Positions 1 through 64,000 of a stretch of DNA of 64,000 bases are shown here, piece after piece; position 1 is the stretch's first letter, and the number at the start of each line of letters is the position of its first letter. The translations under genes were made by a program, and so were the position numbers. The notes under the pieces are model-generated. The model searched no databases and was not told where the DNA came from. It saw only the letters and a program-made list of their open reading frames with translations. The stretch is taken from NCBI GenBank assembly GCA_963718615.1, contig OY970368.1, positions 2,688,001 through 2,752,000 on the forward strand, in the 5' to 3' direction. This stretch comes from an uncultured cyanobacterium. GTDB lineage: Bacteria; Cyanobacteriota; Cyanobacteriia; PCC-9006; JAAUQQ01.

Positions 1-28
1 TTCCGCAAACAAACCCGTTTCTCAGGGG

Positions 29-781
29 CTAGCGACCCCCTTGAAACCCTGTCCAGCAGATTAGCAGGTAAGCGGCTGCAATCATCAAGCCCCCAAAGCC
101 AACCCGCAGACGAGATTTATTAAATTCAGTGGCAATTTGATTGCGCTTACTCTGGTTTTGCTCGTTGATTGTGGCCAGCGCCTGGTTCCGGGCGGTTTCT
201 TGCTGCTTTTCCAGGGCGGTGGGATCCTTCTTGAAGCGATCGAGGTTTTCCTTTATCGACCGCAAGCGGGTTTTGTCAGCTTCGCTCAGTCCCTCTTGTT
301 GAAGGAGCGCATCGAGCTGGCTAATCTGATCGGGATTTTCGAGCACTTGGTTAATTTGTGCCCGTTCTTGCTGCAGTCGCGCGTCCAGTTGAGCTTCGAC
401 TTGGGTGGTTTGGGTGTTGAGTTCACGGGTTGCCGTGGCGCTGGCTTTGCCGGCATCGGCAATGTGCAGCGGAGCCATCAACAAAAACAGCAGTCCTAAA
501 ATCCCAGAAATGGCAAGCGCCACGGGCTTGAGAGGGCCGCCAGAGGCTTGGCGATCGCCAAAACTTCCCATCCACAGCCCCAGCATAATCAGTCCCACAC
601 CAATCAGCGGCACAATCCCACGGTCAATCAACTGGGTCGTGAACTGAAAGCGCCACTGGGGATCCGTAAAATTGGGCTGGATCAACAGAATGATGTAGTC
701 AATCAGAGAAGCCGCCAGCAAAACGCTCCCAACAACCTTGAGGGCGAAGCTGATGGGAGCGGGATTGGAATTGGAACGCAT
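29..781 (-). CDS. hpsJ: HpsJ-family membrane protein (hormogonium polysaccharide-associated)
   Basis: Three N-terminal TM helices with W..F.TQL.DRG.VPL.G motif, coiled-coil middle, C-terminal TM helix. Confidence 0.7.
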   Translation of the reverse strand: MRSNSNPAPISFALKVVGSVLLAASLIDYIILLIQPNFTDPQWRFQFTTQLIDRGIVPLIGVGLIMLGLWMGSFGDRQASGGPLKPVALAISGILGLLFLLMAPLHIADAGKASATATRELNTQTTQVEAQLDARLQQERAQINQVLENPDQISQLDALLQQEGLSEADKTRLRSIKENLDRFKKDPTALEKQQETARNQALATINEQNQSKRNQIATEFNKSRLRVGFGGLMIAAAYLLICWTGFQGGR

Positions 782-872
782 ATTTCAATGAAGTTTCAAT
801 GAAGGAGAAAGAGGGATTGAAGGACCGCGAGGGATCGCGTCAAGGGATCGCGGCATCAGAATTTGCAGGACG

Positions 873-2333
873 CTAAAATTGGCTGGCCCAGTCCTTGGCC
901 CAGGCTAGGGTTTCCTGGACCTGGTCTAGGGTAGCGGCTTCACAGTAAAGCCGCAGCAGGGGCTCGGTCCCGCTAAAGCGAATCATCAGCCAACGGCCAT
1001 CGGCCAGACGGAATTTGTAGCCGTCGATGGTAATGCAATCCGTTACGAGTTGTCCCGCAATTTCGCTGGGGCGATGGGTTTGGAGGGCATTGAGGACGCG
1101 ATCGCGCACATCCATGCTCGCCAAGGGCAAATCAATCCGGTCGTACTCCGCAAAGAACTGGGTGCGTTCCTGGAGACTCTCATAGAGCGCCGCTAGCCCA
1201 GAACCAGACTGGACAATGGCTTCCAGCACATACAGCGCCGCCAACAGCCCATCCCGCTCGGGAATGTGGCTGCCGTAGCCAATGCCGCCGGATTCTTCGC
1301 CACCGATGAGCACCGGAGTCGTCAGCATGCGATCGGCAATGTACTTGTATCCCACCGCCGTTTCATGGACCGATAGACCAAACAGTTCAGCAACCTTAGG
1401 CATCAGGTCCGAACCGCTGACGGTTTTGATCACCTCGCCGGTCATGCCGCGCCGTTGGGATAAATGCTCGATCAGGACGGGGATCAACACCTGGGAGCTG
1501 CGAAACTCGCCGGCTTCATCCACGGCTCCAATGCGATCGGCATCGCCATCAAACACCATGCCTACGGCTAAGGAGCGATCGGGGCGATCGCGCATCGCCG
1601 TCATAATGTCCGACAAATTGCGTGGTAGGGGTTCCGGGGCACCGCCGCCGAAGAGGGGGTCGCGATCGCCATGAAATTCCGTCACAGGCACCTCTAAAAT
1701 CCGCGCCAATCCAGTCGCTGCTGCCCCATGCATGACATCGGCAAAGACTTGCAGCTCCCCCGCCTTAACCGCTGCCTGGATCGCTCCAATATCGACTTTT
1801 TTACCCAGGGCCTCACAGTAGGGACCCCAGGGCTCGAAGGTCTCGAAGGCTGTCGCTGTCATCGAGGCCGCTGGCGGCATATCGCCTGTAGCCAGAATCG
1901 CTTCCACCTTCTGGGTGACTTCGGGGGGCACAGACCCGCCAAACGCGCCTTTGATCTTCAAACCGGAATAGCTACCGGGATTGTGGCTAGCGGTAATCAC
2001 CAGGGCACCGAGGGCGTTTTGATCCTTGGCGGCGAGACTGAAGGCTGGGGTCGGCGCGTAGCCTTCCGAGAGGAGAACCTCTAGACCCGCCGCTTGAGCT
2101 GCTTGGGCCGTGGTATAGGCAAATTCTTCGGAGAGGAAGCGGCGATCGTAGCCGACAATCACGCGGTTACTGCCGGTGGTTTCGCCGTAGACTTCGCGCA
2201 AAACCAAAGACGCCGCAAAGGCCGCGCGATAAAGCCGTTCAAACGTAAAATCCTCGGCAATGATACCCCGCCAACCATCGGTGCCGAATCGGATGGGGCC
2301 AGGGGATTGATAGCTGGGGGGAACGTGAGCCAT
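873..2333 (-). CDS. phosphoglucomutase/phosphomannomutase
   Basis: FGTDGWRG, TASHNP phosphoserine loop, DGDADR metal loop, GEESGG, RFSGTEP. Confidence 0.95.
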   Translation of the reverse strand: MAHVPPSYQSPGPIRFGTDGWRGIIAEDFTFERLYRAAFAASLVLREVYGETTGSNRVIVGYDRRFLSEEFAYTTAQAAQAAGLEVLLSEGYAPTPAFSLAAKDQNALGALVITASHNPGSYSGLKIKGAFGGSVPPEVTQKVEAILATGDMPPAASMTATAFETFEPWGPYCEALGKKVDIGAIQAAVKAGELQVFADVMHGAAATGLARILEVPVTEFHGDRDPLFGGGAPEPLPRNLSDIMTAMRDRPDRSLAVGMVFDGDADRIGAVDEAGEFRSSQVLIPVLIEHLSQRRGMTGEVIKTVSGSDLMPKVAELFGLSVHETAVGYKYIADRMLTTPVLIGGEESGGIGYGSHIPERDGLLAALYVLEAIVQSGSGLAALYESLQERTQFFAEYDRIDLPLASMDVRDRVLNALQTHRPSEIAGQLVTDCITIDGYKFRLADGRWLMIRFSGTEPLLRLYCEAATLDQVQETLAWAKDWASQF

Positions 2334-2490
2334 GGTGGTGAGATGAAGGAGAAATCTAATTTTTCTTTAAAAAAGGTGCTGCATAAAATATTACAGTCAC
2401 CCCGCAATCAAACCGGAAGCCAGACCAAGCAGTAGCCCGTAGCCCGTGGGTTGGCTTGAGGCACAAAACCCCACAGCCTCAGCGTTCCCG

Positions 2491-3447
2491 CTAAATCGCC
2501 TTGGCAATCAGCGTGCGGTGTCGAGGGGTATTGGACGTTAAGGAAGGCCGCTCAAACCCAGCGTCTTCAAAGGCTTGGAACAGATCAAAACTGAAATAAT
2601 CGTCGAGGTAAGGTTCAGTGCTCTTGAGCAACGTCAGGATGTAGGGCGGCATTGAGGCATAAATCGGCGAGGCCGGATTCATATCCATCAGCGTGAAATG
2701 GCCACCGGGTTTCAGTAGGCGTCGGCCTTCTCTCAAAATCTCGCGGGCAGCGGTGCGGGGGAGTTCGTGAAAGACCAAGCAGGCGGAAACCAGGTCGTAG
2801 GCGGCGGCGGGGAGTCCCGTGTTTTCGGCGGCGGCGTGTTTCCATTGGATGGTGGCGTGGCGCTGTTGGCCTCGGTATTGGGCGATCGCCACAAAATAAG
2901 GCGACAGATCAATGCCCGTAATTTGCGCCTCAGGAAAGGTCTGTTGCAACGAAAACGTGCTCAGTCCCACGCTACAGCCCAGATCCACAATCGTCGCCGG
3001 AGCCTCAGCCAGGTTCGCCTTGACCACATCGTGATAGCTCTTGCGCAGGCGGATATCCCCCTGGGCATCTTCTTCGGGCCAAATTCGAGCATGCACTGCT
3101 TTTGCTGCCACTTCCGCTTCCATGGCAGGGTCCCAGCCCAGATTGCCTTCGGCGTAGGCATGGAAGGGTTTGAGGTAGTAATCGGGATAGGCGAGGTCGT
3201 CGTTGCGCAACTGGGCCAGGTCTGCTTCCCACTCGGGTGCAAAGTCCGTGGGTTGGTTGCGCGATCGCAAAGCCTGCGCTTCTTTGTGCCAATAGACCCC
3301 AATCCCCTCGGCCCGCTGAATCATCATGCGTCTGGCCCGCTGTTTAGCAAATTGGTAGAGCGGCTGGATATTCAACAACCCGCTCACGAAGCGGGAAGTC
3401 AGCGTTGGCGGGGGTAGCTCAGCGGTCGGGCTCGCAAAAGAACTCAT
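2491..3447 (-). CDS. class I SAM-dependent methyltransferase
   Basis: VDLGCSVG motif I, GIDLSP, LKPGG; ATG at 3447 preferred over TTG at 3471. Confidence 0.88.
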   Translation of the reverse strand: MSSFASPTAELPPPTLTSRFVSGLLNIQPLYQFAKQRARRMMIQRAEGIGVYWHKEAQALRSRNQPTDFAPEWEADLAQLRNDDLAYPDYYLKPFHAYAEGNLGWDPAMEAEVAAKAVHARIWPEEDAQGDIRLRKSYHDVVKANLAEAPATIVDLGCSVGLSTFSLQQTFPEAQITGIDLSPYFVAIAQYRGQQRHATIQWKHAAAENTGLPAAAYDLVSACLVFHELPRTAAREILREGRRLLKPGGHFTLMDMNPASPIYASMPPYILTLLKSTEPYLDDYFSFDLFQAFEDAGFERPSLTSNTPRHRTLIAKAI

Positions 3448-3581
3448 GGACAATCGCCTGAAAAACGTCAAAGAAAGAATTTTTTAATCGCTTTTATTAT
3501 CGCTCAAGTCGCTTTGACCCATCTGCCTCAAACTTGCGTAACAATTAAGCCAGCGAATGACAATGACCTGTTCTGAGATCC

Positions 3582-4925
3582 ATGACTTTAGCGGCGCGAT
3601 CGCCCCATTTTTCTCCCTCGGCTCAACCCTCTCCCCAGAGCTCTAAGCTAGACAGCCCTGACCTAGATAGCCCTAATCGAGATGCCGATCTGATTATTGT
3701 TGGGGCTGGCATTGTGGGAGCGACCCTGGCCTGTGCGCTTTTGCCCAGCGGTTTGCGGATTGCCCTGGTGGATGCCCAGCTCCCCGCTGTGGGGCTCCAG
3801 CGGCGTCGAGCCTACGCCTTTTCGCTGCTCTCCAGTGAGATCTTCCAGACCCTAGGCGTTTGGGAACAGATTCGCCCCCAGATCACAGCCTGCTCCCGCA
3901 TTCGGCTATCCGATGGGGCCTATCCCCGATTTGTTTGGCTTTCGCCCGAAGATTTACCTGGGGCACAGAAACGAGAGGCAGCGGTTTATGTGGCGGAACA
4001 TGATGTGTTGCTCAGGCCGCTCTACGCGATTTTGCAGCAAGCGCCCCAGGTGGATTGGTATTGTCCGATGACGGTTGCAGCGGTGGACTATGGACCGGAG
4101 CGGGCGATCGCCCACCTCACCGATGCCACGGGCCAAACCTGCCAGATCACAAGCCGCCTGATCATCGCCGCCGATGGTCCCCAGTCCTCCCTGCGTCAAG
4201 CCGCTCAAATTTCGACCCGAGGCTGGAACTATTGGCAGTCCTGTATTGGCTTTACGGTGCGGACCGAAAAACCCCATGGGAATACCGCCTACGAACGCTT
4301 TTGGCCCAGCGGACCCTTTGCCATCTTGCCCTTGCCCGATCAGCGCGCCCAGGTGGTCTGGACCGCCCCCCATGCCGAAGCCCAGCGGATTGCGGCCTTG
4401 CCGGAAGCTGAATTTTTACAATTGTTGGAAACTCGCTATGGCACCCACATGGGTCGGTTGACCCTGGACGATGCGCGTCAGGTTTTTCCCGTGCGACTGA
4501 TGCAGAGCGATCGCTATAGTCAGCACAGACTCGCCCTCGTCGGCGACGCCGCCCACAACTGTCACCCCGTGGGCGGACAGGGCTTAAATATGGGCATCCG
4601 CGATGCCGCAGCCCTGGCCCAAATCCTGACCCAAGCTCACCAACACCAGCAGGACATTGGCCAAGCCCGACTCCTGCGACGCTATGAGCACTGGCGGAAG
4701 CGCGAAAACTGGGTCATTTTAGCTTTTACTGATTTGCTCGATCGCCTCTTTTCCAGTCCCTGGCCAGCGGTGATTGTAGTCCGCCGCTGGGGACTGTGGT
4801 TATTGCGATCGCTCCCCTTCGCCCGAACCCTAGCCCTGGGCCTGATGGCCGGTCAACTGGGCCGCAAACCCCTTCGAATCATTGACGAGGGGATGCAAAC
4901 CCAATTCCAACCGAAAGAGGATTAA
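3582..4925 (+). CDS. FAD-dependent hydroxylase, UbiH/COQ6 family
   Basis: GAGIVG Rossmann motif, AADG, GDAAH..HP.GGQG.NMG.RD. Confidence 0.92.
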   Translation: MTLAARSPHFSPSAQPSPQSSKLDSPDLDSPNRDADLIIVGAGIVGATLACALLPSGLRIALVDAQLPAVGLQRRRAYAFSLLSSEIFQTLGVWEQIRPQITACSRIRLSDGAYPRFVWLSPEDLPGAQKREAAVYVAEHDVLLRPLYAILQQAPQVDWYCPMTVAAVDYGPERAIAHLTDATGQTCQITSRLIIAADGPQSSLRQAAQISTRGWNYWQSCIGFTVRTEKPHGNTAYERFWPSGPFAILPLPDQRAQVVWTAPHAEAQRIAALPEAEFLQLLETRYGTHMGRLTLDDARQVFPVRLMQSDRYSQHRLALVGDAAHNCHPVGGQGLNMGIRDAAALAQILTQAHQHQQDIGQARLLRRYEHWRKRENWVILAFTDLLDRLFSSPWPAVIVVRRWGLWLLRSLPFARTLALGLMAGQLGRKPLRIIDEGMQTQFQPKED

Positions 4926-4936
4926 GCCTGAGCGGA

Positions 4937-5665
4937 TTAAGCCTGATCAGCGGTTTCCTTGGCCTCGCTAGTGCGGGCAACCGCTTCAAATTTATAGCCA
5001 ACCCCCCGTACGGTCTGAATCAGCGAGGGCTGACTCGTGTCGATTTCGATCTTCTTGCGAATCTGGCCAATGTGGACATCAACGACCCGCTGGTCGCCTA
5101 CATAGTCGTAGTCCCAGACCTCCTGAATCAGCTCCGCCCGCCGCCAAACCCGACCGGGATGACTGGCGAGGAAATGCAGCAGGTCAAACTCTAGGGCGGT
5201 CAACGGCACCGTATCGTTATTGAGGCTGACCTCCCGACGGATCGGATCAATACTCAGACCTTCGTATTGCAGACATTGCTGTTCTGCGACCGTCACCGTG
5301 CGCTGGCGCTTCAAAATCGCGCCGACCCTGGCCCCCAATTCGCTGAGACCAAAGGGTTTCGTAATGTAGTCGTCAGCCCCCTGCTTAAAGCCTTCAATTT
5401 TGTCCGCTTCGTCATCTCGGCTCGTGAGCATGAGCACAAACACCCCAGTTCGCCCCTGCATCTCTTGGCAGAGGGTATAGCCGGTTGTATCTGGCAAATT
5501 GACATCCAGAATCACGAGATCGGGTTTAAACTTTTCGAAAAGGGACATGCCGCTCTTGCCGTCTTCCGCCGCCTCGACTTGGTAGCCTTGCTTAGACAGA
5601 AAACGGAAGATGAGTGTGCGGACTGCTGTCTCGTCTTCGACAATGAGAATTTTGGCCGGTGCCAT
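4937..5665 (-). CDS. OmpR/PhoB-family response regulator
   Basis: Receiver domain (ILIVEDE, LDVNLPD, GADDYITKPF) plus winged helix (VDVHIGQIRKKIE, TVRGVGYKF); ATG at 5665. Confidence 0.95.
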   Translation of the reverse strand: MAPAKILIVEDETAVRTLIFRFLSKQGYQVEAAEDGKSGMSLFEKFKPDLVILDVNLPDTTGYTLCQEMQGRTGVFVLMLTSRDDEADKIEGFKQGADDYITKPFGLSELGARVGAILKRQRTVTVAEQQCLQYEGLSIDPIRREVSLNNDTVPLTALEFDLLHFLASHPGRVWRRAELIQEVWDYDYVGDQRVVDVHIGQIRKKIEIDTSQPSLIQTVRGVGYKFEAVARTSEAKETADQA

Positions 5666-5916
5666 AGGCGAAATCTCTTGAAATATGGGCAGACAAAAGC
5701 AAGGAGCCGCTAACCCTGGCGACACGCAGATGCGGGTGTTGAGGCCAGTGAGCCTTGAACAAGCTTTGAACTAACAGTTAATCTTTCCGGGGCCAAGAAA
5801 GATTTCAGAACGATTTACCCATGGGCGTCGAGAAATCGCAAGTAATGGAGAATCGCCCCAAAACCTGCGGCCTATGGGGCATGGCCTACGGGCGCATATA
5901 ACGCATACCATATAGG

Positions 5917-5947
5917 GCATACAGAGGGCGGCGCATACAGAGGGCGG
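5917..5947. repeat. direct repeat GCATACAGAGGGCGG x2 (16-bp period) in a divergent promoter region
   Basis: Copies at 5917-5931 and 5933-5947, with degenerate GCATA copies upstream. Confidence 0.7.
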
Positions 5948-6059
5948 TGTGTATATAGGTTACCCAAAATTTCATCATTCTGCGCAGGTTTTATGAAGTC
6001 TTGTACGAGGACCAGAGCACGATAGAGTGAACAGGGACTGATTTGCGGGTGAAAGAACC

Positions 6060-6977
6060 ATGAAGATTGCGATCGCAGGGGCAACGGGATTTGTCGGTCA
6101 ACGGTTGGTGGAACGGCTCATGGAGCTTGGCCACACCTGTGTCGTTTTAACCCGCAACGCTGCGACGGCACAGCGCCTCTTTTCTTTGAGCGCATTTCCT
6201 CAGATTGCAATCGTTTCCTATGGACCAACCCAGGCCGGAGATTGGCAAGGGGCGATCGCAGGCTGCGACGGGGTCGTCAACTTGGCCGGGGAGCCCATTG
6301 CGGAAAAGCGCTGGAGCCCTGAGCAAAAGCAAGAAATTCTCGACAGTCGAGTACAGGCAACCGAGCGGATCGTCGAGGCGATCGCCCAGGCCACCCCCAG
6401 TCCCAGCGTTCTCGTCAATGCGTCAGCCATCGGCTATTACGGTACCAGCGAAACAGAGCTATTTACCGAGGCGAGTTCCTCCGGTCAGGACTTTTTGGCA
6501 GAAGTCTGCCGCCGTTGGGAGGCTGCCGCCGCTGCGGCCACGGCCCAGGGAACTCGGCTGGTCATTTTGCGGCTGGGCATTGTGGTGGGGGAGGGTGGGG
6601 CCATTGGCAAGATGCTGCCGGCGTTTCGCGCCTTTGCGGGCGGGCCAATTGGCACAGGAGAACAGTGGTTTTCCTGGATTGCCCGTGAGGATGTGGTGAA
6701 CCTGATCATCAAGGCCCTCACGGATAGCCAAATGCAGGGGACCTATAACGCCACTAGTCCCAATCCCCTCAGAATGAAAGAGGTGACTGAAATTCTGGGA
6801 GAGGTCCTGGGTCGCCCGTCCTGGCTGCCGGTACCAGGGTTTGCGTTGGAACTCCTCCTGGGGGAAGGGGCAACGGTGGTGCTCCAAGGCCAGCGGGTTT
6901 TGCCCCAGCGCACCCAGGCGTCGGGGTTTGAATACCAATATCCCGATCTAGAGTCCGCCCTGAGAACGTTTATATAG
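6060..6977 (+). CDS. TIGR01777/YfcH-family NAD-dependent epimerase (ThyD-like)
   Basis: GATGFVG, VVNLAGEPI..RW, SAIGYYG, RLGIV, N..SPNP. Confidence 0.92.
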   Translation: MKIAIAGATGFVGQRLVERLMELGHTCVVLTRNAATAQRLFSLSAFPQIAIVSYGPTQAGDWQGAIAGCDGVVNLAGEPIAEKRWSPEQKQEILDSRVQATERIVEAIAQATPSPSVLVNASAIGYYGTSETELFTEASSSGQDFLAEVCRRWEAAAAAATAQGTRLVILRLGIVVGEGGAIGKMLPAFRAFAGGPIGTGEQWFSWIAREDVVNLIIKALTDSQMQGTYNATSPNPLRMKEVTEILGEVLGRPSWLPVPGFALELLLGEGATVVLQGQRVLPQRTQASGFEYQYPDLESALRTFI

Positions 6978-7011
6978 ACCGGTTTATATAGGCCGGTTTA
7001 TAGGCCGAATT

Positions 7012-7275
7012 TTATGGCACAGAGCCGTTGCTCTTCAGGGCATCGATTTTTTTCAAAACCCAGCCACTGACGCCGCTGACGATCGCCCCCGCCATCAGCA
7101 GGCCAATGGCAGGCATAAACAGGGGCTCCCAGAGGCTATACCAAAGATCAAAGCCAAGGGAAAGCTCAAAACTGCGGCCTAGGAGGGCGATCGCAAACCA
7201 AAAAAAGCTCGCGAGGACAAAGAAAAAATCCGCCGTGAGCAAGAGATTGAAACCGCTCAAGAGTTTGTCTCTCAT
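7012..7275 (-). CDS. small conserved membrane protein
   Basis: Two hydrophobic helices; ATG at 7275 overlaps the stop of the upstream gene (ATGA). Confidence 0.75.
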   Translation of the reverse strand: MRDKLLSGFNLLLTADFFFVLASFFWFAIALLGRSFELSLGFDLWYSLWEPLFMPAIGLLMAGAIVSGVSGWVLKKIDALKSNGSVP

Positions 7276-7691
7276 TCTTTTAACCAGCTCTGCACGCGCT
7301 GAAGACTTTTCCACTCGGGTTTGCGGCTCAGGCCATCGGCAATGCTTTCGTCGACTTCCTGTCGGAGTTCATCGGAAATCGAGATAAGCTGCTGAACAAT
7401 CGCCACATGGTCCCGTACGCCTTTCTTGCCGGTTTCTAGCATGGCGACGGACAAATTGACCCTAGCTTGGGGATCCTGGGGATTGAGCTTAACCGCTTTG
7501 TTCGCCGCTTTATAGGCCGGTTCGGGCTTATCAGATAGCAAATACAGCCAGGAGAGGCAAGTCCAGGCAGGGCTGCTTTTAGGGGCGCGATCGCACAGCC
7601 CCTTAAACAACGGAATTAACTCCGCCACGGGCTCGCCGTTTTTATAGCGCTCAATGCCTTCCGTAAAGAGATCTTCGGCGGTCTGAACCAT
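7272..7691 (-). CDS. TPR-repeat protein
   Basis: AWTCLSWLYLL / A.KAVKLNPQDPQARVNL TPR-like helices; lies in the iscA operon; start 7691 or 7703. Confidence 0.85.
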   Translation of the reverse strand: MVQTAEDLFTEGIERYKNGEPVAELIPLFKGLCDRAPKSSPAWTCLSWLYLLSDKPEPAYKAANKAVKLNPQDPQARVNLSVAMLETGKKGVRDHVAIVQQLISISDELRQEVDESIADGLSRKPEWKSLQRVQSWLKE

Positions 7692-7761
7692 AGCAAAAAA
7701 CATTACTTCACATTAGAAAGGGCGCAATCACTGCGCCCTTTGTCATCTTGCCACGCTTTGG

Positions 7762-8118
7762 CTACGCCGAGAATGACTTGCCGCAACCGCAGGTTTGGGT
7801 GGCGTTGGGATTGGTGAACTGAAAGCCACCGCCAATCAGGGAATTGCTGTAGTCCAACTGCATGCCGTAGATATAGAGCAAGCTTTTGGGATCGCAAACC
7901 ACTTGAAATCCGTCGTAGTCATAGACTTCGTCGTCTTCACGAATACTATCTGGGGTCGCAAAATCCATCTTGTAGGACATGCCTGAGCACCCTCCCTGGC
8001 TTACGCCCACCCGCAGAAGCAGGTCGGTGTTTTGTTGCTCCCGCAGCGCTTTGAGCTGGGCAAGTGCCGTCTCACTAATCAAAATTCCTTTTTGTAGAGG
8101 CTGAGCAGTTTGTGTCAT
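7762..8118 (-). CDS. Fe-S cluster assembly accessory protein (HesB/IscA/SufA)
   Basis: GGCSGMSY and [12 protein letters not shown] motifs. Confidence 0.95.
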
Positions 8119-8312
8119 AGCAAATTAATTCCGGCAACAACTCGCACGGCTAGCTTGGATGGCTTAAACAAGCTTTTCTCAAGCTTTTCTGAACTGGCTT
8201 TATTGTAGCGAGGATACGCCGCCTCGGCAGGACCGGATCGTTAGGATATTTAACAGAAGACAACGTTTTCGCATCGGGACCCGAGCCTATTGCTAGGCTA
8301 CAGAGGAGTTCC

Positions 8313-10076
8313 ATGCACAAGCCTATGAATCGTTTGCCGCCCTCAACCTTGCGCCGCCTGAAGCAACTTCCCCAAATCCCCAACAGCATTTGGGAGGGCG
8401 ATCGCCTGGATCTAAATGCCAAGGTGCGGGATGCTAGTTCGCCGGAAGGATTTCATCGGGCCAATTGTATTCTCTGGGTCGATGGTATTGAGCAGACTGT
8501 GCGCTCCATCGAAGCGGTCCCGGTCTCCGATGGTCCTGAAGCCTTTGTACGGGCACTGCTCAAGGCAATGGAGTCTCCCCTCGACATGCCCCAAGCCCCC
8601 ATGCCCCAAATGCGCCCGGAGAAGGTGGTGGTGCGCGATCGCGAACTCCACTTTTTCCTGCGGGGGGTTTTACAGGACCTCGACATCACGGTGGAATATC
8701 ACCACCAATTGCCCCTGCTTGATGAAATGATTCCTGGTCTCCAGCATTTAATGGGGCTAGAGGAAGACGATCTGTCCGACGAACTGTGTGACCTGATCGA
8801 AGAGAAGGCCATGCAGCTTTGGGAAACAGCCCCTTGGAAAGAACTACAAGACCACCAAATTTTGTCGGTGACCATTCAAGCCTTTGATTTAGAGCCCTTT
8901 TATCTCTCTGTCATGGGCAATCTGGGGATGGAATACGGAGTTTTGCTCTATCGCTCGGTCGAGTCGCTCAAGCAGTTTCGAGCTGCGATCTTGCGTAACC
9001 AAGGCGAAAACATGGTGCAGATGCAGGAGGCGTTTCTGCAACAGGACTGTTTATTTCTCAACTATGAACTGGAAGAGGACAACGCTTGGTTAGATGCCCC
9101 CTTTCCCCTGCGGGCCTTACGTCCTGAGGAACCCCTCGATCGCGATATTGATCTGGAGGTGGGCTCGATTAATCCCCTTGAAGGGGTGCGGGAGCAACTC
9201 GATGAGGAAGAGGCGATCGCCCTCGTTGCAGCCCTCGAAGCCATTCATCGGTTCTTCCGCAAGCATCGGCGCAGCCTCCGCGATGGAGACTTTCCAGAAT
9301 GCGCCAGCAAATTCCGTATTACGATTCCAGAAGCCGTGCGTCTTTCCGGCATGGGAGCCACGGTATCCGTTCAGATTGCCACCCTTCCCGATCTCACCGA
9401 TGATTTGTGGGCCATGGTTGAGCAAGTCGAGTCTGAGGCCAGTCCGCTCTCCTTGGTTAATTTTCCGGGTGCAGCCCTGTCATCCCACGAGCCTTGGGGG
9501 ACCGTACCGAACCCGATGGTCATCCCCCCTAGTTCTAACCCTAAAGCCATCATCCAATTCAAGGACGATTTGGTCCCAGTCAACTCCATGACATTTATTG
9601 GCCGCATGGACTGGGAAACCTACGAGTTACTCCAGGTGCTGCCCGGTAAACTTCAGCAAAAAGCCAAGGGTAAGATTGCGCGTAAGGGCGATGGCTTCCC
9701 GGTGTTTGTCATTCAAACCAGCCGCCCTAAGGCCAAAGCCATTATCGAGCAGGTCAACGCCGCTGGCGGAGTTCAGGGGATTGGCTTTTGTCCTTTGCAC
9801 GATGCGGAGGGGCTACAAATGATAGAGCTCACCTTCGTCAAAACTCAAAATGGCGAGCTGAATATCATCAACGACTATGAGCCCGACGATCCAGACCATC
9901 AAGACCTCAAGTCACGCTGGGCCAGATACATCAAAGCTAGCCAAGGACATTGTGGTTTTGTTGTGGCGATTGGGGTGACTGGCGCGACCAAAGGACAGCT
10001 TGATTCTCAAACCATGATTGCTCTCTATGAAACACAAGTTTTGACGCCCCAAGAGATTGGCATTGTCATCGAATAG
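8313..10076 (+). CDS. conserved cyanobacterial hypothetical protein (DUF6930-like)
   Basis: 587-aa ORF; RRL..LPQ...WEGD, SVMG.LGMEYG.L.YRS, F.IQTSRPKAK motifs. Confidence 0.75.
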   Translation: MHKPMNRLPPSTLRRLKQLPQIPNSIWEGDRLDLNAKVRDASSPEGFHRANCILWVDGIEQTVRSIEAVPVSDGPEAFVRALLKAMESPLDMPQAPMPQMRPEKVVVRDRELHFFLRGVLQDLDITVEYHHQLPLLDEMIPGLQHLMGLEEDDLSDELCDLIEEKAMQLWETAPWKELQDHQILSVTIQAFDLEPFYLSVMGNLGMEYGVLLYRSVESLKQFRAAILRNQGENMVQMQEAFLQQDCLFLNYELEEDNAWLDAPFPLRALRPEEPLDRDIDLEVGSINPLEGVREQLDEEEAIALVAALEAIHRFFRKHRRSLRDGDFPECASKFRITIPEAVRLSGMGATVSVQIATLPDLTDDLWAMVEQVESEASPLSLVNFPGAALSSHEPWGTVPNPMVIPPSSNPKAIIQFKDDLVPVNSMTFIGRMDWETYELLQVLPGKLQQKAKGKIARKGDGFPVFVIQTSRPKAKAIIEQVNAAGGVQGIGFCPLHDAEGLQMIELTFVKTQNGELNIINDYEPDDPDHQDLKSRWARYIKASQGHCGFVVAIGVTGATKGQLDSQTMIALYETQVLTPQEIGIVIE

Positions 10077-10130
10077 GGCAACTTTAAAAATGGGTTAAAG
10101 GTGCAGACCAAGCGCATACAAACCCATAGA

Positions 10131-10169
10131 AAAAGCAAAATCTGGACCCAGTTCAATCAGTGGGTCCAG
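10131..10169 (-). terminator. hairpin CTGGACCCA-N10-TGGGTCCAG between convergent genes
   Basis: Perfect 9-bp inverted repeat (10142-10150 / 10161-10169) followed by T-rich sequence on the minus strand. Confidence 0.55.
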
Positions 10170-10281
10170 TTACACCTCTTGTGAAGGCAAAAAATAAAGA
10201 ATTACAAATAGAAAAAGCGTTGGTTTAGCTTAGATTCGACTTCTAGATTCGGCTTAGAAATTTACAGGCTAGGGTACTGGA

Positions 10282-10704
10282 TTAACCGACCCAACCAGAC
10301 TCCAAACCGCGCTCGCTACCCCGATAGGCTACGATATTGTCTTGCGATTCGCGCAGGCCGTTACTGAACCGACCGCTGGCCCGATAGGCGATCGCCTCAA
10401 CGCCTCGCTCACTACCGCGATAGCCCATGGTATCGATGCTGCCCTCAAACCGACCACTGGCCCGATAGGCAATCGTGTTTTCAACATCATGATTAAACCG
10501 ACCACTAGCTCTGTAAGCCACTGCATTACCAGTATCAATTCGGCCTGTAGCTCGATAGGCAACGGACGCAGCTGAATCGGTATTAGGTTTGATTAGAGAC
10601 AGGTTATTGAGGTTTTCCCAAGCCGGAGCTGTGATCACGGTAAGGGCTACTGCGCCAAGCAAGGGGAGGGAAAGAATGCTTTTTGTTGTGCACATAAGGG
10701 ACAT
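10282..10704 (-). CDS. PatX-like exported peptide precursor with six R[AG][ST][GE]R cores
   Basis: N-terminal hydrophobic signal-like segment followed by AYRATGR, AYRASGR, AYRASGR, GYRGSER, AYRASGR, AYRGSER; start 10704 or 10695. Confidence 0.8.
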   Translation of the reverse strand: MSLMCTTKSILSLPLLGAVALTVITAPAWENLNNLSLIKPNTDSAASVAYRATGRIDTGNAVAYRASGRFNHDVENTIAYRASGRFEGSIDTMGYRGSERGVEAIAYRASGRFSNGLRESQDNIVAYRGSERGLESGWVG

Positions 10705-10739
10705 TGGATACCGCGCCAGTAATTGTTCTCAACTACCCC

Positions 10740-10769
10740 TATCTACAAGGCATCTCAGTAATGTCCGGA
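10740..10769 (-). promoter_or_regulatory. DIF1-like promoter TCCGGA-N17-GTAGATA upstream of the PatX-like gene
   Basis: TCCGGA at 10769-10764 and GTAGATA at 10746-10740, 35 nt before the ATG at 10704. Confidence 0.6.
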
Positions 10770-10870
10770 ATGGAAAGTATTTTTTGTGCCAATCAAGAGA
10801 GCATCGCACTTAAGCTATTTTCTAGGCTATCTGTGTTATATTTTTACGCCTACCTCAAGGAAACCCCATC

Positions 10871-10899
10871 AAAAAGCGGACTCCGTTTCCGGAATCCGC
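10871..10899 (-). terminator. rho-independent terminator of chlLN
   Basis: Minus strand GCGGATTCCG-GAAA-CGGAGTCCGC-TTTTT about 50 nt after the chlN stop. Confidence 0.85.
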
Positions 10900-10950
10900 G
10901 ATCGTCGTCTGGCTGGACAGAATCCAGCAACAAGAGGAGAGAGGCAGAGG

Positions 10951-12501
<1,551 letters not shown>

Positions 12502-12507
12502 CTAGAA

Positions 12508-12555
12508 CAAAAGTTGGAGCAAAAAGTTGGAGCAAAAAGTTGGAGCAAAGTTTGG
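12508..12555. repeat. 13-bp tandem repeat CAAAAAGTTGGAG x~3.5 in the chlL-chlN spacer
   Basis: Copies at 12508, 12520, 12533 plus a partial copy at 12546. Confidence 0.85.
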
Positions 12556-12634
12556 CCCTAAATTTGTATCGACTGAGTTCAATAGAGGAGGCCCAATCGA
12601 GCCTAGAGCCAAACTGCTATTGCCGAGCTTTAAT

Positions 12635-13501
12635 TTAGACCATCATCAAATCTAGTTCTTCTGCGGCTGGGGCTTTTTTCTCGCTGGGGGGATTGAGATA
12701 GAAATCAGACAGCAAACTAAAGAGATCGCGGTCGGCAGCATCCTGGGGGACGACCCCTTCAGGCTGAGCTAAAATTTGGTCCGCGATGCTGAGGTAATAG
12801 TCGCAAACGTAATCCAACGAAGGATCCGTCTCTGCCATTTCAAACACCGTTTTCCCCTTGACGCGAGAGACGCGGATATCTTCAATCAGGGGCAAAACTT
12901 CTAGGACCGGCATCGGAACGGCTTCAATATATTTATCAATCAGGTCCCGTTTTGAAGTGCGGTTGCCGATCAAACCAGCTAGCCGTAGCGGATGGGTCCG
13001 GGCCTTTTCGCGCACGGAGGCGGCAATGCGGTTAGCGGCGAAGAGGGCATCAAAACCATTGTCCGTCACGATCATGCAATAGTCGGAATAATTGAGCGGG
13101 GCTGCGAAACCGCCACAGACCACATCACCGAGGACATCAAACAAGATGATGTCGTATTCATCAAAAGCGTTGAGTTCCTTCAGCAACTTGACCGTTTCAC
13201 CGACAACATAGCCGCCACAGCCTGCCCCAGCCGGGGGGCCACCCGCTTCAACGCAGCTCACGCCCCCATAGCCGGGGTAAATCACATCTTCGGGCCAGAT
13301 GTCCTCGTAGTGAAAGTTTTTCTCCTGCAAGGTGTCGATAATCGTCGGAATCAAAAAGCCGGTCAGCGTAAAGGTGCTGTCGTGTTTGGGGTCACAGCCA
13401 ATCTGAAGAACCTTCTTGCCCCGCTTGGCGAGGGCTACGGAGATGTTGCAACTGGTGGTGGATTTGCCGATGCCGCCTTTACCGTAAACCGAAAGTTTCA
13501 T
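12635..13501 (-). CDS. chlL: light-independent protochlorophyllide reductase iron-sulfur ATP-binding protein
   Basis: [48 protein letters not shown]; ATG at 13501. Confidence 0.98.
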
Positions 13502-14125
13502 AGGGTCTCCGAAGTCTTCAATACAGATTGCGATCGCGTTGTCCCCAGCGCCGACTGACCCAGATTCAACAGGCCAAAATTTTGAAAGTGCCGCTCTGCC
13601 AAAGCGACACCTAAATTGCAACTCATTTGCCGGGTTGGTTGCTGATGCCAATTATTGGTCAGATGGCCGGGTCTGGGAAGGCGATCGAAAAACGGACAAG
13701 GTCCTCAAGCGTTGAAAAAAGCACTCAAAAACTTTAATTGGAACTTTCAGGGCTTTGATAACGGCTTAAGCCTTAATTTGATTTTTTTTAAAGTTTTATT
13801 CAACGGATTTATAAAAATCGGATCAATAAGCAAAAAATGGATCAGCGATCGAGGATCCTCGCGATCGCCCCCTATCCCAGCCCTAATCCCAGCTCTAAAC
13901 AACGACTCCGATGGGGGAGAAAGCCACGAAAGCCAATGGGGCCAAAGCGATCGCTTCAGCCCCCTGGGGTTCTATGGATTCCTCATTAACCCGTCAAGCT
14001 CTTGGGACCCCTAGCAAACGCTGATCCCCAAGCCAGCCACAAGCTCTTAGAGGTTATGAGGTTAAAAAAAGTTAAGTTTTAAATTTTGGCTGTATTTGAA
14101 CCTGATTTTGTCGCAGAACTTAAAG

Positions 14126-15340
14126 CTAGGGCTCGTCAAACTCACGCCGGAGCGTTAGCGCAAAGCCTGCTGTCAAAATCGTTAATACCCCCGTAATCCA
14201 AAAGGGAGCCCGATAGCTCAAGCTCACCAATAGTCCACCCGTAGCAGGACCAATGGCATTGGCAATGCTTAAGTAGGACGCATTCAGACCCAGCACTTCG
14301 CCCTGTTGCTTCTGACTGCTCCGCAGCGACAGCAACGTATCCACCAGCGGCATCGGAAAGGAATTGATCGCACCAAAGATTGCCAGGAGAACCCAAAACA
14401 CCGGCAACAGCGGAAACGTTGGCATCAATAAAAAGATCACCCCCCGCAACAGCAGCGCCCCGGCCAGAATATGAACGAGGTCAAATCTGCGCCGTAACGG
14501 TTCGAGGCCCAACACCTGGGCAATAAATCCGAGCATGCCAACGATGGCGAAGGCGATCGCCAAGGTTTTGGCGTTTTGTCCTAAGACATTGAGAAAAAAG
14601 GGCTGGAAGGCAAAGGTAAAAATCGTAAACGTCGCTCCGCTGAGAAACGTCAAGAGAAAGAGGCGACCAAATTTTTTGTCCGTTATCGAGCGAGCCAGCC
14701 GCCCAAAGCCAAAATCGCTCCAGTGCAGCCTGAACACGGGATCGCATTGAACGTGGGTTTCGGGCAGAGCAAAGAGGCAGAGGAGGATGGCGATCGCCGC
14801 AAACCCCGCCGATAGTAAAAAGCCCATCCCCAAGGAAGACACCCCCGGCACGGGTGGGAGCTGCTGGGCCAGATAGCTCAGGGCTGGACCCGCCACAAAC
14901 CCCAGCCGAAAGACCGCCCCAAAAATCCCAAAGGCCTTCGGTCGTTGCTCCAGATCCGTCGTGTCGCTAATTACCGCTCGGGCGATCGAGGTATTGCCCC
15001 CCGTCAGCCCATCCACCACCCGAGCGCAGTAGACCAGCCAGGCGACCGTGGCCAGACTAGCGGTGACATTGGCTAGAACGGTTCCGAGCAAACTGAGGAT
15101 CAGCAACGGTTTTCGACCTAGGCGATCGGAGAGACGACCCAAAACCGGCGTACCGATAAACTGAGAGGCCGCATAGGCCGTCGTCAGCAGGCTGGCTTGA
15201 AAGTCGCTCAGACCAAATTGCTTGGCGAAAGGATAAAGAATCGGAATAATGATTGTGAAACTAACGGAATTGATAAAAGCAATTAGCGTCACAATCCAAA
15301 ACTTGAGCGGAAGGCTCAGGAAACCAGCTTTTGTGTTCAT
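14126..15340 (-). CDS. MFS transporter (TetA/DHA1-like)
   Basis: About 12 TM helices; motif A LGRLSDRLGRKP. Confidence 0.92.
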   Translation of the reverse strand: MNTKAGFLSLPLKFWIVTLIAFINSVSFTIIIPILYPFAKQFGLSDFQASLLTTAYAASQFIGTPVLGRLSDRLGRKPLLILSLLGTVLANVTASLATVAWLVYCARVVDGLTGGNTSIARAVISDTTDLEQRPKAFGIFGAVFRLGFVAGPALSYLAQQLPPVPGVSSLGMGFLLSAGFAAIAILLCLFALPETHVQCDPVFRLHWSDFGFGRLARSITDKKFGRLFLLTFLSGATFTIFTFAFQPFFLNVLGQNAKTLAIAFAIVGMLGFIAQVLGLEPLRRRFDLVHILAGALLLRGVIFLLMPTFPLLPVFWVLLAIFGAINSFPMPLVDTLLSLRSSQKQQGEVLGLNASYLSIANAIGPATGGLLVSLSYRAPFWITGVLTILTAGFALTLRREFDEP

Positions 15341-15410
15341 GCTACCTGCGGTCAGGCGGTGCGCCCTATACTATTTGAAGCTTGCCGTGGTGTTATTTGT
15401 AACTTGATAT

Positions 15411-16892
15411 ATGTCAGATTCTAATGATCGCCCTGAATCAGAGCAGGATTCAGCGCAAAATTCAGAACAGGATTCAGCGCAGAATAACGATAAAGATTTG
15501 AAGGACAAGATTCTCAAGGGAGGACTGTCCTTAGCCGTGCGTCAGATCGTGACCTCAGGGCTATCGTTGGTCAGTATTTTGGTGGTTGCGAGGGTCCTAG
15601 GGCCAGAGCAGTACGGCATTGTAGCCTTTGGCATGGGGATTTTTTACTTCCTCGTTTGGATCAACAAGCTGGGGATTGGCGTCTATGTGACTCGGGTCTC
15701 CGAGCTGTCCGCCGATGCGCCGCGCCAAATCCTAGCGCTATTTAATCAGATTAGCTTGGTTACAGCGGTGGTGTTGTGGGTCTCCGCTCCGGCGATCGCC
15801 GCCTGGACCAAACAGCCCGAAACCCTCTGGGTGGTTCGCTGCCTCGCGCTACCCCTTTGGTTTGAGATGGTGGGAGATGCCTCCATCATGTTGATGTTCC
15901 GGGAGTTGCAGTTTGCCGAGGTGGGGGTCGCGGAGGCGATCGGCCAATTAGCCAACTACGGCTTGGCTATTCCTTTAGTTCTAACCGGCAAAGGCTATTG
16001 GGGACCGATTTGGGGACTCACCTTGCAACAACTCGTCGTCATGGTCATGGTCTGGCGTCATCGACCGATTCCCTGGGGATGGCGCTGGACCAAGGGCTGC
16101 ATTTTTCCGGCCCTACAAGGCGGTCTTGCCTATACGGGGTCTGCATCTCTTCTGTCTTTAAAAGCACTGACGGTCCCCTTACTGGTGACACGCTTAGCCG
16201 GAGTCGAAGCCGCAGGCATCGTCAGTATTGCCGTTCGCTTTGCGGATCAGCTCGCGATTTTGCGCCAAGTCCTGAATCAAATGTCCATTAGCGTATTGTC
16301 CAAATTTATGGGACAACCAGAAAGAATTCGGGCGGCCTTAAGCCAAGGCATGGTCTATCAGGTTTTGCTCGTTGCACCAGCCTGTGCCGTCTTCTCCTGC
16401 TGTGCAGCTTGGCTCATTCCGCTGCTATTTGGGGACGAATGGCTCAGAAGCACTCAAATTTTCCCGATGATCGCAGCGGGTGTGATTCTCTCGACGTTGT
16501 TTGAGTTACACACCAGCACACTCTATGCAGCGGCAAAAAATCGTGAGGTTGCTATTTTTAATGCAACCTATATCAGCCTTCAATGGATTACTGCGTTGAT
16601 TGTCCTTCCCATCGTTGGTATTTGGGGCTATGGCTTTGCTGAGTTAGCGACGATCCCGAGCTACGGTGTCATCCATCGAAGCTTAACAAAGCTTTTTGGT
16701 TCTCCAGACTATAAAAATGCGTTTCTCCTCGTAGCCGCAACCTTTCCTGCACTTTTCGCAGGCCCTTGGATTCCAGTGCCATTGGGCCTGTTGTTGCTCG
16801 CGGTCAGTTATGGCCTTGTATTGCTCATTAGCCCTGAGCTGAAAGCCTTGCCCATGGAGATTCTGAAGATTTGGAAGAGTCGGCACACCTGA
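15411..16892 (+). CDS. oligosaccharide flippase (Wzx/PST family)
   Basis: ARVLGPEQYG motif, many TM helices; 24-bp duplication (SEQDSAQN x2) at the N-terminus. Confidence 0.88.
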   Translation: MSDSNDRPESEQDSAQNSEQDSAQNNDKDLKDKILKGGLSLAVRQIVTSGLSLVSILVVARVLGPEQYGIVAFGMGIFYFLVWINKLGIGVYVTRVSELSADAPRQILALFNQISLVTAVVLWVSAPAIAAWTKQPETLWVVRCLALPLWFEMVGDASIMLMFRELQFAEVGVAEAIGQLANYGLAIPLVLTGKGYWGPIWGLTLQQLVVMVMVWRHRPIPWGWRWTKGCIFPALQGGLAYTGSASLLSLKALTVPLLVTRLAGVEAAGIVSIAVRFADQLAILRQVLNQMSISVLSKFMGQPERIRAALSQGMVYQVLLVAPACAVFSCCAAWLIPLLFGDEWLRSTQIFPMIAAGVILSTLFELHTSTLYAAAKNREVAIFNATYISLQWITALIVLPIVGIWGYGFAELATIPSYGVIHRSLTKLFGSPDYKNAFLLVAATFPALFAGPWIPVPLGLLLLAVSYGLVLLISPELKALPMEILKIWKSRHT

Positions 16893-17323
16893 TGCCTTTG
16901 TCTAAAGCTCAAGCTTCAGAAAAGATGTTGATTTATTAAGCTACAGAGGCAGCAAGTTGAGAGGGAAATTCTAATTTTTACAAAGGTTTGAGGACTGTAC
17001 CCATTTCATCCTGCATAGTTATCATTGTTACTCTTGCTTCAATAGAACTTTATTTTCCAGTAAAGATCGAGATTGCCTGAGACAGGTCCTATGGGCGGCT
17101 TCTAGTTGACAGTGCTAAATTAAATATCTCAGGTCTCGTATTAGAAAACCTAAAGAGGAAGGACTTAAAACTGCCGAGTTATTGCAGCATTAGCCACTGA
17201 TTCAATAAGTTCAGTGATTGTTTCTGCTGTCTGAAATAGTACTACTTCAAAAATTTAATGTGTGCCTATTAAGTACTGCTTTAGTGAGGGCAATTCTTGC
17301 TGTCTTAATTTTTTTGATCAGCC

Positions 17324-18607
17324 ATGAAACTTACTCATATTAATATTGGTCCATCAGCTCGCGAGGGTGGAGGAACCGCAGTAGCCGCAATGCGCTTGCA
17401 CCAGCAATTGCGCAAGTATCAAATAGATTCAAGAATGTTAGTAGGATACATAAACCAATCCTACCCCCAAGTATCGCAGATTTCAAGGCCGAAATGGCTG
17501 CGACCCTTCGAAGGATTAGCACGGCGAGTATTACCCTCACTGGGCTTTAATGAACTGCATAACTTCAGTTCATTTTTTCTGAACCATAATCCGACCATTC
17601 GGCATGCAGATCTCCTTCATTTACACTGTATGCACGAAGGGTATTTTAATACGCTTGCATTGCCTCTATTAACCGCCGAAAAGCCTGCCGTTTATACGAT
17701 GCATGATATTTGGGCATTTACTGGCCATTGCTCTATGGATTTGGGTTGCGATCGCTGGAAAAGAGGGTGTGGAAACTGCCCAGACCTAAGCATTGCTCCA
17801 GCGGTTCGACGGGACACCACCCGACTGGAATGGCGGATGAAACAGTGGGCCTATGAAAATTCTCGTTTATCTATCATTAGTCCAAGCACCTGGATGACCC
17901 AGCAGCTTCAACAAAGCACCTTAAAACATCTACCGATTTATCAAATTCCCCATGGCGTTGACCTCAACTTACTTCAGCCTTACGATCCTCTTTTTTGTCG
18001 GGCGGCATTGAATATTCCAGATCATAAGAAAGTTTTAATGTTTGCGGGTTCTGGCCCTCGAACAAGTTTTTATAAGGGAGGTGATCTCCTCATGAAGGCC
18101 CTGGAACTGCTCCCAAAATCCTTAAAAAACGAACTGGTTTTATTGGTCATGGGGGATGTGGAGCCCTCCTTTGCCAAGGTGCTCGACATCGAGATCTGTC
18201 TGACGGGGACAATTGAGCAAGATAGCCACAAGGCGATCGCCTATTCTGCGGCGGATCTCTTCCTGTTTCCCAGTCGAGCCGAGTCCTTTGGTCTAGTTGC
18301 CCTAGAAAGCCTAGCCTGTATGACCCCTGTGGTCGCCTTTGCCGTAGGTGGGATTCCGGACCTTGTTAGATCTGAACAAACCGGCTATCTCGCCCAACCG
18401 GAAAATCCCAGGGATTTTAAACAGGGAATCCTAGAACTGCTGGAAGATTCTCAATTACGTCACAGGATGGCTCAACAAGCCCGCCGGATGGCAGTCGAAG
18501 AATTTTCGATTGAATTATCCACCCAAAGACATTTGCGGGTCTATGAACAGATTTTGGGGATAAGACCAGAAATAAAGACCCAGCCGACGCCTGTCCCCCA
18601 ATGCTGA
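17324..18607 (+). CDS. glycosyltransferase family 4 (WcaC-like)
   Basis: GG...AA.RLH, T.HD.W.FTGHC, C..CP, ESFGLVALES (EX7E). Confidence 0.92.
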   Translation: MKLTHINIGPSAREGGGTAVAAMRLHQQLRKYQIDSRMLVGYINQSYPQVSQISRPKWLRPFEGLARRVLPSLGFNELHNFSSFFLNHNPTIRHADLLHLHCMHEGYFNTLALPLLTAEKPAVYTMHDIWAFTGHCSMDLGCDRWKRGCGNCPDLSIAPAVRRDTTRLEWRMKQWAYENSRLSIISPSTWMTQQLQQSTLKHLPIYQIPHGVDLNLLQPYDPLFCRAALNIPDHKKVLMFAGSGPRTSFYKGGDLLMKALELLPKSLKNELVLLVMGDVEPSFAKVLDIEICLTGTIEQDSHKAIAYSAADLFLFPSRAESFGLVALESLACMTPVVAFAVGGIPDLVRSEQTGYLAQPENPRDFKQGILELLEDSQLRHRMAQQARRMAVEEFSIELSTQRHLRVYEQILGIRPEIKTQPTPVPQC

Positions 18608-18671
18608 AGATAGCTTTTGGCAGGGACTTTTAGCCTAGATTTTAACTTTGATGATCGTCCACATTGAATGA

Positions 18672-19475
18672 TTGAGGAGCACACGTCTGATGATCATTAA
18701 CAGAGTCCTAGGACGTCTGAAAAGGGATGTGTTCAATCTTTTAGAAAGCGTCAGATTCTATCTATTGCGAATGCGGCTGTTTCGGACCAGTCAGAGACTG
18801 ACTCCTTCCCTCGGAACAGCCTTGGTCGTCGCTCCCCACCAGGATGATGAAAGTTTCGGCTGTGGCGGCTTAATTGCGCTCAAACGCCAGTCTGGCACAG
18901 CGGTAAAGGTCGTGTTTCTGACCGATGGGCAAAAATCCTATGGTTGCGATCGCATTCCCTCATCAGACCTCATCGCTAAACGTCAGCAGGAAGCTTTACA
19001 GGCCCTTGAAACCTTGGGCGTTGACTCGGAGAATGTTGACTTTTTCAATTATCCCGATGGGGAATTGCAGTGTTTAAACCCACTAGCTCGTCAAACCTTA
19101 GTCACATCTCTAACGCAACTGCTGAGGCGTTTTGAGCCCGAAGAAGTCTACGTGACCTATCGTCGCGATGGCCATTCAGACCATGAAGCCGCAGCGCTCT
19201 TGGTGCGGGAGGCGATCGCCCAAGCAACTATCTCTCCCTTGTTATTGGAGTACCCGGTTTGGTCGCTCTATCAACCTACCCAGTTTAAGTTTGATTTACC
19301 CGAGTTTAAGCAGTTGTACCATGTACCGATTCAGGCTGTCCGAGCTCGGAAACAGGCTGCCATTGCTTGCCATCGTTCTCAGTATGTTCCTATTCCACCG
19401 GATACAACAGGAGGATTGCCACGGGGATTTCTACGCCGTTTATCGTCATCCCAGGAGTTTTTTTTCAAAGGCTAG
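18672..19475 (+). CDS. PIG-L/LmbE-family deacetylase
   Basis: APHQDDE, TDG, HSDH, H.SQ motifs; start may be ATG 18690. Confidence 0.92.
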   Translation: MRSTRLMIINRVLGRLKRDVFNLLESVRFYLLRMRLFRTSQRLTPSLGTALVVAPHQDDESFGCGGLIALKRQSGTAVKVVFLTDGQKSYGCDRIPSSDLIAKRQQEALQALETLGVDSENVDFFNYPDGELQCLNPLARQTLVTSLTQLLRRFEPEEVYVTYRRDGHSDHEAAALLVREAIAQATISPLLLEYPVWSLYQPTQFKFDLPEFKQLYHVPIQAVRARKQAAIACHRSQYVPIPPDTTGGLPRGFLRRLSSSQEFFFKG

Positions 19476-19528
19476 GATTAAACGGATTAAACGAGCCTAT
19501 TCAAAGAATAGGATTTGATCAGTCCATA

Positions 19529-20689
19529 TCAGTCAATGTAAGATCTTAGTAGCCGAATCACCGCATCAATCGAAGCAAACGAAGCTGTTTCTTGAGTCGT
19601 GTGATACCCCGTGGTGGGAATTTGTAGGGTCGTCCCACTAATTTTTCCATCGGTGGCCGCAACCAATCGACCTAACTCCGTACGACCAAAGGAGAGGGGC
19701 TTTTTGCGTTCCAGATTTTTAGCCTCAATGTAGGCATCCTTAAAGCTAAAGGTGATGCCCATCTGTTCACATTTTTCAGCAATTTCGTGAGTAATAGGCT
19801 GGGCAAAGACTGCACTAGCGTCCTTACGACGGAGAACAATCTGTTGTTCATCGGCAACCTCGCGACTGGGGTAGGGGCTTGTATCCAACACTAGCAACCG
19901 CTGAGTTTCCAGATTTTGGCGCTGAAACCAAGCCAGGGCGTAGCGCCAACTGCGACCGGCTTCTTCTTGAGCGGTAAAGAGGGCCGTCCCCTGAAAGCCG
20001 CAGCGAAATAGATAAATGAGAATCGCCGCACTCAGAACATTGTCGAGCTGCGCGGAAACGTAGCCATTTTCGAAGTGGAGGCGATCGAGAAATGAAACCG
20101 GCGTACCAGGCTGCAAGAAATCAAGTCCCTCGACTTCAAAAATTAAATTGTTTCGGGCCGGACAGATATAAGTATTTGTGATGCATCCCTGCCCTAAATA
20201 GGTCCCTGTATAGGGTAAATGGGCTTGGACTCGCTGTCCTTGAAAGCGATGTTTGATAGTATGCATCATCTGCTCAGACACCGAATCACCGGTCAATTCT
20301 GACTGATTACTGGCAATAAAAGCGGCGTATTGAAACTCATTCGGTCCGGTACAGAGCAAACCATGGCGATCGATATGGGCCGAAAGAATCAAATCATGGG
20401 GTCGCTCTCCCTGAGCCACCAGCAGTCCTTGATAATGGTTGACCTGAGCTCCGACCTCTTCTAATTCACGCTTGAGCACTCGAAAAAAAGAATCTTCAGT
20501 ACCAACGACCGAGGGTTCTCGAACCAGCAGTTGCAGAATATTGAAGAACTCTTCTATGTCGATAGGCTCGTTTTTTTCATCCTTTGATCTGAGCAGTGGC
20601 TCAGATATTGTTTTTTCTACAACCGTTTGGGCGATCGCAACATCTAAAGGGCTCATAGAGTAAACCTTTGGGTGGAAAGGAAAGACCAA
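19529..20689 (-). CDS. M42/M20-like metallopeptidase
   Basis: SAHIDRH, QLDN, QEEAG, YHT metal-binding motifs; exact start uncertain (ATG 20656 possible). Confidence 0.8.
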   Translation of the reverse strand: MVFPFHPKVYSMSPLDVAIAQTVVEKTISEPLLRSKDEKNEPIDIEEFFNILQLLVREPSVVGTEDSFFRVLKRELEEVGAQVNHYQGLLVAQGERPHDLILSAHIDRHGLLCTGPNEFQYAAFIASNQSELTGDSVSEQMMHTIKHRFQGQRVQAHLPYTGTYLGQGCITNTYICPARNNLIFEVEGLDFLQPGTPVSFLDRLHFENGYVSAQLDNVLSAAILIYLFRCGFQGTALFTAQEEAGRSWRYALAWFQRQNLETQRLLVLDTSPYPSREVADEQQIVLRRKDASAVFAQPITHEIAEKCEQMGITFSFKDAYIEAKNLERKKPLSFGRTELGRLVAATDGKISGTTLQIPTTGYHTTQETASFASIDAVIRLLRSYID

Positions 20690-20867
20690 TACAACAGCAA
20701 TTCACGCATCAAAGTCATCCTTCCGTCAGGCTACCGTGCCACGCAGTCCCTTGCGGTGTGTCCCGATACAGGCGGGAAATCAGTCTTGCATTAAATTTTT
20801 TCCATGGCCTTTTCCGAGGTGAGTACCAAAGCGGAAGGCTACCCACAAGATTGCACTGAAGGTTGCG

Positions 20868-21890
20868 CTAACCGTTACCAAACCCCGCTGGATCAATTTC
20901 ACCCTGACGACAGCCCTGGGCCGCACGGGGGGCAGCCCGCAACAGCGTTTGAATGGGGGTATTAGGTTCGATCTTGCCCCGGAGATTCAGCCATAGCTCA
21001 ACCACCATGATCTCCTTATCTTCATCAATATCCTGGGCACATTTCACTTCGACTTTCTCACCGCTTCCTACACCAAAGGCTTGATCAAATTGGCTGCGAA
21101 TTTCGGTATTTGTGAGTAAGAAATTGATATTATTGGTCAGGAGTTGTTGAACTTCAGAACGATTGATTTGGTCGAGCAGGGCGATCGCCTCTTGAAAGTA
21201 TTCTTCCGGTGTATTGCTATAGCAAGTACCATGCTTATACCATTCATGGCGATGCAAATTTGACGCCACACCAGGCATGCGTTCCGCTAAGGCCGTACGG
21301 GTTTGACGAGAAAGATCCAGTTCGGGAAGCTCAGACCAACGACTCGCCTTGTCCAACTGAATGAGCTTTTGACTGACACCACAATAGGTATTAGTTTCGG
21401 GTTGGGGCCAAAGACCATGCAAAACCAGATGGGAGGCATCGAAGCGATCGCCCGTCTGACTTTGGCATTCGGGTTTATTGGGTTTGGTTTCACAAAAGGA
21501 AGGTTGCCAACTCAGCGCCAGCAGAAAGTCAGCGTTCTTGGAGGTTTGGCCACTGGTTTGGACACTGGTTTGGCCGATGACAGAACTCGCATCAGCCCCT
21601 AACTGACCGCAACTGACGGGTACCCAACGCTCGCTAGGTTTGGCCGCAGCAATGTGCAGGAGATAGTGGGAGGCGTTGTCACGATTTTTGCCCAGCACGG
21701 TATAGCTCATGCCGGACTGAAGCCGAATATTCCCCGGATTCGTCCGCTTTTTAATTGACTGGACCGCCTCACAGGTCTGCTTCGCGACGAATTGGCCCTC
21801 CATCGGCACCAAAGCCTGGGCGGGGGCGGGCCACAGCCATAACGGCCCCAGCAAAATTGCGATTAACAGAACGGATTTTAGTGAATTCAT
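20868..21890 (-). CDS. secreted ribonuclease T2-family protein
   Basis: Signal peptide; LALSWQPSFC, LHGLWP (CAS I), HEWYKHGTC (CAS II). Confidence 0.93.
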   Translation of the reverse strand: MNSLKSVLLIAILLGPLWLWPAPAQALVPMEGQFVAKQTCEAVQSIKKRTNPGNIRLQSGMSYTVLGKNRDNASHYLLHIAAAKPSERWVPVSCGQLGADASSVIGQTSVQTSGQTSKNADFLLALSWQPSFCETKPNKPECQSQTGDRFDASHLVLHGLWPQPETNTYCGVSQKLIQLDKASRWSELPELDLSRQTRTALAERMPGVASNLHRHEWYKHGTCYSNTPEEYFQEAIALLDQINRSEVQQLLTNNINFLLTNTEIRSQFDQAFGVGSGEKVEVKCAQDIDEDKEIMVVELWLNLRGKIEPNTPIQTLLRAAPRAAQGCRQGEIDPAGFGNG

Positions 21891-21982
21891 GAACGATTAA
21901 CTGAGCCGTCTGCTCAACCCGAAGGATTGTCTCAATTCTGTCTAGGGCATAGAACCGCAGGCGTCACCCGCGCGGGCCATTC

Positions 21983-23479
21983 CTAGCCCACCAGGTGAGA
22001 TTCCACCAGATCAGCCAAACGTGCCGTCCAGGTTTCGACGAGCACTGCATCCGCTGCTTCGACCATGACCCGGATGAGGGGTTCGGTGCCTGAAGCCCGC
22101 ACGAGGACGCGGCCCCGATCGCCCATCGCCGTTTCAGCTTGGGCGATCGCCGCCATCAAGGGTTCACAGGTTTGCCACTGCATCCGCTTTTCCCGGTCTT
22201 CAACACGCACATTGCGCAGGAGCTGGGGATAGGTTTGGAAGCTTTGGCCCACGAGCTCGGCCAGGGAGGTTTGTGTCTCTTGCACCAAGGCCGTGAGGTG
22301 CAGCGCCGTCAGCAAACCGTCACCGGTTAGCCCATGGTGACGACAGAGGATATGACCCGACTGCTCGCCCCCCAGCATCGCCCCCAGGATTTCCATCTCT
22401 GCTTGCACATGCTGATCGCCCACGGCGGTGCGGATGAAGGTGCCACCGACTTCCTGCCAAGCCCGTTCAAACCCGAGATTGGCCATGACTGTCGTGACAA
22501 TTGTGTCGCCGGGAAGTTTGCCCTGCCGCCGCAGGTGAGTTCCCCACAGATAGAGAATATAGTCGCCGTCCACCGCTTGACCCTGGTGATCAACCGCGAG
22601 AACCCGATCGGCATCCCCATCAAAGGCAAACCCCAGGTGAGCGCCCTGGTCCCGCACGGCCTGCTGTAGCCGGTGCAGGTGGGTAGAGCCGCAGTTAACA
22701 TTGATGCGATCGCCATCGGGCTGATCATGGAGACAAATCAGCTCGGTCCCCAGGGCACGGAAAACCATCGGGGCCATCTGAGCCGCCGCGCCCCAGGCCA
22801 AATCCAGGACGACCTTAAGACCCTCAAAGGACTCGACACCGAGGGAATCCCGCAGAGAAAGCACATAGCGATCGAGCAAGTCGGGGGTAGATTGGTAACG
22901 ACCGTGGGGGCGATCGCCCAGCCGTTCCGGCCACTGGCCTCGCATCCCTTGCTCAATTCGACCTTGCAGCACCTTAGATAATTTTGTCCCAGCCGCACCA
23001 AATACCTTAATGCCATTGTCTGCTGGGGGGTTGTGGCTTGCAGAAATCATCACGCCGCCGATCGCCGCCGTCGTACTGGTAAGATAGGCCACCGCAGGGG
23101 TAGGACAGAGCCCCAAATGCCAAACCTCTAAGCCCGCAGACGTCAGACCCGCCGCCAAGGCCATGGCGAGGCTATGGCTAGAATTGCGAGAATCCTGGCC
23201 GACGAGAATAGGGCCGCTGGGCAACCCCACTTGCTGAGCTTCAGCCTGGAGAACTTGCCCCGTCCAAAAGCCAATTTGCAACGCCAAGGGCACCGTTAAG
23301 ATCTCACCCACTTTGCCCCGAATCCCATCTGTCCCAAACAACGGACTTTGGGGAAGGGTCAGCGTACACCACTGGGCAAGTTGCTCAGGGGTCAGCCCTT
23401 CCAACACCGGAGCCATGGACCGGAGCGACTGAGCCCCCAACGTCTGAGACGCGAAAGAAATCATCTTCAAACTCCACAC
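21983..23479 (-). CDS. glmM: phosphoglucosamine mutase
   Basis: [41 protein letters not shown]; start uncertain. Confidence 0.93.
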
Positions 23480-23715
23480 AGAAATAGCGCAATTGCACAG
23501 GTATAGTGAGCCATGACATCCATGCGGTAATGCGGCAACGTGGCCATAAGGGGCCTATACCCGAGGCTCCCACCTAACGTTCTTCGGGGGCAAGGTCAGG
23601 ATATCAGAATAAATGCCTGTGTCGGAGCATAGCATTATTGCCTCAGTCCTGCGAGTCGTCCATTTTACTCGGACTTTACCCGGACATCCCTGTTGGCCTC
23701 CTGGAGCCATCTGTC

Positions 23716-24711
23716 ATGATTGATTTTTTGACCTTTCTCCGTTGTCTCACCTGGAAAACCTGGGTGCAGGCCATTCGCAGCGCGGGCCAGCAGCGGCTCA
23801 TGGGGTTGGCCTCGGAGATGGCCTACAATGCGACGCTCTCTCTTTTTCCGGCAATTTTGGCGCTGTTAACGGCAATCGGTCTCTTTGATGCCCCGCGCAC
23901 AGCGGCCCGGCGGCTGGCGGATCAGGTGGAAGCCGTGGCCCCGCTCCAGGTAGTCAATCTGGTGCAGGATTTCGTGGCGGACATTACCAATCGCAATCAG
24001 GGCCTGTTCTCCCTCAGTACGGTGGGAGCACTCTGGGCGATGTCGAGCGCGATTGGGGCTGCGATGGTCGCCATGGACCAGATCCATCAAATTCCCCCCA
24101 AACAACGGCGTCCGTTTTGGAAGCACCGGATTTTGGCGCTGTTTATTGCCATAGGCAGTATTGCGATGCTGCTAGGGGCAATTTTCTTGATTTTTGTCAG
24201 CGATTTTGCGGTACGGCTCCTGGCGAGTCAGAGTGGCGCATTTGAAATTTTTCTGCTGCGGCTGTGGCAGTGGTTGAGTTTGCCCATTGCCTTGGGGTTG
24301 GTGGCGATCGCCTTCTCCGTCATCTACCGTTGGGGACCGAGTCAATGGCGATCGGGAACGCCGATTTTGCCAGGAGCAGTCTTGGCCGCGATTTGCTGGG
24401 CGGGGCTATCGCTCCTTTTCCGCAATTATGTTCTGCAAATCGTGGACTACAATCGCACCTATGGCACCCTAGGCACGGTAATTGTTTTATTGCTCTGGCT
24501 GTACCTGGGCTGTTTGGTCATGCTCATGGGCAACCAGCTCAACATTACCGTGGGTAGCCTAGCGGGTACGATTCGTAACGGTAGCAATCGCGCTGGGGGC
24601 CGCAACCCGCAACGAAATAACTCAGGGTTCCGTCTAGGAGGATCGTCGCGGTCGCGTCGTCGCCAAGATCCCTACGGCAATCGTGAAGAAGAGGAGGACC
24701 CAGAGGACTAG
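23716..24711 (+). CDS. YihY/BrkB-family membrane protein
   Basis: LA.EMAY..LSLFP, Y..TYGTLG.VIVLLLWLY; ATG 23716 preferred. Confidence 0.9.
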   Translation: MIDFLTFLRCLTWKTWVQAIRSAGQQRLMGLASEMAYNATLSLFPAILALLTAIGLFDAPRTAARRLADQVEAVAPLQVVNLVQDFVADITNRNQGLFSLSTVGALWAMSSAIGAAMVAMDQIHQIPPKQRRPFWKHRILALFIAIGSIAMLLGAIFLIFVSDFAVRLLASQSGAFEIFLLRLWQWLSLPIALGLVAIAFSVIYRWGPSQWRSGTPILPGAVLAAICWAGLSLLFRNYVLQIVDYNRTYGTLGTVIVLLLWLYLGCLVMLMGNQLNITVGSLAGTIRNGSNRAGGRNPQRNNSGFRLGGSSRSRRRQDPYGNREEEEDPED

Positions 24712-25074
24712 ACCCTGTACAAAAGAGAGGACACCCAACCCTCGCAAAACCCAGAAAGATAGGGTTACAACCAGGCTAGTTAAAAATAGAACCAGACGAG
24801 GAGACATACAAAAATCCGCTTTTTGACTAAAAACTCAAGTTTTGGCTAAAGCCCTCTGCAAACATCCTTGCCCCCAAGATAGCTGGAAAAATAGCCGGAA
24901 CCATAACTGGAAAATTTGATTGCACCGAATTTCCATTGGCGCGTTATCGTAGTCATCAATTTGTGATTGTTTGTGATTGTCTGATCGATCCCTTCGCTCT
25001 GCCGCTTCGACGTTTTCGTCCAACACCGCCAACGCTCTCCAACCGCCAATTGCCCCCAACCGCCCCCCAACACC

Positions 25075-27258
25075 ATGATGAAGCCCTTTAAATTAATGGT
25101 GAAGCAACCCAAGCTGAATTTTATTCTGTTGGCCAGTGCGGTCACAGCCCTGGCCTTAGGGGCGGCGGCGGGATTGTTGATCCCAACCTTGAGCACGCTC
25201 AAATCAGCCCAGACGGGCAGCGAACAACGCTCTAGCCATCAACCCGATAGTCAGGGATTGAATGCCCTCAGCAATTTGCAGCTAGAACTGATTGCCAATC
25301 GTCCGGACGCAGATCTAGCCCGCAGTCGGGCTCGCTATATTTTGGCGTCGCGATCGCTCTTGGATCGCCCAGAGGACAGTCTGAAATGGCTCACAGGCTT
25401 AGAAAAGGACTACGCCCTGCTCGCGCCCCACATCCTCAGTTTGCGTGCCCAGGCCCAGAGCAAGCAGGGCCATGAGAACCAGGCAGAAGCCACCTGGAAA
25501 ACCCTGGCCCAGACCTATGAAAAAAGTCCAGTCGTGGTCGAAGCTTGGGTGGCGCTGGGCAAGAAGGATCAGAGCTATGGGGACCGGGCGATCGCCCAAT
25601 ATCCCGCCCATCCCGCCACGGTTCAATTAGCGCTCGATCGCCTCAAAACCGACCCCGAGAATGTACCGCTGATGCTGATCGTGGCCCGCTATGGTCATCA
25701 TCTGCCGGAATTGCCCAGTATTTTGTCGAAGCTGATCGAAAAACACGCCGCCCAACTCACACCGGAGCATTGGGAAGAAATTGCCTTTGCCTACTGGGAA
25801 AAACTGGACTTTGTCGGTGCGGCCAAAGCCTACGCCAAAGCACCCCCCACGGCCCTGCATCTCTATCGCACCGCCCGCAGTTTGCAGCTCAGCGAACAGC
25901 AAACTAAATCAAAACCGATTTATCAGCAGATTCCCCAAACTTTTCCAGAGAGCGACGAAGCCGGTTTAGCACTGAAACGCTTGGCCGAGATGGAAACGGG
26001 GCAGAAAGCGATTCCATTGTGGGACCAGCTCATTGCCCGCTATCCAAACTACGCCGCTGAGGCATTACTGCAAAAGTCACGCATTCTCGACAAACTGAAC
26101 AGTCAGGCTTCGGCCTCACAAATCCGTCAGTTGCTGTTGGAAAAATACAGCAGTTCTGATGCGGCGGCGGAATTACGCTGGGAACTGGCGGAGAAATACG
26201 CAGCGGCGCGAAAACTGCCTGAAGCCATCCAGCTCGCGACCCGCATTACAGAAAACAATCCAGACCATGAAATTGCGCCCAAGGCAGGATTCTGGGCGGC
26301 TCGCTGGCTCCAAGCCCAGGGCCAGGATCGGCAAGCTGCAAAAACCTTTGAAACCGTCCTCAAACAACATCCAGAGTCCTACTACGCCTGGCGCTCCGCA
26401 GGGGTTTTGGGATTGCCTGTGGGGGATTTTCTCTCGGTGCGCCAGAGCAAACCCACCATGACCCAGCACCCTCAGCGGACAACTTTACCTACGGCATCTG
26501 ATCTCACCCGTGAGCTGTATTCCCTCGGTGAAGATCAGGCCGCCTGGCGGCTCTGGCAGGTGGAATATGTCCACCGCAAGGATCCGTCGGTGGCGGAACA
26601 GTTTACGGATGGCCTCTTGCGTTTGGGGGTAGGCGATCATTTGGATGGCATCTACATGGTGGGCAGTTTGGCCAATCGAGAAAAACCCGACGACAAAAAA
26701 GCCTACGCAGACCTCCGGCGTCAGGTGGGCTATTGGTATGCCCTGTACCCCCTGCCGTTCTTTAACGAAATTCAGCAAGCAGCCCAAGCCCAGCAGTTAA
26801 ATCCGCTGTTGGTAACGGCGCTCATCCGTCAAGAGTCGCGGTTTATGCCAGGGATTGAGTCGGTCGTAGGGGCAACGGGCCTGATGCAGGTTATGCCAGA
26901 GACGGCTGATTGGGTAGCTCCGAACGTGGGACTAAAGAGTTTTAAGCTCAACAATCCGCTGGACAATCTCAAGCTGGGTACCTGGTATCTCAAGTACACC
27001 CACGAGGAATGGGAGGGCAACTCGATGTTGGCAGTGGCGAGCTATAACGCTGGACCGGGCAATGTACAGGACTGGGTAACTCGGTTCCAAAATTCAGATG
27101 TGGATACATTTGTGGAGAAAATTCCGTTCCCAGAAACGCGCGGCTACGTGGAGTCGGTTTTTGAAAATTACTGGAATTACCTGCGGCTCTATAATCCAGA
27201 AACTTCGGCGTTACTAGCACAATATTCTGAGGAGCATGGTGCCTTGGCCAAACGCTAG
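25075..27258 (+). CDS. soluble lytic murein transglycosylase (TPR + SLT)
   Basis: N-terminal anchor, TPRs, IRQESRF, GLMQVMP.TA, SYNAGPG, ETRGYV. Confidence 0.95.
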   Translation: MMKPFKLMVKQPKLNFILLASAVTALALGAAAGLLIPTLSTLKSAQTGSEQRSSHQPDSQGLNALSNLQLELIANRPDADLARSRARYILASRSLLDRPEDSLKWLTGLEKDYALLAPHILSLRAQAQSKQGHENQAEATWKTLAQTYEKSPVVVEAWVALGKKDQSYGDRAIAQYPAHPATVQLALDRLKTDPENVPLMLIVARYGHHLPELPSILSKLIEKHAAQLTPEHWEEIAFAYWEKLDFVGAAKAYAKAPPTALHLYRTARSLQLSEQQTKSKPIYQQIPQTFPESDEAGLALKRLAEMETGQKAIPLWDQLIARYPNYAAEALLQKSRILDKLNSQASASQIRQLLLEKYSSSDAAAELRWELAEKYAAARKLPEAIQLATRITENNPDHEIAPKAGFWAARWLQAQGQDRQAAKTFETVLKQHPESYYAWRSAGVLGLPVGDFLSVRQSKPTMTQHPQRTTLPTASDLTRELYSLGEDQAAWRLWQVEYVHRKDPSVAEQFTDGLLRLGVGDHLDGIYMVGSLANREKPDDKKAYADLRRQVGYWYALYPLPFFNEIQQAAQAQQLNPLLVTALIRQESRFMPGIESVVGATGLMQVMPETADWVAPNVGLKSFKLNNPLDNLKLGTWYLKYTHEEWEGNSMLAVASYNAGPGNVQDWVTRFQNSDVDTFVEKIPFPETRGYVESVFENYWNYLRLYNPETSALLAQYSEEHGALAKR

Positions 27259-27508
27259 AGGAGCAACCATTTTTCGAGGAATCTATGGGTTTTCTCTCCC
27301 GATTTTCGACTCCCTCTCTTTTCCTGTTCCTGGGTTTTCTCTTGACGACATTGATTGGGGTGGCCAAAAATTCATTTGGGTATGAGCCAAGGCATGCTTC
27401 TGGCGCGGGTAGCTGACCAAGTTGCGTCTGAATCTGGTGAGCTATCAGTGGATGCAGGAAAGCCGAGAACGGTTGCTGCATTTGCCGAAAAGTCTTTAGA
27501 GTTAATAC

Positions 27509-28129
27509 TCACCACTCCCCCGCCAACTGCATCAATTCTGCTATCGCCCGAGCCAAAGCCTGATCGCGAACCGCCTCTTGAGCCAACTCATCCGCCACTA
27601 TGATCGTTACATCAATCACGCCAATCACGCCTAAAATTGCCTTTAAGTAAGGTTCCAGAAAATTTCGAGCGGCAGCATCTGTTCCTGATCGATAGTTAAA
27701 CTTACGGGTCGTAATAATTAACGCTTTTTTATTTTTAAGTGCACCGCTTGGTTTGCCCATTTCATCAAAGGTCAATGTGCGATCGCGTCGAATCACCTGA
27801 TCCAGATAAGCCTTAAACACCGAGGGCACCGTCAAGTTATACATCGGCATCGCAAACACATAGCGATCCGCAGCAAAGAGTTCATCAATTAAAATATCGG
27901 AAAGAGCAATAGCTTGATTCATTTGGGGCGATCGCGCCTCTGGCTGAGTTTCGTAAGCCTCTACCCAAATCTCATCCAGATGGGGAATCGGATCCCGAGC
28001 TAAATTGCGGTAAATGACCCGAGCCTCGGGGTTAAAAACCTGCCAAGACTCGATAAACTGTCGACTCAAACTTCGGGACTGAGAACCTTGGATCCGGGCA
28101 CTGGCATCAACCTGAAGAATCGTGGTCAT
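27509..28129 (-). CDS. azoR: FMN-dependent NADH-azoreductase
   Basis: ILQVDASAR..S.SR.L, PMYN..VP..FKAYLD. Confidence 0.9.
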   Translation of the reverse strand: MTTILQVDASARIQGSQSRSLSRQFIESWQVFNPEARVIYRNLARDPIPHLDEIWVEAYETQPEARSPQMNQAIALSDILIDELFAADRYVFAMPMYNLTVPSVFKAYLDQVIRRDRTLTFDEMGKPSGALKNKKALIITTRKFNYRSGTDAAARNFLEPYLKAILGVIGVIDVTIIVADELAQEAVRDQALARAIAELMQLAGEW

Positions 28130-29091
28130 TGTGCTACCACCGCCTTTAAGATATTCATCGGACCGATCGCCTTAAGTTGCGCAAGCTGTTCAGCATCTTT
28201 TACAAACAGTGACCCTGCGAACCCCAAGGAATTAATCGAAATCCCCGCAGAAGCTTCGGCCCGACGAGGAATGATCAAGAGCCAATCGCGGGTGGCTAAC
28301 AGATTGTAGGGGCGGGGCTGAAGGCGATCGCCTTCAGGACTAGACTCGGACCGTAAGTCTTCTGACCATAAGTCTTCTGACCGTAAGTCTTCTGACCATA
28401 AGTCCAAGGCTTTTAACATTGTTTTGTATAGATTCAAAGTCCCCTGGGCCGCCGCCGTTAGATCCTGATTCCAATCGAAATTGAGGGGGGCGATCGCATG
28501 GTGAAAGGGCAACGCGCTTTGATTCAGCCCTGCTCGAAATTCTCTTGGGTTAAAAACCGCTTCCATCGGCAACGCCGGTCCCTCGGGCACCATGGGCAAG
28601 GGAACTAATTGCAAATGCTTATGACGCTGACTGGCTCCAGCCAGTTTGCCCCCGTTATAGAACGCTAATCCATCTATTTCCCGCAACGTTAACCCCATCG
28701 CTTCAAAATCCTGAACCGTTAGCAAACTGTCTTGGGATTCAAAGGCTCGGGTAATCATCAACAAATGATGATCCACGACATTAAATTTATTGAGAATACA
28801 AACATGGGTCGGGGAGAGATCAGCCACAAACAGATCTGGATCGTAGGGCAAAAACGGATTGAACGCTTCGCCTTGCAATAGCTTACGCTCGGCCCCTGCT
28901 CGCGCTTTCCGTAGAATGTTAGCGGCAATTCGCACCACAAAGGGAATGCCTGCATCTACGACGAGCTCACTGTCCGTTGCGATCGGCTGCAGTGCGCCAC
29001 AGGCCAAACCATGCTGGGTCGCTGCGAGGGTACGGGACCAGAGAGTATTGGGTGTCAGCAATGGATCCGTCATCATCAAGTTCGTGATCAT
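28126..29091 (-). CDS. ATP adenylyltransferase / Ap4A phosphorylase (Apa2-like)
   Basis: NPFLPYD, LNKFNV..HHLL, FYNGG..AGASQRHKHLQ, INSLGFAG; stop overlaps the azoR start. Confidence 0.9.
   Translation of the reverse strand: MITNLMMTDPLLTPNTLWSRTLAATQHGLACGALQPIATDSELVVDAGIPFVVRIAANILRKARAGAERKLLQGEAFNPFLPYDPDLFVADLSPTHVCILNKFNVVDHHLLMITRAFESQDSLLTVQDFEAMGLTLREIDGLAFYNGGKLAGASQRHKHLQLVPLPMVPEGPALPMEAVFNPREFRAGLNQSALPFHHAIAPLNFDWNQDLTAAAQGTLNLYKTMLKALDLWSEDLRSEDLWSEDLRSESSPEGDRLQPRPYNLLATRDWLLIIPRRAEASAGISINSLGFAGSLFVKDAEQLAQLKAIGPMNILKAVVAQ
28349..28404. repeat. 15-bp in-frame tandem repeat (DLWSE/DLRSE x4)
   Basis: GACC[GA]TAAGTCTTCT alternating, about 4 copies. Confidence 0.9.
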
Positions 29092-29213
29092 TTTACCGCG
29101 TTCTCTCGCTCAGGGGGATTGAGAGCGTTTCAAAAATGGCAACCCAGGCTTGGCCGCCGTTGAGACCCCCTAATCTGAAGCCATAGACAAGCTTTCCCAC
29201 ACCATAAAGCCTT

Positions 29214-30734
29214 ATGAAGCCTAACGTTTCTCTGGGCCTGTTGACCCTTTTGCTCGCCGCCATGGTGGGGCCGGAGGGGGCGATCGCAACCCCCGCCATC
29301 GGTAACCCAACAATGCCTTTGACAGCCATGCCCTTGGCCCAAACCTGGGGAATTCTAGACTCAGAGCCAGCCCCTCCGGCTCCAACCGCAGCGCCCTCAG
29401 AGACGGTCTCCCCCAATCTAGAAGAGCCGAAGACGATGCCCAGTCCCAGTGAGCAGCTTCGAGCGGCGCAAGATCGCTACCGCACCGTCATCGACCAAAC
29501 CGTGGCCATGGTCAATAATCCCGAAGCCCAACGCCTCGCCCAGCGCTTCGGTCTCAACATTCTCAACATCACTTGGGAGGATACAGGCCGATACAAAGGC
29601 TCCTCGGTGGGTCCCAACATCAGCGATATGACCATTCAGGTGCAGCAGCGTGATCTTCGTAGTGGCCAATACAACCTCAGCCTAATGCCTGTGATTCGGC
29701 ATCCAAATTTTTCCGATGAAACCGCCGATGTCGATCTCGACAAATTCTTTGTCCTCGTTGGCAACGAAAAGGGAAAAGACCTCCAGCGGGTGTCCGTGCG
29801 TGAACTCCTGGGCAATTTACGTCAATATCTCCATGAACCGGAGTCTTGGAAAGGTCGACAACTGTCCCTGCTTGCGCCCCGTGATAGCCATGCGTTGGTC
29901 AGCGCTCAAGCCGCATTTTTGCCAATTCCCCAAACGGGCGAAGCTCAATTTAATCCCGTTTTATTTAACTATCAATCCTATCCAGACAATCCAGCGGTTT
30001 TGACGATTTTGGCTACCCGTGAGGGAACCAGCGTTACGGTGATTGATAATACCCGAGATGGCTTCGAGGCCGGAGCAACCTGGGGGCAGCGGCTCTTTTT
30101 TAACAAAAATGGTGAACGGGCCAGTCTGACTGGAAAACGGCTCAGCGATTTTAACCGCGAGGGCGACAGCAATGCCGGTGACTCCTCAGCGATTGCAACC
30201 GCTCCTAACGTGACCGAAGCAGATGGCGTCAACATGGTGTTGCTCATCCAAGTCCCGCTCAAGCAAAAGGAACAGCCTCGCCAAGTCACAGGCAACCTCG
30301 CTGATGGGGCAAACCTGCCCATGGCTGCTGCTCCCACTGCGGCGATGGAGGCGGCTAAGAGTGATGTGGAAGCGGCAGTGGTGGGCCATGGCGCAGTGGA
30401 AGGCCCGTTTACGGAAATTGACAATTTGGCGATCGAGCGGGATCCACGCTTCCCGATACGGGCCACCGTGCAGTTTTACAAGGCCACGAGCAATGGCATC
30501 GTCTCTGAGTCAGATCTGCAACAGATTCATCAACAAATTAGCCGAGTCTATGCAGGGGGAGACTACGTGGGCAGCTTGGTGACGGAAGGTGCAACCCAGC
30601 GGCCTACGGAATACGACGGTCCGAAGCAAGAACCCCCTGATTGGTGGAGTAACTTTTGGCAACGTCATGAGCAAAACACCGGACAATCTCGCGGGGTGGT
30701 TTGGGATTTGTGGCAGCGGTTGCTGGGACAATAA
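29214..30734 (+). CDS. secreted hypothetical protein
   Basis: Signal peptide, Pro-rich linker, globular domain (WEDTGR.KGS.VGPNISDMT). Confidence 0.8.
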   Translation: MKPNVSLGLLTLLLAAMVGPEGAIATPAIGNPTMPLTAMPLAQTWGILDSEPAPPAPTAAPSETVSPNLEEPKTMPSPSEQLRAAQDRYRTVIDQTVAMVNNPEAQRLAQRFGLNILNITWEDTGRYKGSSVGPNISDMTIQVQQRDLRSGQYNLSLMPVIRHPNFSDETADVDLDKFFVLVGNEKGKDLQRVSVRELLGNLRQYLHEPESWKGRQLSLLAPRDSHALVSAQAAFLPIPQTGEAQFNPVLFNYQSYPDNPAVLTILATREGTSVTVIDNTRDGFEAGATWGQRLFFNKNGERASLTGKRLSDFNREGDSNAGDSSAIATAPNVTEADGVNMVLLIQVPLKQKEQPRQVTGNLADGANLPMAAAPTAAMEAAKSDVEAAVVGHGAVEGPFTEIDNLAIERDPRFPIRATVQFYKATSNGIVSESDLQQIHQQISRVYAGGDYVGSLVTEGATQRPTEYDGPKQEPPDWWSNFWQRHEQNTGQSRGVVWDLWQRLLGQ

Positions 30735-30910
30735 CGCAAGCCATCCTCGTAAACACCCACACCAGCGGGCTAAAGATGTTGCCCAATATTAAGTGACCAA
30801 GGGCTTAAAAAACTGCCGATTTGGCAACCTTTTTTAGATCTCCTGTGGAATATTGGCGGTGAGACTCAGATCGCGATCGCCCCCTCTAACCTCACCCGGA
30901 GATAATCCCC

Positions 30911-32968
30911 ATGGCCCAGACGATTAGTCCGCTTCCCCCCCTCGAACAATTCGGTTCGGAGCAACAGCTTAAATCGTACTTCCTAGAAACGGCCCTCAAG
31001 CAATATTCGTCGCTCTTTGGCCAAGAGGCTTATCCCTACTATCCCTATCTTTATACGAAAGGCGGAGGGGCTTTAGCGGATTTCCCAGTCGCCTCAGATG
31101 TAGGTTTTCAAGCCTCGAATGGCTCGGCCACTAGCACGACGGTCAGCAATCCGAGCTATTCCCAAACCAACACCCAAGAGCAAGGGGTGGATGAAGCGGA
31201 TCTCGTCGAAACCAACGGTAAGTTTATCTATCAAGTCGATAATCAGAAGCTGACCGTTATTGATGCTCGTAATCCTACCCATTTAGCCATTACCTTTCAA
31301 AAGGATCTGTCGGACCTTGGCAATATCCAGGGTATGTATCTGTATAACAATCAGCTTACGGTGGTTTCGACGCAGGCGTTTTGGCCCTTAGCCTATCGGA
31401 GTACAGGGGCGATCGCCAGCATCTTCCCACCTTATAATTACGAACCCACGGTTAAAATTAGCGTTTTTGATGTTTCCAATCCCCGCTCGATCAAACTCCA
31501 GGAAAGCTCAACCCTGGATGGAACGCTGCTGTCATCCCGTGCGGTCGGTGACAAGGTTTATGTGGTGACCCAGGACAGCTTTGGCTTGCCCGCCCCTGAG
31601 ACGGTTTATAAACCTAGACTAGTTCTAGATAGGGCCACCGCTCAAACGGTTGCGCCCGCCGATGACCTATCCATCAGTGCCAAAGCCTCTACCCTCTTGT
31701 TTCCCCCCTCCTATCCCCAGGGCTATCGCTACGAAACGAAGGCAGAATACCTAAAACGGATCCAAGGAAAAGAACTAGCGCTCGCATTACCTGAATATAC
31801 GACGGTGGATGGTCGCGGTAAAACCGTCAGCGAAGGGCTGCTAAACCAGGCTCAGGATATCTATAAACCGCTGACGGCACAGCCCTACAACATGGCATCG
31901 GTTTCGATGTTTGATGTGGATGATCGGCATCTAGGACCCGATGCTTCCATTGGCGTACCGACCAACAATTTGAGCGAGGTTTACATGTCCCAAGAGAACC
32001 TCTATCTCTTGGGAAATTGGTGGCAGGGAGACCAAACAGGAATTCTCAAAATTGATCTAGATTCACTCGATTTAGTGGCCCGAGGTGAGGTGCCCGGTCG
32101 CGCTTTAGATCAGTTTTCTGTCGATGAAGAAAACGGATTTTTGCGAGTCGCAACGACGGAAGGGTTTGGGACCAAGGCTACGAACAACCTGTATGTCTTG
32201 GGCCAACAGGGTCAAACCTTAAAAACGGTGGGCCAAATTGACAACATTGCCCCAGGGGAAACGATTCGCTCGGCTCGACTCCAAGATGACTACGGATTCC
32301 TCGTGACCTTCCAACAGGTAGATCCGTTTTTCGCTCTCGATCTGAGCAAACCTACGGCACCCAAAATTACCGGTGAAATCAAGCTTCCAGGATTCTCTGA
32401 GTATCTACAGGTGATTGAAAACGAAGGCAGAACCCAAGTCCTGGGGGTCGGTCGCGACGCTGATGCCATGGGTCGAGCCAAGGGGCTGAAGCTATCGCTG
32501 TTTGATGTGGAAAATCTATACGCGCCCAAAGAGGTGGATAGCTATTTGTTTGAGGGTCAATACAGCAGTTCCGAGGCGCAGTGGGATCCCCAGGCGGTTG
32601 GCTATTTCGCCAGCTTCGACCGGTTAGCCATTCCCTTCCAAAATTCAGTGGGAGGCCAGGGACTTCGGGTCTTTGATGTGGATGCCCAGGATGGATTTAG
32701 CGTGATTGGAGACATTAGCCATGGCAACCATAGTATCCGCCGCAGTTTGGTCATTGGCGATGACCTCTACGCGATTTCGGCGGAGCGGATTACCGTTCAT
32801 GATATTCACACGCTGAAGCTGATGGATGAGGTGGTGTGGTCAGGCGCTAAGAGTGGGGGAAGCTCAATTTCCTTGGGTGGACCTGGGTTGTTAGGGGCAG
32901 CGATCGCAACCCCCACAGCCACAACCCCCACAGCCACAACCCCAGCAGATGCATTGGCACTTTTTTAG
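30911..32968 (+). CDS. beta-propeller domain protein (Beta_propel-like)
   Basis: YS.TNTQE.GVDEAD.V.T.G, DQFS.DE..G.LRVATT, VTF.QVDP.F.LDLS, GEIKLPGFS.YL. Confidence 0.88.
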   Translation: MAQTISPLPPLEQFGSEQQLKSYFLETALKQYSSLFGQEAYPYYPYLYTKGGGALADFPVASDVGFQASNGSATSTTVSNPSYSQTNTQEQGVDEADLVETNGKFIYQVDNQKLTVIDARNPTHLAITFQKDLSDLGNIQGMYLYNNQLTVVSTQAFWPLAYRSTGAIASIFPPYNYEPTVKISVFDVSNPRSIKLQESSTLDGTLLSSRAVGDKVYVVTQDSFGLPAPETVYKPRLVLDRATAQTVAPADDLSISAKASTLLFPPSYPQGYRYETKAEYLKRIQGKELALALPEYTTVDGRGKTVSEGLLNQAQDIYKPLTAQPYNMASVSMFDVDDRHLGPDASIGVPTNNLSEVYMSQENLYLLGNWWQGDQTGILKIDLDSLDLVARGEVPGRALDQFSVDEENGFLRVATTEGFGTKATNNLYVLGQQGQTLKTVGQIDNIAPGETIRSARLQDDYGFLVTFQQVDPFFALDLSKPTAPKITGEIKLPGFSEYLQVIENEGRTQVLGVGRDADAMGRAKGLKLSLFDVENLYAPKEVDSYLFEGQYSSSEAQWDPQAVGYFASFDRLAIPFQNSVGGQGLRVFDVDAQDGFSVIGDISHGNHSIRRSLVIGDDLYAISAERITVHDIHTLKLMDEVVWSGAKSGGSSISLGGPGLLGAAIATPTATTPTATTPADALALF

Positions 32969-32987
32969 GGGGCCTTTTCAAAGGGGT

Positions 32988-34130
32988 CTAGGCCAATGCT
33001 TGACCGGGCCACAGCAATCCCGAGGGCTGTTGCTGCGTTGCACAATGGAACGAGCCGCCGCCTGTAATCAGCCCTTGGGAAGGAATCCCGATCACCTCCC
33101 GAGGGGTGATGTCTAGCCCCTGAGGATTGCGCCAGTACCCTCGCAAAATCTCCAAGGCTTGCTCGTCATTTGGGTCATCATAGGTGGGTACCAATACCAC
33201 CCCGTTAGCGATATAAAAATTGGCATAGGTCAGCGGCAATCGTTCTCCCTGATACTCCATCCGTTTCTGGGGCAAGGGCAGCGGTATGACCGTTAAGCCC
33301 TGACCCTGCCGATCGCGATACTGCTGGAGCAATTCTAGGTTGGCTTGCAGGGGGGCAAAATTAGCATCCTCGGGAGCTTCGCAGAGGGAGGTGACAACGG
33401 TGCGATCGCCCACAAATCGCGTGATCGTATCAATATGACCATCCGTGTGGTCCCCCTCTAGCCCCTGCTCTAGCCAAAGGACCTCATGAATCCCCAAATA
33501 GTCTCGCAAATAGGCTTCGAGATCGGCCTGGGAGCATTGCGGATTGCGCGAGGTCGCCTGCAAGCATTGGCGGGTGGTGAGACAAAGCCCTTGGCCATTG
33601 ACCTCCAGCGCGCCTCCCTCCATAACGATGCCGGGATGAAAGAGTTGCAGACTGAGTAAGTCCGCCAGATGTTGGGGAATTTGATTATCGATCTCCGCCG
33701 GAAAGCGATTGCCCCAGGCATTAAAGATCCAATTCACCGCAGCGACTTGTTGGGCCGCATTCTTAACAAAAATGGGTCCACTGTCCCGCAGCCATAAATC
33801 GTGATTGGGGATCAGATGAAAGGCGATCGCCCCCGACTGCTGCGCTGCCTCAGAGAGAAACTTTTGGGCATTGGCCAAGATGGCTTCATCATGGACCAAA
33901 ACCCGCACCGGTTCAAACTCCGCCAAGCGATTCAAAAACAGGGCGAACTCGCTTCTCGCCAAATCTAAACCTGCTCCAAACCAATCATCCGCATCCCGAG
34001 GCCAGACGGTCCAGGTGGCTGCATGGGGATGCCATTCAGCGGGCTGAGCGAATCCTAGCTGGAGCGGTGTTGGGGGCAACGAAGGGGCGGCAGGGTAGGG
34101 CAAGGCGGTCATAACAAACGGAGAATTCAA
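32988..34130 (-). CDS. agmatine deiminase-family protein
   Basis: PAEW.PH, W.RD.GP, EGG, DHTDGHID, GG.FHC.TQQQP; start may be ATG 34112. Confidence 0.93.
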   Translation of the reverse strand: MNSPFVMTALPYPAAPSLPPTPLQLGFAQPAEWHPHAATWTVWPRDADDWFGAGLDLARSEFALFLNRLAEFEPVRVLVHDEAILANAQKFLSEAAQQSGAIAFHLIPNHDLWLRDSGPIFVKNAAQQVAAVNWIFNAWGNRFPAEIDNQIPQHLADLLSLQLFHPGIVMEGGALEVNGQGLCLTTRQCLQATSRNPQCSQADLEAYLRDYLGIHEVLWLEQGLEGDHTDGHIDTITRFVGDRTVVTSLCEAPEDANFAPLQANLELLQQYRDRQGQGLTVIPLPLPQKRMEYQGERLPLTYANFYIANGVVLVPTYDDPNDEQALEILRGYWRNPQGLDITPREVIGIPSQGLITGGGSFHCATQQQPSGLLWPGQALA

Positions 34131-34235
34131 ACCAATCGATTATGACAGCTCAGGAATCGGCTGATGCCTGTCCTGATTTTTGTCTTCTGGGTTAGAAATA
34201 GAAAGAAAGTTAGATTCGCTCAGGGGTCTTTATCC

Positions 34236-37200
34236 ATGGCTGTGATTACGATTCGGGAAAAGGCAACCACGGATTCTGATTTTACGGCGGTGGTGAGTTT
34301 TGATGGTCAGGTCGAGTACCCGGTCTCAATCAGCGATCCGTTTGCGGAACGGCCCAATCAGGAAAAGGAGCTGGAGTGGTATTTCGAGGGCTGGCTGCGG
34401 ATGCCGATGCTGGATACCACCATTGCGGAGCGGGCTGCGGCGAGCGTTGCGACCTATGGGGAACGTTTGTTCCAGCAGGTTTTCAAGGCGAATGCGGATG
34501 CCTATGCGGACTACCGAGGGTTGCGCAATCAGCTCAGCCAAGTTCAAATCGAGATTCAGGGCAGTTCTCCGGCGTTTCAGGCGTTGCATTGGGAGGCGCT
34601 GAAGGATCCGGATTTGCCGCGCCCGTTTGTGGTGGATGCGGTGATGTTGCGCAAGGATGTGCGGCCCAAGAGCAGCCGGGTGACGATGCAGCCGTCGCCG
34701 GTGATTAATTTGCTGGTGGTGACGGCGCGGCCCGATGAAGAAAAGGATGTGGGCTACCGGACGATTTCTCGGCCCCTGATCGAGGCGATTCAGCAGGCAC
34801 AACTACGGGTGAATGTTGAGCTGCTGCGTCCGGCGACGTTCCGGGCGCTGAGTGAGCATTTGCAGGAAAAGGGCGAGGGGTTTTATCACATTGTCCATTT
34901 TGATGCCCATGGCGGGTTGATGACCCACGGGCAGTTTCAGCAAGGGGTGGAGCGGAACCGCTATCTCTATCAGGCGCGCTATGGCCGCAGCGATCTGCAA
35001 CCCTATGAGGGGGTGAAGGCGTTTTTGTTTTTGGAAGGGGATAAGGCGGGGGAGGCGGACCCGGTGGAGGCGTCGGAATTGGCGGAGCTGCTGACGGGTA
35101 AGGGCGTGCCGGTTTGTATTCTGAATGCCTGCCAGTCTGCCAAGCAGGAGGGGCCGGTGGAGACCAGTCTGGGCAGTCGGCTGATGGCGGCGGGGATGCA
35201 GATGGTGGTGGCGATGGGTTATTCGGTGACGGTGACGGCGGCGCAGATTTTGATGGAGAAGCTGTACGCCAAACTGTTTGAACAGAAGGGGATGGCGGAG
35301 GCGATGCGGCTGGGGCGGCTGGAGCTGTATAACCGCAAGGAGCGGCGGGCCTATTTTAATCAGATGATTGATCTGGAGGATTGGCTGTTGCCGGTGGTTT
35401 ATCAGAACCGGACGGTGGAGCTGAATCTGCGGGAGTTTTCGCCCCAGGAGGAGAATGCCTATTACGAGGCGCTGGGGCGTCAGTTTCAGTTTGGCGTGAA
35501 TTTTAAGGGAGCGACCTATGGGTTTGTGGGTCGGGATTTGGAGATTCTCAAGATTGAGCGGGCGCTGCTGCGGCACAATGTTTTGCTGCTGCGGGGCATG
35601 GGCGGAACGGGGAAGACGACGCTGCTGAATTATCTGCGGGAGTGGTGGCAGGGGACGCGGTTTGCCCAGGAGATTTTCTATTTTGGCTATGACGAGAAGG
35701 CATTTACGCTGGAGCAGATTGTCTTTGCCATGGGTCAGCAGATCTACAGCCCAGCGGATATGTTGTCGTTTCAGGCGATGGGGCTGGTGGCGCAGGTGGC
35801 GAAGCTGAGTGCGAAGCTGAAGGCAGAGCCGTTTGTGTTGATGTTGGATAATTTGGAGTCGGTGACGGGGCAGGCGTTGGCGATTCAGAATACGTTGCCG
35901 CTGGCGGAGCAGGAGAAGATTCGGGATTTTCTGGCGCGGCTGGTGGGGGGCAAGACGCGGGTGCTGTTGGGCTCGCGCAGTCCGGAGGATTGGCTGAAGA
36001 CGGTGTATGGCGAGAATGTCTATCCGTTGCGCGGGTTGGATCAGGAGTCGCGGACAGTGTTGGCGGAGAAGATTTTGGCGCGGCAGGTGAAGGATGGGGG
36101 GCGGATTGAGCAGATTCGGGTGGATGCGGAGTTTGGGCGGTTGATGACGCTGTTGGCGGGGTATCCGTTGGCGATGGAGGTGGTGTTGGCGAATTTGGCG
36201 CGGCAGTCGCCTGCTGAGGTGTTGGCGGGGTTGGATGGGGCGGATGTGGATTTGGATGGGGGGAGCGGAGCGGGGGCGGCGGCTGGGGGGCAGGACAAAA
36301 CAACCAGCATTTTGAAATGTGTGGAGTATTCTCACAGTAATTTGTCGCCGGAGGCGCAGCGGTTGCTGTTGTGTTTAGCTCCGTTTCGGGGGTTTATTTT
36401 TCGGGATGCTTTGCCGCAATATGCTGCGCAGTTGAAGCAATTGGATGCGTTTTCGGATTGGGATTTTGGGCTGCTGGAGGGGGCGGTGCAGGAGGCGATG
36501 GATTGGGGGTTGCTGTCGCCGATTTCTGAGGAAACAGATCGGTTGTTGCGGATTCAGCCGGTGTTTCCCTATTTTTTGCGGACGAAGCTGCGGGAGCTGG
36601 ATGAAGAGGTTCAGGCGGCGCTGCGGGAGGGGTTTAAGAATCACTGTCGGGGGTTGGCGCAGTCTTATTTTCAGTTAATGACTTCGAAGGAGGCACAGGA
36701 GCGGCAGCTTGGGATTTTCTTCTGTCGGTTGGAGTATGAGAACTTGTATGCCGCATTGGAAACTTGTCTAACGCAGCAGGAAGAATTTTCGATTTTTCGC
36801 TGTCTCGATCAGTTTTTAGATCTTTCCGGTGATGTTCAATCGCGATTGGTGCTGTGCCAGCTCGTTTGTGAACAGGCTGGAAACTATCCCGCCGAGCAAT
36901 GCCTGGGTGAACGGGCAACTGATATCGCTGAAGCCTTATTGAAATTGGGAAATTGTTATTACAAAGCCCAGCAATACGAAACTGCTCAAGAAGCGTATCA
37001 GCAAAGTATTGAAATCCTGAAGCAATCCGGCAATCGCCAAGACTCAGCCACGGTCTACCACCAGTTGGGAATCGTCGCCCAGCAATTGCGCGAGTATGAG
37101 GAAGCCCGCCGCAACTATCAGCAGGCGCTGGAAATCTTTGTTGAATTTGGCGATCGCTACTCCCAAGCCAGCACCTACGGCCAGTTGGGAACAGTTGCTC

Positions 37201-37994
37201 TGGAATTGCGCGAGTATGACGAAGCCCGCCGCAACTATCAGCAGGCCCTCGAAATCTTTGTCGAATTTGGCGATCGCTACACCCAAGCCCGCACCTACCA
37301 CCAGTTGGGAAGGGTCGCCGAGGAATTGCGCGAGTATGACGAAGCCCGCCGCAACTATCAGCAGGCCCTCGAAATCTTTGTCGAATTTGGCGATCGCTAC
37401 ACCCAAGCCAGCACCTACCACCAGTTGGGAATCGTCGCCGAGGCATTGCGCGAGTATGACGAAGCCCGCCGCAACTATCAGCAGGCCCTCGAAATCAAAG
37501 TCGAATTTGGCGATCGCTACACCCAAGCCAGCACCTACCACCAGTTGGGAAGCGTCGCCCAGAAATTGCGCGAGTATGACGAAGCCCGCCGCAACTATCA
37601 GCAGGCCCTCGAAATCAAAGTCGAATTTGGCGATCGCTACGAGCAAGCCAGCACCTACGGTCAGCTCGGCCTCCTAGCTGCAGCCCAAGAAAACTACACC
37701 GAAGCCGGTCGCGCTCTGCTCCAAGCCCTAGAAATCTTCGCTGAATTTAACGATCAACATTCAGTTGCCCAGACCATTCAAAACCTCAACCGCCTCTACC
37801 AAACCACCCAAGACGCAACCCTCCTCACCGCCGCCGCCCAACTCCTCAACACCACCCCAGACGAACTCAAAGCCGCCCCGACGCCTTCCGCACAAACCAT
37901 CCTCACCCGCACCCAAGGCAGCTGGGGCCAGAAAACTCGTGAGGAAATCGACGCTCAAATTGCACAACAGCGGCAACAGGACTGGGGAGAATAA
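34236..37994 (+). CDS. CHAT (caspase-like) protease - NB-ARC/STAND NTPase - TPR protein
   Basis: HIVHFDAHG and LNACQS dyad; GMGGTGKTT Walker A, LMLDNLE Walker B, GYPLAM; C-terminal TPRs; ATG 34236. Confidence 0.9.
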   Translation: MAVITIREKATTDSDFTAVVSFDGQVEYPVSISDPFAERPNQEKELEWYFEGWLRMPMLDTTIAERAAASVATYGERLFQQVFKANADAYADYRGLRNQLSQVQIEIQGSSPAFQALHWEALKDPDLPRPFVVDAVMLRKDVRPKSSRVTMQPSPVINLLVVTARPDEEKDVGYRTISRPLIEAIQQAQLRVNVELLRPATFRALSEHLQEKGEGFYHIVHFDAHGGLMTHGQFQQGVERNRYLYQARYGRSDLQPYEGVKAFLFLEGDKAGEADPVEASELAELLTGKGVPVCILNACQSAKQEGPVETSLGSRLMAAGMQMVVAMGYSVTVTAAQILMEKLYAKLFEQKGMAEAMRLGRLELYNRKERRAYFNQMIDLEDWLLPVVYQNRTVELNLREFSPQEENAYYEALGRQFQFGVNFKGATYGFVGRDLEILKIERALLRHNVLLLRGMGGTGKTTLLNYLREWWQGTRFAQEIFYFGYDEKAFTLEQIVFAMGQQIYSPADMLSFQAMGLVAQVAKLSAKLKAEPFVLMLDNLESVTGQALAIQNTLPLAEQEKIRDFLARLVGGKTRVLLGSRSPEDWLKTVYGENVYPLRGLDQESRTVLAEKILARQVKDGGRIEQIRVDAEFGRLMTLLAGYPLAMEVVLANLARQSPAEVLAGLDGADVDLDGGSGAGAAAGGQDKTTSILKCVEYSHSNLSPEAQRLLLCLAPFRGFIFRDALPQYAAQLKQLDAFSDWDFGLLEGAVQEAMDWGLLSPISEETDRLLRIQPVFPYFLRTKLRELDEEVQAALREGFKNHCRGLAQSYFQLMTSKEAQERQLGIFFCRLEYENLYAALETCLTQQEEFSIFRCLDQFLDLSGDVQSRLVLCQLVCEQAGNYPAEQCLGERATDIAEALLKLGNCYYKAQQYETAQEAYQQSIEILKQSGNRQDSATVYHQLGIVAQQLREYEEARRNYQQALEIFVEFGDRYSQASTYGQLGTVALELREYDEARRNYQQALEIFVEFGDRYTQARTYHQLGRVAEELREYDEARRNYQQALEIFVEFGDRYTQASTYHQLGIVAEALREYDEARRNYQQALEIKVEFGDRYTQASTYHQLGSVAQKLREYDEARRNYQQALEIKVEFGDRYEQASTYGQLGLLAAAQENYTEAGRALLQALEIFAEFNDQHSVAQTIQNLNRLYQTTQDATLLTAAAQLLNTTPDELKAAPTPSAQTILTRTQGSWGQKTREEIDAQIAQQRQQDWGE
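37047..37665 (+). repeat. 120-bp (40-aa TPR) tandem array, about 5 near-identical units
   Basis: TTGCGCGAGTATGA[CG]GAAGCCCGCCGCAACTATCAGCAGGC recurs every 120 bp; each unit contains a HIP1 site. Confidence 0.95.
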
Positions 37995-38000
37995 AGCCCG

Positions 38001-38144
38001 ATGAAATATCTGTTCGACAGCAATATCCTGATCTATCACCTCAACGGACAGCTCAATCAGCGGGGAATTGACCTCGCAGCCCATGCCCTCGGCAATCCGC
38101 ACCGCCTCCAAACTCGCCAATTGAAGCGTTGTAGCCAAAGTTGA
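38001..38144 (+). pseudogene. truncated PIN-domain (VapC-like) toxin
   Basis: MKYLFDSNILIYHLNG is a typical PIN N-terminus (D.N.LI); similarity is lost after about 28 aa and the ORF stops at 47 aa. Confidence 0.7.
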
Positions 38145-38599
38145 AGCCGTTTTATGAGGCGATCGCGCCCCATCTTTTTCGACCCCTGCTTATATAACGT
38201 CAGCCACAACCCCTCCGCTTCAGTATCCATCCAGATCTGGTCCCCATCCACCGCACAGGGTAAAGGCACCACCCGTCGAAAGCGGCTATAGCAAAAGCCC
38301 CGTCCCGGCAAAATCCCCAGACTTTGGATGAGTCGTCGCTGTTCACCGGTCAAAACCACGCTATCTGATAAAACCTCGACCTGAACAGCCTCAGGGTTTA
38401 CACCGGGCAATTGGAAAAAAATAATCACCCTATCTGGGGTTTCGCTCCACTCAATGCCTGCCAACGCCTCGACCTGACTGACACAGTTTCCGCCCTGAAG
38501 GGAATGGAGCGTCCGAAAGACTTGATTGAGCGGTTGACCCATGATGTCATCCCAGACCATTCCCCTTTGCCAGCGATTAAACCCCATACCCACCTCCAT
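38057..38599 (-). CDS. Hsp20/alpha-crystallin family protein (divergent)
   Basis: ETPD....QLPGV.P....VEV....V.L.GE, Y.RF.R..PLP..VD, G.L.LTL.K. Confidence 0.7.
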   Translation of the reverse strand: MEVGMGFNRWQRGMVWDDIMGQPLNQVFRTLHSLQGGNCVSQVEALAGIEWSETPDRVIIFFQLPGVNPEAVQVEVLSDSVVLTGEQRRLIQSLGILPGRGFCYSRFRRVVPLPCAVDGDQIWMDTEAEGLWLTLYKQGSKKMGRDRLIKRLQLWLQRFNWRVWRRCGLPRAWAARSIPR

Positions 38600-38976
38600 C
38601 CCAGCTTGCGCCAGGTTTGCTGCTCCTATGGTGCTGGATCGGCGGGAAATCGAGGGTAGGGAAGCCCTACCTGGGGCGATCGCTTTCCCCTACAAAGAGG
38701 AAGTTTGAAGGGATTCTGCGGTCCATCAATCGGCAAATAAATCAGAGAACAAATCAGAGAAAAATCGGTACTTGAATCAACACTTAAAGCAACGCTTGAA
38801 AGCCTTCAAAAATCTTCTTTGCCGAATAAACCTACCATCAAGCTGGTTTGGATTTATCGCAAAGTTATCAATGGACGAACTACTCCGAATATATACTGAA
38901 GCAGAGTTGGCAGTAGGGTGCTGTAAGAGAAGAGGCATAGGGTTGCACTATTCTGTACAATTTGGCGAAAAGATTC

Positions 38977-39663
38977 ATGACGACTCAAATTCTCACCCGT
39001 TTTGTTGATGAGAAAAATGGGACTTCCCTCTCGACTGAGCTACGCAGAAAGCGTTTTGAGCGATTTCGAACCCTCTTTGAGAGCTTACCAAAAATAGAAA
39101 ATAAACCGATTACGATTCTTGATGTAGGGGGACGAGTCACGACTTGGGAACGGGCTGGTTTTAGTCAGTATTCAAGTCAGCAAATTCAGATTACTATTCT
39201 CAATACAGAATCCGTTGTATCTCGTTACCCTCATATTCAGGTCATTTCTGGCGATGCTCGCCACATGCCAGAGTTTGCAAATCAGTCCTTCGATGTCGTG
39301 TTTTCTAACTCCGTGATTGAACATGTCGGGGATTTTGCCGATCAAACCCGAATGGCGGAGGAGATTCGGCGAGTGGGCAAACGCTATTTTCTGCAAACTC
39401 CGAATCGCTACTTTCCCATCGAACCTCACTTTCTGTTTCCCGGTTTCCAGTTTTTGCCGATCGCGCTCAAAATTAAGCTCATTCAAAGTTTTAATCTAGG
39501 TTGGCGGCCTAAAACACCGGACTATGAAGCTGCCAGCGAACTTGCGCGCAGCGTTGAGCTTTTGAGCAAAGGCCAGCTTGCCAAGCTTTTTCCCGGTGCC
39601 AAGATTTATGCGGAAAAATTTGGAGGTTTGAATAAGTCCTACATGGTCTGTGGCGGCTGGTAA
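38977..39663 (+). CDS. class I SAM-dependent methyltransferase
   Basis: ILDVGG, GDAR.MP.F....FDVVFSNSVIEHVG, QTPNRYFPIEPH. Confidence 0.88.
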   Translation: MTTQILTRFVDEKNGTSLSTELRRKRFERFRTLFESLPKIENKPITILDVGGRVTTWERAGFSQYSSQQIQITILNTESVVSRYPHIQVISGDARHMPEFANQSFDVVFSNSVIEHVGDFADQTRMAEEIRRVGKRYFLQTPNRYFPIEPHFLFPGFQFLPIALKIKLIQSFNLGWRPKTPDYEAASELARSVELLSKGQLAKLFPGAKIYAEKFGGLNKSYMVCGGW

Positions 39664-39667
39664 AAAC

Positions 39668-40846
39668 TTAGGTCTGCGGTACAACACTGACCCGAGCAGC
39701 AGCCGCATTCGCTTTTTGGCGAGCCTCTGCTTCGGTCTTGCCCCTGGCTAAGGCAACCCCCATACGGCGATAGGGTCGGGCATCAGGTTTGCCAAAAATG
39801 CGGAGATCTACGCCCGGCTCTGCCAAGGCTTCCCCTAGGCCACTGTAAGCCACCGAGGACATTTCCTCCGTTGCTAAAATTACACTGCTGGCCGCAGGCC
39901 CGAACTGTTCAATGACCGGAATGGGTAACCCCAAAACCGCCCGCAGATGCAGCTCAAACTCATTCAGATTTTGGGAAATTAACGTCACCATACCCGTGTC
40001 ATGGGGACGGGGGGAAAGCTCTGAGAAAATGACCTCATCCTTGGTGATAAAAAATTCAACCCCAAAAATTCCGGCTCCCCCCAGGGCATCGGTGACCGAG
40101 CGGGCGATCGCCTGGGCCTCCTGTTCCTGGGCCAGACTCAAACCGCAGGGTTGCCAAGACTCTTGATAGTCTCCCCGCTCCTGGCGATGGCCAATGGCTG
40201 GACAAAACAGCGTCGGTCCTTGCCATTGGCGAATCGTCAACAGCGTAATCTCTAGCTCAAAGTCAATGAATTCTTCAACAATCACCTTCTGCGTATCCCC
40301 TCGAGCCCCCGCCACTGCGTAGTCCCAGGCGCGATCGCAATCTGCCGCCGTGGCCACGACCGATTGTCCTTTGCCTGAAGAGGACATCACGGGTTTGACT
40401 ACATTGGGGAAACCGATGGTCTCGCTCATGGTTTTGTAGGCTTCTCGGCTGGTGGCGTAGGCGTACCGGGCGGTTCGTAATCCCAACTCCTGGTGGGCTA
40501 GATCGCGGATGCGATCGCGATTCATCGTATAGTCCGTTGCCTTTGCCGTAGGAATCACCGTAATTCCCTGGGCCTCAAACTGCTGTAGCTTTTCCGTTCG
40601 AATCGCTTCCACCTCCGGAATAATATAGTCGGGCTGGTGCCGCTGTACCACCTGCTCTAGCGCTTCGCCATCGAGCATAGAGATAACTTCACAGGCATCC
40701 GCTACCTGCATGGCCGGAGCATTGGGGTAGCGATCGACAGCGATAACGGTTTGGCCCAAGCGCTGGGCTGCAATGACCACTTCTTTCCCTAACTCTCCAG
40801 AACCTAGCAGCATCAGTTTTTGGGGGAAGAGAGAAGGCATAGACAT
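39668..40846 (-). CDS. purT: formate-dependent phosphoribosylglycinamide formyltransferase
   Basis: [41 protein letters not shown]. Confidence 0.97.
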
Positions 40847-41296
40847 AAATCAAATTCAAAGAAATTAGCGGTCTCATTTATTATCCGATGCCTGAGTTTT
40901 TTTGCCAATTAAGTGTAATTAGTCAAACTCTGACAAGTCGTAATCTCACTGACTCGACAGACGCGATTGAGAGTGAAGCATGAAATATTCATCCGATAGA
41001 GAAATCGATCAATTTAGATTGAAAGAACAGCAATTCTGAAATTCATGTAGGGAAGAATTGATATATTTACCAAAAACATTCTTCTTCACTGAAGCTCAGA
41101 TCAGATCACTGTAAATTCGATACAAAAATAAAATTAGATCATGACTTTAAAGATTACATATAGATCATTCAATCCTCTGGGTTTTCTAGGAAGTTCATGG
41201 GAAAAGTTAAAGGATAATCCTGCAAAAATTCTGCAAAAAACCTGCCGAACGTCCATAAGCTCCGACTCCTACTGATATTCATATTCTTGTAAAATT

Positions 41297-44200
41297 ATGT
41301 CTACACTTCGCTTTGAAGCAGAAGATCTCAAGCTTTCTACGTTTCGTGTCGAAGAAAATAGTTTTGCCTCTGGCGGAGAACTTATTAGCCTTCTCAAGGG
41401 TGCAGCAGGTGAACAGGGAAAAGCCTTACTCACGCTGGATTTTGATGGAACCTACGATGTTTTCTTAGGATATTACGACGAAAGCAGCGGCAAGGGTCAA
41501 ATGGGAGTAAAGCTCGATGGTCAAACCCTGGACTATTGGGTACTCAACAAAAATTTGGGATTGGGCACAACGGAGCAAACCTTTCTACGCCGACAAATCC
41601 TAACCGCCCAAGCACTATCCGCAGGTCAGACGTTTGAAATTCGGGCGCTTGAAAAAGATAACGAACCTATTCGGTTTGACTACATTGAATTTGTTTCAGT
41701 AGATCAACCCGAACCGACACCAACCCCAACCCCAGCTCCAACCCCAAATCCCCAACCGATCCCAACTCCCGAACCGACGCCGACTCCTACACCAACGCCT
41801 GAACCATCCCCAACCCCAATAGCAACTATCCCGGTTCGGCTGGAAGTAGAACAGATGGCACTGTCGGGGTACAGTGTCGAATCCCATCCGATCGCCTCTG
41901 GCAATAAAATGGTCAGCCTCAAGGGCCAAACGGCAGGCGCGATTGGAATTGCTCGTCAAACGCTTGATTTCTCAGGAACCTATGATATTTATCTAGGTTT
42001 CTTTGATGAAAATGATGGCCAATCAACCTTCACGCTCAAACTAGGCAATCAGGAAATTGGTTCCGTCTTGCTTGATCAAGACTTTGGTACCGATTGGGTC
42101 AATGCAAATAATCAAGTCCGTCGCCAAGTTGCAACCGGACAAATCATTAACGCAGGCACTGTCCTTGAAATCTTGGGTACGCTCAACGAAGGAGAATATG
42201 CCAGGGCAGATTACATTGAATTTATCCCAGTTGCTGGAGGAATGACCCCAGAGCCCACGCCAGAACCAGAACCAACGCCCGTTCCTGAGCCCACGCCCAC
42301 GCCAGAACCGGAGCCGACGCCCGTTCCTGTGACTTTAAACCCAATTCGATTTGAGGCCGAAGACTTAACGCTTAGTACCTACCGTGCACAATCGTTAGGC
42401 GTGGGCTCTGAGGGGAAAATCATTAGTTTTACGGGAGGAGCAGCGAATGAGCGAGGCACAGCCAAGACAACCCTTACCTTGGATGGTGTTTACGATATCT
42501 TTTTGGGCTATTTTGACGAAGCCGATGGCAAAGCCCAGATGTCTGTTTCGCTCAATGGCAGTAAGCTCAAGTATTGGTCCTTAAACCAAAAACTTAGCGG
42601 CGATGAGCCTAACTCGGGCAACTTTATTCGGCGGCAGTTGGCAGATGCCTCTGTCATTACGCCAGGTACGGCACTAGAAATTTTTGGCTTAGAAAATGAG
42701 GGTGACAGCGCCGCTGTAGACTACATCGAATTTGTCCCCGTAGATTTGTCAACCCGTCCTGGTCGGTTGGCTCTTAGTCAGACAAGCTACATTGCCAATG
42801 AAAATGGCAGTGCCCAGATTACGATTGATCGAATTGCAGGAACCGGCGGAACCGTTAGCGCAACGCTTGAGCTCACAGGCGATACCGCGACTGCGGGGGT
42901 GGACTTTGTGGCTAATCCCATTGCCATTACCTTTGCTGATGGCGAAACTCGCAAAACTGTTAATCTACCTTTGATCAATGACAATCTTGCAGAGTTTGCT
43001 GAGCGCATTCAGTTAAAGCTGGTTAGTCCTACTGGAGGTGCAACTCTAGATGCACAATCAACCGCAACCTTTACAATTGTCGATGATGAAGAAAATCTAG
43101 AGCCCAGACTCTATATCGATAGCGCTAAAATTGCTGAAATTAAGGCTGCCATCCAAGTCGATGGTTCTCACCATCAGCAAGCCTTCGCAGCAATGAAAGC
43201 ACGGGTAGATCAAAATGATTGGCGGATTTATGACGAGAATCTGAGCGATAATAATAACAATTATGCTCGCACTTGGTTAGCACGGGAAGCCTCTTTTCTA
43301 TATCAAATCACCAACGATCCAAGCTACGCCCAAATTGCCTTCCAAGCCCTCGAAGCAGTTTATACGAATCCCGACTTTGACAATGTCAATCTCCAGTCCG
43401 ATAAAGGTTTGACGCGGGCGATGGTGGGGTTGGGATTTGCGATCGCCTACGACTGGGCCGCCAAGGGTTGGACACCGGAGCAACGGGCTTGGGTGAAGGG
43501 CAAAATCATTGAGGGATTAGATACCTGGCCCAGCTTTAGTCACCCCAACGTGCGGCCTCCGTACCATTCCAATTGGGTCGCTGTGACACGGGGGGCTGAG
43601 CTGGTGATGATGCTGGCCGTGGAAGAAGAAACCAATCGAGCCGATCGCTACACCAACATCAAAAGCGATCTGGAGCAACACATTCTGAATGGCTATGGGG
43701 AGTATGGCTATAACCAAGAGGGCAATGGCTATTTGACCTATGGCGGTAGCATTCTAGCCACAGCGGTCAATGCTTTGCGCAGCGTCGGCGATCAAAGCCT
43801 AGACTCGGCTTTTAACGCTAAAGAGTTTTGGAAACTGCCGCTCTACGGTTCGGTTTATAATGCTGAGCAAGATTCCGTCCAGTATGGCGTTGGCAATGTG
43901 CGATTCAATGCCGAAGGGTGGACAAGCCTTTTGTTTGCGGATGTGCCCGCTGACCAATTGCCCTACTATCAGTTTGCCTACGACTTGGCTCGTGGGGTCA
44001 ATAATCCAGCGGATCCCAGCCAAAAATTTGAGGACAAACGAGCTGCGACGACCTGGGCTTTGATCTACTATCCCACCGACAGCACTCCGGTTGACCCTGA
44101 TAACGGTAACTTGAGTCCGCTGTTGGCTAGTGAAGACCAAGGGGGATATTTTTTCCGCAATCGTTGGCAGGATGAGAATGACACCATTATTTCAGTTTTG

Positions 44201-45016
44201 GGCGACTACACAGCGAAGCCCAATGCTTGGGATCAGCCAGAGGTGTTTAATTTGGGTTTGATTGCCAATGGCGATCGCTTTATCGCAGGCCCTTACAAAG
44301 AAACCGAGGCCAAGTACTTTAGCTCCCTGTTGGTCGATGACAAGGTTGGACGCCCTCAAGATACGGGCAAACCAGTTTTTCAACAGGCCTATGAAGACGG
44401 GGGCTACGTCATCGTTGATGGGGGAACTGCCTATAAAAATTTGGGGGTCAACAGTGCTCAGCGACATGTCCTTGTCGATTTTGAAGCGGATGGAACTACC
44501 CTATTTTCAACGCTGGATCAAGTTCGAGATGACACGAGCCATCGCTATACCTGGCAAATTAATGTGGGTGAAGCGACCGATGATGGTGGAATTACAGTTA
44601 CAACCGGAAGCGAAGGGGGACTGCAGACCTTTCTGCTGCGCTCGGCAGATGGAGATTATCTCAAAGGGTGGGTACTTCAGCCCAGCAACGCAGTCCTTGA
44701 GGCTGGCGATCCCCTGCGGATTACGGCCACTGGCGTCAATGCCGATCTGTGGGTGGCCATGTTTAGCGGTAGCGGTGAAGCACCGGTTGGCAGCGTCATG
44801 GGCAGCGGGCTCGATGCAATTTTGACGATTAACAATCTGGAGGTTCGCTATGATGAAACCTCGAACCGCATTGTCAGCGAACCGATCCTGGGCAGCAGTA
44901 CCTCCTTCAGCGGGACCTACGGAACTGTGATCCCAGGGGACAACTCAGGACCAAATATAACGGGCTTAGGATCTTCCGACCCTCTACTTGCACCGTCATC
45001 GATCTTGAGTTTCTAG
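41297..45016 (+). CDS. multidomain protein: 3 CBM-like beta-sandwiches + Pro/Thr linkers + Calx-beta + heparinase II/III-like lyase-type domain
   Basis: Three R[FL]E.E.[LM].LS...DYIEF modules; PTPEPTP linkers (41705-41820, 42244-42330); ATAGVDF...ITFADGET.K...D...E (Calx-beta); PRL, A..YDW, HSNW, EG.GY..Y toroid motifs. Confidence 0.75.
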   Translation: MSTLRFEAEDLKLSTFRVEENSFASGGELISLLKGAAGEQGKALLTLDFDGTYDVFLGYYDESSGKGQMGVKLDGQTLDYWVLNKNLGLGTTEQTFLRRQILTAQALSAGQTFEIRALEKDNEPIRFDYIEFVSVDQPEPTPTPTPAPTPNPQPIPTPEPTPTPTPTPEPSPTPIATIPVRLEVEQMALSGYSVESHPIASGNKMVSLKGQTAGAIGIARQTLDFSGTYDIYLGFFDENDGQSTFTLKLGNQEIGSVLLDQDFGTDWVNANNQVRRQVATGQIINAGTVLEILGTLNEGEYARADYIEFIPVAGGMTPEPTPEPEPTPVPEPTPTPEPEPTPVPVTLNPIRFEAEDLTLSTYRAQSLGVGSEGKIISFTGGAANERGTAKTTLTLDGVYDIFLGYFDEADGKAQMSVSLNGSKLKYWSLNQKLSGDEPNSGNFIRRQLADASVITPGTALEIFGLENEGDSAAVDYIEFVPVDLSTRPGRLALSQTSYIANENGSAQITIDRIAGTGGTVSATLELTGDTATAGVDFVANPIAITFADGETRKTVNLPLINDNLAEFAERIQLKLVSPTGGATLDAQSTATFTIVDDEENLEPRLYIDSAKIAEIKAAIQVDGSHHQQAFAAMKARVDQNDWRIYDENLSDNNNNYARTWLAREASFLYQITNDPSYAQIAFQALEAVYTNPDFDNVNLQSDKGLTRAMVGLGFAIAYDWAAKGWTPEQRAWVKGKIIEGLDTWPSFSHPNVRPPYHSNWVAVTRGAELVMMLAVEEETNRADRYTNIKSDLEQHILNGYGEYGYNQEGNGYLTYGGSILATAVNALRSVGDQSLDSAFNAKEFWKLPLYGSVYNAEQDSVQYGVGNVRFNAEGWTSLLFADVPADQLPYYQFAYDLARGVNNPADPSQKFEDKRAATTWALIYYPTDSTPVDPDNGNLSPLLASEDQGGYFFRNRWQDENDTIISVLGDYTAKPNAWDQPEVFNLGLIANGDRFIAGPYKETEAKYFSSLLVDDKVGRPQDTGKPVFQQAYEDGGYVIVDGGTAYKNLGVNSAQRHVLVDFEADGTTLFSTLDQVRDDTSHRYTWQINVGEATDDGGITVTTGSEGGLQTFLLRSADGDYLKGWVLQPSNAVLEAGDPLRITATGVNADLWVAMFSGSGEAPVGSVMGSGLDAILTINNLEVRYDETSNRIVSEPILGSSTSFSGTYGTVIPGDNSGPNITGLGSSDPLLAPSSILSF

Positions 45017-45127
45017 GGATTGCCCTGATCTCACCCCTAGGCGACTGAAATCGTGAACTGTTGTGGCATCCAGCCCGCGTTACGATTTTAGTCGCCTATA
45101 ATTTAAAGCAGAGATCTCGGTTATTCT

Positions 45128-46501
45128 ATGCTCGTTTCCCCCTCTATCACCCCTTCCTCGCCTCGAACCTATGACATCGCCATCATTGGCGCGGGTGTGT
45201 GTGGTACGGCTTTGCTTTATTGTCTGAGCAACTATACTAATGTGCAAAGTATAGTTTTAATTGAAAAAAACGCTGATGTGGCCCTAGTGAACTCGCAGTG
45301 CACGAGTAATAGTCAAACGCTACACTTTGGTGACATTGAAACCAATTACACATTAGAAAAAGCCGAAACCGTAAATCGTGCGGCGATTCTCGTGAAGACA
45401 TACCTGATTAAGCATGATCCTGAGCATAAAATTCACACAAAGTATCACAAAATGGTGCTGGCCGTGGGACAAGCCCAGGTGGAAAAGGTGCGCGATCGCT
45501 ACCAAGAATTTAAATCCCTTTTTCCTCAATTGCGGCTGATCGATCGCCAGGAAATTGCAGCCATTGAGCCCAAAGTTCTAGAGGGACGAGACCCCAGTGA
45601 AGAGGTTCTGGCTCTGTTTACTGATGAGGGTTACACCATTGATTTCCATCATCTCTCGGAGTCTTTCCTAGAGCGATCCCTGCAAAACAGCTCCAAACAA
45701 ATCGATCTCATGCTGAGCACGCTGGTTCACAAAATTGTAGAGCGCCAGGATGACTACCTGATCGAAACTCCTGAGGGACAGATTCAGGCCAAGACCGTAG
45801 CGGTGATGGCCGGAGCCCATAGTTTGCTCTTTGCCAAGTCCCTAGGGTACGGCAAGAACTACGCTCTACTGAGTGTAGCGGGGAGTTTTTATATTGCGCC
45901 TGAAATCCTTAAGGGAAAAGTCTACACCGTTCAACTCCAAAAATTGCCCTTTGCGGCAATCCATGGCGATCCAGAGGTCCATGATCCTAGCCAGACACGC
46001 TTTGGTCCGACGGCTAAGGTGCTGCCGATGCTGGAGCGGCATAATTATGCAACGGTTTACGAATACTTTAAAACTGCTGGGTTAAGCATTGCTGCATTTC
46101 TAAGCTTCTTCAAGATTCTCGCGGATTGGACTGTTTTCAAATATATTTTCACCAATTTTCTTTACGATTTACCCTGGATTGGCAAACGGTTGTTTATCGA
46201 ACAGGTCAGGCGAATTGTTCCCTCAATTCAACTGAAAGACCTGAGCTTTGCCAAGGGCTATGGCGGTATTCGACCTCAGATTGTCAATCTTAAAACTCGC
46301 TGTCTAGAATTGGGCGAAGCTAAGCTCTGGGGCAAGCGGATTCTGTTTAACATTACCCCTTCTCCAGGGGCATCCACCTGCCTTAAAAATGCTGAAGATG
46401 ATGCAGAACGCTTGGTCTCGTTTTTGGGAGAAGGGTATCAGTTCGATCGCCAACGCTTCCTCAAAGATTTAGGAATTATCGAGCGAGCGGCAAGTCTCTA
46501 A
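45128..46501 (+). CDS. mqo: FAD-dependent oxidoreductase, malate:quinone oxidoreductase-like
   Basis: GAGVCG; NSQTLH.GDIETNYT.EKA, LPFAA.HGDP, GG.RPQ, TPSPGA motifs as in Helicobacter-type Mqo. Confidence 0.72.
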   Translation: MLVSPSITPSSPRTYDIAIIGAGVCGTALLYCLSNYTNVQSIVLIEKNADVALVNSQCTSNSQTLHFGDIETNYTLEKAETVNRAAILVKTYLIKHDPEHKIHTKYHKMVLAVGQAQVEKVRDRYQEFKSLFPQLRLIDRQEIAAIEPKVLEGRDPSEEVLALFTDEGYTIDFHHLSESFLERSLQNSSKQIDLMLSTLVHKIVERQDDYLIETPEGQIQAKTVAVMAGAHSLLFAKSLGYGKNYALLSVAGSFYIAPEILKGKVYTVQLQKLPFAAIHGDPEVHDPSQTRFGPTAKVLPMLERHNYATVYEYFKTAGLSIAAFLSFFKILADWTVFKYIFTNFLYDLPWIGKRLFIEQVRRIVPSIQLKDLSFAKGYGGIRPQIVNLKTRCLELGEAKLWGKRILFNITPSPGASTCLKNAEDDAERLVSFLGEGYQFDRQRFLKDLGIIERAASL

Positions 46502-46996
46502 AACATTCTGACTTTCTGAGTCCAAATTCACGATCCGATAGGTGCCCTGCAAACCCAAAGCGCTCTCAAAGGGCAAGATAATTTCAGAAGCTGCCACCTG
46601 GTTGGATAGATAAAGGGGAACACGAAAGTCATTTACTTCACCACTATAGGGATCGGCAACGCTCAAATTCATGCTATTGGAGTCTACATTACCCGTAAAG
46701 CAGCTAAATTCTGAGGCAGGCTGATAAAAACCCCCAACAATTTCTCCGCCATTGACCTGAAAGACCATATACTCATGACCCGGTTTGCCAGCTTCAGGCT
46801 CATCACCAAATAAATAGACCCCGCTGGCAATGGTCGGCTCACCAGGTAGCGGCGATTCAGGTAAAGCGCTCAAACTCAAATTCATTGCCCTAACCTGAGG
46901 CGTTTGGGCAAGCGTGCTTTGGGCCATCGTTCCCACAGCAACAAAGCCTAAAGCCGTTGTGAGTGCAAGAAAGTGGGGGATTTTGGGGGTATTCAT
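46469..46996 (-). CDS. secreted hypothetical protein
   Basis: Signal peptide; G.YLFG....G..Y.VF....GGFYQP.SEF.CF.G cyanobacterial motif; 33-bp convergent overlap with mqo. Confidence 0.75.
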   Translation of the reverse strand: MNTPKIPHFLALTTALGFVAVGTMAQSTLAQTPQVRAMNLSLSALPESPLPGEPTIASGVYLFGDEPEAGKPGHEYMVFQVNGGEIVGGFYQPASEFSCFTGNVDSNSMNLSVADPYSGEVNDFRVPLYLSNQVAASEIILPFESALGLQGTYRIVNLDSESQNVLETCRSLDNS

Positions 46997-47081
46997 GGGG
47001 AAAAATCTCCTTGTTAAATTTGTAAAGCGATGTTTCTGTGCTGGAATCCCTAGGCTAGGATTTATCGGCTGGGATTCCTGC

Positions 47082-47141
47082 CTGGGACCTGTATTCTGGG
47101 ATTTGTACTCTTGGATTTGTACTCTGGGACTTGTATTCTGG
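47082..47141. repeat. degenerate 14-bp tandem repeat (CTGGGA[CT]TTGTA[CT]T) x~4
   Basis: Intergenic, upstream of the ORF starting at 46996. Confidence 0.7.
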
Positions 47142-47596
47142 TTAGCTGTTTAGAAGTAGATCACTGACTCAAAATACTTTTCGTCTGAGAACGACGCTTT
47201 TATGCAACGGCGTGTATCTTTTTAGGCGCTTTCCGAGCATTTCCGATATAAATATTTAAGTACAATTGACCCAAAACTCGCATCATCCTTTCGAACGATA
47301 AAAAAGAATCAAGTTTTGTAAGTCTCCATTGTGTTTGGGGGGCGATCGCCACAAAACGCATTGATATTCGAAATAGATCCTTAAGATATTAAGAGATCAG
47401 ACAGCCCGCCCTAATAATGAGGGACCTCAGGCAGATCTTGAGTTCAATCGCTGCATCTACAGATCCCATCATTAGCCCTGCAAAATGCCTTGATCCTCTG
47501 TTCTTCTCCCAGTATTTTTATCCCAGTATTTCTATATCCAGGGCAATCGGATCCGTTCATGCATCTTGCTGGCTCATTTCTCTCTATGTTGCCCCT

Positions 47597-48466
47597 ATGC
47601 CTGGTCGATTTTTAACTGATACCGCGTTGGAAGTTCCAGCCGTGACGGCTGAACAGATGCAAGAAGTGGCTCGTGTAGCTCTTGAAGAAACAGGGCCTAA
47701 TCTGTTTCAGATGACAGAAAGTGCAGGCAGAAGCTTTGCACTGCAAGCACTGGATTGCCTCTCAGCCCTTCGGTCTTCCAGATCCGATTCTCCTTCCCAG
47801 ACACCTCGGTCATCCCAGCCCCACGTCCTGCTCTTAGCAGGCTCTGGAACCAACGGAGCAGGAGGCATTAGCGCAGCTCGGCACCTGCTGAAGCAGCAAA
47901 TTCGCGTGACGCTCTGTCTCGCAAAACCGGATCATCTCAGCGATATCACCCGCTGGCAGTTTTATTTGTTTCAGCAGGCGATCGCCCCTCCCCCTTTCCC
48001 CCCAGCCCCCGGTCCACATTTAGCGATCGTCCCGGATCCTGGCCCATCGTCACCCAGCAGTACTAGCCTCACCCCTGAACAGCTATTTGACCTGGATCCC
48101 CCCGCAGATCTCATCCTAGATGCTCTGATGGGCTATCATCTCACCACCGCCCCGGAAGGTAATTTTCTGCGGTTGATCCGCTGGGCCAACCACAGTCAAA
48201 TTCCTATCCTGTCCTTGGACGTGCCCTCTGGTATAAATTCGACCACGGGCGAAGCCCTAGGGGAAGCGATTCGGGCCAGCTGGACTTTGACCTTATCGCT
48301 GCCCAAGACCGGCCTGCGGCCCGAAAGTACGGGAGCCCTGTTCCTCGCCGACATTGGGATTCCGGCCCGAACCTATGCCTGGAAGAGCCTACGCCTCTCC
48401 TACTGCTCTCCCTTTGGCAGTCGCTACCGAATTCCCCTGGAATTTTACGAGAACCATAACCTGTAA
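47597..48466 (+). CDS. stand-alone YjeF-N / NAD(P)H-hydrate epimerase-like protein
   Basis: VTAEQM, M.E.AG, DAL.GY, SLDVPSG, LADIGIP; ATG 47597. Confidence 0.8.
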   Translation: MPGRFLTDTALEVPAVTAEQMQEVARVALEETGPNLFQMTESAGRSFALQALDCLSALRSSRSDSPSQTPRSSQPHVLLLAGSGTNGAGGISAARHLLKQQIRVTLCLAKPDHLSDITRWQFYLFQQAIAPPPFPPAPGPHLAIVPDPGPSSPSSTSLTPEQLFDLDPPADLILDALMGYHLTTAPEGNFLRLIRWANHSQIPILSLDVPSGINSTTGEALGEAIRASWTLTLSLPKTGLRPESTGALFLADIGIPARTYAWKSLRLSYCSPFGSRYRIPLEFYENHNL

Positions 48467-48539
48467 AAGTCCTTTAGAGAGGTGACGGAAACAAAATAGA
48501 TCCGTACAATTGGGGTCCTCCCGTTTGATGGTTCTTCCC

Positions 48540-49997
48540 ATGACCTCCTCTCGATTGCTTGAGCTCGCAAAACAAGGCAGCGCCCCAGCGATCGCCACGC
48601 TGCTCAACCAGCAGTTACAGGCTAAGGGAATTTCGGCGATCGCATCTCGCCAAGGTCACTGTTTGCGGCTGCTTCTAGAGGCTGAGACGGAACCTCGGCA
48701 GGGCGCGATGGAGCAATATTTGCAGCATGCGTTTACGAAGCTAGAAGCGCTTTCTATTCAGCAGATTGAGGTTTATGGACGCGCGAAGGGATCCCTCAAA
48801 GGTTGGCAAACGCTGCTCTGTTTAAGCAACGGCTCGTTTGAACCAGCCACGTTCGTTTTTCCGAAGGTCTCATCTCAGTCATTCTCCCGACGAACGTCTC
48901 AATCGGCTCAATCCTCCCCTGCAATTTCGGCTAGAACTTCGGCCAAAACTTCAGTCAGAACCTCGACCCAAACATTACCCCAGCCTGTGGTCAAAACCTC
49001 GCTATCCAAGGGCTGGCGTCAGTCTTTTCCTCAGTTTCGGCGGCCTCGTTTTTTACAGCGACTGCAACCTGCCCCAACACCCACGCCCCAAACCCCTAAG
49101 CCCCCAACGTCCGCGAGCCCTCTTCGTTCTTTCTCCCCCCAAACCCCAATCGCCTTGCCCAAAATCTTGAGCGGTTCGTTTTGGAAAACTCGAACGAGTC
49201 AGATGTATCAGCAAACGATGCAGGTGCTCCATCGGCTTAGTCAGGGTCTACAGGATTGGGTTCTTCAGCCGATTGCTGAGTTTTTGGGTATTTGGTTGCA
49301 GTGGCAAATTGCAACGTTTGCCGCAACGTTAGTCACTGGATTTTTCGCAACGGTGAGTCTAGGGCTGATCTTTTTTGGCATTTTTAGTTTGTTTAATCGG
49401 ATTCCAGAGACGCAAGAATTCTTCCCGGTGCTCATGGGGATGATGACGATGATTCCGATCGCGGGTCTGCTGCTAGGTGATGCGCAAACGCGGCTCTTGC
49501 AACGCTGGCTACGACCCATCGGAGCGTGGCGATGGCTGACGATGGTGGGGTTTATGTTGGGATTTGGGGTGGCGCTGGGGATGCATTTTTTGATTTGCGC
49601 GATCGTTGAACCGCTGTTAACCCGGCCCAATCCAGAGTTTGTGATTGGTGTAAGTTTTGCCTTTATTGCAGTGACGATTGCGGTCGGATTAGGATTTGGG
49701 GTGCTCGGAGCACTGCAATGGTTGCCCCTGCGCGCCAGGGTGCCTCAGGCTTCCCAATGGATGATTATTAATCCCCTGGGGGCGATCGCCAGTTGGATTC
49801 TAGGAATGTTGATCGCGGGTCGTTGGCTGGGGCCGCTTTTGTTGGGCGATCGCGCTTCGGGTTCTAGTTTTTGGTCGACGCTCGGTCTATTTTTTGGAGG
49901 AGGCTTGCTCTCTTGGTTAATTTTTCATCTGATTAGCGGAGTCACGATGGCGCAGCTTTTGCGGCGGTTGCCTCGGCTGGAGGATGAGCGTTTATGA
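48540..49997 (+). CDS. membrane protein with cyanobacterial LELAKQG N-terminal domain
   Basis: LLELAKQG..AIA.L.N..L...GI, Ser/Pro-rich linker, about 6 C-terminal TM helices. Confidence 0.78.
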   Translation: MTSSRLLELAKQGSAPAIATLLNQQLQAKGISAIASRQGHCLRLLLEAETEPRQGAMEQYLQHAFTKLEALSIQQIEVYGRAKGSLKGWQTLLCLSNGSFEPATFVFPKVSSQSFSRRTSQSAQSSPAISARTSAKTSVRTSTQTLPQPVVKTSLSKGWRQSFPQFRRPRFLQRLQPAPTPTPQTPKPPTSASPLRSFSPQTPIALPKILSGSFWKTRTSQMYQQTMQVLHRLSQGLQDWVLQPIAEFLGIWLQWQIATFAATLVTGFFATVSLGLIFFGIFSLFNRIPETQEFFPVLMGMMTMIPIAGLLLGDAQTRLLQRWLRPIGAWRWLTMVGFMLGFGVALGMHFLICAIVEPLLTRPNPEFVIGVSFAFIAVTIAVGLGFGVLGALQWLPLRARVPQASQWMIINPLGAIASWILGMLIAGRWLGPLLLGDRASGSSFWSTLGLFFGGGLLSWLIFHLISGVTMAQLLRRLPRLEDERL

Positions 49998-50058
49998 TCT
50001 CAACTAAATCAAAATCGGTTGTCAGGGGTTTTGAATTGTTGGGTCACTGAATTCGAGT

Positions 50059-50247
50059 GTGTTGGGGTTTCATCAGGTTTCGGAGCAGGCTCAAGCCCGT
50101 CTGGGGGAGCTGTTGGAGCGCACTCGGGTGGCTCAGTTGACGCCGGGTGAGGTGGCTGAGCTGGATTTGTATGAGCAATTGGACCAGATGATGCGGATGC
50201 TGAAGATGCGGACGTTTGCGATCGCCCCTCAGGCCAAGGTTTCTTGA
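50059..50247 (+). pseudogene. small antitoxin-like protein remnant
   Basis: SE.AQARL.ELLE.....LT..E.AELD.YE resembles small partners of HNH/TA toxins; 5' end seems broken (ATG 49994 frame stops at 50050). Confidence 0.4.
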
Positions 50248-50573
50248 GTGTTTTCGGTTGGAGGGTGCGATCGCCCGGACTCCAAAATCACCGCTGTCAC
50301 CGCTTCCACTGATTTTGCTTGTAGGGTGGATACAAGACACAGCGCTTTATCAACCAAGCGAGCGGCGTCCTCGTAGCTTTCTTGATTCGGCAAAACCAAT
50401 TGAATCGGCTGACCTTGATCGTCGGTGCCAACGGTTTTGTTGGCTTGGAAAATGCGTAGTCGAGGGTTGGGATGGGAAATTTCGGTCCAGTCGTGCTTGA
50501 GCAGGTAGGCCGCGAAATCAGCGGGCGGGAGAGCCCCGACTTGAGGGGAACTGGTGAGAATTTCGGCGGTCAT
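50229..50573 (-). CDS. hypothetical protein
   Basis: ATG 50573 is coupled (ATGA) to the upstream remnant; YL...W....., QLVLP....Y.D motif. Confidence 0.6.
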   Translation of the reverse strand: MTAEILTSSPQVGALPPADFAAYLLKHDWTEISHPNPRLRIFQANKTVGTDDQGQPIQLVLPNQESYEDAARLVDKALCLVSTLQAKSVEAVTAVILESGRSHPPTENTQETLA

Positions 50574-50725
50574 GGCCACTCTCCTGTCTTGACTTTCTGC
50601 ATTAAGGCTAGCAAAGATTCTGGGGTTAGGCGTTGTCGGCGATCGATGCGGATGCGAACGGTGCGCCGGTTATCGCTGAGGCTGCCGCTCAAATACTCCC
50701 AGTAGCAGGCTCCGCGTAGCTTCAT
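50570..50725 (-). pseudogene. C-terminal remnant of a DUF4365-like PD-(D/E)XK protein
   Basis: Translated by hand: MKLRGACYWEYLSGSLSDNRRTVRIRIDRRQRLTPESLLALMQKVKTGEWP*. Confidence 0.55.
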
Positions 50726-50828
50726 TACTAGAATATTGGCCGAGTCGAGATTTTGGGACCAGTTTATGAAGCATATTTTTCGATGGAATTTCTTAAAGGG
50801 GGGTAACAGATGAGAGTGTTATGGGAGT

Positions 50829-51896
50829 ATGATTCCTGAGCTACCAGGGTTTGATATGAGTGAGATCGATGCTCGGGATTACGCTGATTTTTTCTGTACT
50901 GTGCAGGAGCGGATTCGCGATCGCCAACTCAATGCGCTGCGCAAGATCAACCATGAACTGGTTTCGCTCTATTGGGAAATTGGGCAGTTGATTCACCAGA
51001 AGCAGGAAGCTTTGGGCTGGGGAAAGTCGGTTGTCGAAACGCTGGCGCGAGATTTGCAGACAAACTTTCCTGGGCAAAAGGGCTTCTCGGCTCAAAATTT
51101 GTGGTTCATGCGCCAGTTTTATGACGAGTATGCTGACCAACCAAATCTCCAACCACTGGTTAGAGAAATCAGTTGGACCAAAAATCTGGTGATTTTCAGT
51201 CGCTGTAAGGATATGTTGGAGCGGGAGTTTTACCTACGGGCGACGGCTCGCTATGGCTGGACTAAGCGGGTGCTTCAGCATCAGCTAGATAACAAAAGCT
51301 ATGAGAAGTTCTTGCTCAATCAGACCAATTTTGAGGAAACGCTGCCGGAGGAAATTAAGGGGCAAGCGCTGCTGGCGCTGAAGGACCGTTATACGTTTGA
51401 TTTTTTGGAGTTGGCGGATGCCCATTCGGAGCGGGAGCTAGAGCTAGCGCTGGTGCAGAATGTGCGGGTGTTTTTGGCTGAGCTGGGTGGGGCGTTTGCG
51501 TTTCTAGGGAATCAGTATCGCTTGGAGGTGGGTGGGCAGGAGTATTTTATTGATTTGCTGCTGTTCCATCGGCGATTGCGCTGTTTGGTGGCGATCGAGC
51601 TAAAAATTGGGGAGTTTAAGCCGGAGCATAAGGGCAAGATGGAGTTTTATTTGGAGGCGTTGGACCGGCAGGAGCGGATGGAGGGGGAGAATGCGCCGAT
51701 TGGGATGATTATTTGCCGTTCTAAGAATAAGACGGTGGTGGAGTATGCGTTGCGGACGGCGAGTCGTCCGATTGGGGTGGCAACCTATGAGATTGTGCCG
51801 CAGTTGCCGGAGGCTTATCGGGAGGAGTTACCGAGTCCAGAGGCGATCGCGGAACGACTAAGACTTTGGGATGCAAGAAAGGTTGAAGATCAATGA
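50829..51896 (+). CDS. yhcG: YhcG / DUF1016 PD-(D/E)XK nuclease
   Basis: LYWEIG, GFS.QNL..MRQFY, KD.Y.FDFL, IDLL.FHR.LRCLVAIELK. Confidence 0.92.
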   Translation: MIPELPGFDMSEIDARDYADFFCTVQERIRDRQLNALRKINHELVSLYWEIGQLIHQKQEALGWGKSVVETLARDLQTNFPGQKGFSAQNLWFMRQFYDEYADQPNLQPLVREISWTKNLVIFSRCKDMLEREFYLRATARYGWTKRVLQHQLDNKSYEKFLLNQTNFEETLPEEIKGQALLALKDRYTFDFLELADAHSERELELALVQNVRVFLAELGGAFAFLGNQYRLEVGGQEYFIDLLLFHRRLRCLVAIELKIGEFKPEHKGKMEFYLEALDRQERMEGENAPIGMIICRSKNKTVVEYALRTASRPIGVATYEIVPQLPEAYREELPSPEAIAERLRLWDARKVEDQ

Positions 51897-51947
51897 ATTG
51901 AGAGATATGTCCTACCTCAAAAAGAGGTAGGGGGCTGGGGGTGGCAG

Positions 51948-54900
51948 TTAGGGCCACTGCTTGCAGATGTCGCGGGTGGTTTGGAGGAGGGTGGAGAAGG
52001 TTGCGTCGTTGCTGAGGTGGAGGAGGATGAGGGGGCGGATTTTGGGGAGGGCTTTGAGGAGGGCACTGCGGTTTTGGTAGGCGAGGGTGTCGAGGGTTTT
52101 GGCCCAGTCGGGGAAGGTTGGGGTGAGTTGGAGGAGGTGGGGCAGGAAGCCTTGCAGGGCTTTGGCGCGGAAGTAGGGGTCTTGGATATTCCAGGCGGCT
52201 TGTAGGGATTGGGGGAGGAGTTCGGGGGGGAGATGCTCGGCTAAACCGCTCAGGGCGATTGCCCGACTGGACTCGTCTTTGAGTTGAGAGGCCATTCCTA
52301 GCACTTCAGATAAAAGTTCCGGGAACAACTGCTTGCAGAGTCTAATCAGTGTCCAAAGCTGAAGAGCCCGCTGTCTTTCATCTTTGAGTTCTCGGGTGAC
52401 TTCCAGTGCTTCGGGCAATAACTCCGGCAACTGTTTCGAGAGTTCTACCAGGGCATCAGCTCGCTGCCATTCCTCTTTGAGCCCTCGGGTGACCTCCAGT
52501 GCTTCGGGCAATAGCTCGGGCAACTGTTCTGAGAGTTTTCTCATTCCCCAAGCCCGCTGCCATTCATCTTTGAGCTCTCGGGTGACTTCTAGCGCTTCGG
52601 GCAATAGCTCGGGCAACTGTTTCGAGAGTTCTCTCAGTGCAGAAGCCCGCTGCCTTTCATCCTTGATGTCTCGGGTGACCTCCAGTGCTTCGGGCAATAG
52701 CTCAGGCAACTGTTTGGAAAGTTCTATCAGTGCATCAGCCCGCCGCCATTCAGCCTTGATGTCTCGGGTAACCTCCAGTGCTTCAGGCAATAGCTCCGGC
52801 AACTGTTTCGAGAGTTCTATCAGTGCATCAGCCCGCCCCCCTTCATCCTTGATCTCTCGGGTGACCTCCAGAGCTTCGGGCAATAGCTCCGGCAACTGTT
52901 TCGAGAGTTCTCTCAGGGCATCAGCCCGCGATCCTTCATCTTTGAGTTCTCGGGTGACCTCCAGAGCTTCGGGCAATAGCTCCGGCAACTGTTTCGAGAG
53001 TTCTCTCAGGGCATCAGCCCGCTGCCATTCATCCTTGATGTTTCGGGTGACCTCCAGCGCTTCCGGCAATAGCTCCGGCAACTGTTTCGAGAGTTCTCTC
53101 AGGGCAAAAGCCCGCTCCCATTCCTCTTTGAGTTCTCGGGTGACCTCCAGTGCTTCGGGCAATAGCTCCGGTAACTGTTTTGAGATTTCAATCAGGGCAA
53201 AAGCCCGCTGCCATTCCTCTTTGAGTTCTCGGGTGAGCTCCAGCGCTTCGGGCAATAGCTCCGGCAACTGTTTGGAGAGGTCTCTCAGTGCATAAGCCCG
53301 CTGCTGTTCATTCTTGATATCTCGGGTGAGCTCCAGCGCTTCTGGCAATAGCTCGGGCAACTGTTTGGAGAGGTCTATCAGTGCATAAGCCCGCTGCCAT
53401 TCATCTTTGATCTCACGCGTGACTTCCAGCACTTCTGGCAATAGATCGGGCTGTCTTTCCGCTAAGGCCACCAAAGCCTCCGCTCGATCCGCTACATCGT
53501 TCATGCTTCGAGCCAGATCAAGGACCTCACCCAGATAACTAGCAGGCAGCTTAGAAGATAACTGAGTGATCGCAAAGGCACGATAGGAAAAACCTTCATT
53601 TTGATGGCGATGATTCCCAAAACGATCCTGAATCTGACGAATTGTTTCCAAAACCTCCGGCCAAAACTGCGGAAACCGTTCTGCCAGCTCAGCCAATACA
53701 TAGGACCGATAGGCCGCATCCCGAATCCCAGCCACCGCCCGCAACACCTCATCCAACAACGCCTCCGGCATATAGGGCACAATTGCAGCAATACACGCCG
53801 CCCGCTGCCAAGGATTCTGCGCCTGCTGGGCATAGGCCAACCCCTGGGCCGGTGACCAAACCTCCGCCTGCACCAACGCCCCCACCAATGACCCAGGCAC
53901 ATTACTCGCCAAACTATTCAACGATCCCCGGATCAAGGCATAGCGCCACAACAGCACCAGCGTCTCCCCCGGTGCCGCCTGATAATTCTCCACCGCCAGC
54001 CGCCAAGCCCGCCCCAGATCATTGACAAATCCCGCCGGTTTGCCGATCGCCTCACAAGCCTCAAACCACCCATTCTGCCCCCGCCCATTGCTCGCCGCCA
54101 ACAACCGATGAATCTCCTGGGGCTGCCGCGCCTGCTCCAGGTGCCAAGTCAACTGGGCAAAAATATAGCCATCATCCGCCAGCGTATGCCACTGCCCCTG
54201 GTCCGTCCGCGCCCGATACCGCTGCAAAAACTCACTGTGGGCCTCCGCCTTCGTCAGCCCCAGCCCCGGCAAATCCCCCGGCTCCAGAGGTTGCGGCGGA
54301 CTGATCAACAACCGCTGGGCCAAATCATGCATCAAATCATGCATCCGGTACGTCCGCCGATTGCCCGACCGCTTCACCCCCTGCAACAACAACGCCTTCG
54401 CACTAAACGTCCGCAAAATCGACCCCGCTTGCCGCGCCGTCACCTGCCACAACATCACCGCCATCTCCTGGGTCAAGCTCACATCCTCCGGCACAATCCC
54501 CAACCAAGCAAACTGCCGCAACTGCTCCAGCGAAAGCTGCTTCAGACTCAGGTTAAAACAAGCCAGCAAACTGTACCTGCGCCGCTTGGCATCATCCGGG
54601 ATATCCTCCCGCCCATACAAATCCAACCCCTCCAGCCGCGCCACCTCATCCCGAAAATCCTCAAACAACTCCGTCCAACTCACCCCCTCCTCAATCTGCG
54701 ACGCCGCCAATTCCAACGCCAAGGGCAAATAGCCCACCCGCTGAGCAAACGCCAACGCCTGCTGCCGATCCGCCTCGCTCAACGCCTCCGACAACTTCTG
54801 CGTCATCAGTTCCAACGCCTGCTCCGGACTCATCACATCCAAGTCATAGCGGTGCGCCTCCGAAATCCGCGCCTCCCGCGTCGTCACCAACACACAACAG

Positions 54901-56105
54901 CCCGTTCCCCCCACCCGAAACGGCTCCAGATGATCCGGATTCCAAACATCATCAACAATCACCAACGCCCGCTTATCGTAGAGCAACGTCCGCAAATGGT
55001 TCGAGGCCGACTCGATCGCCGTCGGCGTAAAATCGTTATCCCCCAACGCCTGAATCCAACCGCTCAACAACGGCAAAATATCCGGACTCTGCCCCAACGT
55101 CGCCCACAAAATCCCATCACAAAACCGCGCCTGCACCTGATCATCATGGGCCAACTTCGACGCCAACACCGACTTGCCAATGCCCCCCAAGCCATAAATC
55201 GCACTCACCACCAGTGTCCCGTAGGTCCTCGCATCCTCACAGAGCAACTGCTGCTTTACCTGTTCCTGGTGTTCAGGCCGCTCGACAAAATGATCCGGCA
55301 GCGGCGGCATTTGCAGCGGAATCGCCCGGTTGCGGTAAGACTGGGGCGCTGGCTTCTGGGCTACCTGGGACTCCGGCGGCACAGTGCCAAACGTCAGAAT
55401 CATCGACCCACTCGTACTGTGACACCGAAAGCCCTGAATCTGACCCTTCAGCCGCTGCTCCAGGGAATGGGTCAACGCCCCACTCGTCACATCCCCCCGG
55501 CTCGGGTCCAACCCCTCCAAGAGCGCAGCGGTCAAAACACTGTAGGGCGACGCCAAATCTTCGTAGGATGCCTCAAAATCGCGGGAAGACGTGATGAAAT
55601 AGCGATCGCGCACCTTCCCCCCCTTCGTACTCGTCAACTCACCAAAATTCAACAACGTTCCACTACTGCAACAATCCAACCAAACAATCTGCTGCCGCAC
55701 CGCGCTCTGCTCCAGCTGATCCCGCAGCCATTGCAGCTCCACCCCATAGTCATCCTCTGGGTCCCCATTGCTCGGAGCCAGATAGCCCTCCGTAGCGCTG
55801 ATAGCCTTCTTCCAACCATGTCCCGAAAAATACAGCAACGCCGTATCCGGCACCTGATCGCTGCTGGGCGGGTTAAACAGTTGAACGATGGCTTCCCGCA
55901 TTTGCTTTCGAGTCACCGGAATTTGCTGAGCGACCTGAGGATTCCCGGAGGCGATCGCCTCCGGCAACCGTTTCACCGTCGTAAAACGCCCGTGCTGCTC
56001 TAGGCGTTGGGCGATCGCCTCCGCATCCGTCGCAGGTGCTTTGAGATTGCCAAATTTGGAATGAGAATAGCAGTTGATACCAACAATCAGGGCGTCTCGA
56101 CTCAT
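51948..56105 (-). CDS. caspase (C14) - NB-ARC - Apaf-1-like helical - helical repeat protein
   Basis: ALIVGIN.Y, YFSGHG and WLDCC dyad; GLGGIGKS, IVDDVW, VTTR, LPLAL, MHD motifs; 31-aa repeats. Confidence 0.92.
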   Translation of the reverse strand: MSRDALIVGINCYSHSKFGNLKAPATDAEAIAQRLEQHGRFTTVKRLPEAIASGNPQVAQQIPVTRKQMREAIVQLFNPPSSDQVPDTALLYFSGHGWKKAISATEGYLAPSNGDPEDDYGVELQWLRDQLEQSAVRQQIVWLDCCSSGTLLNFGELTSTKGGKVRDRYFITSSRDFEASYEDLASPYSVLTAALLEGLDPSRGDVTSGALTHSLEQRLKGQIQGFRCHSTSGSMILTFGTVPPESQVAQKPAPQSYRNRAIPLQMPPLPDHFVERPEHQEQVKQQLLCEDARTYGTLVVSAIYGLGGIGKSVLASKLAHDDQVQARFCDGILWATLGQSPDILPLLSGWIQALGDNDFTPTAIESASNHLRTLLYDKRALVIVDDVWNPDHLEPFRVGGTGCCVLVTTREARISEAHRYDLDVMSPEQALELMTQKLSEALSEADRQQALAFAQRVGYLPLALELAASQIEEGVSWTELFEDFRDEVARLEGLDLYGREDIPDDAKRRRYSLLACFNLSLKQLSLEQLRQFAWLGIVPEDVSLTQEMAVMLWQVTARQAGSILRTFSAKALLLQGVKRSGNRRTYRMHDLMHDLAQRLLISPPQPLEPGDLPGLGLTKAEAHSEFLQRYRARTDQGQWHTLADDGYIFAQLTWHLEQARQPQEIHRLLAASNGRGQNGWFEACEAIGKPAGFVNDLGRAWRLAVENYQAAPGETLVLLWRYALIRGSLNSLASNVPGSLVGALVQAEVWSPAQGLAYAQQAQNPWQRAACIAAIVPYMPEALLDEVLRAVAGIRDAAYRSYVLAELAERFPQFWPEVLETIRQIQDRFGNHRHQNEGFSYRAFAITQLSSKLPASYLGEVLDLARSMNDVADRAEALVALAERQPDLLPEVLEVTREIKDEWQRAYALIDLSKQLPELLPEALELTRDIKNEQQRAYALRDLSKQLPELLPEALELTRELKEEWQRAFALIEISKQLPELLPEALEVTRELKEEWERAFALRELSKQLPELLPEALEVTRNIKDEWQRADALRELSKQLPELLPEALEVTRELKDEGSRADALRELSKQLPELLPEALEVTREIKDEGGRADALIELSKQLPELLPEALEVTRDIKAEWRRADALIELSKQLPELLPEALEVTRDIKDERQRASALRELSKQLPELLPEALEVTRELKDEWQRAWGMRKLSEQLPELLPEALEVTRGLKEEWQRADALVELSKQLPELLPEALEVTRELKDERQRALQLWTLIRLCKQLFPELLSEVLGMASQLKDESSRAIALSGLAEHLPPELLPQSLQAAWNIQDPYFRAKALQGFLPHLLQLTPTFPDWAKTLDTLAYQNRSALLKALPKIRPLILLHLSNDATFSTLLQTTRDICKQWP
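52365..53450 (-). repeat. 93-bp (31-aa) tandem array, about 12 units
   Basis: LPELLPEALEVTRxxKxExxRAxALxELSKQ repeated; DNA near-identical outside a few codons. Confidence 0.95.
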
Positions 56106-56148
56106 GGGGGGAAGAAAGGGGGTGGGAGGGCGATCGCTTTAATCTTGC

Positions 56149-57105
56149 TCAATTCTCATCTGCCAGCCAAACTGCTAGATCATCCACACTTGAAAAGTCT
56201 AAAAAAGCCTCATTTAAGCATTCCAATCGAGCAAGCGAGAGCTGCATAACTTTCGCCTCCAGTTCGCTGGGTAAAGATCCGAGAGTCCGACTCAAAAGCC
56301 TTAAAACTAGCGATCGCTGACGCTCTAATATCGTTGCTCGTTCCCGCACCGCACCTTCCTCAAGGCCCTCCTGCTTTCCCTCCTGCCGGGACGTATCAAC
56401 CACATTATTCAAATCTCGATAATATTTAAGGCTATTTTGGTAGCTTTCCTGCTCTATTTGAGAAAAATTAGCAATCTCAGCAACCTCAAAAAGCTGTTCA
56501 AAGATCTCTTCTTGTAAGGGTTGGGGGCGATCGCTCAGTTCTGCCAAATGCTTGAGCAAGAATAGCCACTTATCAAAATGAGTTTCTAACTGATCCAAGG
56601 ATTTGGTAAATTTTGGTAATTCCAGATAAATAAACTTGAGTTTGTCATAAAAGACTTCACATCGCTGATTTTTAAGTTCAACAACATGGAGTAGCTCCTG
56701 CTCATTTTTATGGTCATCAAACACAAAGTCCAAGACTCCAACAGTATAAACCGCTGCTAGTTCAAAGTTCCAATCCCCTCGAATGGCTTGTTCTTGAATT
56801 GGGAATGTTGCGTAATAGATACTCCTATCTTTGAAAAAGTTCTGTTTGGCTTTCTGGATTTCAACAATGAAGCGATCGCCGTTGTCGGCCTGGCAGTAAA
56901 TGTCAAAAATTGCCTTGCGATCGACAAGGGTATTACCAAGATTCTCACTATTCTTAAACACCACATCTGCAATGTGATGATGCTCGGGCAAAAGGGTATT
57001 TAGAAAATCAATCAACAGCCGTTTGTTTGGCTCTGTGCCGAAGACACGCTTGAAGCCAAAGTCGGTGAGTAGGCTGATGTATCTGTCTTGTAGGGGATAG
57101 AGCAT
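56149..57105 (-). CDS. Rpn-family PD-(D/E)XK nuclease with DUF4351-like C-terminus
   Basis: LTDFGFKRVFG, DI.C......FIVEIQ, YLELPKF, QEG repeats, LE.L.EA.LDF...DL..WL. Confidence 0.9.
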   Translation of the reverse strand: MLYPLQDRYISLLTDFGFKRVFGTEPNKRLLIDFLNTLLPEHHHIADVVFKNSENLGNTLVDRKAIFDIYCQADNGDRFIVEIQKAKQNFFKDRSIYYATFPIQEQAIRGDWNFELAAVYTVGVLDFVFDDHKNEQELLHVVELKNQRCEVFYDKLKFIYLELPKFTKSLDQLETHFDKWLFLLKHLAELSDRPQPLQEEIFEQLFEVAEIANFSQIEQESYQNSLKYYRDLNNVVDTSRQEGKQEGLEEGAVRERATILERQRSLVLRLLSRTLGSLPSELEAKVMQLSLARLECLNEAFLDFSSVDDLAVWLADEN

Positions 57106-57132
57106 GGCGATCGCAATAGAATTAAATAGGCT

Positions 57133-57498
57133 TTAGGAAGCAGCAATGATGCCCTCATCGGCTCCTTTTGACTCATTGCAAGATGGACAGGTAATCCAAA
57201 GATTTGTAGTAACGACCGCGAGTTCAGGATTTTTAGACAGTGGCTTTTTATGATCGATATGAGAGCCTTTCAGTGGAATTGGAGTTTGGCAAATGGCACA
57301 ACATCCCGATTGATACAAATACTGTTGTGCTTTCCAGGTCTGACCAGCTGTAGAATCCCGCCATCGATTAAAGCAAGCCCTCGGCGAATATTTTTGATGG
57401 ATGCGATCGCTGTCCTTCTTAAACTGGGTGATCTGTATTTTCTTGATTTTCGATAGTTCAAATATGCCTTGAACCAAATCTTTAAACGGAGATTTCAT
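57133..57498 (-). CDS. HNH endonuclease
   Basis: CAIC, HIDH..PLS, N....C..CN..K. Confidence 0.88.
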   Translation of the reverse strand: MKSPFKDLVQGIFELSKIKKIQITQFKKDSDRIHQKYSPRACFNRWRDSTAGQTWKAQQYLYQSGCCAICQTPIPLKGSHIDHKKPLSKNPELAVVTTNLWITCPSCNESKGADEGIIAAS

Positions 57499-57947
57499 CG
57501 CTGCTGACCTGTCTGCTGACCTATCGTTTCCTTTTCGATTTCCTGTTTGCTGACTTCACGCTTACCTCGATGGGTTGCAGCGATCGCTTCCAATTCTACG
57601 AGCTGCTGTTCTTTGAGGTGCATTGTTTGTAGCAGCGTTTGAGCCAATGCTCCGATCTCCGAAGTCGGCTGCTGAGCCACAAAGATCACAAGGTTATCCA
57701 ATCGGGCAGTAAGCTGTTTGAGAATGTCAGCAAGACAGGCTTTAGTTGCCAGACGGGTACGGGGTTGAGCGGCATAGACACGAATTGCCTGGATAACCTG
57801 ACGTAAATCATAGGTATAGGCACGTCCGAGACTGCCGATGGATTGCAAAGATCTTGTAATCACAGAAGCCTGATATCGCGAAGCCCCATACCCGACCAGT
57901 TGCGCACGCGTCACAGATTGCAAATCAAGTTCCAGATCTTTGGTCAT
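57495..57947 (-). CDS. hypothetical protein (possible N-terminal HTH)
   Basis: 150-aa ORF; stop overlaps the HNH start (ATGA). Confidence 0.7.
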   Translation of the reverse strand: MTKDLELDLQSVTRAQLVGYGASRYQASVITRSLQSIGSLGRAYTYDLRQVIQAIRVYAAQPRTRLATKACLADILKQLTARLDNLVIFVAQQPTSEIGALAQTLLQTMHLKEQQLVELEAIAATHRGKREVSKQEIEKETIGQQTGQQR

Positions 57948-57953
57948 GGACTA

Positions 57954-58370
57954 TTACGCTGCTCCCTGTTCTAGATCTGAATCATGATTGTATTCACTGT
58001 ATTGACTGAGAAGAGCTTCAATCCAGGGATCTTCTAAACCAAAAGGTTTGGCAAATCGATAAATTTTACTGATAAGGGTAACAAACTGACTTTTTTCGAG
58101 CTTGTCGGTTTCCCTATACTCGCTGATCTTTTTTTCGTATTCCTTCTCGATGGTCTCAATCTGCTTATTTTTTTTCGTCACTTGCCCTTTCTGGGCAGCT
58201 TGCAGCCGCTGACGCTCGTATAGCTCCGGCCCTGCAAATTGCAAGAGTGCGACGAACAGCTCTTGCTCAGAAGTAGATTTCAGGTCCACTGAAGCAAAGG
58301 CACGCTCCGCATCAGCGGCAGTCCATTGATAGGTTTTGGCTAAGGCGATCGCCTGCTTCTTGGTTAGCAT
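57954..58370 (-). CDS. hypothetical coiled-coil protein
   Basis: 138-aa ORF, 6 bp upstream of the next gene. Confidence 0.72.
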   Translation of the reverse strand: MLTKKQAIALAKTYQWTAADAERAFASVDLKSTSEQELFVALLQFAGPELYERQRLQAAQKGQVTKKNKQIETIEKEYEKKISEYRETDKLEKSQFVTLISKIYRFAKPFGLEDPWIEALLSQYSEYNHDSDLEQGAA

Positions 58371-58587
58371 GCTTAAACGGGTGCCTGGTAAAAACTGTCA
58401 TTACTAGCTGTTTAAGGTTACTCACCTCTTTTAGTATGCTACGTCAGAGAATTTTCGGATTCCGGAGTATTTATCAAACTTTCGAGAAATTTATATGGCA
58501 TAGGAAGATTGAAAGGCTGTTGTCCTCGCTCGCTATTGGTTCGACAGATTGTCGTTGTCCAAACTGATCGGCTTTCACACGAAAATG

Positions 58588-58620
58588 AAAAAAGGGCGAT
58601 CGCCCCAAGACGATCGCCCT
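58588..58620 (-). terminator. rho-independent terminator of groESL
   Basis: AGGGCGATCG-N8-CGATCGCCCT stem followed by a T tract on the minus strand. Confidence 0.85.
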
Positions 58621-58658
58621 CCTTTAAATCAAACTAACGGTGGTTTGAGCCTTAGACC

Positions 58659-60293
<1,635 letters not shown>

Positions 60294-60342
60294 GGTTCGT
60301 TCTCTTGATTGATTCCGGTGTCTTTGATGCGGGAAATCTTAT

Positions 60343-60654
60343 TTAGCTGACGATGGCCAGAATGTCCTTCTCGGACAACAACACGTACTCGTCGCTACCG
60401 AGCTTGATGTCTGTGCCAGCGTACTTGGAGTACAGGACTTTGTCGCCAATGTTGACGTCCATGGCTTGGCGGGTGCCATCATCGTTGCGCTTGCCGTCGC
60501 CGATTTGGACGACTTCACCCATTTGGGGCTTTTCCTTGGCGTTATCGGGCAGAATGATGCCACCAGCGGTTTTTTCTTCAGCTTCGCTGATTTTGACGAA
60601 AACGCGATCGCCCAGGGGCTTCACGGTAGAGACGCTTAAAGATACTGCAGCCAT
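60343..60654 (-). CDS. groES: co-chaperonin GroES
   Basis: KPLGDRV, GGIILPD.AKEKP, SKYAGT. Confidence 0.99.
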
Positions 60655-60687
60655 TGCTATCCTCCTAAAAACGGACGAGTTGAGGAA

Positions 60688-60714
60688 TTAGCACTCTCAA
60701 CCCACGAGTGCTAA
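60688..60714. promoter_or_regulatory. CIRCE element (HrcA operator)
   Basis: Perfect TTAGCACTC-N9-GAGTGCTAA. Confidence 0.97.
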
Positions 60715-60753
60715 TTTACCGAATTGCGCCCGCCAAAAGCAATGAACGCAACG

Positions 60754-60769
60754 GTGCGGGTTACCGAAC
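60754..60769 (-). promoter_or_regulatory. K-box upstream of groESL
   Basis: Minus strand GTTCGG-TAAC-CCGCAC matches GTTCGG-NNAN-CCNNAC. Confidence 0.8.
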
Positions 60770-60888
60770 AGCAGCGAGGGATACAAAAAAAATTGGCTGG
60801 CTGAGGACGATGATCGTTTCTCAACGGAGACTGTGTACCTTAACCTTAAGACCGATAAGAGCCAAACTGTTCAACCCATTCAGCTGTT

Positions 60889-62226
60889 ATGTCACGTCTT
60901 AATCAACGGGCCTATGATCTCTTGGTCGCTGAGATTTACCGTTTGTCCAATCACGATCCTATGCTTCAGGTTCAGCGAGACCTAGTGCTGAAGCGACTGC
61001 TGCGACTGCGGCAGCAAGCGGGTGCACCGGCAACGGCGGTTGAACTGAGAGCGGCAATTGTAGATTTATTTCCCAATTTTGATCCTCAACGGATTCAGCG
61101 AGCTGCAAGACTCAATCAGCCATCTCCCAGTTGGATGCAGAACTTGACACAGGTTTGCCGATGGGGCGCGATCGCCACCGGCATGATGGGCGGTTTAGCC
61201 GGTTTGGTTTGGGTCGCAAATTTGCCCTATCCCATGGTGCGTTGGCCTGTGGCCAAGGCCGCACCGATCTTGCTTCTGCCCAGCTTTATGGAGATGGACC
61301 ACCATTACCGACAAACCATTGCGTTGGTTGAACAGTCCGACCAATTGATCAATCAAGCGACAGGCCCCAAGGACATCGAGTTGGGCAAGACCAAAGTTAA
61401 AGCCGCTCAAGCGAGCCTAGACAAGCTACCCGTCTGGTTTTTGGGCTATTTCCCCCAGCGATACTGCACCGTCTTTAGCTGTTCCTGGCAATTTACGCTA
61501 GACGAATTTAAACAGGCTCGTGCCCAAGTCGGGCGGATGGAGGCCAAGGTCTTTCAAGAAGAGCAAGCACTACAACAGCTAGAAACGGCAACGGCTAATG
61601 TGGAGAACGCCAAGGGTCTCTATGCCACAATTCCCAGCAAGCAAGAGGCGATCGCCCTTTGGCAAACGGCAGTCGATCAACTCAATCAAATCCCCCCCAA
61701 AACCCTCGCCGGACGATTAGCACAACCCCAGATTTCCGCTGTACAGCGAGATTTCCAACAGCAGGTGAATACCGTCACCGCTCAGGGAACCACTCAAACG
61801 CAGATCGTCACGGCTCGGGCCTATGCCCAGGTTGCAGTTGAGACTGTACAAAATCCGCCACATCCGTCTGAAGTCTGGGAAAAAGCCGCTGACCATTGGC
61901 GGTTGGCGATCGCCGAACTACAGCGCATTCCCCCTCAAAGCCCCGGCTACATCGAAGCTCAAACCCTCAAAGCCCAATATGAAGGTCACCTGGGCACGGT
62001 CAAAATTCGGCTGACCCAAGAACAGGAAGCCCAAAAAGCCTTTCAACAAGCCCAGGAGGACTATGTGCGCCTGCTCGAAAATAACGCCCCAAATCACCCC
62101 CAATACCGAGCACAGCTCCAGCGGATTCTCAATAGCTTGGCCACCATAAAGCCAGGAACTACAGTTTATGGAGAGGCGATCGCCATGCTAAAACAGGTCC
62201 AAACGCTCCTTCGTCAGGTCTCTTGA
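60889..62226 (+). CDS. conserved cyanobacterial membrane-anchored helical protein
   Basis: One TM segment, NLPYPM.R.PVA..AP..LLPS motif, TPR-like/coiled-coil C-terminus. Confidence 0.78.
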   Translation: MSRLNQRAYDLLVAEIYRLSNHDPMLQVQRDLVLKRLLRLRQQAGAPATAVELRAAIVDLFPNFDPQRIQRAARLNQPSPSWMQNLTQVCRWGAIATGMMGGLAGLVWVANLPYPMVRWPVAKAAPILLLPSFMEMDHHYRQTIALVEQSDQLINQATGPKDIELGKTKVKAAQASLDKLPVWFLGYFPQRYCTVFSCSWQFTLDEFKQARAQVGRMEAKVFQEEQALQQLETATANVENAKGLYATIPSKQEAIALWQTAVDQLNQIPPKTLAGRLAQPQISAVQRDFQQQVNTVTAQGTTQTQIVTARAYAQVAVETVQNPPHPSEVWEKAADHWRLAIAELQRIPPQSPGYIEAQTLKAQYEGHLGTVKIRLTQEQEAQKAFQQAQEDYVRLLENNAPNHPQYRAQLQRILNSLATIKPGTTVYGEAIAMLKQVQTLLRQVS

Positions 62227-62271
62227 TCCCTGCAACGCTAAAGACCCCCTTTTGCTTTTGTGAGGGTTGCG

Positions 62272-62724
62272 CTATACCGCGATCGCGGCTCCAAATTCCG
62301 ACTCAATCTGTCCTCGCGTCAGCCCCATCATCTCCAGTACATCATCCGGATAGCCTAACGTGTCCCCACGCTTAATTTCACGCCACGGATTCTCTTCATC
62401 CGGCAGTGGGCTCCAGCCACACTTGAAAACCCAGATTTCGTCATATTCCTGCATCCCAGGGATATCCGCAGGGTAGCATTGTCCCTCCGTAGTAATAACC
62501 CAAGGCGCTGCACGGTGGTGGGTTGGGCTATTAGGGAAGCGAGGATCGATCGCCTCAGGTATTTGACAGTGGTCATTCACTGGGCGATCGCCTATCTGCA
62601 ACAGCGGGCCACCGCTATAGTCAGCACCGTGGCCTAGGCGACTGAGGTCAAGTTGGTCTCGAACAGACCTGTCCTGCGGGATTTGGCTCCAGTCGGGTTC
62701 TAGAACAATCAATCGGCTAGTCAT
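62272..62724 (-). CDS. hypothetical protein
   Basis: 150-aa ORF overlapping the upstream ORF by 8 bp. Confidence 0.6.
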   Translation of the reverse strand: MTSRLIVLEPDWSQIPQDRSVRDQLDLSRLGHGADYSGGPLLQIGDRPVNDHCQIPEAIDPRFPNSPTHHRAAPWVITTEGQCYPADIPGMQEYDEIWVFKCGWSPLPDEENPWREIKRGDTLGYPDDVLEMMGLTRGQIESEFGAAIAV

Positions 62725-62953
62725 CGTCAGCTTCTCCAGCAGTATGGTCTATTGAACGCTTTGGGAACTGGCAATCGCCCAAGAAAACGCAATTTACGGG
62801 TAAAAGCCTTGAATCAGTATTCTCATAACGATCCGCCACGCTCCTTGGCTGCTTCCATTTATATTTTCTCGCCATGGTGTTGCAGCATTCTTCGGAAACG
62901 GCAGGCCAGCGAGTTTCATCTCTTCCCGGATCATAAGCAGGATTAGCCGCCAT
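62717..62953 (-). CDS. small Cys-containing hypothetical protein
   Basis: 78-aa ORF with GGAGG-like RBS; coupled to the downstream ORF. Confidence 0.55.
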   Translation of the reverse strand: MAANPAYDPGRDETRWPAVSEECCNTMARKYKWKQPRSVADRYENTDSRLLPVNCVFLGDCQFPKRSIDHTAGEADDD

Positions 62954-63178
62954 AGGGAGCCTCCGCAGCCTTAATATCCCAGTGAACCGCCTTAGAGACT
63001 TTTAGTACACCCATGCGTTCTTAACTAAAATCCATGTATTGCAAACCTAATGCCGTCAGCAATGCTTGTCAATTCTCAAGCCTTGCTTGACGAGCAGGCC
63101 TCCTGATTCCTACACCGCTAGGAAAGACAAAATGATTGTCTTCGTTCCGGTCCCTGTGGTAACGTTGTTAAACATTAA

Positions 63179-63252
63179 GGACGTATAGCTCAGTTGGTTA
63201 GAGCACCACGTTGACATCGTGGGGGTCACTGGTTCGAGTCCAGTTACGTCCA
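63179..63252 (+). tRNA. trnV: tRNA-Val (GAC)
   Basis: GGACGTA/TACGTCC acceptor stem, D-loop AGTTGGTTA, CCACG-TTGACAT-CGTGG anticodon arm, GGTTCGAGTCC T-arm; CCA not encoded. Confidence 0.97.
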
Positions 63253-63274
63253 TAGACATCTACCAAGTCTAAAG

Positions 63275-63307
63275 AAGCCCTTGATATGAGAGTATCAGGG
63301 GCTTTCT
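63275..63307. terminator. hairpin terminator downstream of tRNA-Val and the convergent CDS
   Basis: AAGCCCTTGATA-N6-TATCAGGGGCTT followed by TCT. Confidence 0.65.
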
Positions 63308-63326
63308 ATGGGGATTTCCAGACGCC

Positions 63327-64000
63327 TTAATCCAAGAACAGGCGGCCATCCTCTAGGACGGTGAGTACCCCTTGGATATTGTTAAATTCTCCTGAACGAT
63401 TCAGGGTGAGAGACACCAGCCCCTGGACATTATCCACTGGCGTGATGCGCAGAAATCCACCATCGGGTCGATTGAGCGTAATCGTCACCGGCAGGGGCAA
63501 ATCCTTAAGCAAAACCGACTCCCCTTGACCCAGCAGACGCGGCGCGGCGTGGGTAATGATTTCGTAGGAAACATCGGTTGTGGTGTTGTTGCTGAGGCGC
63601 AGCGAAAACTTGCCCGCTTGGGGGCGAACCGTGGCGATCGCCATCTCCTGGTTTTCCGGCAACGGTGCAGCCGTTAGCTCACCCCCCTGGGGAACTTGAC
63701 CCACGAGCTCTGGGGGCAAACTGCCAATCTCTCCCCCCATGCCGGTATAGGGACCCGAGGCATCCGCAAGACCCGGTACATAGGTCTGGGCTTCTAGGAT
63801 GGGCAGCAGCGGTTGGCTGAGAGTTGAACTGATACCCAAGGGAAATGGGGGAACCGGGGAAACCAGGGGAACTAGGGTCAGGGCTGATTCCTGAAATTGA
63901 CGGGTTGCCTGGTTGGGAGGGCATTGTTCTGGAACCCTTAACCGGCTGTTGTAGGGTTCTTCGTAATAGATGCTAAGGCAGGAATGGGGGCTTAGGGGCT
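63327..64000 (-). CDS. conserved cyanobacterial hypothetical protein (5' end outside window)
   Basis: Frame stays open upstream of 63839 to the window edge (C.SIYYEEP.N...VP..CPPN motif). Confidence 0.7.
   Translation of the reverse strand, partial: PLSPHSCLSIYYEEPYNSRLRVPEQCPPNQATRQFQESALTLVPLVSPVPPFPLGISSTLSQPLLPILEAQTYVPGLADASGPYTGMGGEIGSLPPELVGQVPQGGELTAAPLPENQEMAIATVRPQAGKFSLRLSNNTTTDVSYEIITHAAPRLLGQGESVLLKDLPLPVTITLNRPDGGFLRITPVDNVQGLVSLTLNRSGEFNNIQGVLTVLEDGRLFLD

Follow-up and report, generated by a model that had tools for sequence, protein, structure and literature searches.

Gene content of the locus

The locus examined here (locus B) lies in a window of 64,000 nucleotides from the genome of an uncultured cyanobacterium and is built around a minus-strand gene (51948..56105). 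As judged from its open reading frame, translation and Pfam matches, this gene codes for a caspase-NB-ARC-repeat protein of 1385 residues with a Peptidase_C14 domain at residues 5-219 (7.5e-13), an NB-ARC domain at residues 279-471 (2.2e-22) and a match to APAF1_C (3.2e-4). The arrangement of an N-terminal effector, NB-ARC and then C-terminal 31-residue repeats is that of the STAND/NLR-like NTPases. The repeats are encoded by 11.7 copies of a 93-bp unit (52365..53451, minus strand; TRF period 93, 87% matches, no indels), for which no Pfam repeat family was found to match at E <= 0.001.

Beyond the C-terminal tail of this gene (51948..52245, minus strand) lie a yhcG-type PD-(D/E)XK nuclease gene (50829..51896, plus strand; YhcG_C 9.9e-60, DUF1016_N 1.8e-45) and a membrane-like ORF (48510-49997, plus strand), separated by 49998-50828, which has a GC skew of +0.21. 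The initial annotation had described the surroundings as gene debris, a description we could not confirm: this interval is without a recognizable gene, and the one ORF scanned in it gave no Pfam match. On the other side, a minus-strand gene of the PDDEXK_2 (Rpn-like nuclease/transposase) family (56149..57105; Pfam 5e-72) changes its third-position GC skew along its length, from -0.32 in the 5' part to +0.43 in the 3' part. A search of 48000-57500 for terminal inverted repeats marking an inserted element returned only short HIP1-containing matches. An assembly artefact was rejected in view of the undisrupted reading frames and Pfam domains.

A reversal of strand composition at the repeat array

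On the plus strand, the region 49250-52240 contains 1026 G, 560 C, 808 T and 597 A (GC skew +0.29, T-A skew +0.15), and the region 53650-56000 contains 484 G, 910 C, 556 A and 401 T (GC skew -0.31, T-A skew -0.16). The array forms the near-neutral center of this flip (272 G and 324 C over 52365-53451, GC skew -0.09; G.32 and C.33 at four-fold sites). The cumulative GC skew has its minimum at 49166 and its maximum at 52291, 74 nt ahead of the array, and the cumulative T-A skew peaks at 53463, 12 nt past the array end, so that the two peaks stand on either side of the 93-bp array. We accordingly distinguish a left arm (49166..52291), which is G/T-rich on the plus strand with a skew of +0.13 to +0.49 in 500-bp windows, and a minus-strand right arm (53463..56105), which is C/A-rich on the plus strand and holds the Peptidase_C14 and NB-ARC parts of the 1385-residue gene. 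The left arm takes in the C-terminal half of the membrane-like ORF, the interval 49998-50828, yhcG and the last ~100 codons of the NLR-like gene, and the composition changes sharply near 52245. The extremes in 500-bp windows are +0.49 and -0.41.

To express such flips as one number, we took the GC skew of the left 2 kb minus that of the right 2 kb across a 1.1-kb gap, a contrast with a genome-wide standard deviation of 0.123. At locus B it is 0.63, a value as high in only 0.09% of 24,363 genome positions; the flip is therefore real and far above chance expectation. Base counts and cumulative peaks thus agree with the G/T-rich left side and C/A-rich right side originally noted, and the two 60-mers quoted for them are exact (31 G and 5 C at 52021-52080; 29 C and 6 G at 54661-54720). 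An inflection away from the array, or homologous loci free of the pattern, would have spoken against a tie between flip and array; the inflection lies beside the array, and homologous loci flip as well (see below). HIP1 sites are somewhat rarer in the arms than elsewhere (0.89 vs 1.44 per kb).

The bias is plainly visible at synonymous positions. The right arm, read on its coding strand, uses G/T-ending codons, with third positions reaching 73 G to 7 C and T far exceeding A. In the left arm, yhcG likewise has G/T-ending codons (third-position GC skew +0.59; G.56 and C.14 at four-fold sites). The tail of the NLR-like gene, although coded on the minus strand, has C/A-ending codons that match the composition of the left arm (146 G to 37 C on the plus strand; third positions over 52056-52355, 53 C to 16 G). 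Four-fold sites of this one gene are G in.70 of cases over residues 150-850, the region of the NB-ARC part, and C in.89 of cases in its own tail, against genome-wide values of G.30 and C.36, which shows that the skew tracks the DNA strand rather than the reading direction.

Recurrence at other arrays and at specificity modules of the genome

A like flip is present at locus A, a plus-strand CHAT-NACHT-TPR gene by its Pfam matches (34164..37994) with a 120-bp array at 37055-37738. The GC maximum lies at 36955, 100 nt ahead of the array, and third positions go from 74 G and 5 C (residues 601-700) to 51 C and 12 G (residues 1101-1200); the contrast of 0.47 is equaled by 0.6% of genome positions. 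The initial annotation had argued from the equal plus-strand polarity of the two loci that the pattern is independent of gene orientation. This argument is void, because a G-rich segment followed by a C-rich one equals its own reverse complement, and a pattern set by gene direction, G-rich at 5' and C-rich at 3', would give the same picture on the plus strand; the strand dependence itself is real, on the other evidence given here.

Across the genome, the contrast is positive at 32 of 35 long-period arrays, at least 0.3 at 21 of them (as compared to about 2% of random positions) and -0.3 or lower at none. From the array outward in 500-bp steps, the mean skew of these 35 arrays runs.24,.20,.17,.16,.10,.11,.09 and.03 on the left and -.18, -.17, -.19, -.17, -.13, -.08, -.06 and -.02 on the right; the decay with distance that had been proposed as a check is thus seen, the skew being close to zero by 3.5-4 kb. 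No such profile was found at 148 short-period arrays. The contrast increases with array length (rho.52, p.0013) and with TRF score (rho.56, p.0004). The effect extends past the array-bearing ORF, the first kilobase beyond it having a mean skew of +.127 on the left (28/33 positive) and -.142 on the right (25/33 negative), with values near zero by the fourth kilobase, and DNA outside ORFs within the arms is skewed by +.23 and -.23. Strong flips (absolute contrast of at least 0.5) have a pronounced polarity, 28 running from G to C and 4 from C to G, and two of these four are junctions of adjacent units.

The flips had been regarded as a property of immune-like repeats. They are indeed seen at arrays, but this is too narrow a view: restriction-enzyme specificity modules (hsdS and the MmeI target-recognition domain; Pfam Methylase_S and MmeI_TRD) flip in 7/7 cases (contrast 0.34-0.62). 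Insertion sequences follow no general rule; one family (597 residues, 10 copies) is 5' G-rich and 3' C-rich, and six other families with at least three copies have no such profile.

Within the arms, four-fold sites are 70-79% G and 5-17% T, with a G+C fraction of about.85 vs.66 genome-wide, and at two-fold sites T/(T+C) is.78-1.0 and G/(G+A) is.87-.95. In the extreme case, another gene of the same genome, 98% of third positions are G or T.

Strand position versus gene direction

Many flips fall inside a single gene or a single operon of same-strand genes, whose sequence is G-rich toward the 5' end and C-rich toward the 3' end, and genes of at least 1100 residues without arrays share this trend (mean difference.148; 6 vs 0 beyond +/-0.5). 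At equal distances the skew is also higher within the array-bearing ORF (.27-.32) than beyond it (.10-.14), a comparison that is confounded by array type. Such features would be expected if the bias were linked to transcription, with the non-template strand becoming G-rich over the 5' portion of a gene or operon through R-loops and transcription-coupled repair, and the 3' portion being shaped by antisense or convergent transcription. A G-rich non-template strand over the beginning of genes is likewise reported for the R-loop regions at CpG-island promoters and for class-switch regions (PMC3787257).

In Pfam-verified genes, by contrast, the sign at our loci tracks position relative to the module and not gene direction. 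Among 43 neighbors with a C-rich coding strand, 31 follow the strand, and a Pfam check of nine strand-following neighbors confirmed six as real genes; the G-rich strand is hence not each gene's non-template strand, six Pfam-verified arm genes having a C-rich coding strand. Genes for Peptidase_S8, Peptidase_M20, PIN and Uma2 proteins use C-ending codons right from the start of the gene when they lie in the corresponding arm (167 C to 14 G at third positions in the first 774 nt of the Peptidase_S8 gene). HsdM and yhcG genes downstream of hsdS are C3-rich, opposite to what transcription-associated skew would give, and at one Phormidesmis locus 7 kb of alternately oriented genes all follow the strand. 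The skew of non-ORF DNA also stands against a transcriptional origin, which on balance we consider unlikely.

Paralogues make the same point. In one genome (G000), codon endings at shared positions are 77 G, 42 T, 22 C and 6 A in the HsdM upstream of hsdS, and 90 C, 27 A, 21 G and 9 T in the HsdM downstream of a different hsdS; in another (G184), two same-strand yhcG genes on either side of one hsdS have third-position GC skews of +0.64 and -0.72. The Pfam-verified genes with a C-rich coding strand and these opposite-ending paralogues led us to reject a plain gene-direction effect. The skew shows at third codon positions whichever way a gene is oriented, and its sign is set by position relative to the module, not by gene family. 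Locus B is thus one case of a strand-based, position-dependent bias centered on a defense gene's variable module, be it a sensor or a specificity module: on both sides and over ~3 kb, the strand running 5' to 3' toward the module is enriched in G (and in T at two-fold sites), at synonymous as well as non-coding positions.

Conservation of the pattern in other cyanobacteria

Homologous loci of the NLR-like gene for which downstream sequence is available flip at the 3' end of the gene in 4 of 5 cases. In type I operons of other cyanobacterial families, the flip lies upstream of hsdR in 12 of 13 loci and inside hsdS in all four checked; no flip was found at hsdS of E. coli K-12. The pattern is kept among HsdR loci with identities of 50-86%. 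Of 11 WD40 arrays from other cyanobacteria, none was two-sided and four were one-sided, all belonging to a single family (f5) whose WD40 genes are G-rich on one side only; the array effect is therefore lineage-dependent, and this one-sidedness also counts in favor of the transcriptional explanation discussed above.

The modules reside in accessory defense genes, and HsdR homologues of 77-91% identity present in six families suggest transfer; orthologues also share the sign of the skew, as in the NLR orthologue of genome G002 (322 G and 78 C at third positions) and in HsdR, which is C3-rich in 17/19 genomes. The arms might then derive from foreign DNA or from gene families that each bring their own codon usage, the flips being mosaic joints. 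Such inherited composition fails to explain the identical sign of skew in non-homologous genes downstream in four genera, and it is largely refuted by the distance decay, the 28 vs 4 polarity and the side-dependent opposite signs of paralogues; we hold it to be very unlikely. The location of the flip at the array, the decay with distance and the flips at homologous loci of other genera bear out the early view that a mechanism, rather than chance, is at work. Among the papers listed in literature searches, none described a local flip of GC skew at a repeat array or at a specificity domain.

Possible origin of the bias

The familiar replication-associated GC skew is likewise strand-based, favors G and T, acts at synonymous sites regardless of gene orientation and has the G-to-C polarity at termini. 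The present pattern differs from it in being local (~3 kb per arm), in occurring at 28 or more sites and in being far stronger, with up to 79% G at four-fold sites. No chromosome-wide switch of skew was found, 100-kb bins being irregular, with no V-shaped cumulative curve and no opposite replichores, and a replication terminus at the flip was rejected on this ground. The terminus-like polarity, with G-rich leading strands converging, could nonetheless arise if forks paused or met at the modules of a polyploid genome lacking a fixed origin, where the lagging-strand template just behind a stalled fork would stay single-stranded in both directions. Bacterial Okazaki fragments are of the order of the ~3 kb reach of the arms, longer arrays give larger contrasts and the genome is without a global origin/terminus skew pattern, all of which would suit fork pausing. 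There is no obvious reason for restriction-enzyme specificity domains to stall forks, and fork pausing explains the G excess no better than resection does; we therefore judge this explanation quite unlikely.

A closer precedent is given by mutation clusters at yeast breaks undergoing bidirectional 5' to 3' resection, in which mutated C on the top strand lies to the left and mutated G to the right, the reverse order being rare (PMC6786661). The loss of C on the left and of G on the right, the kilobase span and the single center are all shared with the flips described here: 28 flips run from G to C vs 4 from C to G, 32/35 arrays have a positive contrast, and the skew falls off from its center on a kilobase scale. 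The yeast clusters differ in being single events caused by a deaminase or an alkylating agent (PMC6786661), whereas the present pattern is an evolutionary equilibrium enriched in G rather than T.

From polarity, scale and location, we tentatively infer a strand-asymmetric substitution bias caused by repeated recombinational repair at variable modules, the best of the explanations considered here, though taken alone somewhat less likely than not. Under this model the module, or its immediate edge, would suffer breaks or fork collapse that are repaired over and over. With a central break, the strand ending 3' at the break would form the single-stranded tail; with wider degradation, the same strand would also be the first to be re-made from the sister chromosome copy. 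Damage to it, or error-prone synthesis on it, would become fixed once the partner strand is copied from it, and the module itself may stay neutral through continual replacement or homogenization. The observed polarity is the polarity that this repair model predicts. Against the model stand the WD40 arrays and the higher skew within array-bearing ORFs noted above, and the variants among repeat units, which were not polarized: in 15 arrays with a contrast of at least 0.3 (of 17 sliced), derived G and C numbered 107 and 112 on the left side of the array, and 72 and 78 on the right (Fisher p.92). The two-fold sites fit a C-to-T spectrum on the exposed strand; the four-fold sites, at 70-79% G and only 5-17% T, do not, since cytosine deamination alone would make that strand T-rich. 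An additional G-favoring force would be required, such as biased conversion, insertion of C opposite lesions or oxidized dGTP.

The same polarity is predicted if selection rather than mutation is responsible, the arms being kept G/T-rich on the 3'-tail strand, which is the 5' half of either incoming strand, for better recombination. RecA prefers GT-rich DNA, the pattern is tied to specificity-setting modules, and it persists where HsdR is only 50-62% identical and synonymous sites are long saturated. Against this, no Chi-like oriented motif beyond composition was found in 56 arms (top 8-mer z-score 2.9), the 63 G4 motifs fall between two null models (90.5 and 40.6), non-ORF DNA and unrelated neighboring genes are skewed as well, and selection would have to be strong to act on thousands of synonymous sites per locus. 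Selection of this kind, under which the DNA on either side of an exchangeable module would serve recombination much as the GC-skewed cassette regions of antigenic-variation loci do, appears unlikely to us. The Borrelia vls cassettes, with a GC skew of ~0.52 and raised G+C, are held to be selected for gene conversion (PMC11499132), which is a point in its favor. The vls locus, a site of recombinational diversification, resembles ours in pairing elevated G+C at free sites with a strong GC skew and in conserving the skew despite sequence divergence (PMC11499132); here too, high G+C and GC skew are kept across diverged relatives. The vls cassettes are themselves skewed on the coding strand (PMC11499132), whereas here the module is neutral and its flanks are oppositely skewed.

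A more far-reaching conjecture, and one with a slim chance of being correct, is that bipolar G-to-C arms around every exchangeable specificity module are a working part of a cassette-exchange system of cyanobacteria. The modules would comprise NLR-like sensor arrays, the target-recognition domains of hsdS and MmeI and the variable parts of secreted exoproteins. Programmed or nuclease-induced breaks at the module would leave G/T-rich 3' tails exposed to either side, which could drive gene conversion from other copies or from incoming DNA; the breaks might be made by the PD-(D/E)XK nucleases whose genes adjoin the modules (yhcG, Rpn-like). If true, this would be a bacterial diversification of immunity akin to antigenic variation.

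Implications

In such arms, tests that detect foreign DNA by codon usage, gene-finding programs and tests of synonymous rates and selection will be misled, and skewed, stop-poor DNA gives rise to long spurious antisense ORFs. If, as under the repair model, the arms record repeated repair or exchange, base composition alone would show at which sites of its genome a bacterium varies its immune specificities, and sensor arrays and target-recognition domains could be found without annotation. They would also provide an uncommon glimpse of a mutational regime that acts locally and is strong enough to dictate codon choice, and the pattern is open to testing in transformable cyanobacteria.

A switch in strand composition at the repeat array of the NLR-like gene

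The NLR-like gene of locus B (51948-56105 of the window, minus strand; 1385 aa) encodes a Peptidase_C14 (caspase) domain at residues 5-219, an NB-ARC domain at residues 279-471 and a series of 31-residue repeats, and carries a 93-bp array (52365-53451; 11.7 copies, 87% matches). The initial annotation described the plus strand as G/T-rich to the left of this array and C/A-rich to its right, and our counts agree: the interval 49250-52240 contains G 1026, C 560, T 808 and A 597 (GC skew +0.29), and the interval 53650-56000 contains G 484, C 910, A 556 and T 401 (GC skew -0.31). The 60-base counts it quoted (31 G and 5 C; 29 C and 6 G) match exactly. The array itself has G 272 and C 324 on the plus strand (GC skew -0.09), and in 500-bp windows the skew reaches extremes of +0.49 and -0.41. 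The cumulative GC skew has its minimum at 49166 and climbs from there until 52291, its maximum, and the cumulative T-A skew peaks at 53463; the array lies between the latter two points, so the switch does bracket it. At locus A, the CHAT-NACHT-TPR gene (34164-37994, plus strand) with a 120-bp array at 37055-37738, the cumulative GC maximum is at 36955, 100 nt ahead of the array.

To quantify such switches we defined the contrast as the GC skew of the left 2 kb minus that of the right 2 kb, with a 1.1-kb gap between them. Across the single 6.10-Mb contig of this genome (sd of 1-kb GC skew 0.107), the contrast has an sd of 0.123 over 24,363 positions. The values for locus B (0.63) and locus A (0.47) are equalled or exceeded at 0.09% and 0.6% of these positions, respectively. 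The left arm of locus B is preceded by 1.7 kb of C-rich DNA (47500-49250, skew down to -0.26), which takes in a YjeF_N gene together with the N-terminal half of an ORF at 48510-49997, and this stretch stops sharply inside that ORF, at about 49166, where the arm starts.

Composition follows the DNA strand and not the direction of reading

The skew of the NLR-like gene is located at third codon positions, which at 54606-54905 show G 73 and C 7 and many more T than A. Within the array they show G 37-43 and C 17-20 per window, and in the last ~100 codons they are reversed (C 53, G 16, A above T). Four-fold sites are 70% G over residues 150-850 and 89% C in the tail, against 30% G and 36% C genome-wide. 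Two-fold sites behave likewise: T/(T+C) falls from.83 in the G-rich part to.15 in the tail, and G/(G+A) from.92 to.19. Thus, one and the same gene uses G/T-ending codons before its array and C/A-ending codons after it. The adjoining yhcG gene (50829-51896, plus strand) has a third-position skew of +0.59; it and the minus-strand-coded NLR tail are therefore both G-rich on the plus strand, and base composition tracks the DNA strand, not the direction of reading. A 631-aa ORF antisense to the NB-ARC/caspase part (54108-56003, plus strand) is a side effect of the shortage of stop codons in DNA so strongly skewed, and ORF listings within such arms are unreliable.

The initial annotation had inferred independence of gene orientation from the shared polarity of loci A and B, whose genes lie on opposite strands. 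The conclusion stands but this argument carries no information, because a G-rich block followed by a C-rich block equals its own reverse complement, and a pattern that followed gene direction, with a G-rich 5' and a C-rich 3' part, would give the same plus-strand polarity on either strand. The deciding cases are genes in the 'wrong' orientation within an arm and paralogues that differ in which side of a centre they occupy. Near arrays, the neighbouring ORFs that are encoded on the C-rich strand obey the strand in 16/21 cases to the left and 15/22 to the right. Since skewed DNA is poor in stops and yields false ORFs, nine of these were checked against Pfam: six were confirmed (Peptidase_S8, Uma2, PIN, Peptidase_M20, TPR-CHAT and TPS; the first 774 nt of the Peptidase_S8 gene have C3 167 and G3 14), and three gave no match. 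Such verified genes with C-rich coding strands weaken an explanation by transcription-linked asymmetry, which we consider unlikely. The paralogues provide the cleanest test. At codons shared by two HsdM proteins of this genome, the third base is G 77, T 42, C 22 and A 6 in the copy upstream of hsdS and C 90, A 27, G 21 and T 9 in the copy downstream of another hsdS; in another genome (G184), yhcG copies on the same strand have GC3 skews of +0.64 upstream and -0.72 downstream of hsdS. Composition is set by position, not by gene family.

Genes of the yhcG type, encoding PD-(D/E)XK nucleases, directly adjoin variable modules in 3/3 copies of this genome (50829-51896 of the window; 5018600-5019694 and 4446515-4449352 of the genome): one is beside the NLR array, another separates hsdR from hsdS, and the third forms a fusion with hsdM immediately ahead of hsdS. 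In G184, hsdS is flanked by two copies (7006-8361 and 9514-10542 of locus L127). PDDEXK_2 (Rpn-like) genes occur at 10 loci, one split into two matches; three are at or beside skewed arms (window 56149-57105; genome 1982517-1983194 and 2044140-2044820) and the rest are elsewhere. The proximity may reflect only a shared home in defence islands.

Skew decays with distance and crosses gene boundaries

The possibility, raised initially, that skew decays away from the array is borne out over 35 long-period arrays. In successive 500-bp bins outward, the mean skew is.24,.20,.17,.16,.10,.11,.09 and.03 on the left and -.18, -.17, -.19, -.17, -.13, -.08, -.06 and -.02 on the right, and about zero beyond. 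The skew extends across gene boundaries: in the first kb beyond the array-bearing ORF it averages +.127 on the left (28/33 positive) and -.142 on the right (25/33 negative), and it has faded once the fourth kb is reached. Short ORF flanks, such as the left one at locus B, adjoin neighbours with strong skew (.32,.21), and non-ORF DNA in the arms has skews of +.23 (22/27 segments positive) and -.23 (31/37 negative). At equal distance, in a comparison that mixes array types, skew is higher inside the array-bearing ORF (.27-.32) than outside it (.10-.14); this excess counts toward a gene-bound component, although younger flanking DNA could also explain it. Mosaicism of foreign DNA is highly improbable as the source of the arms, being contradicted by the fixed polarity, the decay with distance and the paralogue tests. 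At 0.89 per kb, the HIP1 palindrome GCGATCGC is scarcer in the arms of the 35 arrays than genome-wide (1.44 per kb), a deficit that would follow if skew works against palindromes.

Flips centre on variable modules throughout the genome

Segmentation of the genome by G+T excess gave 292 skewed segments, among which neighbours at most 4 kb apart form 44 (+,-), 17 (-,+), 16 (+,+) and 17 (-,-) pairs. A contrast scan with gaps of 0-1.8 kb found 28 loci at or above +0.5 and 4 at or below -0.5, two of the latter being junctions of adjacent units. Within-gene switches were seen in an Eco57I/MmeI-like gene (G3 73, C3 0, A3 2 and T3 25 at residues 401-500; G3 4 and C3 77 at residues 1101-1200), a TPR-CHAT protein (G3 78 and C3 2, then C3 64 and G3 9) and locus A (G3 74 and C3 5, then C3 51 and G3 12). 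At its peak, in the Eco57I/MmeI-like gene, 98% of third positions are G or T.

We then considered tandem arrays chosen blind to skew (period at least 60, at least 2.5 copies, at least 300 bp; 37 arrays, merged to 35). A left-2-kb skew of at least +.15 together with a right-2-kb skew of at most -.13 was found at 18/37, and the reverse at none. The contrast is positive in 32/35, at least.3 in 21/35 (about 2% of random positions) and at most -.3 in none. Longer arrays have higher contrasts (rho.52, p.0013), as do those with higher TRF scores (rho.56, p.0004); short-period arrays (n=148) showed no skew pattern. Conversely, a long-period array is found no more than 750 bp from 18 of the 44 flips (random expectation 0.63, maximum 4 over 2000 draws). 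Long-period arrays are present at 15 of the 28 strong flips, and the other centres examined are restriction-enzyme specificity modules (a Type I hsdS between hsdR and hsdM, two MmeI-type target-recognition-domain ORFs and the middle of the Eco57I/MmeI-like gene), plus TPS-domain exoprotein genes. All seven significant Methylase_S or MmeI_TRD matches in the genome have contrasts of.34-.62. Such modules are generally known to determine specificity and to vary through recombination.

At 2104401-2129600 of the genome, ~25 kb of plus strand is nearly unbroken in its G/T-richness and has no C-rich partner; over 10 kb of it the 1-kb GC skew stays above 0.3. A Type I system (2483187-2485544 and 2486332-2486985) looks altered, with an HsdR ORF of 785 aa (homologues have open frames of ~1050-1090 aa) and an hsdS ORF of 217 aa with one specificity domain only. 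A 597-aa ORF in 10 near-identical copies (1795945-1797735 and nine more), probably an insertion-sequence transposase, is G-rich at third positions in its 5' part (+0.31) and C-rich in its 3' part (-0.29) regardless of site, a profile absent from six other multi-copy families.

Occurrence in other genomes

The flip recurs at homologous NLR loci. The orthologue in a sister genus has G3 322 and C3 78, and among eight homologue loci from named cyanobacterial assemblies the N-terminal part is G-rich in six and weakly so in two. Downstream sequence of 2 kb or more was available for five, and four of these become C-rich at the 3' end or just past it, even though the genes downstream are unrelated. 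On one contig, from Phormidesmis, the C-rich composition persists for 7 kb, ordinary metabolic genes included (plus-strand genes C3.47-.63; minus-strand genes G3.33-.57, and.42-.57 in 4/5). The homologue of one metagenome-assembled genome is split into four ORFs and that of Adonisia turfae into two (L037 8010-11862; L034 8001-12369), representing either decayed copies or assembly frameshifts.

HsdR homologues (50-91% identical, 19 genomes, many families) have a coding GC3 skew of at most -.2 in 17/19 genomes. Where at least 5 kb of upstream sequence is available, 12/13 loci have a G-rich upstream part that gives way around hsdS to C-rich DNA continuing into hsdR, and one is flat; two more loci were left out for short upstream sequence. 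The cumulative maximum falls inside the Methylase_S ORF in all four loci examined. The pattern is absent from the hsd region of E. coli K-12 (GC3 skew -.14 to +.03). Among 11 WD40 arrays sampled in other cyanobacteria, none was two-sided and four were one-sided, all of one family; thus, the array effect is lineage-dependent, while that at hsdS is widespread.

A possible origin in strand-asymmetric repair

The polarity, scale and location of the arms lead us to propose, tentatively, that they arise from repeated, strand-asymmetric recombinational repair of breaks at the module. A break there, followed by 5'->3' resection, would leave single-stranded the strand running toward the module, and upon wider degradation the same strand would be the first to be resynthesised on a sister copy. 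Any changes it acquired would become fixed when it served as template for its partner, and a module continually replaced or homogenised would be expected to have a neutral centre. Exactly this order of strand-specific changes has been documented for bidirectional resection (PMC6786661). Against the proposal, repeat-unit variants inside the arrays show no polarity. Four-fold sites in the arms are 70-79% G, whereas deamination alone predicts a T-rich strand, and an additional G-favouring step would have to be assumed. Candidates are biased conversion, insertion of C opposite lesions, and use of oxidised dGTP in repair synthesis.

Selection for recombination-proficient arms has a precedent in the Borrelia vls cassettes, which undergo gene conversion and have a conserved GC skew (PMC11499132). 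This alternative has a low probability in our estimation. No discrete motif was found in 56 arms, and the number of G4 motifs (63) falls between two null models (90.5 and 40.6). Stalling of replication forks at modules is a further alternative, likewise of low probability.

Strand compositional asymmetry is known in kind, but in the literature searched (main texts, many subscription papers lying outside it) we found no description of local flips in GC skew, whether at repeat arrays or at specificity domains, nor of a bipolar, module-centred architecture on defence genes with third positions up to 98% G or T. The data show that free sites are subject to a position-dependent, strand-based force with variable modules at its centre, a fixed polarity and a reach of ~3 kb.
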